DNA from: an uncultured Gammaproteobacteria bacterium
GTDB taxonomy: Bacteria > Pseudomonadota > Gammaproteobacteria > CAZDOC01
NCBI GenBank assembly: GCA_964506945.1
Contig: CAZDOC010000009.1
Location: 3,048 to 67,047 of the forward strand
Direction: 5' to 3'
Length of the DNA: 64,000 nucleotides
Part shown: one piece after another, positions 1 to 64,000 of the stretch
Position numbering within the stretch: the first letter of the stretch is position 1
Layout of the letters: every line of letters starts with the position of its first letter
Notes under the pieces: model-generated
Told to the model about the DNA's origin: nothing
Databases searched by the model: none
What the model saw: the letters and a program-made list of their open reading frames with translations, nothing else
Program-made: the position numbers and the translations under genes

Positions 1-489
1 CGCCGCCTGCGCCAGGCGCGGCCGGGGATCAGCCTGTCCTCGGACTTCATCGTCGGCTTCCCCGGCGAGAGCCAGGCCGATTTCGACGCCACCATGGACC
101 TGATCGCCGAGCTGGCTTTCGACCATTCCTTCAGTTTCATCTACAGCGCCCGACCGGGGACCCCGGCCGCGAACCTGCCGGACGATCTGCCGCTGGCGGA
201 GAAGAAGCAGCGCCTGGCCATCCTGCAGGCGCGCATCAAGCAGCAGGCCGCGGCCATCAGCGAGGCCATGGTCGGGGGCGTCGAGCGGATCCTGGTGGAA
301 CGGCGCTCGCGCAAGGACCCGCGGCAGATGTCCGGACGCACCGAGAACAACCGCGTGGTGAACTTCGACGGGGACGCCGGACTCATCGGCCAGTTCGTCG
401 ATGTGCGCATCACCGAGGCGCTGCCGAATTCCCTGCGTGGCGAACTCGTCGACTGTCCCGAGATGGAATTGCTGCGCGCCAGCCGATAG
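1..489 (+). CDS. miaB: tRNA-2-methylthio-N6-dimethylallyladenosine synthase MiaB, C-terminal part (5' end lies outside the window)
   Basis: The frame is open from base 1 and translates to ...[26 protein letters not shown]...TRAM-like C-terminus. This matches the MiaB C-terminal consensus, and the conserved neighbour ybeZ/phoH follows. Confidence 0.8.
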
Positions 490-595
490 CGGCTATACTT
501 TGTGCTAACGACCCCAAGCCCGACAGCGATGACCGAGACATCCGTGCACAATCCCGTAGCGCCCCACGCCGAGACACAGCAGCGTCACCCCCACC

Positions 596-1603
596 TTGAA
601 TAAAAGCGCACATGCCGACCAGGCCTACGCCTGCGATCTGGTCCTGGAACCCGCCGATAACGAACGCCTTGCCAATCTCTGCGGCCAGTTCGACGAACAC
701 CTGCGCCAGCTGGAACGGCGCCTGGGGGTGGAGATCAACAATCGTGGCAACCAGTTCCGCCTGATCGGACAGGAAGCCGCGGTACTGGTCACGGAGAGGC
801 TCATCCAGCAGCTCTACGAGGCGGCCGATGCCGAAGCCCTGTCTCCCGCCCGCATACACCTGTGGTTGCAGGAGTCCGGACTGGATGCGGCCCTGGAAGA
901 CGAGCCCCAGGAAGATGTCAGCATCCATACCCGGCGCGGGATCATCCGCGGCCGGGGCGCCAATCAGCAGCGCTATCTGCATAACATCCTGACCCATGAC
1001 ATCAATTTCGGCATCGGTCCGGCCGGTACCGGCAAGACCTATCTGGCCGTGGCCTGCGCGGTCGAGGCCCTGGAGCGGGATGCGGTCCGTCGCATCTGCC
1101 TGGTACGCCCGGCGGTGGAGGCCGGCGAGCGTCTGGGTTTCCTGCCCGGTGACATGAGCCAGAAGATCGATCCCTATCTGCGGCCCCTGTACGACGCCCT
1201 CTACGAGATGCTGGGCTTCGAGAAGGTCGCCCGCCATATCGAGCGCAACGTGATCGAGGTGGCGCCGCTGGCCTTCATGCGCGGGCGCACCCTGAACGAG
1301 TCCTTCATCATCCTCGACGAGGCCCAGAACACCACTACCGAGCAGATGAAGATGTTCCTGACCCGGATCGGCTTCGGCTCCACGGCGGTGATCACCGGCG
1401 ATATCACCCAGACCGATCTGCCGCGTGACAAACGCTCCGGGCTGCGCCACGTGATCGATGTGCTGCGTGATGCCGACGGTATCAGCTTCACCTTCTTCCA
1501 GTCGCGCGACGTGGTCCGGCATCCGCTGGTGGGACGGATCCTGGATGCCTACGAACGCCACGAGCGGCTGGGATTGAGGACGCCCGGCGTCAGGCACGAA
1601 TGA
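596..1603 (+). CDS. ybeZ: PhoH-like ATPase (YbeZ)
   Basis: Walker A GPAGTGKTYLAVA and the PhoH family layout. Sits in the conserved miaB-ybeZ-ybeY-corC-lnt block. The start is uncertain (a TTG at 596, or downstream). Confidence 0.8.
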   Translation: MNKSAHADQAYACDLVLEPADNERLANLCGQFDEHLRQLERRLGVEINNRGNQFRLIGQEAAVLVTERLIQQLYEAADAEALSPARIHLWLQESGLDAALEDEPQEDVSIHTRRGIIRGRGANQQRYLHNILTHDINFGIGPAGTGKTYLAVACAVEALERDAVRRICLVRPAVEAGERLGFLPGDMSQKIDPYLRPLYDALYEMLGFEKVARHIERNVIEVAPLAFMRGRTLNESFIILDEAQNTTTEQMKMFLTRIGFGSTAVITGDITQTDLPRDKRSGLRHVIDVLRDADGISFTFFQSRDVVRHPLVGRILDAYERHERLGLRTPGVRHE

Positions 1604-2061
1604 AGCTGGATCTGGACCTGCAGGTCGCCACCGGGGACGCCGACATACCCGGGCCGGGCCTGATGCGGGACTGGCTGCGGGCGGCCCTGGCGGGGGAACG
1701 CGAACAGGCCGGGATCAGCGTGCGCGTGGTGGACCTGGCGGAGGGCACGGCCCTGAACGAGCGCTGGCGTGAGCGGCGGGGTCCGACCAACGTCCTGTCC
1801 TTCACGGCCGAGGGCCTGGAGCAGCAACTGCCGGGATTTCTGGGTGATATCGTCATCTGTGCCCCGGTAGTGCGCCGGGAGGCGGCCGAGCAGCGCAAGC
1901 CCCTGCTGGCGCACTGGGCCCACCTGATCGTGCATGGCGGCCTGCACCTGCTCGGATATGACCATGTCGAGCCACGACAGGCGCAAATCATGGAAAGCAA
2001 GGAGATCCGGATCCTCGCCGGGCTGGGTTTTCCCGATCCCTATGGGGACACACTCCCATGA
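1600..2061 (+). CDS. ybeY: rRNA maturation endoribonuclease YbeY
   Basis: HxxxHxxxxxH metal motif (HLIVHGGLHLLGYDH), about 150 aa. ATGA overlap with ybeZ. Confidence 0.85.
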   Translation: MKLDLDLQVATGDADIPGPGLMRDWLRAALAGEREQAGISVRVVDLAEGTALNERWRERRGPTNVLSFTAEGLEQQLPGFLGDIVICAPVVRREAAEQRKPLLAHWAHLIVHGGLHLLGYDHVEPRQAQIMESKEIRILAGLGFPDPYGDTLP

Positions 2062-2909
2062 CGGCGCGTTGGTGCGGCGGTTTCGGTAACTGGCTGACCT
2101 GCCTGCGCAAGGGCATCGCCGGTCGCCTGCGGGATCGCCAGCAACTGACCCAGATCCTGCGCCAGGCGGAGCAGGACAACATCATCGATCCCGATACCCT
2201 GGGCATGATCGAGGGGGCCATGCAGATGTCGGAGATGCGCGTGCGCGACATCATGTTCCCGGCCGCCGAGATGGTCGCGGTCGGGGAGGACCAGAGGCCG
2301 GAGGAATTCCTGCCCATCGTGATCGAGTCCGGTCACTCACGCTTTCCGGTGGTGGACGAGGACCGGCGCGTGCAGGGCGTGCTGCTGGCCAAGGACCTGC
2401 TGGAATACCTCAGTCCCGCCAGCGGCGGCAAACAGGGGATCCGCCTGCGCGAGATCATGCGCAGGCCCTATTACGTACCCGAGAGCAAGCGCCTGACCGC
2501 CCTGCTGAGGGAACTGCGCGCCAGCCGCAACCACCTGGCCATCGTCGTCGATGAATACGGCGGCACCGCCGGGATCGTGACCATAGAGGATGTTATCGAG
2601 CAGATCGTCGGCGAGATCGACGATGAGCACGATATCGACGAGGAGGGTTTCATCCGCGAGCACCGCGGACGGCGATACATCGTCAAGGCGCGCACGCCGA
2701 TCGAGGACTTCAACGAATACTTCGGCACTACCCTGGAGGATGATGAATGCGATACCTTCGGCGGCCTGGTGCTGAAGGCCTTCGGGCACCTGCCGCGGCG
2801 GGGCGAGGCGGTGGACTTCGCCGGTTTCAATATCAAGGTGCTGCGCGCCGACAAGCGCCGCATCCACCTGTTGCGGCTGACGCCGCTGGCCGCGCCCCCC
2901 CGCGACTGA
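2058..2909 (+). CDS. corC: Mg2+/Co2+ efflux-associated protein CorC (CBS pair + CorC_HlyC domain)
   Basis: CBS-domain region followed by a transporter-associated C-terminal domain. Conserved position after ybeY. ATGA overlap. Confidence 0.8.
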   Translation: MTARWCGGFGNWLTCLRKGIAGRLRDRQQLTQILRQAEQDNIIDPDTLGMIEGAMQMSEMRVRDIMFPAAEMVAVGEDQRPEEFLPIVIESGHSRFPVVDEDRRVQGVLLAKDLLEYLSPASGGKQGIRLREIMRRPYYVPESKRLTALLRELRASRNHLAIVVDEYGGTAGIVTIEDVIEQIVGEIDDEHDIDEEGFIREHRGRRYIVKARTPIEDFNEYFGTTLEDDECDTFGGLVLKAFGHLPRRGEAVDFAGFNIKVLRADKRRIHLLRLTPLAAPPRD

Positions 2910-2923
2910 GCCAGGCCGCGCCG

Positions 2924-4483
2924 GTGAGGGACAGGACAAGCCTGCAAGGCAAACCGGGGGATCTGCTGGCGCTGGTGGCGGGGGCCTCGCTGCCCCTGGC
3001 CTTCGCCCCCTTTGGCTGGTATCCGCTGGCCCTGGTCTCGCCCCTGATCCTGTTTCTGTGCTGGCACGACGCCGGTCCCGGCCGGGCCGCCTGGCGCGGC
3101 TGGTTGTTCGGTCTTGGCCTGTTCGGCCTGGGGGTCTCCTGGATCGAGATCAGCGTGCATCAGTTCGGGATCCCGGTACGCATCTTCTCGGTCGGCGTGA
3201 CCCTGGCGCTGGTGATGTTCCTGGCCTTGTATCCCTCCCTGGCCGGCTGGCTGGCGGCGCGCCTGCGCCCGGCCGGCGGCGGGGCTGGTGCCACACATGC
3301 GCTGCTGTTGCTGCCGGCGCTGTGGGTATTGCAGGAGTGGCTGCGGGGCTGGTTGCTGACCGGTTTCCCCTGGCTGGACCTGGGATACAGCCAGATCGAC
3401 AGTCCCCTGGGGGGCTACGCCCCGCTGCTCGGGGTCTACGGGGTGAGCTGGTTGACGGTACTGGGCGCCGCGCTGCTGTATCACCTGCTGGTGGGCGGAC
3501 AGCGGCGCCTTGGCGTCATCCTGCTGCTGTTGTCGCTATGGCTGGGCGGGTGGGCCCTGGGCCAGCGGCAGTGGAGCCGGATCGATGACAAGGACCTGCA
3601 CGTGGCCCTGATCCAGGGCGCGGTGCCGCAGGCGCGGAAGTGGCTGCCCAGCGAATTGCGGCCGACCCAGGCGCTCTACTGGCGGCTGACCCGGGAGCAC
3701 CCCGAGGCGGAGTTGATCCTGTGGCCGGAGACCGCGATCCCGGCCTTCATGGATCGGCTCGGGGATTATCTGACCGGCATCCGCGAGATCCTCGGACGGC
3801 AAGGCGGCACCCTGGTGCTCGGTCTGCCGGTGCGCACGGACCGCGGCCATTATTACAATGCCATCGTCGCCCTGGATGACCCGGCCCAGGTTTACTACAA
3901 GCGCCACCTGGTGCCCTTTGGCGAGTACCTGCCGCTGCCCGGGCTGTTACGCGGACCCCTGGAGGCGCTGGATATCCCCATGTCCGATTTCTCCGCCGGC
4001 AGCGCCCGGCAACCCCTGTTGCATGCCGACGGCGTGACCCTGGGGGTCTCCATCTGCTACGAGGATGCCTTTGGCGGCGAGGTGAGCCAGGCCCTGCCGG
4101 AGGCGGAGCTGCTGCTCAATATCAGCAACGACGCCTGGTTCGGGGATTCCCTGGCGCCGCACCAGCACCTGCAGATCGCCCGCATGCGGGCGCTGGAGAA
4201 CGGCCGTTATCTGCTGCGCTCGACCAACACCGGGATCTCGGCGGTGATCGATCCGCGCGGCCGCGTCACCGCCCGCGCGCCCCAGTTCCAGCCGGTCGCG
4301 CTGGCCGCGGTGGTACACCGGGCCAGCGGGGTCACGCCCTACGCCCGTTACCGCAATGTACCGGTGATCACCCTGATGTTCGTGCTGCTCGGGCTGGGGA
4401 TCCTGGGCGGCCGTGGCGGTCGCGCGCGGGGACGCCCGGCCCCGGGGATGAGGGGTGCACCGGCTACTCGCGGACGCGTCTGA
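2924..4483 (+). CDS. lnt: apolipoprotein N-acyltransferase Lnt
   Basis: Multi-TM N-terminus plus a C-N hydrolase domain (LILWPETAIP...). In-frame GTG at 2924 lies just after the corC stop. The long ORF from 2747 would overlap corC, so I trimmed it. Confidence 0.8.
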   Translation: MRDRTSLQGKPGDLLALVAGASLPLAFAPFGWYPLALVSPLILFLCWHDAGPGRAAWRGWLFGLGLFGLGVSWIEISVHQFGIPVRIFSVGVTLALVMFLALYPSLAGWLAARLRPAGGGAGATHALLLLPALWVLQEWLRGWLLTGFPWLDLGYSQIDSPLGGYAPLLGVYGVSWLTVLGAALLYHLLVGGQRRLGVILLLLSLWLGGWALGQRQWSRIDDKDLHVALIQGAVPQARKWLPSELRPTQALYWRLTREHPEAELILWPETAIPAFMDRLGDYLTGIREILGRQGGTLVLGLPVRTDRGHYYNAIVALDDPAQVYYKRHLVPFGEYLPLPGLLRGPLEALDIPMSDFSAGSARQPLLHADGVTLGVSICYEDAFGGEVSQALPEAELLLNISNDAWFGDSLAPHQHLQIARMRALENGRYLLRSTNTGISAVIDPRGRVTARAPQFQPVALAAVVHRASGVTPYARYRNVPVITLMFVLLGLGILGGRGGRARGRPAPGMRGAPATRGRV

Positions 4484-4985
4484 ACACGGTCTGGTGGCAT
4501 TTCGGGCAGGGCGGGATATGCCCGGTCTTGTGAAAGTGCAGTTCCTCGCCGCAGTGCTCGCAGATCAGCGTGCCGGGGCCGACGATCTCGCCGGTGTGCC
4601 AGCCCACGGCATTGGCCTGTTCGGCGAATTGTTCCAGGGTCTGCTGGGTGTGATCGACCATCATCGCGAACATGTCGCGCAGGCGGTCCTCGACCAGTTC
4701 CATGTCGAAGCGCAGCCATTCGGACAACTGTTGCTGGTTCTCCTGCCAGTTCTTGGCGGCATCCTCCAGATCGCGCTTGAGGTAGTCGCTGACCTTTTGC
4801 GCCTCCTCCATGGTCAGTTCACCGAGTTCCACGGTCTTGTCGCGGGCAGCGTCCAGCAGTTCCTGAAGTGACGGGATGTGGCCCTCGCGGGCGTGCTCCA
4901 GCGCCTTCTTGGCCTGTTCCATCATCTGGTCGTAGGCCCGGGCCATGCGTTCCTGCAGGTCCGGTTCGGTTTTCTTCTCGTTCAT
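4464..4985 (-). CDS. hypothetical coiled-coil protein with C-terminal zinc ribbon (CEHCGEE...CPKCHQ)
   Basis: Intact 173-aa ORF. Acidic helical N-terminus and a CxxC-x17-CxxC ribbon. The family is not recognised. Confidence 0.5.
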   Translation of the reverse strand: MNEKKTEPDLQERMARAYDQMMEQAKKALEHAREGHIPSLQELLDAARDKTVELGELTMEEAQKVSDYLKRDLEDAAKNWQENQQQLSEWLRFDMELVEDRLRDMFAMMVDHTQQTLEQFAEQANAVGWHTGEIVGPGTLICEHCGEELHFHKTGHIPPCPKCHQTVFRRVRE

Positions 4986-5052
4986 ATCGGCCTCCCGTGG
5001 GTGTCAGGGACATCATTGTAAACACAGTGTCACGTGCATGGCATGATCCAGA

Positions 5053-7518
5053 TCAGGTTTTGTGCCCGTCCGCGCCGGGCTGCGCGTGGCGCATCCGCCG
5101 GGCTACCCGCAGATGCCGGTGCAGTTCCGCATCCGCGACGGCCAGTTTCAGGACCTGGCGGCGACTCAGGCGCAGCAAGGTGGTGGACATGGCGGCCGTG
5201 ACCGTGGCCGTGCGTACCGCGTCACCCAGCAGGGCGGTCTCGCCGAAGAAATCGCCCTGACCGAGTTCCGCCAGCGCCTGGCCGTGGCCGGCGCGCTCCC
5301 GGCTGACCCGGACCGTGCCGCGGATGATGATATAGAGGGCGTCTCCCCGCTCCCCTTCACCGATGATGATGTCGCCCTCGAGAAAGGTGACCTGGGTGCT
5401 CAAGCGGGCCAGTTTTTCCAGGGCCGCCGGTGGCAGTCCGGCAAACAGCGGCACGGTGCGCAACAGCTGCCGCGCGGTCAGGCGGTCCAGTTCTCCGGCC
5501 GCATCGCGTCCCGGGGTCAGGGCCTGTCGCAGATCCGCGCGCAGCCGGTTGCAGGCCTTGGCGCCGATCTCGCCATGATGCAGCAGGCGCTGGATGGACT
5601 GGTCCGCGCAGCGCAGGGCCACTTGCTGGAACAGTTCGTGTTCAAAGCGGGCGTAGAATCCCGGGAATTCCTCGCGCAGTTCGCGCAGACGGCGCTGGCG
5701 GTGCCGGCGGCGCTGGTCATATTCGCGGATGACGGTATCGTGGTCCGCGGGGTTCTGCTGTCGTTGCCGTTCGAGCTGCCGGATCACGGTCTGGCTCATC
5801 AGGACGCTGGCAAGATCATGCTGCAGGCGGTTGCCCAGCCGCCGGCGCTGGTATCCGGCCAGCAGCCCCGCGGCCCAGTCCAGCTCACGCAGGCGTTTCA
5901 GCAGCAGCTTTTCGAGGCGATGAAAGGGGTTCGGGCCGGCCCGGGGTCCAGCCTGCGCCGGGTCGCCGCCGGCGCTGCTCCAGCGGTCCCGATCGCGTTT
6001 CAGGGTATTGCGCAGGTCGAGATAGGCATAGCTATGCAGCAGACCGATCTCGTGCAGTTCATCGAGACTGGCGGATTCGATACGCAGGGCCTGCAGATAG
6101 ACCTGGCGCAGGGTCTCAGGACGGTCCTCGACATCCTTGCACCCGGCCAGGTGTTGTTCCAGGTCCCGACCGATGCGGGTGCGTGTGTCGTCCGACAGGA
6201 GTCCGCTGTCGGCGAAGCGTGCGAGGACCTCGCGGCTCCGCTCGCGCATGTGTTCCAGGCCCTGGTGATACTCGTGGCGCTCGTCATCGCTGAGACGGTC
6301 TATTCCCAGCCAGTGGATCAGCGGGCGGATGGTGGGGGCGTTGATCAGCAGGCTCAGCATCACCACGCCCAGGGTCAGGTTGATCAGGAACTGGCGTCCT
6401 TCCAGCTCCTGGGGGATGGACAGCACGATGGCGATGGCCAGACCGCCCTTGAGCCCGCCCCACCACATGATGTGTTGCTCCCCGCCGCTGACCCGGGGCA
6501 GACGGAACAGGCGCGTGGTCATCGGCACCAGGGTATAGACCGCGGCCGCCCGCGCGCCGATCACCAGAACGGCGGCCAGCAGGATCACATCGGCATGGTC
6601 CAGCAGCGCGCCGGTATCCACCGACAGACCTACCAGCAGGAACAGCAGGGAGTTGCACGCCAGGGCGATGAAATCCCAGGTCTCGTGGATCACCTGGGTG
6701 GCGATCTGGGGAATGCGGGCGGAGCCGTACCCCCCCAGGCAGATCCCCGCGGCCACCACCGCCATGACCCCCGAGACGTGCAGCAGGTGTTCGGCGATGA
6801 TGAAGCTGGCATAGGCGTTCACCAGGGACAGCACGATCAGGGCGCTGTTGCCCGTGCCCCGCAGGCGGGACATCAGCTCGGTGATCAGCAGGCCGATGAA
6901 CACCCCGACCAGGCTGCCGCCGATGAACACGCGCAGGAATTCCAGCGTCGCCAGACCGGCATCCGACCAGGCCGCGCCACCGGCCAGGGCCAGGCCCAGG
7001 AGGATATTGAACAGCACGATGGCGGTGGCGTCGTTGAACAGGGATTCTCCCTCGACCAGCACCGTCAGGCGCAGGGGCGCGCCCAGTTCCTTGAACAGGG
7101 CCACCACCGCGACCGGGTCGGTGGCCGAGATCAGGGCCCCGAACAGCAGCGCCGTCAGCGGTTCGATCCCCAGCAGCGACCACAGCCCCAGCCCGACCAG
7201 CAGGGCGGACACCAGCATCGCCGGCACCGCCAGGGTCAGCACCGGGATCAGGTCCTTCATCAACTGCCGGGCGTCGAGGTTGAGCGCCGATTCGAACACC
7301 AGCGCCGGCAGGAACAGGAACAGCACCAGCTCCGGGGTCAGGCGGAAGTGGCGCAGGGCCTGGAGGGCCTCGATGCTGCCGGACAGCGCCGACAGGGCCA
7401 TGCCCAGGAGCACCAGGACCACGGTAAAGGGCAGCGGCAGGTTGCGGCAGGCCCCGGCCGCGAGCATGGCCACGCCCAGCAGGCCCATGGTGATCAGGAT
7501 GATTTCAGCTAAAGGCAT
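5053..7518 (-). CDS. CPA1/NhaP-type Na+(K+)/H+ antiporter fused to a C-terminal cyclic-nucleotide-binding domain
   Basis: The N-terminal 400 aa are a multi-TM domain with the NhaP ATDPVAV motif. A long helical R/E-rich linker follows. The C-terminus carries a CNBD with FGETALL and an RTATVTA phosphate-binding cassette. Confidence 0.75.
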   Translation of the reverse strand: MPLAEIILITMGLLGVAMLAAGACRNLPLPFTVVLVLLGMALSALSGSIEALQALRHFRLTPELVLFLFLPALVFESALNLDARQLMKDLIPVLTLAVPAMLVSALLVGLGLWSLLGIEPLTALLFGALISATDPVAVVALFKELGAPLRLTVLVEGESLFNDATAIVLFNILLGLALAGGAAWSDAGLATLEFLRVFIGGSLVGVFIGLLITELMSRLRGTGNSALIVLSLVNAYASFIIAEHLLHVSGVMAVVAAGICLGGYGSARIPQIATQVIHETWDFIALACNSLLFLLVGLSVDTGALLDHADVILLAAVLVIGARAAAVYTLVPMTTRLFRLPRVSGGEQHIMWWGGLKGGLAIAIVLSIPQELEGRQFLINLTLGVVMLSLLINAPTIRPLIHWLGIDRLSDDERHEYHQGLEHMRERSREVLARFADSGLLSDDTRTRIGRDLEQHLAGCKDVEDRPETLRQVYLQALRIESASLDELHEIGLLHSYAYLDLRNTLKRDRDRWSSAGGDPAQAGPRAGPNPFHRLEKLLLKRLRELDWAAGLLAGYQRRRLGNRLQHDLASVLMSQTVIRQLERQRQQNPADHDTVIREYDQRRRHRQRRLRELREEFPGFYARFEHELFQQVALRCADQSIQRLLHHGEIGAKACNRLRADLRQALTPGRDAAGELDRLTARQLLRTVPLFAGLPPAALEKLARLSTQVTFLEGDIIIGEGERGDALYIIIRGTVRVSRERAGHGQALAELGQGDFFGETALLGDAVRTATVTAAMSTTLLRLSRRQVLKLAVADAELHRHLRVARRMRHAQPGADGHKT

Positions 7519-7558
7519 GGTTTCCCGCGGGAGCGCATGCCCGTTTCGGCGGGCCCCC

Positions 7559-7589
7559 CCTATGCTTGTGGTTTTACCCTAAGCATAGG
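7559..7589. promoter_or_regulatory. perfect 9-bp inverted repeat CCTATGCTT-N13-AAGCATAGG between the SDR operon end and the NhaP-CNBD gene start
   Basis: Seen directly in sequence. No U-tract follows on either strand. Confidence 0.4.
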
Positions 7590-7627
7590 TCAAACCCGCC
7601 CCGATGGCAGTCTGCCGGTATTCGTAC

Positions 7628-8425
7628 TCAGCCCTTTTCGTTGGCGAATCCCCGCATCTGTCTGCCCTGGGCGGCGAGTCCGCGATCGATCATCCTGGGG
7701 AGGATGCCGTTGAGGCGCGCGAACAGCCTTTCCGGGAAACCGAGATGACGTTCCGCCCGGTTGTGGCGGATGGTGGTGAGGATCTGCTCCGCCACCCAGG
7801 CGGGTTCATCCACCTTCATGCCGGTGGCCGCGGCCATGCGTTGCACATTACCGTTGTTGAGTGGCGTCCTGACGCTGCGTGGACCGATGTAATTGACCTG
7901 CAACCCGGTACCGCCAAGTTCGCGGCGCAGGGCCTCGGCGAAGCCGCGGATGGCGAACTTGCTGGATGAATAGGCGCTGAAGTAGGGCATGCCCAGGGCG
8001 CCGAGTATGGAGCCGGTGAAGACGATGGCGCCATGATCGCGGGCGAGCATGTCCGGCAGGAACATCCGGGTCAGCAGCATCGGCGCCTCGACATTGATGC
8101 GGATGGTGCGCTGGATGGCCTCGGGACGCATGCTCTCGAAGGTGGTGAAATCCATGACCCCGGCATTGTTGATCAGGATATCCACGTGGCCGCGCCAGTG
8201 CTGGTTGAGGGTGGTCTCCAGCTGGGCGCGACCGGGCGCGGTGGTGATATCCCCGGGGACGATGACATGCCCGCCTCCCAGACTTTCGTCCAGACGCCTC
8301 AAGGGCGCCTCATGCAGGTCCAGCAGGGCCAGGCGGGCGCCATGCGCGGCCAGCCGGGTGGCCAGTTCACGGCCGATGCCGCCGGCGGCGCCGGTCAGCA
8401 GAACGCGGGTATGGTTCAGTTCCAC
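7628..8425 (-). CDS. short-chain dehydrogenase/reductase (SDR), last gene of the sigma-54 operon
   Basis: TGAAGGIGRE Rossmann motif with a YxxxK catalytic region. 10-bp overlap with the upstream TPR gene. Confidence 0.8.
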   Translation of the reverse strand: MELNHTRVLLTGAAGGIGRELATRLAAHGARLALLDLHEAPLRRLDESLGGGHVIVPGDITTAPGRAQLETTLNQHWRGHVDILINNAGVMDFTTFESMRPEAIQRTIRINVEAPMLLTRMFLPDMLARDHGAIVFTGSILGALGMPYFSAYSSSKFAIRGFAEALRRELGGTGLQVNYIGPRSVRTPLNNGNVQRMAAATGMKVDEPAWVAEQILTTIRHNRAERHLGFPERLFARLNGILPRMIDRGLAAQGRQMRGFANEKG

Positions 8426-9105
8426 AGGCCACCCCCGTGTGCAGGTGCGCCGGTGCTGGCCAGTTTGTCCTGCAGCCGGGTGAGCAGGGCCTGGATGTCC
8501 TGGCGCCGGCCCCGATCGGCCAGGGGCCGGTGCTTGCGCGGGGCCGCCCTGCGCGCGCGTTCGGCATATTTCTTCGCCTGGATGTAATCCCCCTGTTCAT
8601 ACAGATAGTCGGCATAGAAGTAGTTCGGGTCGATGCCATCCGGATTGATGCTCAGGGCCTTCTTCAGGTATGCGCCGGCCTTGTCGTCGTCGCCAAAGCC
8701 GATGGGCCAGCCCGGGACCTTGTAATACAGGCTGCCGAGTGAGGTGTAGATGGAGCCCTTGAGCGCCCGGGGATCGATGCCCTCGGCCCGTTGCAGCAGT
8801 TTGCGCGCGGCCTTGGCCTTGCCGAGGGCGCCCAGGCCGCCGACCACACCGGCCTCGGTGCTGAGGATGATGGCCTTCCAGACCAGGGGCTCGGCGCGTT
8901 GCGGATAGTCGCCGGCGAGCCTGTCGGCCTGTTTGACCAGCTTGTCGAAGGCCTGCTCCTGTGACGCCTCCGGGGTCGCGTAGTTGGCTCGCGCCCAGCC
9001 CTGTTGCAGTTGCAGCAGGGCCTCCGGCAGGGGCGTGGCGGCGCTGGCCAGCGCGGGCACGATATTCAGCAGAAAACAGGACAGGCTTACGGTCAGGGTC
9101 TTCAT
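8416..9105 (-). CDS. secreted TPR-repeat protein
   Basis: Signal peptide (cleavage ...ALASA|ATP) followed by TPR-like helical repeats. 4-bp overlap with the upstream gene. Confidence 0.6.
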   Translation of the reverse strand: MKTLTVSLSCFLLNIVPALASAATPLPEALLQLQQGWARANYATPEASQEQAFDKLVKQADRLAGDYPQRAEPLVWKAIILSTEAGVVGGLGALGKAKAARKLLQRAEGIDPRALKGSIYTSLGSLYYKVPGWPIGFGDDDKAGAYLKKALSINPDGIDPNYFYADYLYEQGDYIQAKKYAERARRAAPRKHRPLADRGRRQDIQALLTRLQDKLASTGAPAHGGGLWN

Positions 9106-17323: not shown

Positions 17324-17990
17324 GGCCGCACGGAAATCGTCCCCCCGGCGCCGGGTCATGCCCGCTCTGTTGCTCTCGGCGCTGACGGCCTGCGCCGGCG
17401 ATCCCGGTCGCTTTCCGATCGTCGCGGTCAGCAAGCCGGACAGCGGCCATGTCACCTCCCTGCGCAAGACCCCCTTCGTGGCCCATCCGCTACCGGGGCA
17501 TTTCACCATCTGCCATGGCAATACCTGTCGCCTGATCTCGTCGGTCAGCCTGGACGCGGCCCAGTGGCGGGCGGTGATGGCCGAGTTCCGGCCCCGGCCG
17601 GACGACGCGGGGCGGGAGCGGGAGGCCATCCGCCGGGCGGTGGCCCTGCTGGAACGCTTCAGCGGGGCGCAGACCGGAACCGCCGCGGACCTGGGCCGGA
17701 ACGCCGCCGGGCGGGGCCTGGCCGGACAGATGGACTGTATCGACGAGGCCGCCAATACCACCGTCTATCTGAGCCTGCTGCGCGACGCCGGGCTGTTGCG
17801 TTTCCACCAGGTCGAATATCGTACCAATCGCGGCGTGTTCGCCTTTACCGGCGGCATCCCTCATGCCACAGCGGTGATACGTGATCGAGACAGCGGACAG
17901 CGGTATGCTGTAGATTCCTGGTTTCTGGACAATGGCGAACCGCCCTTTATCGTGCCCATGGCGGACTGGCGCGCGGGCTGGGAACCCTGA
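17313..17990 (+). CDS. hypothetical lipoprotein (lipobox LTAC)
   Basis: Lipobox ..ALLLSALTAC|AGD. Overlaps the response regulator stop, so probably co-transcribed. An alternative start at 17358 is possible. Confidence 0.5.
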   Translation: MASEAARKSSPRRRVMPALLLSALTACAGDPGRFPIVAVSKPDSGHVTSLRKTPFVAHPLPGHFTICHGNTCRLISSVSLDAAQWRAVMAEFRPRPDDAGREREAIRRAVALLERFSGAQTGTAADLGRNAAGRGLAGQMDCIDEAANTTVYLSLLRDAGLLRFHQVEYRTNRGVFAFTGGIPHATAVIRDRDSGQRYAVDSWFLDNGEPPFIVPMADWRAGWEP

Positions 17991-18002
17991 ACGAGTGAGA
18001 AT

Positions 18003-18470
18003 ATGAATACGGACACCACCTCTATCGAGACACCACCGCGGCGGCGCAGCGCTTCCCGGGAACAGGTCGACCGGCTGCTGGCCGAACGCCAGCAGATGCT
18101 GGTGCAGATGTGCGACCTCAATACCATGCTGGGGACCGGGACGGGTCCGGGGGTAGGGCTGAAATTACAGGATTTCTGCCAGATCCTGATGGACTATATC
18201 GCCGCGGGGCATTTTGGCCTGTATCAGCGCATCGTCTCGGGGACCGAACGGCGCCAGGGGGTGATCCGCCTCGGCGCCGAACTCTATCCCGAGATCGAGC
18301 AGGCCACCCGCGTGGCCCTGGATTTCAACGAACACTATCAGGGGACGTCGGAGCCGGGTGATACCGAGGCCCTGACCAGGGAGCTGTCACAACTGGGCGA
18401 AGCGCTGGCCGCGCGTATCGAACTGGAGGATGAACTGATCGCGGCCATGGGTCTCAGGGCGCGGGCGTAG
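18003..18470 (+). CDS. rsd: Rsd/AlgQ family anti-sigma-70 factor
   Basis: 155 aa with the QDFCQILMDYIAAGHFGLYQRI Rsd/AlgQ signature. Confidence 0.7.
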   Translation: MNTDTTSIETPPRRRSASREQVDRLLAERQQMLVQMCDLNTMLGTGTGPGVGLKLQDFCQILMDYIAAGHFGLYQRIVSGTERRQGVIRLGAELYPEIEQATRVALDFNEHYQGTSEPGDTEALTRELSQLGEALAARIELEDELIAAMGLRARA

Positions 18471-18507
18471 CCACGCCCCCATGCCCTGCCTGCGCCAGGG
18501 CGGGGAC

Positions 18508-18966
18508 TCAGGACGCCGTCTCCAGGACCTGCAGCTTGGCGCGGATGAATTCACTGTGAGGGACATACAGCAGGTCCGCGATCTTGCGGATGTAATAATC
18601 CTCATAGCGATCGATATGGCCATCGGCGCAGGCGACCTGCCACAGCATGCGGACGATGGCGATGCGCTGCCGGTAGTCCAGGGCCTGGTTCAGGCGATGG
18701 GTGAAATCGTAGAAGGACACCGATTCGTCCACCGCCCCCTCGGCCAGATCGATCAGTTCGGCCGCCTCCGCGGGGCTCAGTCCATAGGTGCTGGTGATGG
18801 CCTGGCGGATGCTCTCGCGTTCCTCCACGGTCACCTCGTTATCGGCCCGGCTGATCTCGATCAGCAGCGCGGCCGCGGCCAGCTGCAGGGTGTGTTCGTC
18901 ATAGGCCTGGGCGGGCTTGTCCCCGTTCAGGCCATCGAGCAGATTACGGAAAATCTGTAGCATCTC
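18508..18966 (-). CDS. TerB-family (tellurite-resistance TerB-like) protein
   Basis: About 150 aa after trimming the ORF to MLQIF. TerB-like helical domain with acidic motifs. Confidence 0.55.
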   Translation of the reverse strand, partial: EMLQIFRNLLDGLNGDKPAQAYDEHTLQLAAAALLIEISRADNEVTVEERESIRQAITSTYGLSPAEAAELIDLAEGAVDESVSFYDFTHRLNQALDYRQRIAIVRMLWQVACADGHIDRYEDYYIRKIADLLYVPHSEFIRAKLQVLETAS

Positions 18967-19018
18967 ATCTCCCGGGCCGGACTTGGTCGGACCCGCGTCT
19001 GCGGTTAGGATCCCTGCC

Positions 19019-20386
19019 ATGATACGCAAAAACGAACCCCATAGGCAGTCATTGGGCGAGCGCGACCTGGCCGTGCTCTGGCATCCCTGCACGCAGATGA
19101 AGGACCATGAGCGCCTGCCCATCATTCCAGTCCGCAGCGGCCGGGGCGTGTGGCTGGAAGACTACACGGGCAAGCGCTACCTGGATGCGATCAGCTCCTG
19201 GTGGGTGAACCTGTTCGGGCACGCCCACCCCCGCATCAGCGAGGCGGTGGCGACACAGGCCCGCACCCTGGAGCATGTGATCATGGCCGGTTTCTCGCAC
19301 CGGCCCGGGATCGAGCTGGCCGAGCGGCTGATCCGGCTGGCGCCGCCCGGGCTGACGCGCTGTTTCTATGCCGACAATGGTTCCTCGGCGGTCGAGGTGG
19401 CATTGAAGATGAGTTTTCACTACTGGCGCAATGCCGGCCGACCGGAGAAGACGCGCTTCATCAATCTGTCCAATTCCTATCATGGCGAGACCCTGGGGGC
19501 ATTGGCGGTCGGGGATGTGCCGCTCTACCGGGAGACCTATGGCCCCCTGTTGATGGAGGTCATCACGGCGCCCTCGCCGGACTGTTACGAGCGCGAGCCC
19601 GGGCAGAGCTGGGAGGAACATTCCCGGGCCATGATCGGGCCGATGCGGACCCTGCTGGAACGCCATGCCGAGGAGACCTGCGCGGTGATCGTCGAGCCGC
19701 TGGTACAGTGCGCGGGCAATATGCGCATGTACCATCCGGTTTACCTGCAATTGCTCAGGCAGGCCTGCGACGAGTTCGGCGTGCACCTGATCGCCGACGA
19801 GATCGCGGTCGGTTTCGGACGTACCGGGACCCTGTTCGCCTGCGAGCAGGCCGACATAAGTCCGGACTTCCTGTGCCTGTCCAAGGGTCTGACCGGCGGT
19901 TATCTGCCGCTCGCGGCGGTGCTGACCACGGATCCGGTGTACACGGCCTTCTATGACGATTACGACCAGCTCAAGGCCTTCCTGCACTCGCACAGCTATA
20001 CCGGCAACCCGCTGGCCTGCAGCGCCGCGCTGGCGACCCTGGACCTCTTCCGCGACCAGCCGGTATTGCAGCGCAACCAGGTCTTGTCGCGTTGCATGCG
20101 CGCGGCCGTGGCCGGACTGGAGGGGCATCCACACGTGGCCGAGATCCGCCAGCACGGCATGATCCTGGCCATCGAGATGGTGCGCGATGCGCGCAGCCGG
20201 GAGCCCTGGCCCTGGCAGCAGCGCCGTGGCCTGCGGGTCTACGAATACGCCCTCGGCGAGGGGGTGTTGCTGCGCCCGCTCGGCAATGTGATCTATTTCA
20301 TGCCCCCTTACGTGATCGATGAGGACGAGATCGCGCTGCTGGCGCGGGTCGCCTGTGAGGGTATCGATCGGGCCTGCCGGGAGTGA
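19019..20386 (+). CDS. bioA: adenosylmethionine-8-amino-7-oxononanoate aminotransferase BioA
   Basis: Class-III PLP aminotransferase with a BioA-like N-terminus (LWHPCTQMKDH...). Start at ATG 19019. Confidence 0.8.
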   Translation: MIRKNEPHRQSLGERDLAVLWHPCTQMKDHERLPIIPVRSGRGVWLEDYTGKRYLDAISSWWVNLFGHAHPRISEAVATQARTLEHVIMAGFSHRPGIELAERLIRLAPPGLTRCFYADNGSSAVEVALKMSFHYWRNAGRPEKTRFINLSNSYHGETLGALAVGDVPLYRETYGPLLMEVITAPSPDCYEREPGQSWEEHSRAMIGPMRTLLERHAEETCAVIVEPLVQCAGNMRMYHPVYLQLLRQACDEFGVHLIADEIAVGFGRTGTLFACEQADISPDFLCLSKGLTGGYLPLAAVLTTDPVYTAFYDDYDQLKAFLHSHSYTGNPLACSAALATLDLFRDQPVLQRNQVLSRCMRAAVAGLEGHPHVAEIRQHGMILAIEMVRDARSREPWPWQQRRGLRVYEYALGEGVLLRPLGNVIYFMPPYVIDEDEIALLARVACEGIDRACRE

Positions 20387-20393
20387 GGCGTGT

Positions 20394-21128
20394 ATGACCC
20401 CCCGCATCTATGTCGATAGCCCGCTGGCGGCGGCTACGCGGCTGGCGCTGCCGGCGGACAGCGCCCACCATGTCGGCCGCGTGCTGCGCATGCGGGTGGG
20501 TGAGCCACTGATCCTGTTCGATGGCCGGGGCGGTGAATACACCGCCACCCTCACCCGCCTGGGCCGCGGCACGGCCGAGGTGGCCCTGGTCGCGCACTCG
20601 CCGCAGGAGCGGGAATCCCCGCTCAGGATCATCCTGGCCCAGGGTATCTCGCGTGGTGAGCGCATGGACTACACCATCCAGAAGGCGGTGGAACTCGGGG
20701 TCGCGGTGATCCAGCCCGTGATCACGACGCGCAGTACCGTGAGGCTGGATGCGCAACGCGCCCGGCGGCGGCATGAGCATTGGCGGCGCATCATCATCGG
20801 CGCCTGCGAGCAGTGCGGCCGCAACCTGCTGCCTCGACTGCAGCCGGCCCGTGACCTGGACGCGTGGCTGGCCGATTCCGCCCAGCCGCGTCTGCGTCTG
20901 TTGCTCGATGGCGGGGCGGAAGGCGAGGCCGCCGGACTGGAGCGCCCCGCGGACATGGCCCTGAGTCTGCTGGTCGGTCCGGAGGGCGGCCTGAGCCCGG
21001 AGGAGATCGTCCAGGCCATGGACGCCGGTCATCGTGGCCTGCGTCTGGGACCCAGGGTGTTGCGTACCGAGACCGCCGCGCTGGCCGCCATGGCCCTGCT
21101 GCAGGGGCTGTGGGGGGATTTCCGCTGA
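20394..21128 (+). CDS. rsmE: 16S rRNA (uracil1498-N3)-methyltransferase RsmE
   Basis: 244 aa. PUA-like N-terminus and a SPOUT C-terminus (LLVGPEGGLSPEE). Confidence 0.8.
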   Translation: MTPRIYVDSPLAAATRLALPADSAHHVGRVLRMRVGEPLILFDGRGGEYTATLTRLGRGTAEVALVAHSPQERESPLRIILAQGISRGERMDYTIQKAVELGVAVIQPVITTRSTVRLDAQRARRRHEHWRRIIIGACEQCGRNLLPRLQPARDLDAWLADSAQPRLRLLLDGGAEGEAAGLERPADMALSLLVGPEGGLSPEEIVQAMDAGHRGLRLGPRVLRTETAALAAMALLQGLWGDFR

Positions 21129-21159
21129 TTTCTGCCTTGTCGGCCGGGCTTCGGGTAGA

Positions 21160-22479
21160 ATGACGGTATCTGTCCAGTGGATCCCGATCATGAAAGACTG
21201 CAAACCCGCCGTTCCCCATCTCACCACCGCCCAGACCGGGCCCTTGTTGCAACTGGAGCGGCAGTTGCTGGAGCGGCAGGCCGAGATCGAATGCTGGTTC
21301 CGCCGGCAGTGGCGGCAGAGCCCGGCACCCTTCTATGCCTCGGTCGACCTGCGTAACGCCGGTTTCAAGCTGGCGCCGGTGGACACCAATCTGTTCCCGG
21401 CCGGGTTCAATAATCTCAACCCGGCCTTCCTGCCGCTGTGTGTGCAGGCGGTCAATGCGGCCATAGAGAAGATGCCGGATGCGGTCAGTCGCATACTGAT
21501 CATCCCGGAGAGCCATACCCGCAACATGTTCTATCTGGAGAGCCTGGCCGCGTTGCAGACCGTCCTGGAGCAGGCCGGTCTGCAGGTGCGGCTGGGCTCG
21601 CTGAACGCGGAGATCGTCGAGCCGACACGGATACGCCTGGCATCGGCCCGCGAGGTGTGCCTGGAGCCGTTGTTGCGGCAGGGCCGTCGTCTGGGCGTGG
21701 ATGACTTCGATCCGGATCTGGTGTTGCTGAACAACGACCTCTCCGGGGGCCAGCCCCAGATCCTGCAAGACGTGGAGCAGACCATCCTGCCGCCACCGGC
21801 GCTGGGTTGGGCGCAGCGCCTGAAATCCGTGCATTTCGCCCATTATCGTGATGTGGCGAACGAGTTCGCCGGGGTCCTGGATATCGACCCCTGGTTGATC
21901 CAGCCCTTGTTTCGTAATTGTGGCGAGGTGGATTTCATGCAGGGGGAAGGGGTTGCCTGCCTGCATGTGAATGTCGAGGCCCTGCTCAAGGGCATCACGG
22001 AGAAATATGCGGAATACGGCATCCGGGAGCGGCCCTTCGTATTCATCAAGGCCGACTCCGGCACCTATGGCATGGGGGTGATGAGCGTACACGGCGCCGA
22101 TGAACTGCTGGAACTGAACCGCAAGCAGCGTACGCGCATGTCCAAGGCCAAGGAGGGCGTCAGGATCTCGAACGTGATCATCCAGGAGGGCGTCTACACC
22201 TCCGAGACCTGGGGTGAGCCCGGGCATGTGGCCGAGCCGGTGGTCTATCTGATCGACAACAAGGTCGTCGGCGGCTTCTACCGGGTGCATACCAAGCGCA
22301 GCGTGAACGAGAACCTGAATGCCCCCGGCATGCGCTTCGAGCCGCTGGCCTTCGCCGAGTGCTGCAACACCCCGGATCCCAGCCTGGACCCGGATGCCCA
22401 CCCCAACCGCTTCTATGCCTACGGGGTCATCGCGCGGCTGGCCTCGCTGGCGGCGGCGCGGGAAATGCTTGAGGCCTGA
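21160..22479 (+). CDS. gshA: glutamate--cysteine ligase (T. ferrooxidans-type GshA family)
   Basis: About 440 aa. The N-terminal region PFYASVDLRNAGFKLAPVDTNLFPAGFNNL is recalled as characteristic of the short proteobacterial GshA family. A start at 21190 is an alternative. Confidence 0.55.
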   Translation: MTVSVQWIPIMKDCKPAVPHLTTAQTGPLLQLERQLLERQAEIECWFRRQWRQSPAPFYASVDLRNAGFKLAPVDTNLFPAGFNNLNPAFLPLCVQAVNAAIEKMPDAVSRILIIPESHTRNMFYLESLAALQTVLEQAGLQVRLGSLNAEIVEPTRIRLASAREVCLEPLLRQGRRLGVDDFDPDLVLLNNDLSGGQPQILQDVEQTILPPPALGWAQRLKSVHFAHYRDVANEFAGVLDIDPWLIQPLFRNCGEVDFMQGEGVACLHVNVEALLKGITEKYAEYGIRERPFVFIKADSGTYGMGVMSVHGADELLELNRKQRTRMSKAKEGVRISNVIIQEGVYTSETWGEPGHVAEPVVYLIDNKVVGGFYRVHTKRSVNENLNAPGMRFEPLAFAECCNTPDPSLDPDAHPNRFYAYGVIARLASLAAAREMLEA

Positions 22480-22800
22480 ACCGTCATTGTCCTGACCGCC
22501 GTCGCCCAGCCCCGGTCACTCCCGGCGGTGTCGATGGCAGGCTGTTCGGGATCCCCCCGCAGCTCCACCCCCTCCCCGGACGCCGCGGAAACAAAAGATC
22601 AAGTTTTCTCCCCCCGCGTCGCTACAGGTAGACCCGCACCCGAATGAGGAGGGATGGCGGGACCACCGCCCCGGGTCCCGTGTCGACGCCATGCGAAAAC
22701 ACCCCCTGTCCGCCGGCGAGGAAGCTCGGCGGGCCAACGACGCCTGGAGAGCGGCGGGGATCATGCCCGCCCCGATCTCCCCGCCTGCCAGGACAGGCTC

Positions 22801-25800
22801 ATGACGGTCGGCGAGCTGGAGGACGGCCTGGTTTTCCAGCATGCCCCTCATGGCATCGCGCTGTTGTCCGCCGACATGATCCTGTTGCAGGTGAACCCGG
22901 CCCTCTGCGAGATGCTGGGTTACCCCGGCGAGTCCCTGCTGGGACGGGACCTGCGTGAACTGGGCGCTGCCGATATCGCCAGGAAGGCCACCCTTTATCT
23001 ACGTCTCGCGCATGGGCGGGGGCTTGAGGAAGGGCGTTGTCAGACCCGGATCATGCACCGGGATGGCAGCCCCGTCGAGACCCGGATCAGTATCACCACC
23101 CTCAGGGACCGGGCCGGCGAGATCAGCCGGCATATCGCCCAGTTCGTGGATATCGGTGAGCAACAGCGCCAGCTCACCGAGATCCGGAAACTGGGCCGGC
23201 ACTATCGTCTGCTGCGGGCCATCAATCAACTCATCATCCATGCCGCCGATGAGGGGGAGCTGTACGCCGGCGTGTGCCGGCTGGCGGTGGAGACCGGGCA
23301 GATAGCCATGGCCTGGGTGGGTCGTGTGGACAGCGATGGCGCCTCGATCGTGCCGGTCACGGCATGTGGGGAGGGCCGTGACTATGTCGGCGAGATCCGG
23401 ATAAGCAGCCGCGCCGACCTGCCCGCGGGCCGGGGTCCCTGCGGTCAGGCCGTGCGTACGAGCAAGGTCGTGGTCTGCAACGATTTCCAGCACGATCCCG
23501 CCACCCGCCCATGGCAGCGCGAGAGAGAAAAATATGGCTGGGGCAGCAGTATTTCCCTGCCCTTGCTGCGGACGGGCGAGTGCATAGGGGTGCTGAACCT
23601 GTACACCCACGAGTCCGGGGCCTTCGACCCGGAGCTGGTGGCGCTGTACCGGCAGCTGGGCGAGGATATCTCCTACGCCCTGGATCGCATCGGCGGTGAA
23701 CGAGAGCGGGACGCCTATCGCCGGGAATTGCAGGAAACGCGGGATCGCCTCAGCCATATCATCGATACCTCGCCCGCGGTGATCTACCGCTGTCAGGCCT
23801 GGGACCGCTATCCCTTTACCTTCATCAGCCACCATGTCTCGCATCTGCTGGGCTACGAGGCCGAGGACTTCGTCCGCCGCCCCACGCTCTGGGTCGAGAG
23901 CATCCATCCCGAAGATGTCGATCGAATACTCGACAATCTGCCGCATTTCGACGGTAGCGATGCCCATGTCCAGGAATACCGCATCCGTCATCGCCAGGGC
24001 CATTATCTGTGGTTGCGTGACGAACTCACCCTGATCCGGGATGGGCGGGGGGCGCCGCTGGAGATCATCGGCTCCATGATGGAGATCAGCGATCGTAAAC
24101 GCGACGAGGAGAAGATACAGCGCCTGACCCGTTTCTATCACACCCTGAGCCAGGTCAACGAGACCATCGTCAGGGTCGACAACGAGGAGGACTTGTTGCC
24201 CCGGCTGTGCCAACTGGCGGTGGAGCTCAGTGATCTGGACGCCGTGTGGATAGGGCGGCCCGATGACTCACGGCGGGTGCGGGTGATCGCCTCCGCGGGG
24301 GAGGGTCGGGAGCTGCTCGAGCAGGTGTTCATCTCCGTGGATGAACAGCGGGTGGAGGGGCAGGGCGTGGTGGGCAAGGCCTGGCGGGAGGATCGCGTGG
24401 CCATGGAGAATCATTTCGACCGCCTCACCGACCTGCCCTGGTATGAGCAGATCATGCAGCTGGGCCTGCGTTCCGCGGCCGCCTTCCCGGTCCATCGCGG
24501 TGGTGAACGGCATGCGGTATTCGTCGCCTATTCACGCCATGAGGACGTCTTCGACGAAGAGGTCGGCGGTCTGCTGCAGGATATGGTCGCGGATATGTCC
24601 TACGCCCTGGACCGTATCGATCAGGATCGGCGACGGCGGGAATACGAGGAGCAGCTGCAGCTCTATGCGCGGGTATTCGAGCAGGGCAACGAGGCCATCA
24701 CCATTACCGACCCCGACAGGCGCATCATCTATGTCAACAAGGCCTTCACGGACATCACCGGCTACAGCCTCGATGATGTCAGGGGCCATGACCCCTCCAA
24801 GCTGGCCTCGGGCAGGCATTCACAGGACTTCTACCGGGACATGTGGGAACGGATCCATAACGAGGGTCACTGGGAAGGGGAGATCTGGAACCGGCGCAAG
24901 GACGGCGGGATCTACCCGGAAAGGCTGTCGATCGGCAGCGTCAGGGATGACACCGGCACGCTGACCAACTATGTCGGCATTTTCACCGATATCTCCGAGC
25001 AGAAGGCCGCGGAGGACAAGATCACCCGGCTGGCGCATTATGATCAGCTGACCGGCCTGCCCAACCGGATCCTGCTGGAGGATTTGATCCGGCGGGTCAT
25101 ATCCGGGGCCCGGCGCCGCGACCAGCCGGTCGCCGTGCTGTTCATGGATCTCGATCGTTTCAAGAACGTGAATGATTCACTGGGTCATGGGATTGGCGAC
25201 GGTTTACTGCAGGAGGTCGCCAGGCGACTGGTGCAGGTGGTGCGCAATGTCGATGTCGTGGCCCGCCTGGGTGGCGACGAGTTCGTGGTGGTGCTGACGG
25301 ATACCGATGATGAAGGGGCGGCCCATGTGGCGGAAAAGATCGGCGCCACCATCGCCGAGCCCATGCTCATAGAGGGGCATCAGCTGAACATCGCCACATC
25401 CATCGGCATCAGCCTGTACCCGGACAACGGCCTGGATTTCCAGACCTTGCTGCGCAATGCCGATACCGCGATGTACCGGGCCAAGCGCCAGGCCGTGACC
25501 CCGTTCTGCTTTTTTACCGAGGAGATGCAGCGCAGGGTCATGCGCCAGCTGGAACTGGAGACCCAGCTGCGCGGGGTGATCGAACGCGGCGAACTGGTGG
25601 TGTACTATCAGCCGCAGGTGGACCTGCGCACGGGGGCCATCATCGGCGCCGAGGCCCTGTTGCGCTGGCAGCATCCGGACTGGGGGCTGGTGTCCCCCGG
25701 CGAGTTCATCCCGGTGGCGGAAGAAAGCGGTCTGATCCTGCCCATAGGCCGGTGGGTGCTGGAGAACGCCATCGTCCAGAATCGCCGCTGGCAGGATGAG

Positions 25801-26340
25801 GGCCTGCCAGCCATCGGCATCTCGGTCAACCTGTCCCTGCGGCAGTTTCAGCAGGCCGATCTGGTGGCGCAGGTCAGGCAGCTGTTGCAGGCCCACGGGC
25901 TGGAACCGCGATGGCTGGAACTGGAACTCACCGAGAGCATCGCCATGCAGGACGCCGATGAGGCGGTCAGGATAACCAATGCCCTGAGCGAGCTGGGTAT
26001 CGGGCTTTCCATCGATGATTTCGGCACCGGTTATTCCTCGCTCAGCTATCTGAAACGGTTCTCGCTGTCGCGTCTGAAGATAGACCTGTCCTTTATCCGT
26101 GACATCACCACCGATCCGGAGGACGAGGCCATCGTCGATACCATCATCAGCATGGCCGGCAGCCTGGGCCTGAAGACCATCGCCGAGGGCGTGGAGACCC
26201 GTGAACAGCGGGATCTTCTGCGCGCCAAGGGCTGCGACGAGATGCAAGGCTATCTTTTCAGCCGGCCGCTAGCGGCGGAGGCATTCGCCGGACTCCTGCG
26301 CCGGTCCGGCTCCCGGGCGGACCGGGGTCTCAGCGACTGA
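22801..26340 (+). CDS. multidomain c-di-GMP signalling protein: PAS-GAF-PAS-GAF-PAS-GGDEF-EAL
   Basis: Intact RLGGDEF motif, and an EAL motif with the ELTES/EALLRW signature. Three PAS and two GAF modules. 1179 aa from ATG 22801, which is preceded by GGACAGG. Confidence 0.9.
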   Translation: MTVGELEDGLVFQHAPHGIALLSADMILLQVNPALCEMLGYPGESLLGRDLRELGAADIARKATLYLRLAHGRGLEEGRCQTRIMHRDGSPVETRISITTLRDRAGEISRHIAQFVDIGEQQRQLTEIRKLGRHYRLLRAINQLIIHAADEGELYAGVCRLAVETGQIAMAWVGRVDSDGASIVPVTACGEGRDYVGEIRISSRADLPAGRGPCGQAVRTSKVVVCNDFQHDPATRPWQREREKYGWGSSISLPLLRTGECIGVLNLYTHESGAFDPELVALYRQLGEDISYALDRIGGERERDAYRRELQETRDRLSHIIDTSPAVIYRCQAWDRYPFTFISHHVSHLLGYEAEDFVRRPTLWVESIHPEDVDRILDNLPHFDGSDAHVQEYRIRHRQGHYLWLRDELTLIRDGRGAPLEIIGSMMEISDRKRDEEKIQRLTRFYHTLSQVNETIVRVDNEEDLLPRLCQLAVELSDLDAVWIGRPDDSRRVRVIASAGEGRELLEQVFISVDEQRVEGQGVVGKAWREDRVAMENHFDRLTDLPWYEQIMQLGLRSAAAFPVHRGGERHAVFVAYSRHEDVFDEEVGGLLQDMVADMSYALDRIDQDRRRREYEEQLQLYARVFEQGNEAITITDPDRRIIYVNKAFTDITGYSLDDVRGHDPSKLASGRHSQDFYRDMWERIHNEGHWEGEIWNRRKDGGIYPERLSIGSVRDDTGTLTNYVGIFTDISEQKAAEDKITRLAHYDQLTGLPNRILLEDLIRRVISGARRRDQPVAVLFMDLDRFKNVNDSLGHGIGDGLLQEVARRLVQVVRNVDVVARLGGDEFVVVLTDTDDEGAAHVAEKIGATIAEPMLIEGHQLNIATSIGISLYPDNGLDFQTLLRNADTAMYRAKRQAVTPFCFFTEEMQRRVMRQLELETQLRGVIERGELVVYYQPQVDLRTGAIIGAEALLRWQHPDWGLVSPGEFIPVAEESGLILPIGRWVLENAIVQNRRWQDEGLPAIGISVNLSLRQFQQADLVAQVRQLLQAHGLEPRWLELELTESIAMQDADEAVRITNALSELGIGLSIDDFGTGYSSLSYLKRFSLSRLKIDLSFIRDITTDPEDEAIVDTIISMAGSLGLKTIAEGVETREQRDLLRAKGCDEMQGYLFSRPLAAEAFAGLLRRSGSRADRGLSD

Positions 26341-27061
26341 TCCGCCGGCGCACCTCGCGTACATGCCGGCGGCTGACCCTCAGTGGCCGGGGCACGTCCA
26401 GCAGCCGCAGGATCCAGGCGCCATCCGCATCCCTGGACAGGCTCTGCACATAGGTGACGGCAACCAGGGCATTGCGGTGGATACGCAGGAACCGTCCGGG
26501 GAATTCCTTCTCCAACTGGGCCAGGGAGTCCTCGCAAAGGTATTCCCGGGCCGCGCAACCGATGGTGGTGTATTTCTGGTCGGCCTGGAAATAGCGGATG
26601 TCGTCGATGGCGACCAGTTCCAGCGCGCCCTGCCGGCGTACGCTGATATGCGTGCGGGCCGGCTGTTGCCCGCGCAGGGCATCCATTTGTCCCTGTTGCA
26701 GGCGGCGGGCCTTCGCCAGGGCCTGTTGCAGGCGTTCCCGGCGTATGGGTTTGAGCAGGTAGTCGATGGCGTTGGCCTCGAAGGCCTCCAGGGCGTGATC
26801 GCCATAGGCGGTGGTGAAGATCACCGCCGGAGGCGGCTCCAGTCCGGCCAGGTGCCGAGCCGCCTCGATGCCGTCCATGCCGGGCATGCGGATGTCCAGC
26901 AACAGGATCTCGGCCCCGAGGGCCTGCGCGCTGATCACCGCCTCGCGGCCGGTGGCGCATTCCCCGGCCAGCTGGTAACCGTCCAGCTCCGCCAGCAGCG
27001 TGACCAGGCGTTGCCGGGCCAGGGGCTCATCATCGACGATCAGGACACGTGGGGAGGTCAT
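26330..27061 (-). CDS. algR: LytTR-family response regulator AlgR-like
   Basis: REC domain (LIVDDEP...D...) plus a LytTR DNA-binding domain. Downstream of the algZ-like kinase, as in Pseudomonas. Confidence 0.8.
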   Translation of the reverse strand: MTSPRVLIVDDEPLARQRLVTLLAELDGYQLAGECATGREAVISAQALGAEILLLDIRMPGMDGIEAARHLAGLEPPPAVIFTTAYGDHALEAFEANAIDYLLKPIRRERLQQALAKARRLQQGQMDALRGQQPARTHISVRRQGALELVAIDDIRYFQADQKYTTIGCAAREYLCEDSLAQLEKEFPGRFLRIHRNALVAVTYVQSLSRDADGAWILRLLDVPRPLRVSRRHVREVRRRISR

Positions 27062-28125
27062 CAGGCGTCCGGCGCAAGGGGCAGGGTCAGGCTGACGTGG
27101 AAGCGATCCCTTTCCGGATCGGGTCGCAGGAGCAGGCGCGCGCGGTCGCCATACTGGGCCTGCAGCCGCTCACGGATGTTGTCGACGGCGATGCGATTGC
27201 CACTCTGGTGATGATGCCCGGCCGCGGCCAGGGGGTTGTCGATATGGATCTCGACGAGACCCTCGCCGCGGCTGCCGGATATCCGGATCTCGCCGCCCGC
27301 GGGGTTTGGCTCGATACCGTGATAGATGGCATTCTCGATCAGGGGTTGCAGGCTCAGGGAAGGCACGGGCAGGGACGCCGGCAGTTGCGCCATATCCCAT
27401 TCGACCCGCAGGCGATCGCCCAGGCGCAGAGCCTCGATACGCAGGTAGCGCCGGCACAGCTCCAGCTCGCTGCGCAGCGGTACCAGGGTGTCGGCGTCGG
27501 CCAGGCTGGCCCGGAACAGGTCCGCCAGATCCTCGACCGCCGCTTCGGCCAGGGCCGGCTGGCTGCGGGTCAGGCTGGCGATGGTATTCATGCAGTTGAA
27601 CAGGAAGTGAGGGCGGATGCGCGCCTGCAGGGCCTGTATGCGGGCGCGGGACTCGGCCTGAACCTGTTGCCGCCAGTGATACTGGACGTAGAAATAGCGC
27701 AGGGCCAGGGCCGCCACGATGGCGCTGATGGCCAGGCTGCGCAACACGAACTGGGTGTGCGTGGCCAGGGACAATGGGTTGTACTGCCCCCCCGGGTGCA
27801 GGATCAGCCAGGCGACCTCGGTCAGCCCCCAGCACAGTAACAGGATGATGGCGTAGCTGAGGCCGAGGGCCGGGGCCTCGGGCAGACGACAGAGCCAGCC
27901 CCGCAACAGGCACAGGACGATGGTGCTGGAGAGCATCAGCCACTGGGTGAAGAGCGAGATCACCGCCAGTTCGTCCAGGTGTGCGAACAGGTTGGGATAG
28001 CTGGCCAGGGTCAGGACGATGGCCAGGATCTCACCCAGCACGACGACCCCGAAGAGCATGCGCACGCCGCAGAAATCGGGGAGAAATTCCTCCTGCCTGT
28101 GTGTACGGGTCACGTCGCCTCCCAA
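27061..28125 (-). CDS. algZ: AlgZ/FimS-type (LytS-like) sensor histidine kinase
   Basis: Multi-TM N-terminus, a His_kinase (LytS-type) region FLFNCMNTIASL, and an HATPase C-terminus. Divergent from argH, as in Pseudomonas. Confidence 0.8.
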   Translation of the reverse strand: MGGDVTRTHRQEEFLPDFCGVRMLFGVVVLGEILAIVLTLASYPNLFAHLDELAVISLFTQWLMLSSTIVLCLLRGWLCRLPEAPALGLSYAIILLLCWGLTEVAWLILHPGGQYNPLSLATHTQFVLRSLAISAIVAALALRYFYVQYHWRQQVQAESRARIQALQARIRPHFLFNCMNTIASLTRSQPALAEAAVEDLADLFRASLADADTLVPLRSELELCRRYLRIEALRLGDRLRVEWDMAQLPASLPVPSLSLQPLIENAIYHGIEPNPAGGEIRISGSRGEGLVEIHIDNPLAAAGHHHQSGNRIAVDNIRERLQAQYGDRARLLLRPDPERDRFHVSLTLPLAPDA

Positions 28126-28184
28126 TGCCGCTGACGATTCGGGTTATACTGTAACGAGTCTATCCCGCAACCACTTTAATTCCT

Positions 28185-29582
28185 ATGTCAGATTCAGCAA
28201 CACCAACGGTCAAGCCCTGGGGCGGCCGCTTCGATGAGCCCACGGACGCCTTCGTCGAGGAGTTCACCGCCTCGGTCGGCTTCGATCGCCGACTGTACCG
28301 GCACGACATCCAGGGATCGATCGCCCATGCGCGCATGCTGGCGCATGTCGGGGTTCTCAGCGAGCAGGAATGCGCCCTCATCGTCGGCGGGCTGGAGCGC
28401 ATAGCCGGCGATATCGAGGCGGGACGTTTCGAGTGGTCCACGGCCCTGGAAGACGTGCATATGAACATCGAGGCGCGCCTGGTCGCGGCCATAGGCGATG
28501 TCGGCAAGAAGTTGCATACCGGGCGATCACGCAACGATCAGGTGGCCACGGACATCCGCCTCTATCTGCGCGAGGAGATCGATGCGATCCAGGCCGAGCT
28601 GGAGCGTCTGATGCAGGCCCTGCTGGGGATTGCGGAAGGCGAGGCCGACACCGTCATGCCCGGTTTCACCCATCTGCAGGCGGCCCAGCCGATCAGCTTC
28701 GGTCATCACATGCTGGCCTGGTTCGAGATGTTGTTCCGGGATCGCCAGCGCCTGGCCGACTGCCGCCGCCGGGTCAACGTCTTGCCACTGGGCGCGGCCG
28801 CGCTGGCCGGTACCAGTTACCCCATCGACCGGGCCTATACGGCGGAACTGCTGGGCTTCGAGGCCATTGCCGAGAATTCACTGGATGCGGTCAGCGATCG
28901 GGATTTCGCCATCGAGTTCAATGCCGCGGGCGCACTCATCATGATGCATCTGTCGCGTTTCTCCGAGGAACTGGTGTTGTGGTCCTCGCAACAGTTCGGT
29001 TTCATCGACATCAGTGACGCCTTCTGCACCGGCTCATCGATCATGCCGCAGAAGAAGAACCCGGACGTGCCCGAGCTGATCCGCGGCAAGAGTGGCCGTG
29101 TCTATGGTCATCTGATGTCATTGCTGACCCTGATGAAGGCGCAGCCGCTGGCCTATAACAAGGACAACCAGGAAGACAAGGAGCCCCTGTTCGATACCAT
29201 CGACACCCTGCGCGACTCCCTGCGCGCCTATGCCGACATGATGCCGCACGTGCGGATCAGGCGTGCGCGTCTGCGCGAGGCCACCCTGGCCGGTTTCACC
29301 ACGGCCACCGATCTGGCCGACTACCTGGTGCGCCGGGGCGTCCCCTTCCGCGATGCCCATGAGGTCGTCGGTCAGGCGGTGCGCCATGCCCTGGACAAGG
29401 GCGTGGACCTGGCCCAGTTGTCACTGCGGGAGCTGGCGCGGTTTTCCCCCGCGATCCAGGATGATGTCTTCGCGGTCCTGACCCTGGAGGGCTCGCTGGC
29501 GGCTCGCGATCATTTTGGAGGTACGGCCCCCGTGCAGGTGAGGGCCGCGGTCGCACGGGCCCGCGAGCGCCTGGCCGGGTAA
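28185..29582 (+). CDS. argH: argininosuccinate lyase
   Basis: 465 aa with a fumarate-lyase-family signature. N-terminus [18 protein letters not shown]. Confidence 0.9.
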
Positions 29583-29585
29583 GGC

Positions 29586-29936
29586 ATGGACAGCCTGGAA
29601 GAATTGCGTCAGCGTCTGGCCGCCTTTGCCGCGGAGCGGGACTGGGAGCAGTTCCATTCCCCCAAGAATCTGTCCATGGCGCTGATCGCCGAGGCTGCCG
29701 AGCTGGTGGAACATTTCCAGTGGCTCAGTGAGGAACAATCGCGTTCTCTGGGCGAGCGGAAGCTTCAGGAGGTGGGTGAGGAACTGGCCGATATCCTGAT
29801 CTATCTGGTGCGGATCGCCGATCGTCTGGGCATCGAGCTGATCCAGGCCGCCGATCGCAAGATTGCCATCAATGCCGAGCGTTACCCGGTGGCGCGGGTA
29901 CGGGGCGACGCGCGGCGGGCCGCTGAATACGATTGA
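29586..29936 (+). CDS. MazG-like nucleotide pyrophosphohydrolase (small single-domain)
   Basis: 116 aa. EAAELVEHFQW...EELADILIY matches MazG-domain EExxE/D motifs. Confidence 0.7.
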   Translation: MDSLEELRQRLAAFAAERDWEQFHSPKNLSMALIAEAAELVEHFQWLSEEQSRSLGERKLQEVGEELADILIYLVRIADRLGIELIQAADRKIAINAERYPVARVRGDARRAAEYD

Positions 29937-29996
29937 GCCGTGCCGGTGGACCGACCTATACTGGACGGACTGGGTCAACTGACGGAAGGACGGATT

Positions 29997-32444
29997 ATGA
30001 AAAAGGCATTCAAATTTCTGGCAATCCTGACGGCTGTCGTGGTCGTGGTGTTGATCGCGGCGGCGGTGGCGGTACCGATGTATTTCAATCCCAACGATCA
30101 CAAGGACGAGATCGTCGCCATGGTCAAGAAGGAGACCGGTCGGGACCTGAAGCTGGACGGTGATATCAAGCTCAGCGTCTTTCCCTGGCTGGGTGTGCAG
30201 ACGGGCGCGGTGAGCCTGGGAAATGCCCCCGGTTTCGGCACCCAGCCCTTCGCCTCGACCCAGGCGGTGAATATACGGGTGCAACTGTTGCCGCTGCTGC
30301 GCAAGAAGGTGGAGATGGACACCATCACCGTGGATGGCCTGCGTCTGAATCTGGCCAGGGACAAGCATGGCAAGGCCAACTGGGACGATCTGCTGGCCGC
30401 CGGCAGCGCGAACCGGGGAGGCAAAAAGACGGGTGGCAGCCCGATACAGCTGGCCTCCCTGGCGCTGGGCGGGGTGGATATCCGCGATGCCAGCCTGAGC
30501 TGGAGGGATGCCGCCAGGGGTGAGTTCTACCAGCTCGCCGGTCTCAACGTGCATACCGGCGCGGTGAAGGCCAATCAGCCGATCGAGCTGGCCATTTCCT
30601 TCGATGTCGAGACCACGAAGCCCTCGCCGATGAAGGGCAAGGTGGCCTTGCAGGGCAAGCTGGGTTATGACCTGGACAGCCAGCGTTACACGGTGATGCC
30701 GTTGCGGTTCAAGGCCAGCATGCAGGGCCAGGCCATCCCTGGCGGCAGCGCCGACATCGACTTGAAGGCCAATGTCGAGGCCGATCTGAAGGCCCAGACC
30801 GCGACGCTCTCCGACCTGGCGCTGAACGCCATGGGCGCCGAGGTACAGGGCAAGCTCAAGGTCGGCAAGATCCTCGGCAAGGCGCCGGTGCTCAACGGCC
30901 ATGTGCGCTTGCAGGCCACCGACCTGGACAAACTGCTGGGCGCGGCGGGGCAGGGCGCGCTGGCGCAGACCCTGAAGGCGCTGCAGGGTGATATCGGCAT
31001 TCAGGGCACGGCCCGCAAGCTCACACTGCAACCCCTGACCCTGCAGGCCACGGTTACGGGCAAGGGCGTGCCGAAACCGGTGAATGTCAGTCTCGCCAGC
31101 CGTGCCGATGTCGATCTGGACCGGCAGACCCTGCTGCTGAGCGGTCTGAGTGTCAGCGGCCTGGGCATGGATATCAAGGGGGGGATCAGCGCCGCCGGCA
31201 TACTGGGTCGGAAACCGAGCTTCAAGGGCAAGCTCAAGGTGGCGCCGTTCAACCTGCGCGAGCTGATGCGGAGCCTGGGCCGGAAGCCGCCGTTGACCGC
31301 CGATCCCAAGGTCCTGGGCAAGGTGGCGCTGGACACCAGTTTCAGTGGCTCGACCTCGGCCATCAAGATCACGGATCTGGCCCTGCAACTGGACGACACC
31401 CACCTGAAGGGCATCGTCGCGGTCAAGGATTTCAACAACCCGGCGATAGACTTCAAGCTTGGCGTGGACGCCATCGATGCGGACCGTTACCTGCCACCCC
31501 GGGCCAGGGCCGGTACGGCGAAAAAAGGCCCTGCGCCGGCGCCGGCAACGCCGGAGACGGCCGCCGGAGCCGCCGCCACCCTGCCCCTGGATACCCTGCG
31601 GGCACTCAAGGTCAAGGGCGAGGCCCGCATCGGCAGGATGAAGATCTCCAACCTGAAGTTGAAGAATATCAAGCTGAAGATCGACGCCCGTGACGGGAAT
31701 ATCAAGCTGGCGCCGTTGAGCGCCGATCTGTACCGGGGTCGGTACAAGGGCAGTATCGGCCTCGACGCGCGGGGCAAGGTCGCCAGGCTGAGCCTGGACG
31801 AGGCCCTCACCGGGATCGAGATCGAACCCCTGCTGCAGGACCTCACCGGCAAGGCGCGCCTGCGCGGCAATGGTGACTTTCACGCCAGGCTGACCACCCA
31901 GGGGGCGACCCCCGAGGCCATGAAGGCCGCCCTCAACGGACGCATGGGTTTCGTGTTTCGCAACGGCGCGGTCAAGGGTTTCAACATCGGCAAGATGATG
32001 CGCAGCCTGGACAGCTTCAAGAAGACCGGCAGTTTCAAGGTCGCGCAGCAGGAGGAGACCGATTTTACCGAGATGACCGGCAACCCGGTGGTCAAAAACG
32101 GGGTCATCACCATGAACGATCTGGCGGCCAAGAGTCCGGCCATACGCATACGCGGCAAGGGCATGCTGGCCAACCTCCCCAGCAACACCATAAACTACCT
32201 GGTCGAGGCCACGGTCACGGACACCTCGCGCGGCCAGGGCGGCAAGGACCTGGCGCGGCTCAGTGGCGTGACGGTGCCGGTCAAGATCCACGGCAGCCTG
32301 GATCAGCCCAGTATCTCTCCGGACATCGGTGGCCTGGTGCTGAAGCGGGCGCAGAAGGCGGTGACCAGGAAGATCGAGAAACAGCTGGGCGACAAGCTCA
32401 AGGGCAAGCTCGGCGGTCAGCTGAAAAAATTGCTGAAGTTCTGA
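29997..32444 (+). CDS. asmA: AsmA family outer-membrane assembly protein
   Basis: N-terminal TM anchor followed by a long beta-rich AsmA domain. Start at ATG 29997. Confidence 0.8.
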   Translation: MKKAFKFLAILTAVVVVVLIAAAVAVPMYFNPNDHKDEIVAMVKKETGRDLKLDGDIKLSVFPWLGVQTGAVSLGNAPGFGTQPFASTQAVNIRVQLLPLLRKKVEMDTITVDGLRLNLARDKHGKANWDDLLAAGSANRGGKKTGGSPIQLASLALGGVDIRDASLSWRDAARGEFYQLAGLNVHTGAVKANQPIELAISFDVETTKPSPMKGKVALQGKLGYDLDSQRYTVMPLRFKASMQGQAIPGGSADIDLKANVEADLKAQTATLSDLALNAMGAEVQGKLKVGKILGKAPVLNGHVRLQATDLDKLLGAAGQGALAQTLKALQGDIGIQGTARKLTLQPLTLQATVTGKGVPKPVNVSLASRADVDLDRQTLLLSGLSVSGLGMDIKGGISAAGILGRKPSFKGKLKVAPFNLRELMRSLGRKPPLTADPKVLGKVALDTSFSGSTSAIKITDLALQLDDTHLKGIVAVKDFNNPAIDFKLGVDAIDADRYLPPRARAGTAKKGPAPAPATPETAAGAAATLPLDTLRALKVKGEARIGRMKISNLKLKNIKLKIDARDGNIKLAPLSADLYRGRYKGSIGLDARGKVARLSLDEALTGIEIEPLLQDLTGKARLRGNGDFHARLTTQGATPEAMKAALNGRMGFVFRNGAVKGFNIGKMMRSLDSFKKTGSFKVAQQEETDFTEMTGNPVVKNGVITMNDLAAKSPAIRIRGKGMLANLPSNTINYLVEATVTDTSRGQGGKDLARLSGVTVPVKIHGSLDQPSISPDIGGLVLKRAQKAVTRKIEKQLGDKLKGKLGGQLKKLLKF

Positions 32445-33527
32445 GTGCCCGTCGCGGCGCCACACAGACAGGCCTTCGCTGGGGACCTGCTGGCCTGGTA
32501 CCGGCGTCACGGGCGCCATGACCTGCCCTGGCAACGCCAGCCGACAGCCTATCGGGTCTGGATCTCGGAGATCATGCTGCAACAGACCCAGGTCGCCACC
32601 GTCATTCCCTATTTCCAGCGTTTCATGCAACGCTTCCCCGATCTGGAATCGCTGGCGAAGGCCTCCATCGATGAAGTCCTGCACCTCTGGAGTGGCCTCG
32701 GTTACTATGCCAGGGCGCGGCATCTGCACCGGACCGCGGTGATCATCCGTGAACGTCATGGCGCGCGCCTGCCCGGGGATCTCGATGCCCTGCTGGGCCT
32801 GCCGGGGATCGGCCGCTCCACCGCCGGTGCCATCCTGGCGCTGGCCTGCGGGCAGCGCCAGCCCATCCTGGATGGCAATGTCAAGCGCGTGCTGTGCCGC
32901 TGGGCCGCGATCCCGGGCTGGCCGGGCCAGGCGGCGGTGCAGAAACGTCTGTGGGCGCTGGCGGATGCCTTGACCCCGGCGCATCACTGTGCCGAATACA
33001 CCCAGGCCATCATGGATCTCGGCGCCAGCGTCTGCGCCCGTGGCCGGCCCGTGTGCGGGCACTGTCCCGTCGTCACGAGCTGCAGGGCGCACGCCCAGGG
33101 CCGGCAGGCAGACTATCCGCAGCCGAAACCGCGCCGGGGTCTGCCGCTGCGGCGGACCCGGCTGGCGCTGATCCGGAACGGGCGAGGTTCGGTGCTGCTG
33201 GAACAACGTCCCCCCAGCGGTCTCTGGGGGGGGCTGTGGAGCCTGCCGGAGTGTCCCGACGGGGCCGAGCCGGCGGCGTGGTGCCGGGATTACACCGGCA
33301 TGCTGCCGGCCCGGGTCGGTACCGGGACGGTATTCCGGCACAGATTCACGCATTTTCACCTGGATATCACCCCCTTGTTGCTGGAGCTCGATGTCGACAG
33401 CGGAGCGCTGACGGCGCCGGGTGTCATGGATGTGCCCGCGAGGGTCTGGTATAACAGCGCCACCGGACCGCCGCTGGGACTGCCGGCGCCGGTCAGCCGA
33501 TTGTTGCAGGAATCCCCCATGGAGTAG
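32445..33527 (+). CDS. mutY: A/G-specific adenine DNA glycosylase MutY
   Basis: HhH-GPD motif plus a 4Fe-4S cluster loop (CxxxxxxCxxCxxxxxC) and a NUDIX-like C-terminus. GTG start just after the asmA stop. Confidence 0.85.
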
Positions 33528-33531
33528 CCGT

Positions 33532-33804
33532 ATGACGAGAATGGTGCATTGTATAAAACTGGGCCGGGAGGCCGAGGGCCTGAAGATGCCGCCCTATCCT
33601 GGTGATCTGGGCAAGCGTATCTTCGAACAGGTCTCGCAGCAGGCCTGGCAGGACTGGCTGCGGCATCAGACCATGCTGATCAACGAATACCGCCTGACCC
33701 CGGTGGAGCCGAAGGCGCGCCAATTCCTGGAAACCGAAATGGAAAAGTTTTTCTTCGGCGAGGGTTCCGAGGCGCCCTCGGAATATGTGCCGCCAGGGGC
33801 GTGA
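33532..33804 (+). CDS. yggX: Fe(II)-trafficking / oxidative-damage protection protein YggX
   Basis: 90 aa, [17 protein letters not shown]... Conserved mutY-yggX pairing. Confidence 0.85.
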
Positions 33805-33816
33805 GGCAGGCCTGGA

Positions 33817-35202
33817 TCAGCGTTTCTTGACGTATTTGATCAGTCGCTGCTTGCGTTTCACCTGGCGCTGGGTGAGGGTGTTGCGGCGCCCGGCATAGGG
33901 ATTCTTGCCGGTGCGGGTCTCGATGCGCACCGGTGTGCCTTCCAGTTTCAGGGCGCCGCGAAAGGTCTTGGCGAGGTAACGCCGGTAGCCTTCCGGCAGC
34001 GAGGCGGTCTGGTTGCCGTGGATGACGATGGTCGGCGGGTTGTGACCGCCGAGGTGGGCATAGCGCAGTTTGATGCGGCGGCCACGCACCATGGAGGGCG
34101 GGTGGGCGCTGACCGCATCCTCCAGGATCTGGGTCAGGCGCGCGGTGTTGACCTCCACGAAGGCCGAGCGGTGGGCCCGGTGTATGGATCCGAACAGTTT
34201 GCCCACGCCACTGCCGTGCAGCGCGGAGATGAAATGGATGCGGGCAAAATCGATGAAGCGCAGCTTGCGCTCCAGATCCGATCTGACCCGCTCGCGCTGG
34301 TAGTTATCCAGCCCGTCCCACTTGTTGACCGCGATCACCAGGCCCCGGCCACTGTCCAGGGCCATGCCCAGCAGGCCGGCATCCTGATCGGTCACGCCTT
34401 CACTGGCATCGATCACCAGGATCGCCACATGGGCGCTGTCCAGGGCCTGGAGGGTCTTGATCACGCTGAACTTCTCCACCGCCTCGCCAATACGCCCGCG
34501 GCGGCGGACCCCGGCGGTGTCGATCAGGACGTAGTCCCGGCCTTCCCGCTGAAACGGGATCTCGATACTGTCGCGGGTGGTGCCGGCCTGATCGAAGGTC
34601 AGCACGCGCTCCTCGCCGAGCATGCGGTTGACCAGGGTGGACTTGCCGACATTGGGGCGCCCCAGTACGCAGATGCGGATCCCTTGCCGTTGCTCGTCCT
34701 CTGGGGCTTCGTCGGCAGGGAGATCCGCGAGCAGCGGTTCCAGCGCATCGAACACGCCCTGGCCGTGAGTCGCGGAGATCGCCCGGGGCATGCCCAGGCC
34801 CAGGGCATGGAATTCCGCGCTGACAGCGTCCTCATCCAGCCCCTCGCTCTTGTTGACCAGGATCTGTATCGGCTTGCCGAGCTGGCGCAGGCGGATTGCG
34901 ATGGCCTCGTCGGCGGCATTCAGGCCCTTGCGGCCATCGACCAGGAACAGGCAGACATCGGCCTCGAGTGCGGCCTGCATGGCCTGCTGGCTGATGAGTC
35001 CGGAGATGTCGTCATCATCGGCCAGGCCACCGGTATCGATCACCATCACCTCCCGCTCCCCGATAAGGGCATGGCCGTACTGGCGGTCGCGGGTGAGGCC
35101 GGGCTGATCGGCGACGATGGCGTCACGGCTGCGGGTCAGGCGATTGAACAGCGTGGACTTGCCGACATTGGGCCGGCCGAGGATGGCGAATACCGGTTTC
35201 AT
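33817..35202 (-). CDS. der: ribosome-associated GTPase Der (EngA)
   Basis: Two tandem GTPase domains (GRPNVGKST twice) plus a KH-like C-terminus. Confidence 0.9.
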
Positions 35203-35208
35203 GGGGTC

Positions 35209-36399
35209 TCAGGGTTGCGGGCGCAGGGCCGCCAGGGTACCGCCGGAACCGTAGACCAGCAGGATGTCGCCGACCGCGATCGGCCGGGCGATGATGGCAT
35301 CACTGCCGACCCGGGTGCGCGCGACGAACTGCCCGTCACTGGCCCGCAGCCAGTGGACATAGCCCTCGAAGTCACCCACGGCGACGAGGCCCGCCAGCGG
35401 TGTGGGCGCGCTCAGGCGGCGCCGTAACAGTTTTTCCTGCTTCCAGATGGAGGTGCCGGTGAGGCGTTCAAGGGCCCAGACATTACCCTCGTCATCGCTG
35501 ACATACAGACGTTCGTCATCGATGCCGACACCCGCATCGGAGGAGATGTCGCGGGCCCAGCGCAGGCGGCCGTTGAGCAGGGATACCGAGGCCACCCGGC
35601 CCTGATAGGTGGCGACATAGACCTCGTCGTCGATGATCAGGGGCTCGCTGTCGATGTCGACCATGCGATCCAGATCCGAGCGGCCGTGCGGCACCGCGAC
35701 GGTGGTGCTCCAGGCCAGGCGGCCGGTCTTCAGTTCCAGGGCCATCAGCTTGCCGTTGTCGAAGCCGGCCACGATCAGGCCCTGGGCGATCACCGGCGCA
35801 CTGACGCCACGCAGGCTCAGGGCCGGGACCGGGCTGTCGTAGAACCACAGGCGCTTGCCATCGGCGGCGTTCAGGGCGGTGATGCGTCCGTCACCGGTGC
35901 GGATGATCACCACGTCATCGCTGATCCGGGGGGCGGCCAGGACCTCGCTGCTGACGCGGGCGCGCCAGAGCGCCTTGCCGTTGTCCTCGGCCAGGGCCAC
36001 GACATCGCCATCATTGGTGCCGACCACCACCAGGCCGGAGCCCACGCCGGGACCCCCGCTGATGGGCAGGTCCGTGTCCTTCTCCCAGCGTTGCTTGCCG
36101 CTGGCCAGGGCCACCGCGGTCACCAGGCCTTCGTGGCCGGCGGTATAGACGCTGTCGCCATCGATCACCGGGGTCAGCCTGAGGAACTGTTCATCGGTGC
36201 CGGAGCCGACGTCGATGGACCACAGGGTGTCGATCTTCACGGCGGGCTCGAATTCGACCAGTTCACTGGGGGGCAGGGAATTGTCCTTGCCCTTCATGTA
36301 TTCGGAGATACTCTGGGTGATCTTGTCGGTGGTGCCGCAGGCGCCCAGCAGGAGCATGGCGGGGAGCAGCAGGGCGCCGATCGCCGGCCTCGCACTCAT
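35209..36399 (-). CDS. bamB: outer membrane protein assembly factor BamB
   Basis: Lipobox LLLGACG followed by PQQ-like beta-propeller repeats. Confidence 0.85.
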   Translation of the reverse strand: MSARPAIGALLLPAMLLLGACGTTDKITQSISEYMKGKDNSLPPSELVEFEPAVKIDTLWSIDVGSGTDEQFLRLTPVIDGDSVYTAGHEGLVTAVALASGKQRWEKDTDLPISGGPGVGSGLVVVGTNDGDVVALAEDNGKALWRARVSSEVLAAPRISDDVVIIRTGDGRITALNAADGKRLWFYDSPVPALSLRGVSAPVIAQGLIVAGFDNGKLMALELKTGRLAWSTTVAVPHGRSDLDRMVDIDSEPLIIDDEVYVATYQGRVASVSLLNGRLRWARDISSDAGVGIDDERLYVSDDEGNVWALERLTGTSIWKQEKLLRRRLSAPTPLAGLVAVGDFEGYVHWLRASDGQFVARTRVGSDAIIARPIAVGDILLVYGSGGTLAALRPQP

Positions 36400-37040
36400 G
36401 GCGTGCTACCGGGCTGGCCCAGATCGTCCAGCTTGAGTTGCAGCAGGGCCTGACTGGCGCCGCTGGCGCTGGCCAGGGTCAGGGCCTGCAGATAGCTGTT
36501 GCGGGTCTCTGCGTGACGCTTGAGCGCAAGCAGCACATCACCCCTCAGTTCCAGCCAGCTCATCAGCGTGTCGCCATTGGTGATGCCGTCCAGGCGCTTC
36601 AGCGCGGCCCCGGGCTTGCCGTCGGCGAGCTCGATGCGGGCCAGGCGGATCTGGGCGAAATCGCGCAGTTCCGCCATCGTCCCCTGATCCGCGACGCGCC
36701 GCAGATAGCTCGTGGCCCTGGCGCGGTCGTCTTCCTCCATCGCCAGGCCGGCCAGGGTCAGTGCGGCCAGGTCGGCATAGCCGCTGGCGGGAAAATCGTG
36801 CAGGAGTTTGTCGCCGGAGGCCTTCTCGGCGGCCTTTTTGTGATCGGCGGCATTCGACATCACCTGCTGGTAGGCGATCGAGGCCTGGGTCTCCTTGTTG
36901 GCGGTATAGGTCTGCCAGTAGCGCCATGCGGAGAGGGCGCCGAGGCCGATGATGAGGCCGGTCATGATGGCCTTGCCGTTCTGTTTCCACCATTTCTTGA
37001 TGGCTTCCACCTGTTCTTCTTCAGAGGCGTAAACTTCCAC
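36396..37040 (-). CDS. yfgM: YfgM family membrane-anchored TPR-like protein
   Basis: N-terminal TM anchor and a TPR-like domain. Conserved between hisS and bamB. Confidence 0.75.
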   Translation of the reverse strand: MEVYASEEEQVEAIKKWWKQNGKAIMTGLIIGLGALSAWRYWQTYTANKETQASIAYQQVMSNAADHKKAAEKASGDKLLHDFPASGYADLAALTLAGLAMEEDDRARATSYLRRVADQGTMAELRDFAQIRLARIELADGKPGAALKRLDGITNGDTLMSWLELRGDVLLALKRHAETRNSYLQALTLASASGASQALLQLKLDDLGQPGSTP

Positions 37041-37135
37041 TGGGTTCTCCTGTGGTCTGTTGCATGGGTCCGGGGCGCAACGGGCGAGGCTGCGCGCGAG
37101 GACGGAAAGAGGGCATTATACCCGGCCTGCCCCGC

Positions 37136-38407
<1,272 letters not shown>

Positions 38408-38452
38408 AGGGATCTCCTGCGAGGTTATGCGTGGGCGGCTCGGGCCGGACGG

Positions 38453-39511
38453 CTAACGGTTTTCGACGATATCGTCCGCGCCATTGATGCGCAGGCGGGC
38501 GATCCCCTCTACCGAATAGGGGGCCAGATCCAGCGGGCGTCCGCCCAGGCTGGCCGTGACCCCGCCGGCATTGCCGATCTTGACGGTATAGGGCAGCCTG
38601 CCGGAGACCGCGACGATCTCCCCCGGCTTGCCGAGGTTGTAGTACATGCGCTTGCCGTCGGCGCCGGTGATCTCGATCCAGGCCTTGTCGGCCAGTTGCA
38701 AGCGTAGCTCCGGACCCGTCGCCACCGTGGGTTCGGCGGCTTGCGTGGGGGTGCCTGCGGTTGTGGCCTCGGCGCCCTCGACCGGGGGGGCGCCGGTCCC
38801 GCCGGCGGCATCGGTGCTGGTGTCCGGTTCTTCACTGGTGCGCGCCGCGGAGGCCCCGGGCCGTTGTGGGGCCATGACCGGCGTGGGCGCCATCGCGGGT
38901 GGTTGCTGCGTGGCGCCGTCCCGGTCGGGATAGACCGTCTGTTGGTCCAGGCGGCGGTAGGGCTCCAGCTCGGTGACCGGCGCCTCCGCAATGGACGGCG
39001 ATGGAGGCGTCGGCGGCGTCGGGGTGGCCGCCGGCGCCGGCGGGTTCTCTTGAGCGGATTGCTGCAGACCCAGATCGGACAGGGAGAAGTCCTGACCGGC
39101 GAAGCGTTCCCTGGCCCACAGCAACAGCAGGGCCAGCAGAACAATCCCGACCAGCCAGCTGATCGCCTTGATCAGGGTGTCACTGCTCTCCACTTGCTGC
39201 GCCGGGCTGCTGGCATGAGGGAGGATCGGTGGTATGTCATCGGCTTCGATATTATAGGCCGCGATGATGCTGTCGCCGTCCATCTCCAGGAGCCGGGCAT
39301 AGGAGCGCAGGTAGCCACGCGTGTAGGCCGGGGAGGCCAGGCCGGAAAACTGGCCGTTGTCGATGGCGGTGATGATCCTGAGTTCCAGATGCAGGCGGGT
39401 GGCGACCTCCTGCTGGGTCAGCTTGCGTCCCTCGCGGGCCTTGCGCAGCAGGTCGGAAGCCCGGCCACCGGCGTCATCGTCACGCGGGTCGTGAGACCGG
39501 GGATCGCTCAC
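38453..39511 (-). CDS. rodZ: cytoskeleton protein RodZ
   Basis: N-terminal XRE-type HTH, a TM segment, and a Pro/Ala/Thr-rich linker. Confidence 0.8.
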   Translation of the reverse strand: MSDPRSHDPRDDDAGGRASDLLRKAREGRKLTQQEVATRLHLELRIITAIDNGQFSGLASPAYTRGYLRSYARLLEMDGDSIIAAYNIEADDIPPILPHASSPAQQVESSDTLIKAISWLVGIVLLALLLLWARERFAGQDFSLSDLGLQQSAQENPPAPAATPTPPTPPSPSIAEAPVTELEPYRRLDQQTVYPDRDGATQQPPAMAPTPVMAPQRPGASAARTSEEPDTSTDAAGGTGAPPVEGAEATTAGTPTQAAEPTVATGPELRLQLADKAWIEITGADGKRMYYNLGKPGEIVAVSGRLPYTVKIGNAGGVTASLGGRPLDLAPYSVEGIARLRINGADDIVENR

Positions 39512-40272
39512 GGCGCTTCTTCCTCGAGCAGCTGGGCCTGCCTGGATGTGGGAAATTTCGAACGCAACAGCAGTGTATAGCTGGCCTCGGTGTCGTGATC
39601 ACCCAGTTGCCGTTCTATGCGGATCCCCAGCCACAGGCTCTCGGGGTCCTGTGATGCGTTGGCCAGGTAGCGTTGCAGATAGCCCCGGGCGGAGAGGAAT
39701 CTTTTCTTGTGGTAACTGATCCCGGCCATGCGGAACAGGGCCGTGGGCATCTTGGGATTGCTGTCCAGGGCCTTGCGATAATAGTCCTCGGCACGGGCCA
39801 GATCGCCGCTCTGCTCCATGCAGGTTCCGGCATTGGTGTAGGCCACTTCCGGGGTGGTGTAGAGGGGGTTGGCGAGCGCGGCCAGGAACTGTTCTTCGGC
39901 CTCGTGGAAATGCTTGCGCTGGCACAGGAACTGGCCGTAGTTGTTCAGGATCACGGGATTCCTGGGGGCCAGGGCGACCGAGCGTCGGTATTCCGCCTCG
40001 GCCTTGTCATCCTCCCCCAGGCGTTCGTACAGGACCCCGAGCATGTTGTGCGCCATGGGGTAGCTGGGATCGAGTTCCAGGGCATGCCTGAATTTCTTCA
40101 GGGCGACCTTGTTCTGGCCCTGCTTCATGTAGGCGATGCCCAGTTGCACGTTGACCTCGGCCAGCTTGCCCGGTTCATAACCCGTTTCCGGCTGGGTGCT
40201 GGTGCTGTTGCAGCCGGTCAATGCCAGCAGCAGCGGGATCATGAGCAACAGGGGCTGAGCGGACGTTCTCAT
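39508..40272 (-). CDS. pilW: type IV pilus biogenesis/stability lipoprotein PilW (TPR)
   Basis: Lipobox LALTGC followed by TPR repeats. Conserved rlmN-pilW-rodZ order. Start trimmed to MRTSAQ, giving an ATGA overlap with rlmN. Confidence 0.75.
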
Positions 40273-41372
40273 GGTAATGCCTCCGGGTTGGCGGGGTCGC
40301 GCGCGTGCCTGAGTCTGGCGGCCCGGGCCCTGACCTTGCCGGCCAGTTGTCCGCAGGCGGCATCGATATCGTCCCCACGGGTCTTGCGCGTCACCGTGAC
40401 CAGGCCGGCACGGCACAGGATCATGCGGAAGCTGTCGATCCGGGCCTTGGACGAGGCGCGGTAGTGGGTGCCGGGGAAGCTGTTGAACGGGATCAGATTG
40501 ATCTTGGCGGGTATGCCTTCAAGGATCCGCGCCAGCTCCCGGGCATCCCGGTCGCTGTCATTGACCCCATCCAGCATCACATACTCGAAGGTGATCTGGC
40601 TGTGCGGCTGGGCATCGACATAGCGCCGACAGGCATCCAGCAGCTGGGCGATGGGATAGCTGCGGTTGAGTGGCACCAGCGTATCGCGCAAGGGATCGTT
40701 CGCGGCATGCAGGGAGACTGCCAGGCTCACCGGGCATTCCAGGCGCAGACGGTCGATCTGGGGTACCAGCCCGGAGGTGCTGACCGTGACCCGTCGCCTG
40801 GAGAGGCCATAGGCATGGTCGTCCAGCATGATGCGGATGGCGCTGACCACGGGATCGAAATTCAGCAGGGGTTCGCCCATGCCCATGAAGACGATGTTGC
40901 TGATGACCCGCCCGCCGGGCAGGGCCTGGCCGAGTTCATCGGCGGCGATACGCAACTGGGCGATGATCTCGGCGCTGTCGAGGTTGCGGTTGAAGCCCTG
41001 CTGCGCGGTGGAGCAGAAGCTGCAATCCATGGGGCAGCCGACCTGCGAGGAGATGCACAAGGTGCCGCGTTTGTCCTCGGGGATGAATACGGTCTCGATA
41101 CCATTGCCGCCGTTGACCCGTATCAGCCACTTGCGAGTGCCGTCCGCGGAGATCTGCTGGCTGATCACCTCGGGCAAATCCAGGCTGCCCAGTTCGGCCA
41201 GCTTGCCGCGCAGCGACTTGCTGATATTGGTCATGGCGCCGAAATCACGTGCGCCATGCTGGTGCAGCCATTTCAGCATCTGCGAGGCGCGAAAGGGTCT
41301 CTCCCCGAGTTCGAGGAAGAAGCCTTCCATGGCCTTGCGATCCATTCCCAGTAGACTGGCGCGGGCGCTCAT
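40269..41372 (-). CDS. rlmN: 23S rRNA/tRNA (adenine-C2)-methyltransferase RlmN (radical SAM)
   Basis: CPMDCSFC radical-SAM cluster motif with RlmN-family length. Confidence 0.9.
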
Positions 41373-41377
41373 CTGCT

Positions 41378-41827
41378 TCAGTTCACCCTGGTGACGATCT
41401 CTTCAGGCCTGAAGAAAAAGGTGATCTCGCGCTCCGCGCTCTCCGGGCTGTCCGAGCCATGCAGACCGTTGGCGGACGGCGAGATGGTATCGCGACAGAA
41501 ATCGAAACGGATGGTCCCGGGGGTGGCCATGGCCGGGTTGGTCGAGCCCATCAGGGCGCGGTAGCGGGTGATGGCGTTCTCTCCTTCCAGGACCAGGATC
41601 ATGACCGGCCCGGAGGTCATGAATTCGCACAGGTCGTTGAAGAAGGGCCGTTCCCGGTGTTCGGCGTAGAAGCCCTCGGCCTGTCCACGGGTCAGTAGCT
41701 GCAGGCGGGCCGCGGCCACGCGCAGGCCGCAGGCCTCCATGCGGCCGATCATCGCGCCGATGATGTTCCTGGAGACAGAATCCGGCTTGATGATGGAAAG
41801 GGTTCTTTCGATGTTGCTGTCGCTCAT
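41378..41827 (-). CDS. ndk: nucleoside diphosphate kinase
   Basis: 143 aa, ...TLSIIKPD... and an NGLHGSD active-site His region. Confidence 0.9.
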
Positions 41828-41879
41828 GTCGCTTGGGGTTCCTGAAGGTTGAGGGTATGAATGTTGATAAAACCGACTG

Positions 41880-41910
41880 ATTATACGGTATTGTCAAGGC
41901 AGAGTTAAAG
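41880..41910 (-). promoter_or_regulatory. putative sigma-70 promoter for ndk (-35 TTTAAC, 18-bp spacer, -10 TATAAT)
   Basis: Minus strand reads cgcTTTAACtctgccttgacaataccgTATAATcag, about 55 nt upstream of the ndk ATG. Confidence 0.4.
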
Positions 41911-42025
41911 CGCCGCGCGGGCCATTCCGGTGGGGATGGGGCTGAAGGGGCCGGCAGGGGATGCGGAAGGGCGCGCGCGGGGATCGCGCGGCGCCAGGCC
42001 GGTCGATCGATGATTCGCGCCGGTG

Positions 42026-42346
42026 TCAGTCCCAGCGGTTGTCCCGAACCTGGACGATGCCGTCGGTGATGCGCACCGGGAAGCAGGCGGTGGGTTCATA
42101 GGCCGGCGGGGTCAGTGCCTCGCCGGTCCTGACGCAGAAGCGCGCGCCGTGGCGGGGGCAGATGACCTGATCTCCGTCCAGCGGCAGGCCGGTGAGGGTG
42201 GCGAAGTCATGGGTACATACGTCCTCGATGGCGAAGAACTCACCGTCGATGTTGAATACCGCAATGACCACGTCCTCCAGTTCCACCACCTCCCAGTTGC
42301 CGGGTTCGATGCTGTCGGTGGTGGCGACGTTGATCCAGTCAGACAT
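42026..42346 (-). CDS. Rieske [2Fe-2S] ferredoxin (oxygenase ferredoxin-component-like), distal gene of suf operon
   Basis: CTH...CPRH Rieske ligand boxes. 106 aa after trimming the long 5' extension to MSDWIN. Confidence 0.7.
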   Translation of the reverse strand: MSDWINVATTDSIEPGNWEVVELEDVVIAVFNIDGEFFAIEDVCTHDFATLTGLPLDGDQVICPRHGARFCVRTGEALTPPAYEPTACFPVRITDGIVQVRDNRWD

Positions 42347-42417
42347 AGGGGTTCCCCGGGAAACGTGTGTGGGTGCAGAAGCAGATGAGGAATATAACAG
42401 ATGCTGACGCCGTGGCG

Positions 42418-43023
42418 TCAATACATGCCGGTCTGAAGGCGCGCCGCCTCCGACATCATGGACGGGTTCCAGGGCGGGTCGAAGACCAGATCGACCTGGA
42501 CCTCGCTGACATTGGCGATCTGGCCGATCCGGTAGCGGATATCCTCGACCAGGATGGTGCCCATGCCACAACCGGGGGCGGTCAGGGTCATCTGTACGTC
42601 GACCCGGTTGCCATCCTCCGTCGGGGTGACATGCACGCCGTAGATCAGTCCCAGTTCGACGATGTTGATCGGGATCTCCGGGTCGTAACAGTTGCGCAGC
42701 TCTTCCCAGATCTGGTTTTCGTCCACGCTGCCGTCACCGGGCGCGGTCTCTTCCCCCTGGCGGGACTCGACCTGCCAGCCCAGGGCGTCGGCATTGCGAC
42801 CGTCGATCCGCGCCAGGTTGCCATTGACGTTGACCGTGATGCTGCCACCCAGGGCCTGGGTGATGAAGACCACGCTGCCGGCCGGCAGTGTGATCGGGGT
42901 GCCGGCCGGGATCAGTATGGCCTCGCAGTCGCGTTCCAGGCTTACCGGTTCGTGGGGATTGGGCTCGGGTCGGGGTTCGGTGGCGGTCACGGGTCTGAGT
43001 ATCCTGCGGGCAATCTCATCCAT
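42418..43023 (-). CDS. sufT: Fe-S cluster assembly protein SufT (DUF59/MIP18 family)
   Basis: C-terminal DUF59 with a conserved Cys (TAPGCGMG) plus a SufT-type N-terminal extension. Confidence 0.7.
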   Translation of the reverse strand: MDEIARRILRPVTATEPRPEPNPHEPVSLERDCEAILIPAGTPITLPAGSVVFITQALGGSITVNVNGNLARIDGRNADALGWQVESRQGEETAPGDGSVDENQIWEELRNCYDPEIPINIVELGLIYGVHVTPTEDGNRVDVQMTLTAPGCGMGTILVEDIRYRIGQIANVSEVQVDLVFDPPWNPSMMSEAARLQTGMY

Positions 43024-43029
43024 TGGGGT

Positions 43030-44283
43030 TCAGGCGGCCAGCATGTCGCGGGCCCGGGCCAGGGCCTCGGCGAGATGCTCGATCTCGTCCCGGGTGTTAT
43101 AGAAGCTGAGCGAGGCGCGCGCGGTGCCGGGGATATCGAAGTGCTGCATCACCGGCATCGCGCAGTGATGGCCGATGCGGATGGCGATGCCCTCGTGATC
43201 GAGGATCATGCCCAGATCGGTGGCGTGTACGCCGTCGATGATGAACGACAGCACACTGGTCTTGCGGGCCGCCGTGCCGATGAGGCGCAGACCGGGGATG
43301 TCCGCCAGGCGCCGGCTGGCATGGTCCAGCAGTCCGTGTTCGTATTCCCATATCCTTTCCAGGCCGATGGCGCTGACATAGTCGATGGCCGCGCCCAGGC
43401 CGATGCCGCCGGCGATGTGCGGGGTGCCGGCCTCGAACTTGTAGGGGATATGGTTGTATTCGGTGCCGTCGAAGCTGACCGTCTTGATCATGTCGCCACC
43501 CCCCTGCCACGGGGGCATGGCCTCCAGCAGCCCGGCCTTGCCATAGAGTACGCCGATGCCGGTGGGGCCGAACAGCTTGTGACCGGAGAAGGCGTAGAAG
43601 TCGCAGTCCAGCGCCTGGACGTCCACGTTGATGTGGGCGACCGCCTGGGCGCCGTCGATGAGCACCGGCACACCGAGGGCGTGGGCGGCGTCGATCATCT
43701 CCTCGATCGGGTTGATGCTGCCCAGGGCATTGGAGACGTGGCCCACCGACAGCAGCCGGGTGCGCGTTCCGAGCAGGCGCCGGAATTCGTCCATGCGGGT
43801 CTCGCCACGCTCGTTGATGGGCACCACCACCAGGCGGGCGCCGGTCTGCTCGCACAGCAGTTGCCAGGGTACGATGTTGGAATGGTGCTCCATCTCCGTA
43901 ATCAGGATCTCGTCACCCTCACCCAGCCTGGCGCGGCCGTAGCTCTGCGCCACCAGGTTGATCGAGGCCGTGGTGCCGGCGGTGAAGATGATCTCGCGGT
44001 GATCGGCGGCGTTGACGAAGTCCTTTATCTTCACGCGCGCCTGTTCGTAGGCCTCGGTGGCCTGTTCGCTGAGGCTGTGCACGCCACGATGGATATTGGC
44101 GTTATATTCACGGTAGTAGCGATCCAGGGTCTCTATCACCACCCGGGGTTTCTGCGTGGTGGCGGCATTGTCGAGGTAGACCAGTGGCCGATCATGCACA
44201 TGCTGGTCCAGGATCGGAAAGTCGGCGCGCAGTGAACCCAGATCGGCCGTGACGGCATCGATGGCCTGTGGACGGGTACTCAT
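43030..44283 (-). CDS. sufS: cysteine desulfurase SufS
   Basis: Class-V aminotransferase with PLP Lys in HKLFGPTG and active-site Cys in RIGHHCA. Confidence 0.9.
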   Translation of the reverse strand: MSTRPQAIDAVTADLGSLRADFPILDQHVHDRPLVYLDNAATTQKPRVVIETLDRYYREYNANIHRGVHSLSEQATEAYEQARVKIKDFVNAADHREIIFTAGTTASINLVAQSYGRARLGEGDEILITEMEHHSNIVPWQLLCEQTGARLVVVPINERGETRMDEFRRLLGTRTRLLSVGHVSNALGSINPIEEMIDAAHALGVPVLIDGAQAVAHINVDVQALDCDFYAFSGHKLFGPTGIGVLYGKAGLLEAMPPWQGGGDMIKTVSFDGTEYNHIPYKFEAGTPHIAGGIGLGAAIDYVSAIGLERIWEYEHGLLDHASRRLADIPGLRLIGTAARKTSVLSFIIDGVHATDLGMILDHEGIAIRIGHHCAMPVMQHFDIPGTARASLSFYNTRDEIEHLAEALARARDMLAA

Positions 44284-45613
44284 GCGCTGGCCCTCGGCTC
44301 CAGCCCGCCGGGCAGGTGTCTGTTCAGGAGGGTCTCCAGGTATTCACGCAGCGGACGCAGGTCGATACGGGCGATGATATCATCGGCGAAGGCATAGGTC
44401 AGCAGGCTGCGGGCATCGTCCTCGGCGATGCCCCTCGAACGCAGATAGAACAGTGCCTGGGCGTCGAGCTGCCCGACCGTGGTGCCGTGGCTGCACTTGA
44501 CGTCATCGGCATAGATCTCCAGTTCGGGCTTGGTGTCGACCTCGGCATCCGGCGACAGCAGCAGGTTGCGATTGTGCTGGTGGGCCTCGATCTTCTGTGC
44601 CCCGGGCTGCACGATCACGCGGCCGTTGAAGACTGCGCGGGCGTGACCGTCGAGGACGCCCTTGAAGGTTTCCTCGCTGTGCGTCAGCGGACTGGCATGG
44701 TCGATCAGGGTGTGATTGTCGACATGCTGGCGCCCGTCGGCGAGATAGAGGCCATTGAGCATGACGCTGGCGCCCTCGGCCGCAAGGCGGGTTTCGATAT
44801 CATTGCGGTTGAGGCGGGCGCCCAGGCACAGGGTGTGTGAATCCAGATGACTGTCACGCGCCTGGTGCGCCTCCAGGTGTCCGATATGGAAGGCCCGCGG
44901 ACCCTCCTGCTGGACCTTGATGTGTTCGATGGAACTGCCCGGGCCGGCGTCGATGGAGGTGACGGCGGCGGTGAGGCTTTGGGGATCGTCCACACAGACA
45001 TGGTGTTCGATGACCCGCACGCGGCTGTTCGCGCCGGCGTGAATGAAGACCCGTGGGCAACTGAGCAGGTTGCGGGTCTTGCCGGTGTTCAGGAACAGCA
45101 GTCGCAGCGGCGCCGCCAGTTCCCGCCCGTCGGCCAGCGCGATGTAGGCGCCGTCGCTCATCAGGGCCAGGTTGAGGAGCTGAAAGCTGCAGTCCGGGCC
45201 GTCGTCCGTGGGCAGGTCCAGCAGGGGCCTCAACTGGTCCTGGTGTCGCTCCAGGGCCTCATCCAGGGCGCAGACGGTCACACCCGCATGGTCGGCGCCC
45301 GGTTGTGACAGCGCCGCCTGGTAATGGCCATCGACGAACACCAGCCGGGGTCCGCTCTGTCCCGGGATTTCCACCCTTGCGAGCGCCGCGGTGTCGATGC
45401 CGGTACCGGTTCTGCCGGCCGGCTTGAAGGCCAGTCGTTGCAGCGATCTCAGATCGGTGTATTTCCATCGTTCCTGGCGCGTGTCCGGCAGGCCCCGGTC
45501 CTGCAGAAGCCGCATCGCCCGCCGCCGCAGCTCCCGCAACCAGCCGGGCCCTCCCCCGGAGCCGAGGTCGGCATGCGCGGCGGTCATGGCGGCCATGAAG
45601 TCGGTGCCGGCAT

Positions 45614-45617
<4 letters not shown>
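44280..45617 (-). CDS. sufD: Fe-S cluster assembly protein SufD
   Basis: SufB/D family beta-helix protein positioned between sufC and sufS. Confidence 0.85.
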
Positions 45618-46366
<749 letters not shown>

Positions 46367-46379
46367 TCTTGGTTCCTCT

Positions 46380-47828
<1,449 letters not shown>

Positions 47829-47834
47829 ATCCCA

Positions 47835-48161
47835 TCACACCTTGAAGCTTTCGCCACAACCGCAGGTGTCCTTGACATTGGGGTTGTTGAAGCGGAAGCC
47901 CTCGTTGAGTCCCTCACGGACATAGTCCAGTTCGGTGCCATCGAGGTAATCGAGGCTGCGGGCATCGACCAGGATGCGGACGCCGTGGCTGTCGAAGATA
48001 TAGTCATCGTCGGCGGCCTCGGTGGCCGGCTCGATCACATAGGACTGGCCGGAGCAGCCCGAAGGGCGTACGCCGATACGCAGGCTGGGGGTCTCCTGGT
48101 CCTGCCGGGCGAGGAAGGTCTTTACATGTTCGGCGGCGCGTTCGGTCAAGATGACAGGCAT
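47835..48161 (-). CDS. sufA: A-type Fe-S carrier (IscA/SufA, HesB family)
   Basis: C-terminal CGCGESF motif and an internal Cys. About 108 aa from MPVILTE. Confidence 0.8.
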   Translation of the reverse strand: MPVILTERAAEHVKTFLARQDQETPSLRIGVRPSGCSGQSYVIEPATEAADDDYIFDSHGVRILVDARSLDYLDGTELDYVREGLNEGFRFNNPNVKDTCGCGESFKV

Positions 48162-48171
48162 GTCGTTCACC

Positions 48172-48651
48172 TCAGGCCTTGGCGGCATGGTTGCCGGGGA
48201 TATCCATGCGGATCAGGCTCTCGCCATCGGCGAGGCCGTCATCGTGCTGATCACAGCTGCTGACCAGCTGGGCCAGGCTGATGCCGTTGAGGAAATCGTA
48301 TATCTGTGCGCTGAGCTGTTCCCACAGGTCGTGGGTCAGGCAGCGGTGATCGCTGGTACAATTCTTCTTGCCGCCACAGCGGGTGGTATCGACGCTTTCG
48401 TCGACCGCACTGATGACGTCGGCGACGGAGATACGGTCCATCTCCTGCCCCAGCTGATATCCGCCACCCGGCCCGCGTGAACTGGACACCAGGCCCCTTT
48501 TGCGCAGGCGCGAAAACAGTTGTTCCAGGTAGGACAGCGAGATCCCCTGGCGGCCCGAGATATCGGCCAGGGTGATGGGTCCCTGGCCATGATGCAGGGC
48601 CAGATCCAGCATCGCGGTGACCGCATAGCGACCTTTGGTGGTCAGTCTCAT
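48172..48651 (-). CDS. iscR: Rrf2-family Fe-S cluster regulator IscR
   Basis: N-terminal wHTH, and a C-x6-C-x5-C-x2-H cluster-ligand spacing ([16 protein letters not shown]). Confidence 0.85.
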
Positions 48652-48754
48652 GTTGGCATTACTCCTGTACTGGCCTGCCGGGACGGGTATCCTGATGCGA
48701 GGGTGGCGCAGGCATCGGAGCCGTCTCCCGGCAGGGGTTCGGTTATCATGATCA

Positions 48755-48780
48755 CTAATCCTAGTAAAATAGTCAAGTAT
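48755..48780 (-). promoter_or_regulatory. putative IscR type-1 binding site upstream of iscR
   Basis: Minus-strand ATACTTGACTATTTTACTAGGATTAG resembles the E. coli iscR type-1 box (ATAGTTGACCAATTTACTCGGGAAT). Confidence 0.45.
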
Positions 48781-48806
48781 TGCCCGGGCAGGCCCGGGTC
48801 GTGGTC

Positions 48807-49559
48807 CTAGGGATCAGTGGAAGACTCATTATCAGGTTCTTCTATCCGCCCCGGCCGGGATGATCCCTCGTCACGCCGCTTGCGCAGGCGCTCCTCCATC
48901 TCGTCCATCTGCCGCTGTACCCCGTGCAGGTGGTCGAGGATGGAGTCGATGGCGTTCTGCACCGGATCCGGCATGTCCTGGGTTTCGCCATAGGCCTCGA
49001 AGCCGATCTTTTTCGCCATCTCGGCGCGTTGCCGGCTCTTGCCCTTGCGCGGCACCACGACATGCCCGGGGACGCCGACCACGCTGGCGCCTGGCGGCAC
49101 GTCCTTGACCACCACCGCATTGGAACCGATGCGGGCATTCTTGCCGACGACGATAGGACCCAGGACCTTGGCTCCGGCGCCGACCACGACGCCGTCTTCC
49201 AGGGTGGGATGGCGCTTGACCTTCTGCCAGGAGGTACCGCCGAGGGTGACACCATGGTAGAGGGTGACATCATTGCCGATTTCGGCGGTCTCGCCGATCA
49301 CCACGCCCATGCCGTGGTCGATGAAGAAACGCTCGCCGATGCGGGCGCCGGGATGTATCTCGATGCCGGTCAGCCAGCGGGCGATATGCGATGACATGCG
49401 CGCCATCCAGCGCAAACGGTGATGCCACAGCCAGTGGCTCAGACGATGGATGAGCACGGCGTGCAGGCCCGGGTAGGCCGTCAGGACCTCCAGCGTCGAG
49501 CGGGCCGCGGGATCGCGTTCGAAGACGCAGGCGATGTTCTCTTTCAGATGTGCGAACAT
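48807..49559 (-). CDS. cysE: serine O-acetyltransferase
   Basis: SATase N-terminal helical domain plus hexapeptide repeats. Start at MFAHLKE. Confidence 0.85.
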
Positions 49560-49661
49560 GGATGCGGGTGGCCTCGGGCCGGTTTCACAGGGGCGGCATA
49601 GGATACCCCAGGAGAATACCCGCGCGCCACACTCAGTCTTTATCACGGGTGTCGGTTCCTG

Positions 49662-49680
49662 TATATTAGAAATATCTAAT
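49662..49680 (+). promoter_or_regulatory. putative -10 (TATATT) overlapped by inverted repeat ATTAGA-AATA-TCTAAT upstream of hlyD/ABC operon
   Basis: A 6-bp perfect inverted repeat with a 4-bp spacer overlaps a TATATT hexamer about 40 bp upstream of ATG 49706. Confidence 0.35.
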
Positions 49681-49705
49681 GCAGGTTTGTGGACAAGGAA
49701 GGGAC

Positions 49706-50743
49706 ATGAATATGAGACGTTTGCGACTCCTGATCCTGGTGCTGCTGCTCGCTGGCGGCGTCACGGCCTATTATTACTGGCAGGCCCACCGTCCGACGGT
49801 GGCCGCTGAGGTCCTTAGCCTGTATGGGAATGTCGATATCCGCGAGGTGCAGCTGGCCATCGATGGCAGTGAACGCATCGACCGGATGCTGGTGAAAGAG
49901 GGGGACCGGGTCCACAAGGGGCAGTTGCTGGCGGTGCTGGAACTCGGGCGGCTACAGGCCCAGGTGGCGCTGGCCGAGGCGCGGGTGGAGGCACAGCAGC
50001 AGGTGGTGGCGCGGCTCCTGGCCGGCAGCCGTGCCGAGGAGATCAGCGTCGCGCGGGCCAATGTCGAGGCCGCCAGGGCCACCGCCGAGGATGCCAGCAT
50101 GACCTATGGGCGGCTGCGCAAGCTGCTGCAACGCGGCCTGGTGTCACCCGAGGACGTCGATAACGCCAAGGCCGCCGCGGACGCCGCGCAGGCACGTCTG
50201 AAGGCCAGCGATGCGGCCCTGGCGTTGGCCATAGCCGGTCCACGCAAGGAGGATATCGCGGCCGCGCAGGCCCGCCTGAAGGCCGAGCAAGCCGCCCTGA
50301 TGCTGGCGCGTCACAATCTCGCGGACGCCAGCCTGTATGCGCCCAGCAACGGTGTGATACGCGATCGGATCCTGGAACCGGGAGACATGGCCAATCCGTC
50401 ACGACCGCTCTACACCCTGGCAAGGGACAATCCGGTGTGGGTGCGCGCCTATGTCTCGGAGACCGATCTCGGCCGGGTCAAACCCGGGCAGGCGGCCACG
50501 ATCCATACCGACAGCTATCCAGGCAAGGGCTATCCCGGCTGGGTCGGCTACATCTCCCCGACCGCGGAATTCACCCCCAGGTCGGTGCAGACCGAGGCCT
50601 TGCGCACCCATCTGGTCTACCAGCTGCGGGTATATGCCTGTAACCCGGAGCGGGAACTGCGTCTCGGCATGCCGGCCACGGTGGTGATCGATGAACGTTC
50701 CCGGGCGGCGCTGGCAATGGACGATTGCGGCCAGCCGGAATGA
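49706..50743 (+). CDS. HlyD-family membrane fusion protein (YbhG-like)
   Basis: N-terminal TM segment, then coiled-coil and lipoyl/beta-barrel domains. ATGA overlap with the ATPase gene. Confidence 0.8.
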
Positions 50744-52518
50744 ATGCCGAGGAGGTCACTCCGGCGGAGCCGGCTCCAGAGCCGGTGCTGCGCCTGGAGG
50801 GGATCGTCAAGTCCTTCGGCAAGGCCCCGCGCAGGGTGCTGGCGCTGGAGGGTATCAGCGCCCACATCCGGGCGGGCACGGTGACCGGCCTGATCGGTCC
50901 GGACGGGGCCGGCAAGACCACCCTGATGCGGGTCATCGCCGGGTTGATGCTGCCGGACGCTGGCAGCGTCACCGTGCTGGGCCGGGACCTGCCGGGCGAG
51001 TCGCTGGCGGCGCAGGCCGAACTGGGCTATATGCCGCAGCGCTTCGGTCTCTATGAAGACCTGACGGTGCGGGAAAACCTGGACCTGTACGCGGACCTGC
51101 AGGGCCTGGAGGCGGCCGCGCGCCCGGCGCGATATGCCGAGCTGATGACCATGGCCGGCATGGCGCCCTTTGGCGAACGCCTGGCCGGGCACCTGTCCGG
51201 GGGCATGAAACAGAAGCTGGGTCTGGCCTGTACCCTGGTGCGGGCGCCGCGGCTGCTGTTGCTGGACGAGCCCTCGGTGGGCGTGGATCCGGTCTCCAGG
51301 CGGGAACTGTGGGCCATGATCTATCGCCAGGTCCGGGAACACGGCATGTCGGTACTGCTCAGTACCGCCTATCTGGACGAGGCCGGGCGCTGCGATGAGG
51401 TACTGCTGCTGCACCAGGGCCGGCTGATCGGCCAGGATGCGCCGGGGGTGTTCACCCGTGCCCTGGAGGGACGGACCTGGAAGGCGGATGCCGGCAGCCT
51501 CGGCAAGCGCGGGCTGCAACAGCGTCTGAGCCAGGCCCCGGGGGTGGTGGATGCCCTGATCCAGGGCGAGCATGTGCGCCTGGTGATGGAGGATGCCCGG
51601 GAACTCAGTCCCTGCCGACTGCTGGCCGAGGTCCCGGACCTGCATCTGGCCCGGGTGGCGCCGCGCTTCGAGGACAGTTTCATCTCCCTGATACGGGCCA
51701 GTGATGGGGCCGGCCGCGCCATGACCCTGGCTACGCAAGAGAAGCGCGGTCGGGGTGATGGCGCGGTCATCGAGGCCCGGGATCTCAGCCGTACATTCGG
51801 GGATTTCCAGGCGGTCAGGAATATCAGTTTCAGTGTCCGTCATGGCGAGATCTTTGGTCTGCTGGGCGCCAATGGGGCCGGCAAGACCACCACCTTCCGC
51901 ATGCTCTGCGGATTGTTGCCGGTGAGCGGCGGCCAGGTCCGGGTCGCCGGGGTCGATCTGCGCACGGCCGCGGCCCGGGCGCGTGCGCGGATCGGTTACA
52001 TGGCCCAGAGGTTCTCCCTTTACGGCAGTCTCAGTGTGTCCCAGAACCTGCGTTTCTTCAGCCACGCCTACGGCCTGCAGGCCAGGCGGAGTCGGCTTCG
52101 TATCGACTGGGCCCTGGAGCAGTTCGACCTGCGGGAGGTCATCGACATGAATGGTGACGAACTGCCCCTGGGTTACAAACAGCGCCTGGCGATGGCGGCG
52201 GCACTGCTGCATGAGCCCGATATCCTGTTCCTGGACGAGCCGACCTCCGGGGTGGACCCACTGGCCCGGCGTGAGTTCTGGCAGCGCATCAATGCCCTGG
52301 CCGAGAGCGGCGTCGCCATACTGGTCACCACCCATTTCATGGAAGAGGCCGAGTTTTGCGATCGCCTGGTGATCATGGCCGAGGGCGATATCCTCGCGAC
52401 CGGGACCCCGGCGGAGGTCAAGGCCGCGGCCCGGACCCCGGAGCTGGCGGAACCTTCGATGGAGGATGCCTTCATCGCCCTGATCGAGCGGCCGCAACGG
52501 GCCGGGGCGGCAGCATGA
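50740..52518 (+). CDS. ABC transporter ATP-binding protein with two fused ATPase domains (YbhF-like)
   Basis: Two Walker A motifs (GPDGAGKTT and GANGAGKTT) and two LSGG signatures. Confidence 0.85.
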   Translation: MNAEEVTPAEPAPEPVLRLEGIVKSFGKAPRRVLALEGISAHIRAGTVTGLIGPDGAGKTTLMRVIAGLMLPDAGSVTVLGRDLPGESLAAQAELGYMPQRFGLYEDLTVRENLDLYADLQGLEAAARPARYAELMTMAGMAPFGERLAGHLSGGMKQKLGLACTLVRAPRLLLLDEPSVGVDPVSRRELWAMIYRQVREHGMSVLLSTAYLDEAGRCDEVLLLHQGRLIGQDAPGVFTRALEGRTWKADAGSLGKRGLQQRLSQAPGVVDALIQGEHVRLVMEDARELSPCRLLAEVPDLHLARVAPRFEDSFISLIRASDGAGRAMTLATQEKRGRGDGAVIEARDLSRTFGDFQAVRNISFSVRHGEIFGLLGANGAGKTTTFRMLCGLLPVSGGQVRVAGVDLRTAAARARARIGYMAQRFSLYGSLSVSQNLRFFSHAYGLQARRSRLRIDWALEQFDLREVIDMNGDELPLGYKQRLAMAAALLHEPDILFLDEPTSGVDPLARREFWQRINALAESGVAILVTTHFMEEAEFCDRLVIMAEGDILATGTPAEVKAAARTPELAEPSMEDAFIALIERPQRAGAAA

Positions 52519-53645
52519 GCCGGCGCGGTGGCAGGGCCATGCGCCTGCGCGGGCTGGTGCGCAAGGAATTCCTGCAGATCCGGCGTGACCCCAGCAGCAT
52601 TGCCATCGCCTTCATCCTGCCGGTATTCCTGTTGCTGCTGTTCGGCTATGGCGTGTCCCTGGATGCCCGGCATGTGCCGCTGGCCCTGATCGTGGAGAGT
52701 CCCACCGCGCTCACGGCCGATTTCAGCGGCAGCTTTTTCCGCAGTGAATACTTCGAGCCCCGCCACTACACCGATATGCCCAGCGCCCGGCGCGCCATGT
52801 TGCGGGGTGATATCGCCGGGATTCTCTACCTGCGCAGCGACTTTGGCAGCAGTTATCGCAGTCGCCGCGGCGCCCCGGTGCAGCTGATCGTCAACGGCGT
52901 CAACGCGAATACCGCGCGCCTGGTGCAGGGCTATGTCACCGGGGCCTGGGTGCAGTGGTTGCAACGGCACGGCGCGGCGACCGGCCAGGCCTTCCGCATC
53001 CCGGTCCAGCTCGAACAACGGGTCTGGTTCAATGCCGAATTGCGCAGTACCAACTTCCTGGTCCCAGGCCTGATCGCCGTGATCATGACCCTCATCGGGG
53101 CGCTGCTGACCGCGCTGGTGGTGGCGCGTGAATGGGAGCGCGGGACCATGGAGGCGTTGATGGCGACGCCGGTGTCCATCGGTGAGATCCTGATGAGCAA
53201 GATCATTCCCTATTTCATCCTCGGCATGTGCGGTATGGCCCTGTCGGTGGCAATGGCCGTGTGGCAGTTCGACGTGCCTTTGCGTGGTTCGCTGGGCGCC
53301 TTGTTCCTGGGCGCCTCTCTGTTCCTGCTGGTGGCCCTGGGGATGGGGCTGATGATCTCGACCGTGGCCAGGAACCAGTTCGTCGCCGGTCAGGTGGCAA
53401 TCATCGTGACCTTCCTGCCGGCCTTCATCCTGTCCGGATTCATCTTCGAGATCGGCAGCATGCCGGTAGCGGTACAGGTGATCACCCATTTCGTCCCGGC
53501 GCGCTATTTCGTGGCCCTGCTGCAGACCGGTTTCCTGGCCGGGGATATCTGGTCGGTGTACTGGCCGAATATGCTGGCGTTGCTGGTGCTGGCCGCATTC
53601 TTCCTCGGCCGGACCCGGCATATCTCCCACAAGAGACTGGACTGA
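52515..53645 (+). CDS. ABC-2 family permease (YbhS/YbhR-like)
   Basis: ABC-2 membrane domain with 6 TM segments. ATGA overlap. Confidence 0.8.
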   Translation: MSRRGGRAMRLRGLVRKEFLQIRRDPSSIAIAFILPVFLLLLFGYGVSLDARHVPLALIVESPTALTADFSGSFFRSEYFEPRHYTDMPSARRAMLRGDIAGILYLRSDFGSSYRSRRGAPVQLIVNGVNANTARLVQGYVTGAWVQWLQRHGAATGQAFRIPVQLEQRVWFNAELRSTNFLVPGLIAVIMTLIGALLTALVVAREWERGTMEALMATPVSIGEILMSKIIPYFILGMCGMALSVAMAVWQFDVPLRGSLGALFLGASLFLLVALGMGLMISTVARNQFVAGQVAIIVTFLPAFILSGFIFEIGSMPVAVQVITHFVPARYFVALLQTGFLAGDIWSVYWPNMLALLVLAAFFLGRTRHISHKRLD

Positions 53646-54754
53646 TGTTGCAGCGGATCCTGGCCCTGATCGTGAAGGAATTCCTGGCCCTGCTCCGGGA
53701 TCCCAAGAGCCGTTTCGTGATCATCGTGCCGCCGGTGGTGCAGTTGCTGGTGTTCGGCTATGCGGCCACCTACGATCTCGAGCATATTCCCTATGCGGTC
53801 TATAACGAGGACCGCGGCGGGATATCGCGCGACCTGCTGGCCGGGTTTGGCGGCTCGCCCCATTTCGAAAAGGTATTGAGCCTGCGGCGCGATGCCGGGA
53901 TCGGTCTGGCCATCGATGACAAGCAGGCCTTGCTGGTATTGCATGTCGGACCCCGCTTCAGCGAGGCCATGCTGCGCGGTGAGCCCGCGCCGCTGCAGGT
54001 GATCGTCGATGGCCGTAACTCCAACACGGCCCTGCTGGCGCTGAATTACGTCCGGGACATCGTCAAGGATTTCAACCAGTACTGGCTGCAGCGCCGGGGG
54101 CAGGACGCCGCGCCGGTGCACCTGGTCAGCCGGGGCTGGTTCAATCCCAACCTGCTCAGCCGCTGGTTCATCGTCCCCGGGATCGTGGCCCTGCTGACCC
54201 TGGTGGTGACCCTGCTGGTGACCGCGCTGTCGGTGGCACGCGAACGCGAGCAGGGGACCTTCGATCAATTGCTGGTAACGCCCATGGGACCGTTGGAGAT
54301 CCTGATCGGCAAGGCGGTGCCAGGTTTCATCATCGGGCTGCTGGAGGCCAGCCTGATCATCCTCATGGCGGTGTACTGGTTCGATGTCCCCTTGCGGGGG
54401 CAGTTGCTGCCTTTGTATACGGGGCTGGCGCTCTATCTGCTGGCGGCGATAGGGGTCGGGCTGATGATCTCATCCCTGTCCGTGACCCAGCAGCAGGGCC
54501 TGCTGGGGGCCTTCCTGTTCCTGGTGCCGGCGGTGATCCTCTCGGGCTTCGCCACACCCATCGCCAATATGCCGGAGGCGGTGCAATATCTGACCCTGGT
54601 GGACCCGATGCGCTACTTCCTGATCGTGGTCAGGAGCGTGTTCCTGGAGGCGACGGGCCTGGAGATCCTCTGGCCCCAGTACTGGCCGATGGCCATCATC
54701 GCCCTGGTCACGTTGTCACTGGCCGGCTGGCTGTTCCGGCACCGCATGTATTGA
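53645..54754 (+). CDS. ABC-2 family permease (YbhR/YbhS-like)
   Basis: Paralogous to the preceding permease. Its start overlaps the upstream stop. Confidence 0.8.
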   Translation: MLQRILALIVKEFLALLRDPKSRFVIIVPPVVQLLVFGYAATYDLEHIPYAVYNEDRGGISRDLLAGFGGSPHFEKVLSLRRDAGIGLAIDDKQALLVLHVGPRFSEAMLRGEPAPLQVIVDGRNSNTALLALNYVRDIVKDFNQYWLQRRGQDAAPVHLVSRGWFNPNLLSRWFIVPGIVALLTLVVTLLVTALSVAREREQGTFDQLLVTPMGPLEILIGKAVPGFIIGLLEASLIILMAVYWFDVPLRGQLLPLYTGLALYLLAAIGVGLMISSLSVTQQQGLLGAFLFLVPAVILSGFATPIANMPEAVQYLTLVDPMRYFLIVVRSVFLEATGLEILWPQYWPMAIIALVTLSLAGWLFRHRMY

Positions 54755-54831
54755 ATCGGTCGCCGCCGATGACGGCTGACGCTGCGCCGGGTTTTCAGGC
54801 CCCCGTTTTCCGGGCCGCCGTGGGCTCCTGC

Positions 54832-55731
54832 TCACAGGCTTCGCGGTGGGGCCTGCGGGCAGTTCCGGCCAGTTCCGGACTCGATCTGCAGGGTGGGGTG
54901 TACGATACCGAAACGCTCATGCAGGACCGCGGCAATCTCTCGCAGCAGGGCATCGTGATCCCCGGGGTCGGGGACCACCAGATGCGCGGTCAGGGCCACT
55001 TCCGTGGTGCTCATCGCCCAGATGTGCAGATCATGCAGGGCCTGGACCCCGGGGAGCCCCCGCAGGTAGTCCGCGACCGCCTGGGGGTCGATATCCGGCG
55101 GCACCGAGTCCAGGGACAGGCTGATCGAATCGCGCAGCAGGCCCCAGGTGCCTGCCAGGACCACCATGGCGATGATCAGACTGATCAGGGGATCCAGCCA
55201 GTCCCATCCCGTCAGCAGGATGCCGACGCCCACCATCACGACCCCTAAGGAGACCCCCGCGTCGGCGGCCATGTGCAGGAAGGCGCCGCGGATATTGAGA
55301 TCGTCCTTCTGGCCCCGCAGGAACAGCAGCGCGGTGAAGGTGTTGATGACGGTGCCGATGGCGGCGACGACGATGATGGTCGTTCCGGCAACCGGGCTGG
55401 GCTCGCCGAGGCGGGCCAGCGCCGCCCAGGTGATCGAGCCGATCGCCAGCAGCAACAGGCAGGCACTGATCATCGAGGCCAGTATGGTGACCCGCCTGAG
55501 CCCATAGGTGCGCCTCTGGGTCGGCGTCCTGGCCGCGAGGGCGGCGGCGCCCCCGGCCAGGATCAGGCTGACGACATCGCTGAAGTTGTGTCCGGCATCG
55601 GCGATCAGCGCCAGCGAATCCGCGATTACGCCGTAGAACAGCTCGATGATAACGAAACCGAGGTTCAGCCCGATACCGAGTATGAAGGCCTTCCGGTGAC
55701 CGCGGCTTTGCCGTCCGTGCTCATGGGACAT
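54832..55731 (-). CDS. cation diffusion facilitator family metal efflux transporter
   Basis: Six TM segments, an HxxxD-type motif (ADAGHNFSD), and a C-terminal cytoplasmic domain. Confidence 0.8.
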   Translation of the reverse strand: MSHEHGRQSRGHRKAFILGIGLNLGFVIIELFYGVIADSLALIADAGHNFSDVVSLILAGGAAALAARTPTQRRTYGLRRVTILASMISACLLLLAIGSITWAALARLGEPSPVAGTTIIVVAAIGTVINTFTALLFLRGQKDDLNIRGAFLHMAADAGVSLGVVMVGVGILLTGWDWLDPLISLIIAMVVLAGTWGLLRDSISLSLDSVPPDIDPQAVADYLRGLPGVQALHDLHIWAMSTTEVALTAHLVVPDPGDHDALLREIAAVLHERFGIVHPTLQIESGTGRNCPQAPPRSL

Positions 55732-55802
55732 GGCAATCCAGCCCCGGCCGAAACCGATGGATGTGGCGTGGCAGTGGCAGCGGTGATTTCCGCGATGCCG
55801 GT

Positions 55803-58157
55803 CTACGCATCCGGATCCTCCTGGGTCCTGCCGCCGGCCCGTCTCGCGGCGGGGTCGCTCGTCGCCGTTCCTGGCGCCCAGTCGCGCACATGCAGGTCAC
55901 GCTGCGGGAACGGGATCTCGATGCCTGCCGCTCGGAAGGCCTTGTCGATGGCGAAATTGATATCACTGGTCACGCGCAGGCGATCATCGATATTGTGGAT
56001 GAACAGGCGCAATTCAAAATCCAGCGAACTGTCGCCAAAGCCGCGGAACAGCGCATAGGGTTTGGGCATGCTGCCGTTGGTAATGGCCCTGGGGTGGTCA
56101 TTGGCGATACCGACCAGGATATCCCGTACCTTCTCCGTATCGCTGCCATAGGCGACCCCGACGAATACCGAGATACGGCCGCGGGCGTCGTTGAGCATCT
56201 TGTTGGTTACCTGGGAGGCGATCAGTTCCGAGTTGGGGACGATCACGTCGGCGCGATCGAAGGTCTGGATGCGGGTCGAGCGGATACGGATGCGGCGGAC
56301 ATAGCCCTCGGTATTGCCGACCACGATCCAGTCGCCGGTCTTGATAGGCCGCTCGAACAGCAGGATCAGGCCGGAGACGAAGTTGTTGACGATATTCTGC
56401 AGACCGAAGCCGACACCGACCGACAGCGCGCCGGCGACGATGGCCAGGTTGCTGAAGTCCAGGCCGGCGACCCCCAGGCCGATGAGGATGGCCAGGAAGG
56501 TGATCACATAGCCGGTGATGGTGACCAGGGCCTCGCGGGTGCCACGTTCGATGCGGGTGTGTTGCAGCCAGTGGCGGTCGAACTGGGAGCGCAGCCAGCC
56601 GCCGCTGCTGATCAGCAAGGCAACGATGATGATGGCCCAGGCGATCTGCAGGGGAATGATATGCAGGCTGCCGATCTCGAAGCCCTGGATCAGATAGGTG
56701 CGCAGTTGCACCAGCACCGTGTCCGAGATCCCCCAGATCCACAGGACCATGGCGGCGAAGCCCAGCCATACGGCGATGATGCCGAGCAGGCGCAGCCAGA
56801 CGATGCCGGGAACCGGACTGTCGGGGGCGACGGCGAGCACATGCCTGAGCCGCTGGCTCCAGTGATAGCGGCCCTCATCGATGGCATCGAACAGTCCCAG
56901 CAACAGTTGCGAAACCAGCAGCGCCAGCCCCAGGGACAGCAGGGTGCCGAGCAGGACCCGCCAGATGGACAGGGACAGGTTGCGATAACCCAGCCATTCC
57001 GCGCCCAGGGACACCAGCAGGCTCAGCATCGCCAGGCTGAACAGCCAGCGGTAACGACCGAAACGGGGTGCATGGATCAGCACCCATGCGGCCCAGGCGA
57101 GATTCAGCAACCAGAAAAAGGCGAACAGGCTCCGCGCCAGCAGGAAGGCGGTTTCCGGCAGGCTGACCGAGAGCAGGGTAAAGAACAGCAGATAGCCCAG
57201 CAGCACCAGCAGGGCCAGCACCATCAAGCGACGCGACAGGCTGCGGGACAGTGGCGCCTGCAGGTTCAGCAGGGGTGGCGCCGGGGTGGGGGGATTGAAC
57301 AGCAGCCGGATGACCGCCGTGGTCAGGAAATAACCGCACAGGCCATAGGCGAGCAGGGCGATGAACGGCGTGGACGGCAGGCTCAGGCTGAAGAACAACA
57401 GGCAGGCGGCGATGAATATGGAGATCAGGAGGCGTGGCGCATAGAGCGCCACGGTGCGCACCAGGGCGTGCAGGAAGCGACTGGAATAGTCGTCGTACCA
57501 GTTACAGCTGTCGGCCCATGTGCGCAGGCGTCGCCGTAACCACAGGCCTGTCGCCAGGGCCATGGCGGTCAAGGCCAGCAACAGCGACCACTGCATCAGG
57601 CTGAGCAGGTGCAGGCCGCTCTGCTGGCTGAGGAAGGTTTCGGTCGCGGTCCACCAGATGCCGGGATGCTTGAGATTGTCCAGCACCAGGGATAGCAGGT
57701 TGGGACCCCGGGCCAGCAGTTCCCGTGCCAGCAGGGCCTGGCGGCGCTGGTCTATCCGTGTGCCGAGTTCCTCGATGCGCAGGCCGAGCAGGCGGCAGCT
57801 GGCCAGGTGTTTGTCCAGGCGTTCCACGCCCCTCTTGAGTTGCCGGCGTTTGTCGCGCACCTCGGCGGATTCATCCTTGACCGGTGCTCCCAGGCTGATG
57901 AACTGGTCCTGCAGGAGCTGTTTCTGCTTCGCATCGTTGGTGATGCAGGTGGCCACGGGCGATTTCAGTGTGTTGACGAGGACACGCAACGGGTCCAGGG
58001 CGTCCTTGCCCAGGTCCTGTTGTCGTAATTGCCTGGCGACCCGGTCCAGGGTCTTGCCTGCCTGGGCGATGGCGTCAGCTTCCGCGGCCAGCCCGGGGAC
58101 GGGGATGAGCAGGCCCAGGAGCAGGAAACAGCTGAGGAGGCGGGCGGTGATCTTCAT
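55803..58157 (-). CDS. MscK/KefA-like mechanosensitive ion channel with large N-terminal periplasmic domain
   Basis: Signal peptide, a helical periplasmic domain of about 480 aa, multiple TM segments, and an MscS pore/beta domain (ILLFERPIKTGDWI). Confidence 0.8.
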   Translation of the reverse strand: MKITARLLSCFLLLGLLIPVPGLAAEADAIAQAGKTLDRVARQLRQQDLGKDALDPLRVLVNTLKSPVATCITNDAKQKQLLQDQFISLGAPVKDESAEVRDKRRQLKRGVERLDKHLASCRLLGLRIEELGTRIDQRRQALLARELLARGPNLLSLVLDNLKHPGIWWTATETFLSQQSGLHLLSLMQWSLLLALTAMALATGLWLRRRLRTWADSCNWYDDYSSRFLHALVRTVALYAPRLLISIFIAACLLFFSLSLPSTPFIALLAYGLCGYFLTTAVIRLLFNPPTPAPPLLNLQAPLSRSLSRRLMVLALLVLLGYLLFFTLLSVSLPETAFLLARSLFAFFWLLNLAWAAWVLIHAPRFGRYRWLFSLAMLSLLVSLGAEWLGYRNLSLSIWRVLLGTLLSLGLALLVSQLLLGLFDAIDEGRYHWSQRLRHVLAVAPDSPVPGIVWLRLLGIIAVWLGFAAMVLWIWGISDTVLVQLRTYLIQGFEIGSLHIIPLQIAWAIIIVALLISSGGWLRSQFDRHWLQHTRIERGTREALVTITGYVITFLAILIGLGVAGLDFSNLAIVAGALSVGVGFGLQNIVNNFVSGLILLFERPIKTGDWIVVGNTEGYVRRIRIRSTRIQTFDRADVIVPNSELIASQVTNKMLNDARGRISVFVGVAYGSDTEKVRDILVGIANDHPRAITNGSMPKPYALFRGFGDSSLDFELRLFIHNIDDRLRVTSDINFAIDKAFRAAGIEIPFPQRDLHVRDWAPGTATSDPAARRAGGRTQEDPDA

Positions 58158-58230
58158 GGGAGGATTATCGGTGCAAGTCGCCGCTGATTACCAGTACGGA
58201 AGGATATTTCCATGGATCCGGTGTCGCGGA

Positions 58231-58247
58231 TGGAACTTTTCATGCTG
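58231..58247 (+). promoter_or_regulatory. weak candidate sigma-54 promoter TGGAACttttcaTGCT upstream of phbB
   Basis: Correct GG-N10-GC spacing, but 3 mismatches to TGGCACG-N4-TTGCW. Lies 110 bp upstream of the phbB ATG. Confidence 0.25.
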
Positions 58248-58356
58248 CAACGCAACCTAATCAGGCCGTAGGGGGCATGGTCATGAAGATTTTGGCGATA
58301 CCTCCCTGTATCGGAGCAAGGTCCGAATCGATCAGACCTTTCCAAGGGGGATTCAG

Positions 58357-59097
58357 ATGAACAGAATTGCAATCGTCACCGGGGGTATCGGTGGACTGGG
58401 TACGGCCCACTGCAGGGCCTTGAGCGAGCAGGGGCGGCGCGTGGTCACCAGCTATCGTCCCGTCAATCACGACAAGGCCCTGGCCTGGCAGCAGGCGCGT
58501 CGGGAGGAGGGTTACGAGATAGCCATCTACGAGGCGGATGTCGGAGACTTCGATTCCTGCAAGGCCATGGTCGAGCAGGTGGAGAAGGATCTGGGGCCGG
58601 TGGATATCCTGGTCAACAATGCCGGCGTCACCCGCGACAGCACGCTGAAGAAGATGCGTCGCGAGGACTGGGACGCGGTGATCAACATCGATCTTTCAGG
58701 GGCCTTCAACATGACCCGCCAGGTATTCGGCGGCATGCTGGAGCGTGGCTGGGGCAGGATAGTCAACATCTCCTCCATCAATGGCCAGAAGGGCCAGTTC
58801 GGGCAGGCCAATTACTCGGCCGCCAAGGCCGGGCTGCATGGTCTTACCATGTCGCTGGCGAGGGAGGGCGCGCGCAAGGGCGTGCTGGTCAATACCATCT
58901 CTCCCGGTTATATCGCCACCCGCATGGTGATGGCCGTGCCCGAGGCGATCCGCAAACAGATCGAGGCCGAGATCCCGGTAGGGCATATGGGCGTTCCGGA
59001 AGATATCTCCCGGGTCGTGGCCTTCCTCACGGATGATGCCGCCACCTATATCACCGGCGCGGATTTTTCCATCAACGGCGGACATCACATGGGCTGA
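58357..59097 (+). CDS. phbB: acetoacetyl-CoA reductase (PHB synthesis, SDR family)
   Basis: 246 aa, with N-terminus IAIVTGGIGGLGTA and a YSAAK catalytic motif. Confidence 0.8.
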   Translation: MNRIAIVTGGIGGLGTAHCRALSEQGRRVVTSYRPVNHDKALAWQQARREEGYEIAIYEADVGDFDSCKAMVEQVEKDLGPVDILVNNAGVTRDSTLKKMRREDWDAVINIDLSGAFNMTRQVFGGMLERGWGRIVNISSINGQKGQFGQANYSAAKAGLHGLTMSLAREGARKGVLVNTISPGYIATRMVMAVPEAIRKQIEAEIPVGHMGVPEDISRVVAFLTDDAATYITGADFSINGGHHMG

Positions 59098-59197
59098 GAC
59101 CCTGGGCGCGGCGATACCGCGCCGCGCCAGGCACAGAAGCCCCCGCTGTTGTCGCCAGGGGCCCCCGGCAAGCCCGATACGCCGCCTGTGGATCCCT

Positions 59198-59638
59198 TCA
59201 TCCCGGGAGTCGCGATCGTGCCCAGCTGACGATATCGGTGTGGCCCATGGCGCCTGCCTGGCGCGCCTGCTCCCTGCCGTCCTGGAACAGGATCAGCGTC
59301 GGGATGCTGCGGATGCCGTAACGGCCGGCGATCTCCGGCGCGGTCTCGGTGTTGAGCTTGGCCAGACGGATATCGGGCTCCAGTTCCGCCGCAGCCTGGG
59401 CATAGGCTGGCGCCATCATTTTGCAGGGACCGCACCATTCGGCCCAGAAGTCCACCAGCACCGGGATATCGTTGCGCTGGATATGACGGTCGAAATCCCC
59501 GCCATCCAGGGCCACCGGCCGGGCGGTGAACAGGGCCTGGCGGCACTTGCCGCAGAGCGGGTTGTGGTCAAGACGGGCGGCGGGTATGCGGTTGATGGCC
59601 TGACAATGAGGGCAGACGATATGCAGGGATTCCTTCAT
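59198..59638 (-). CDS. trxC: thioredoxin 2 (TrxC) with N-terminal zinc finger
   Basis: CPHC...CGKC zinc motif followed by the WCGPC thioredoxin active site. Confidence 0.85.
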   Translation of the reverse strand: MKESLHIVCPHCQAINRIPAARLDHNPLCGKCRQALFTARPVALDGGDFDRHIQRNDIPVLVDFWAEWCGPCKMMAPAYAQAAAELEPDIRLAKLNTETAPEIAGRYGIRSIPTLILFQDGREQARQAGAMGHTDIVSWARSRLPG

Positions 59639-59733
59639 GGGGGTCTCCGGGCTGGAACATCCCCTCAATATGGGTGCGTCGTGGGTGAATTCAATTGCCG
59701 ATGGAGGTCCGGTACCCGGCGGTGGTCGCGCGC

Positions 59734-60495
59734 CTATCGATCCCTTGGATATTGGCGGTAGAACAGGCCCAGTTGTGCATATACCGCCGGGAAATATTGA
59801 CGCAGGTTGCGGGGCTGGGTGAAGAAGACCTCGCTGGCGACGGCGAAGAATTCCCCCGGACTCTCCGTGGCGTAGGGGTCGATGGCCGTGGGCAGGCCCT
59901 GGCGGTAGTCCGCGGCCAGGGCCTCGTAGGCCTCGCTGAAGGCCGTGGTCCAGGCCTGCCGATCCATGCCCCGGTGCAGTGGCGGCATGCCGTTGGCGAC
60001 ACCGTTGAGCATATCCAGCTTGTGCGCGAATTCATGCACGATCACGTTCGATTCGGGCATGACCGTATCGATATCGGCCCAGGACAGGATCACCGGGCCA
60101 CGGCCCCAGGCCTCGCCACTGAGGTGGCGAGGCCGTTCCCTGACCACCCCGGCGGGATCCTCTTCCCGATGCGTGACCACGAAGCTGTGCGGGTAAACGA
60201 TGACCTCGTGCCAGCCGGAATAATAATCGAGACCCAGATTGAGGATGGGAATGCAGGCCTGCGCGGCGATGCGGATGCGCATGGCCTCCGTGACCTGCAA
60301 CTGGCCGGCGGCATTGATGGTCTTGTGGTACAGGAACAGGCTGGCCAGTGTGCGCAGGCGTTGCCGCGCCGAGGCCTCCAGGCCCGACAGCAGGTCCAGA
60401 TCCCGGGTCTGCGCGCACCAGTCCTCCTCCGGTATCTTGTGCCGTCGCAGCAGATAGCCATCACGCAGGCGCTGTAATTGTCTGAACAGGGGCAT
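59734..60495 (-). CDS. mtfA: zinc-dependent peptidase MtfA (Mlc titration factor A, M90 family)
   Basis: HEFAH zinc motif and an MtfA-like length of 253 aa. Confidence 0.7.
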   Translation of the reverse strand: MPLFRQLQRLRDGYLLRRHKIPEEDWCAQTRDLDLLSGLEASARQRLRTLASLFLYHKTINAAGQLQVTEAMRIRIAAQACIPILNLGLDYYSGWHEVIVYPHSFVVTHREEDPAGVVRERPRHLSGEAWGRGPVILSWADIDTVMPESNVIVHEFAHKLDMLNGVANGMPPLHRGMDRQAWTTAFSEAYEALAADYRQGLPTAIDPYATESPGEFFAVASEVFFTQPRNLRQYFPAVYAQLGLFYRQYPRDR

Positions 60496-60564
60496 GCCCT
60501 CGATTGTGTGGCGGCAGGCCGCGCGGCGGGGAAGTCCGTGATATCGGGTCGGCGCGGGGCCGAT

Positions 60565-61662
60565 TCAAGCCCGGGCCCGGGCGTTCTTCTCCAGTCCCCC
60601 CGGGAACCAGTGGCGGGTGCGGTTACAGAAGTACACCACCGAGAGCATCACCGGTACCTCGACCAGGACCCCGACCACGGTCGCCAGCGCGGCGCCGGAC
60701 TCCGGGCCGTAGAGGGTGATGGCAGTGGCCACCGCCAGCTCGAAGAAGTTGCTGGCGCCGATCAGGGCGCCCGGTGCGGCGACGTCGTGCGGCACCCGGA
60801 AGACCTTCATCAGGCCATAGGCCAGGGAGGAATTGAAATAGACCTGGATCAGGATCGGGATCGCGATCAGCAGGATATTCAGCGGCTCGCCGGTGATGTT
60901 GTCGGCCTGGAAGGCGAAGATGAAGATCAGGGTCACGAGCAGGGCGATGATCGTGAGCGGGTGGAAGAATCTCAGATAACGGCCCTCGAACCAGGCGATG
61001 CCGAAGCTGTGGATCAGCACCACGCGGCTGAGGCTGCCCAGCGCCAGCGGGATGACGATGAAGGTGATCACGCTGTAGAGCAGGACATCGAAGGGCACGG
61101 TCAGATTGCTGGCGCCGCTGACCAGCAGGCCGACGATGGGGGCGAACAGCAGCAGCATGATCAGGTCGTTCAGCGAGACCTGCACCAGGGTGTAGGCCGG
61201 GTCGCCGTCGGTGAGGTAGGACCAGACGAAGACCATCGCGGTGCATGGCGCCGCGGCGAGGATGATGCAGCCGGCGATGTACTGATCGGCGAGGTCCGCG
61301 CCGATGAGGGGCAGGAACAGGTGCTTGAAGAAGACCCAGGCGATCAAGGCCATGGAGAAGGGCTTGACCAGCCAGTTCACGAACAGGGTGATCAGGATCC
61401 CCCTGGGCCGGCGGCGGACGTCGATGAGGCTGGAGAAGTCGATCTTCAGCATCATCGGGTAGATCATCAGCCAGATCAGGATCGCGATGGGGATGTTGAT
61501 CTGGCTGTGCTGGCCGAATTCCATCGCCCGCAGGCTGGCGGTCGTCCCGGGCAGGAGCTTGCCCAGTATCACCCCGGCGAGCATGCACAGGCCGACCCAC
61601 AGGGTCAGGTAGCGTTCAAAAAAGCCGAGCCGTCTGTTGTCGCTGGAGGGTTTGTCGCCCAT
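60565..61662 (-). CDS. acr3: arsenite efflux permease ACR3
   Basis: Ten-TM ACR3-family protein with the conserved R-x-C-T-A-M-V region (AAPCTAMVF). Confidence 0.85.
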   Translation of the reverse strand: MGDKPSSDNRRLGFFERYLTLWVGLCMLAGVILGKLLPGTTASLRAMEFGQHSQINIPIAILIWLMIYPMMLKIDFSSLIDVRRRPRGILITLFVNWLVKPFSMALIAWVFFKHLFLPLIGADLADQYIAGCIILAAAPCTAMVFVWSYLTDGDPAYTLVQVSLNDLIMLLLFAPIVGLLVSGASNLTVPFDVLLYSVITFIVIPLALGSLSRVVLIHSFGIAWFEGRYLRFFHPLTIIALLVTLIFIFAFQADNITGEPLNILLIAIPILIQVYFNSSLAYGLMKVFRVPHDVAAPGALIGASNFFELAVATAITLYGPESGAALATVVGVLVEVPVMLSVVYFCNRTRHWFPGGLEKNARARA

Positions 61663-61697
61663 GTCGATGGTCCTTGCCTGTTAGGTCATTGCCATGG

Positions 61698-62144
61698 TCA
61701 GAAAGTCCGCGCCTTTGTTTCGGCCTGCAGGACCTCGAGCAGGTCTTCGACCCGCTGACGGACCTGGTCCCGGCAGGCGCGGAACCGTGCCATGATCTCC
61801 GCTTCAGCGCCCCGGGCCCGGGCCGGGTCCGGCAGCGGCCAGTGTTCCTTGCGGGTGCCGGGGGGCAGTACCGGACAGTGCTCGTCGGCATGGCCGCACA
61901 CGGTGATGACAAGGTCGGCCCAGTCCAGCATCCCGTCGGTGAGCCGGGTGGATCCCTGGGAGGAGATATCCACGCCGACCTCGCGCATCACCGCGATCGC
62001 CCGCGGGTTCTGGCCATGGGCCTCGATCCCGGCGGAACGGGCTTCCACGCGCTCGCCACCGAGTTCCCGAGCCCAGCCCTCGGCCATCTGCGACCGGCAG
62101 GCGTTGCCGGTACACAGGAACAACAGCCGCAGGCTCACCCGCAA
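61698..62144 (-). CDS. arsC: arsenate reductase, LMW-PTP (thioredoxin-coupled) type
   Basis: CTGNACRS CX5R P-loop. Length 148 aa. Confidence 0.8.
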   Translation of the reverse strand: MRVSLRLLFLCTGNACRSQMAEGWARELGGERVEARSAGIEAHGQNPRAIAVMREVGVDISSQGSTRLTDGMLDWADLVITVCGHADEHCPVLPPGTRKEHWPLPDPARARGAEAEIMARFRACRDQVRQRVEDLLEVLQAETKARTF

Positions 62145-62650
62145 CAGCCCGTGCCCGGCTGCGCATCATCCCCGCCACAGCAAGCGCCGCTTGACCCCGT
62201 AGCCGGATTGCAACAGGAATCCACGCTGTCCAGGGCCGGTGCGCAACAGGCGCTGTCATCGTCGCCATCACCCTGGTCATTGAAGGTCGGGGCGCTGCCG
62301 AGCGTGTGGAAGGCCTCCCAGGCGATACCCTGGGGATCGACACTCCAGTACTTGTCCGAACGGGCGTAGCAGCAGGTCGTGCCCTTCTGCGCCTCCAGCG
62401 AGGCGCCGGCGGCGCTCAGTCGCTGCTGCATCGCCTCCAGGCCGGCATCGCTGTCGGTCTGGATACCGAGGTGGTCCAGGCCGGCCTTGCCGCCGCGCGC
62501 CGAGATGGCGAAATTGACCCGGGGGTCGTCCAGTTGCCACTTGGCGTAGTCCGGTTTCAATACCGTCGGTTCGGCGTCGAACATGGCGCTGTAGAAGGCG
62601 GTGTTCGCTTGCAGGTCATTGACCGATATGTGGATGTGCAGGCGGTTCAT
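62135..62650 (-). CDS. ArsI/CadI-family VOC (glyoxalase-fold) metalloenzyme with cysteine-rich C-terminal tail
   Basis: VOC fold with a vicinal Cys pair (TTCCYARSD). The C-terminal 45 aa carry four further CC pairs. Confidence 0.65.
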   Translation of the reverse strand: MNRLHIHISVNDLQANTAFYSAMFDAEPTVLKPDYAKWQLDDPRVNFAISARGGKAGLDHLGIQTDSDAGLEAMQQRLSAAGASLEAQKGTTCCYARSDKYWSVDPQGIAWEAFHTLGSAPTFNDQGDGDDDSACCAPALDSVDSCCNPATGSSGACCGGDDAQPGTGCCG

Positions 62651-62696
62651 GGTGTGTTTCCTCTATGGTGTCGGCAACGGAGTCAGGTCGTCGTAC

Positions 62697-64000: not shown

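Follow-up and report, generated by a model that had tools for sequence, protein, structure and literature searches.

The question raised by this locus is whether a bacterium may control a cation/proton exchanger directly, through a CNBD (cyclic-nucleotide-binding domain) carried on the same polypeptide, and how such a protein would relate to the plant SOS1 and sperm SLC9C1 exchangers. The complete coding sequence occupies positions 5053..7518 of the window, by which we denote the whole 64-kb stretch of DNA analyzed, and runs from an ATG start at 7518 to a TGA stop at 5053-5055, that is, on the minus strand, which the initial annotation had left unstated and to which all the features described below belong. 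According to the ORF list and its translation, it encodes 821 amino acids; the product is 100% identical to protein P0001 in NCBI-derived data, and the GC3 of the gene (0.86) is usual for real genes of this 65% GC window. Our preferred reading, to which we assign a probability of about 0.68, is that the product is a monovalent-cation/proton antiporter of the inner membrane, belonging to the CPA1 NhaP/SOS1 clade and controlled by a cyclic nucleotide, most likely cAMP.

The N-terminal module (aa 1-404; 6307..7518) is a CPA1 exchanger domain with 13 transmembrane helices and the NhaA fold, as indicated by Pfam, AF2 and Foldseek. The Pfam family Na_H_Exchanger (PF00999) matches aa 17-402 with an E value of 1.2e-60 and 205.8 bits (gathering score 26.2) over positions 4-374 of the 375 in the model, and the helices of the AF2 model span residues 3-404. 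Two of these helices are discontinuous, with breaks at 131-134 (ATDP) and 355-358 (GGLKGG), and Foldseek superposes SOS1, NHE1 and PaNhaP, by their transmembrane domains, at rmsd 2.9-4.8 Å, the value for transmembrane-only SOS1 being 2.9 Å (TMt 0.84). The initial annotation had recognized a CPA1/NhaP-type exchanger with the ATDPVAV motif, and both the Pfam match and the translated sequence bear this out: ATDP (aa 132-135; 7114..7125), the ion-binding Thr-Asp of the unwound TM5, lies within ISATDPVAV. Asn162-Asp163 (7030..7035), inside VEGESLFND, form the ND motif, which is diagnostic for electroneutral CPA1 exchangers (PMC6052114), and electroneutral exchange is predicted because this motif is present. 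The conserved TM11 arginine, Arg323 (6550..6552), matches the R399-type Arg of SLC9C1 in the alignment, the role of this residue in exchangers being taken from PMC6052114. Residues E76, T133, D134, S159, N162, D163 and R323 are invariant in an alignment of 69 sequences, and the TD and ND pairs and R323 are likewise invariant in 70 diverse members that span 30-80% identity and many phyla.

The broken TM12 harbors the sequence GGLKGG (aa 354-359; 6442..6459) and, with it, Lys357, at a position that is occupied by Arg in NHE, SLC9C1 and more distant members of the family. The second conserved Arg of these exchangers (GGLRG in TM12; R347 in MjNhaP1, R431 in SpSLC9C1) is hence absent, and K357 is invariant in the close subfamily (69 sequences); across 80 loci, GGLKG occurs in 26 and GGLRG in 53. 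The change from Arg to Lys is a conservative one and still compatible with membership in CPA1. Mutation of the equivalent Arg impairs MjNhaP1 (PMC6052114), and with Lys in its place the transport properties of the subfamily could differ from those of textbook NhaP. Among solved relatives, the exchanger domain scores highest against SLC9C1 (184 bits; E 3.5e-53 with the single sequence, the best PDB match), followed by SOS1 (156-168 bits), NHE3 (128) and NHE1 (109), and the family profile reaches E values of 1e-79 to SLC9C1 and 4e-74 to SOS1.

The NCBIfam Na+/H+ antiporter equivalog TIGR00831 (a_cpa1) yields 241.3 bits, under its cut-off of 279.6, and the K+/H+ antiporter models 113 and 93 bits, both also under their cut-offs, so that ion specificity is not assignable by equivalog. 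The transported cation might thus be K+ instead of Na+, as in Vibrio NhaP2 or E. coli YcgO/CvrA, and several observations are compatible with such a K+/H+ antiporter. Besides the sub-threshold matches to the K+/H+ models and the likewise sub-threshold Na+/H+ equivalog, the subfamily-specific Lys357 could change the site, and TrkA_C (6), TrkA_N (4) and Ion_trans_2 (3) domains are found among 120 adjacent ORFs of relatives; moreover, bacterial NhaP-type proteins include K+/H+ exchangers (PMC6567090, PMC11808508). The neighborhood signal is weak, however, amounting to at most 6 of the 120 ORFs, all the Na+-coordinating residues of archaeal NhaP that are kept in SLC9C1 are present here, and the closest characterized relatives, SLC9C1 and SOS1, carry Na+. 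We therefore view K+ as a somewhat unlikely substrate of the proposed nucleotide-controlled antiporter.

Between the exchanger and the CNBD lies a segment of approximately 276 residues (aa 405-680; 5479..6306) that had been described as an R/E/Q-rich helical linker of 250 aa. Its helical and Arg-rich character holds (15.8% Arg, 15.1% Leu), and the motif then quoted, RRRHRQRRLRELRE, was verified by translation at aa 603-616, but the segment is longer than stated and is not a low-complexity spacer. Conservation, AF2 and Foldseek instead define a conserved nine-helix cytoplasmic domain that corresponds to the alpha-CTD of SOS1 and to the coupling helices of SLC9C1. Pfam has no family that matches aa 405-680, yet the domain modelled alone with AF2 attains a pLDDT of 81, and the best 28 PDB matches of this model in Foldseek are exclusively SLC9C1 or SOS1, the best of these reaching TMq 0.50-0.56, with unrelated helical proteins beginning only at E > 1 and TMq of about 0.2. 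The matches to SOS1 have E values of 3e-4 to 5e-4 over 266-267 columns.

Out of 1.84 billion, a profile of the helical domain retrieves only 169 representative clusters; the domain sits at approximately residues 400-690 of the full-length proteins matched, and all ten of the longer matches tested are exchanger and CNBD proteins. Whereas a 16-sequence profile brings out no direct sequence match between the helical domain and SOS1, one of the proteins matched by the helical-domain profile, P0216, aligns through residues 19-823 to AtSOS1 40-830 in a single stretch that takes in the SOS1 alpha-CTD at 458-722 (domain limits from PMC10372031). The helical domain is thus homologous to the corresponding cytoplasmic regions of SOS1 (alpha-CTD) and SLC9C1 (coupling helices). 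A voltage sensor, on the other hand, was not found: no hydrophobic peak follows residue 392, there is no hydrophobic segment past approximately residue 404, and neither Ion_trans nor any other Pfam family matches within 405-680, where nine soluble helices are seen instead.

The CNBD (aa 681-812; 5083..5478) comprises N-terminal helices, a beta-roll (708-785) and the B/C helices (786-812), the AF2 model placing strands and helices within these respective limits, and the chain terminates at residue 821, nine residues past the C-helix. The Pfam family cNMP_binding (PF00027) matches aa 710-793 with an E value of 2.3e-20 (72.8 bits against a cut-off of 27.5). The best match among solved CNBDs is the CNB-B domain of PKG I (70 bits), with further matches to the PKA R subunit, MloK1, SthK and CRP. 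Translation identifies the phosphate-binding cassette as FGETALLGDAVRTATVTA (aa 758-775; 5194..5247), which includes Gly759, Glu760, Arg769 and Thr770, and the pattern G-E-x-A-L-(x)n-R-[ST]-A is satisfied by FGETALLGDAVRTATV. The canonical CNBD reported earlier, with its FGExALL motif and R-T-A-T cassette, is accordingly confirmed, and both Na_H_Exchanger and cNMP_binding, the two domains expected by the initial annotation, are matched by Pfam well above their cut-offs.

Conservation of the cassette is pronounced. All 69 aligned sequences share G759, E760, A762, L763, R769 and A771, and 67 of the 70 diverse members, which reach down to 30% identity, retain the G/E/R triad. The cassette is intact and under purifying selection, which answers the objection that the C-terminal domain might lack nucleotide binding. 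Rare exceptions such as that of the cyanobacterial locus L080, with G-A...C, illustrate what decay of the cassette looks like. In the C-helix, Arg810 (5089..5091), invariant in the 69 sequences and found in nearly all of the 70 members, may act as a lid on the bound base, by analogy with R1097 in the corresponding helix of SpSLC9C1 (PMC10620091).

Of the possible ligands, cAMP is the most likely because it is the common bacterial cyclic mononucleotide. The ligand might nonetheless be cGMP, or some other cyclic nucleotide such as cCMP or cUMP. The best solved matches of the domain are cGMP-dependent kinases (apicomplexan PKG besides PKG I CNB-B), the cassette reads R-T-A as in PKG, and the carriers include Rhodocista, some carriers belonging to lineages related to cGMP-using bacteria. 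Nevertheless, R-[ST]-A is not exclusive to cGMP sites, as it is also present in cAMP-selective or non-selective CNBDs, and the beta5 Arg of PKG I CNB-B (FLRTL), which contacts guanine, aligns with Ala here (ALAEL). In addition, SpSLC9C1 binds both nucleotides with a four-fold preference for cAMP (2.4 µM, against 9.3 µM for cGMP; PMC10620091). A ligand other than cAMP is hence unlikely in our judgment, and cAMP is retained in the preferred reading.

A more radical departure would be a CNBD that acts as a structural, dimerization or autoinhibitory module and does not respond to nucleotide at all, the antiporter being regulated by pH, ions or partner proteins. This has been proposed for SOS1, the closest architectural relative, in which the pocket of the CNBD-like domain is blocked by its own C-helix, the cytoplasmic domain is autoinhibitory and control is exerted by phosphorylation (PMC10372031). 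Since the homologous domain of SOS1 is not known to bind nucleotide, possession of a CNBD fold is not by itself proof of ligand control; furthermore, no cyclase turned up in the scan of the window or as a conserved neighbor. Yet the contacts to the cyclic phosphate (Gly759, Glu760, Arg769, Thr/Ser770 and Ala771) are invariant in the subfamily, retention of the G/E/R triad across phyla would be unexpected for a purely structural beta-roll, and the phosphorylated autoinhibitory tail of SOS1 is missing from the bacterial protein. We accordingly consider a nucleotide-unresponsive CNBD decidedly improbable and favor control of the antiporter by a cyclic nucleotide.

The antiporter gene lies within the housekeeping neighborhood miaB-phoH-ybeY-corC-lnt, which is syntenic in relatives of 50-80% identity. 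A scan of approximately 60 ORFs of at least about 115 aa across the 64-kb window revealed no nucleotide cyclase, CRP or phosphodiesterase, and no neighboring gene, cyclase or other, is conserved across some 70-80 loci of the family. In favor of the preferred reading, one distant relative, P0216, has a class III cyclase (FHA-GAF-Guanylate_cyc) next to it. An anti-phage effector of the Pycsar type, in which a cyclic nucleotide made upon phage infection would activate the membrane protein and collapse ion gradients, is a further conceivable role, given that some known Pycsar effectors join a CNBD to segments that span the membrane and that PADLOC returns matches to PycTIR (40.6 bits) and PycC (31.8 bits). 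These matches are weak and confined to the CNBD (aa 680-813), however, and the lack of an adjacent cyclase, the syntenic housekeeping setting, the invariance of the exchanger ion site across phyla and the lack of mobile-element or defence genes in a Pfam scan of the window ORFs make such a role extremely improbable.

An inverted repeat, CCTATGCTT-N13-AAGCATAGG (7559..7589), lies in the leader of 109 nt that separates the start codon from the SDR gene upstream; it is the uncertain part of our feature assignment and may possibly be a regulatory hairpin or operator. Its 31 nt fall inside a 32-column block that is identical in L002, a relative of 80% identity in which the flanks diverge, and the whole leader RNA folds at -46.9 kcal/mol (z -2.7). 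The leader matches no Rfam family, and the repeat occurs as a single copy in the window and is absent upstream of the other 79 relatives.

That exchanger and CNBD are genuinely encoded in one reading frame, as first proposed, is supported by the distribution of the family. The 120 homologues among the matches listed (50-80% identity) all begin with MPL(A/S)E, extend over the full length and contain both Pfam domains, and 70 full-length genes from other genomes likewise reproduce this N-terminus and length. The intact 821-aa ORF is thus confirmed, the same fusion recurs in hundreds of genomes, and a frameshift separating the two parts is excluded, as the continuous architecture recurs in independent sources. 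Nothing was found in favor of an assembly or sequencing artefact uniting two separate genes, which is refuted by the presence of this architecture in every homologue listed, by 70 full-length genes among 83 loci examined, by at least 598 stretches of species genomes that encode a relative and by the conservation and confident folding of the region between the two Pfam domains.

At least 598 species genomes, distributed over many phyla, contain full-length relatives, and the family combining exchanger, helical domain and CNBD is widespread in bacteria. Environmental Proteobacteria, Gemmatimonadota, Verrucomicrobiota and Nitrospinota are among the lineages represented. A review stating that the combination of exchanger and CNBD is absent from bacteria (PMC7573149) is contradicted by these data. 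The remark that few bacterial fusions of this kind have been characterized proved an understatement: the family is very common, and no characterized bacterial member, nor any binding or transport experiment on one, was found in the searchable literature.

The preferred reading may be cast as a mechanism. The exchanger domain would be a dimeric elevator-type transporter; its dimerization we infer, as we do the identities of ligand and cation. Without ligand, the assembly of alpha-CTD and CNBD beneath the membrane would restrain the transport domain, much as in autoinhibited SOS1 or resting SLC9C1. A 3',5'-cyclic nucleotide would bind the cassette through Glu760, Arg769 and Thr770 and be capped by the C-helix, and the resulting rearrangement of C-helix and alpha-CTD would release the restraint, coupling Na+ (or K+)/H+ exchange to the cellular level of the nucleotide. 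That the ligand should activate rather than inhibit is suggested by analogy with SLC9C1, which is potentiated by cAMP (PMC10620091, PMC6052114). In many bacteria, cAMP (or cGMP) signalling is thereby predicted to act on pH/cation homeostasis directly and independently of transcription.

The three modules are homologous to those of SOS1 and SLC9C1, and bacterial homologues hence exist for the cytoplasmic regulatory module of these exchangers, beyond the membrane domain, which revises the view that exchanger and CNBD were first combined in algae. It is tempting, at slightly less than even odds, to see in the bacterial family a prokaryotic prototype of the SOS1/SLC9C architecture (exchanger, alpha-CTD ring and CNBD), possibly a secondary-active transporter whose sole and direct gate is a cyclic nucleotide. 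In that case, the exchangers of plants and sperm would have inherited a complete three-module protein from bacteria, plants letting the nucleotide site decay and adding a phospho-regulated tail and metazoans inserting a voltage sensor. Structural work is actively addressing the means by which cytoplasmic domains govern elevator-type Na+/H+ exchangers; the structures of SLC9C1 and SOS1 date only from 2023, and in these the voltage sensor of the former and the phospho-tail of the latter obscure the coupling. A protein made of exchanger, alpha-CTD and CNBD alone, with hundreds of sequence variants, some of them from thermally and chemically diverse lineages, would provide a minimal, easily expressed model for CNBD control of an elevator transporter and could show how ligand releases the transport domain.

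Among known systems, NhaP-type CPA1 antiporters (PaNhaP 4cz8, MjNhaP1, Vibrio NhaP1-3, Synechocystis NhaS1/SynNhaP1) share the NhaA fold, the TD/ND site and the TM11 Arg, PaNhaP superposing at rmsd 4.5-4.8 Å over approximately 435 columns, but their sequence similarity to the bacterial fusion is below that of SLC9C1 or SOS1. An alpha-CTD and CNBD module has not been reported for these characterized prokaryotic NhaP proteins. The link between SOS1 and prokaryotic NhaP had already been recognized from trees of the transmembrane domain (PMC3355601). The CNBDs of MloK1, SthK, CRP, PKA and PKG are homologous and carry the same cassette (E 1e-13 to 1e-28), and MloK1 and SthK also exemplify the direct control of membrane ion flux by a cyclic nucleotide in a bacterium. 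These proteins are, however, channels or soluble proteins, in contrast to the secondary-active elevator-type transporter proposed here, and the coupling element of MloK1 and SthK is a C-linker rather than a helical domain of the SOS1/SLC9C type.

The full-length AF2 model, a monomer with a pLDDT of 77 and a domain arrangement of moderate confidence (pTM 0.62), aligns in Foldseek with SOS1 over 836-841 columns at 23-24% identity and TMq 0.64 (0.45 for transmembrane-only SOS1), and with SLC9C1 over approximately 940-970 columns. Plant SOS1/NHX7 (Arabidopsis 7y3e/8jd9, rice 8iwo), a plasma-membrane Na+/H+ antiporter of the NhaP/SOS1 clade, presents the same succession of 13-TM CPA1 exchanger, alpha-CTD (approximately 265-275 aa) and CNBD fold. 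It differs in its own beta-CTD and autoinhibitory tail of some 150 aa with SOS2/CIPK24 phosphorylation, both missing in the bacterial protein, in a CNBD-like domain not known to bind nucleotide, as opposed to the canonical conserved cassette seen here, and in lacking the Lys357 (GGLKG) of the bacterial subfamily.

Sea urchin SLC9C1 (8pcz, 8otq, 8xpq, 8u6z and others) is the best PDB match of the exchanger and has equivalent coupling helices, and its functional CNBD combines a Glu...Arg cassette with an Arg in the C-helix. SLC9C1 is, however, confined to metazoan sperm (PMC6660944) and strictly voltage-gated through an S4-type voltage-sensor domain between coupling helices and CNBD, which the bacterial protein does not have, and it also possesses its own beta-CTD after the CNBD and the sequence GGLRG. 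The initial claim that the locus mirrors the SLC9C exchangers consequently stands as regards the closest exchanger relative and the intact nucleotide site, but not as regards overall layout, which, with voltage sensor and beta-CTD absent, is nearer to that of SOS1: the protein consists of exchanger, alpha-CTD and CNBD, in an SOS1-like order and with an SLC9C1-like nucleotide site.

[quoted passage not shown] In the product, Pfam annotation places Na_H_Exchanger (E 1.2e-60) at aa 17-402 and cNMP_binding (E 2.3e-20) at aa 710-793, with no domain between the two, and every motif originally quoted for the protein was recovered in place in the translation. The linker described between both domains also exists, with a true length of about 276 aa rather than 250. 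A frameshift or fusion artefact can be ruled out, as the same architecture is kept across homologues. Antisense to the gene lies a reading frame of 816 codons (5062-7512, plus strand), with a GC3 of 0.74 (sense frame, 0.86). Among the fetched loci, clusters of homologous antisense frames were found in 61 and in 29; they recur in relatives because the sense gene is conserved, and the 816-codon frame is the usual shadow seen in high-GC DNA, not a gene.

Within the exchanger domain, residues E76, T133, D134, S159, N162, D163 and R323 are invariant in 69 aligned homologues, and the TD and ND pairs and R323 remain so in 70 full-length members whose identity goes as low as 30%. These residues match those described in MjNhaP1 and SpSLC9C1, namely the Na+-coordinating Thr/Asp/Ser/Asp, the ND motif of electroneutral exchangers and an essential TM11 Arg (PMC6052114). 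The AlphaFold2 (AF2) model (pLDDT 77) presents 13 membrane helices, broken at ATDP and GGLKGG, and its exchanger part superposes on the transmembrane-only structure of SOS1 at 2.9 Å. By sequence, the exchanger domain ranks SLC9C1 first (184 bits), followed by SOS1 (168 and 156), NHE3 (128) and NHE1 (109), and a family profile of the domain returns the same ranking. The GGLKGG motif (6442-6459, minus strand) carries Lys357 in place of the second conserved Arg of CPA1 proteins (GGLRG). Across 80 related loci, 26 have Lys versus 53 with Arg at this position, and the Lys carriers are nearly all at least about 40% identical to the window protein, joined by two members from the Gemmatimonadota at 35%; Lys357 marks a subclade at roughly 40% identity or more, while more distant members keep the Arg. 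The scores of the NCBIfam Na+/H+ and K+/H+ equivalogs both fall under their cut-offs, so the cation is not assignable from sequence, with Na+ seeming a more likely substrate than K+.

The segment joining the two annotated domains (aa 405-680) had been regarded as an R/E/Q-rich linker. No Pfam model covers it or matches it significantly. The segment is conserved, with a mean major-residue frequency of 0.58 (0.76 in the membrane domain and 0.69 in the CNBD); its alignment occupancy is essentially complete (0.99-1.00) and it contains invariant positions that include E481, E536, R544, E545, Q557, R560, R603 and K654. Against PDB sequences, phmmer with the single helical-domain sequence gave only a chance-level match to liprin, and a profile of 16 helical-domain sequences retrieved only MogR (E 0.003), a match that we regard as chance between helical proteins. 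The same profile matched only 169 proteins among 1.84 billion cluster representatives; in the full-length matches (about 800-850 aa) the domain lies at approximately residues 400-690, and all ten of the longer matches tested were proteins combining an exchanger with a CNBD, which is the only context in which the helical domain has so far been seen.

Since direct sequence searches yielded no link to SOS1 or SLC9C1, the connection is drawn from structure and from an intermediate sequence. Modelled alone by AF2, the helical domain folds into nine helices (pLDDT 81), and when this isolated domain was compared with the entire PDB by Foldseek, the top 28 matches were all SLC9C1 or SOS1, the best of them with E-values of 1.7e-4 to 1e-2 and TMq of 0.49-0.56 over 266-349 columns; the first unrelated matches have E > 1 and a TMq of about 0.2. 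The full-length model aligns with SOS1 over 836-841 columns at a TMq of 0.64, versus 0.45 for the membrane domain alone. The intermediate is P0216, a distant homologue of 1100 aa that matches the helical-domain profile at residues 436-714 (E 2.5e-9) and whose residues 19-823 align without interruption to residues 40-830 of Arabidopsis SOS1 (E 7.6e-50), a stretch that includes the helical cytoplasmic domain of the plant protein, or alpha-CTD, the limits of which are 458-722 (PMC10372031). The SOS1 alpha-CTD and the coupling helices of SLC9C1, or 'allosteric ring domain', are already held to be similar (PMC10620091, PMC10602139), and the modelled fold and the P0216 alignment identify the middle segment as the bacterial counterpart of both. 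A low-complexity or coiled-coil spacer is ruled out by the invariant residues, the confident fold and the specificity of the structural matches.

The phosphate-binding cassette of the CNBD, FGETALLGDAVRTATVTA, carries Gly, Glu, Arg and Thr/Ala as canonical cassettes do, and the invariant positions of the domain comprise G759, E760, A762, L763, R769 and A771, together with Arg810 in the C-helix. The Gly/Glu/Arg triad is kept in 67 of 70 members belonging to different phyla, and the few exceptions, one being an Oscillatoria protein that has G-A...C, show decay to be possible yet rare. This pattern of conservation indicates selection for ligand binding. Gating by cAMP or cGMP had been predicted at the outset, and the best matches among solved CNBDs are the CNB domains of PKG. 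PKG I CNB-B contacts guanine through its beta5 Arg, located in FLRTL, which aligns with an Ala of the window protein. Selectivity for cGMP, which the PKG-like cassette might suggest, is therefore unsupported. Being the cyclic mononucleotide common in bacteria, cAMP is taken as the default ligand and considered more likely than cGMP. The SpSLC9C1 exchanger binds both nucleotides (PMC10620091). A reading of the protein as an anti-phage defence component was discarded, as PADLOC matches are weak and involve the CNBD only.

The family is large and widely distributed. A search of 5.8 billion proteins produced 5115 matches to the window protein at E <= 1e-10, and among the matches listed all 120 are full length (789-944 aa), contain both Pfam domains, share 50-80% identity with the query and bear the automatic names 'cation:proton antiporter' or 'cyclic nucleotide-binding domain-containing protein'. 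When a single genome was scanned for each GTDB species, at least 598 genome stretches proved to encode a relative, and the best 80 of these cover the whole protein. The carriers of these best 80 include Gamma-, Alpha- and Betaproteobacteria (among them Methylotuvimicrobium, Legionella londiniensis, Photobacterium, Rhodocista and Aurantiacibacter) and members of the Gemmatimonadota, Verrucomicrobiota, Nitrospinota, Spirochaetia, Blastocatellia, Desulfobacterales and Cyanobacteria. Carriers with complete genomes include Methylotuvimicrobium sp. KM1, L. londiniensis, Photobacterium obscurum and Rhodocista pekingensis. Relatives and synteny point to a gammaproteobacterium as the probable source of the window. 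In a sizeable subgroup of about 937-945 aa, two CNBDs follow the helical domain in tandem (homologues P0007, P0020 and P0051; fetched loci L003, L005, L006 and L012), and canonical cassettes were detected in both copies of L005 and L006.

On one side, the antiporter gene is flanked by a DUF1451 gene and by the miaB(TRAM)-phoH-ybeY-corC-lnt housekeeping cluster (94-4483, plus strand), which is convergent to it. The only sigma-70-like promoter match in 4300-8700 (5015-5044, minus strand) falls within the 67 nt that separate the stop codon of the antiporter from DUF1451, which may thus have a promoter of its own; the number of such matches is no higher than in shuffled sequence. Upstream and on the same strand as the antiporter (7628-12014, minus) are genes for an SDR, a TPR protein, a haem-oxygenase-like 'iron-containing redox enzyme' (PF14518), an AMP-binding protein and a member of the thermostable-hemolysin family (PF12261), which may form a small lipid- or metabolite-modifying cluster; the SDR, TPR and PF14518 genes are syntenic in the locus of an 80%-identical relative (L002), where the arrangement around the antiporter gene is identical. 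The 109-nt leader 5' of the antiporter start codon (7519-7627) contains an inverted repeat, CCTATGCTT-N13-AAGCATAGG (7559-7589, minus strand), the 31 nt of which fall within a 32-column block identical in L002, with diverged flanks, and the whole leader RNA folds at -46.9 kcal/mol (z -2.7). The hairpin belongs to no Rfam family; the repeat occurs once in the window and is missing upstream of the remaining 79 relatives. It may act as a terminator, one without a T-run, for the upstream SDR gene, or serve as an operator or leader specific to this lineage.

The gene remains next to lnt in relatives at 80% and 50% identity (loci L002 and L003) and in 7-8 fetched loci but not in other relatives, and this adjacency is positional rather than obviously functional. 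All-against-all clustering of open reading frames from 83 loci returned, as candidate conserved partners, only the lnt cluster (in 7-8 close relatives) and the antisense shadow frames, and no conserved neighbour emerged across some 70-80 loci. A Pfam census of 120 reading frames adjacent to family members (about 70 loci) found no family more than six times: TrkA_C and VCA0040-like appear in six cases each, TrkA_N and DUF1538 in four and Ion_trans_2 in three, with Guanylate_cyc absent from the 25 most frequent families. The TrkA_C, TrkA_N and Ion_trans_2 neighbours hint weakly at a connection to K+ transport. Pfam likewise detected no cyclase of any class, CRP or cNMP phosphodiesterase among the approximately 60 window reading frames of at least about 115 aa that passed the coding filter. 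With no cyclase among these reading frames and no conserved neighbour, the antiporter is viewed as a self-contained unit, and any signal would come from elsewhere in the genome. The gene for P0216, which has two CNBDs, lies on an 11.8 kb contig of JGI sample 3300042731 and has as its immediate convergent neighbour a gene encoding an FHA-GAF-Guanylate_cyc protein (a class III cyclase), an anecdotal case and the only cyclase linkage seen among the loci examined. Of nucleotide-second-messenger enzymes, the window yielded a single one, a c-di-GMP turnover protein of 1228 aa with GAF-PAS-PAS-GGDEF-EAL architecture (22654-26340, plus strand). Further ion-homeostasis genes in the window encode a CDF cation-efflux protein and, beside it, a 784-aa MscS-family mechanosensitive channel (54832-58157, minus strand). 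An ArsR-type HTH regulator, a glyoxalase-family protein, a low-molecular-weight phosphatase (ArsC-like) and an SBF/ACR3-type transporter (60565-63050, minus strand) likely constitute an arsenic-resistance cluster.

By homology of its three modules, the window protein would be an elevator-type electroneutral cation/proton antiporter, probably dimeric, in which the alpha-CTD/CNBD assembly would restrain the transport domain and cyclic-nucleotide binding would release it. There are precedents for this scheme. In Arabidopsis SOS1, truncation of the tail leads to full activation (PMC10372031), and the structure of truncated rice SOS1 (1-976, 8j2m), a constitutively active state, has only the membrane domain modelled (424 residues). 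In SLC9C1, cAMP potentiates exchange and raises the heterogeneity of the cytoplasmic domains (PMC6052114, PMC10620091). Activation by the ligand appears somewhat more probable than inhibition.

The combination of exchanger and CNBD is, as such, no discovery, since any annotation with Pfam reveals it and the proteins already bear automatic names. Surveys of exchangers with a CNBD deal with eukaryotes only (PMC6660944), and according to a 2020 review (Front Plant Sci) the combination is 'not present in bacteria' and had its first appearance in algae (PMC7573149), a statement contradicted by the hundreds of bacterial genomes that carry it. A classification of CNBD families has no class for antiporters or exchangers (PMC2246266), cyclic nucleotides go unmentioned in a review of prokaryotic Na+/H+ exchangers (PMC9408914), and the descent of SOS1 from prokaryotic NhaP was deduced from trimmed membrane domains (PMC3355601). 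A search of the full-text literature, subscription-only papers being outside its scope, found no study of a bacterial CPA1-CNBD protein. What appears to be undescribed is that bacterial proteins share the entire cytoplasmic module of SOS1 and SLC9C, including the helical domain that Pfam lacks.

The SLC9C-like architecture initially assigned to the protein holds for the exchanger, the coupling-helix counterpart and the CNBD, and fails for the remaining modules: no hydrophobic segment was found after residue ~404, and therefore there is no voltage sensor, and the protein ends nine residues past the C-helix of the CNBD, so that it has neither a beta-CTD nor a tail of the SOS1 type. Hence, it appears to represent a minimal and apparently undescribed bacterial form of the SOS1/SLC9C architecture with a conserved nucleotide site, and we put at slightly below even odds (about 0.45) the reading of this family as a prokaryotic prototype and a purely ligand-gated transporter. 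In SOS1 the nucleotide pocket is occluded and the exchanger is regulated by phosphorylation (PMC10372031), whereas the family described here conserves the cassette.
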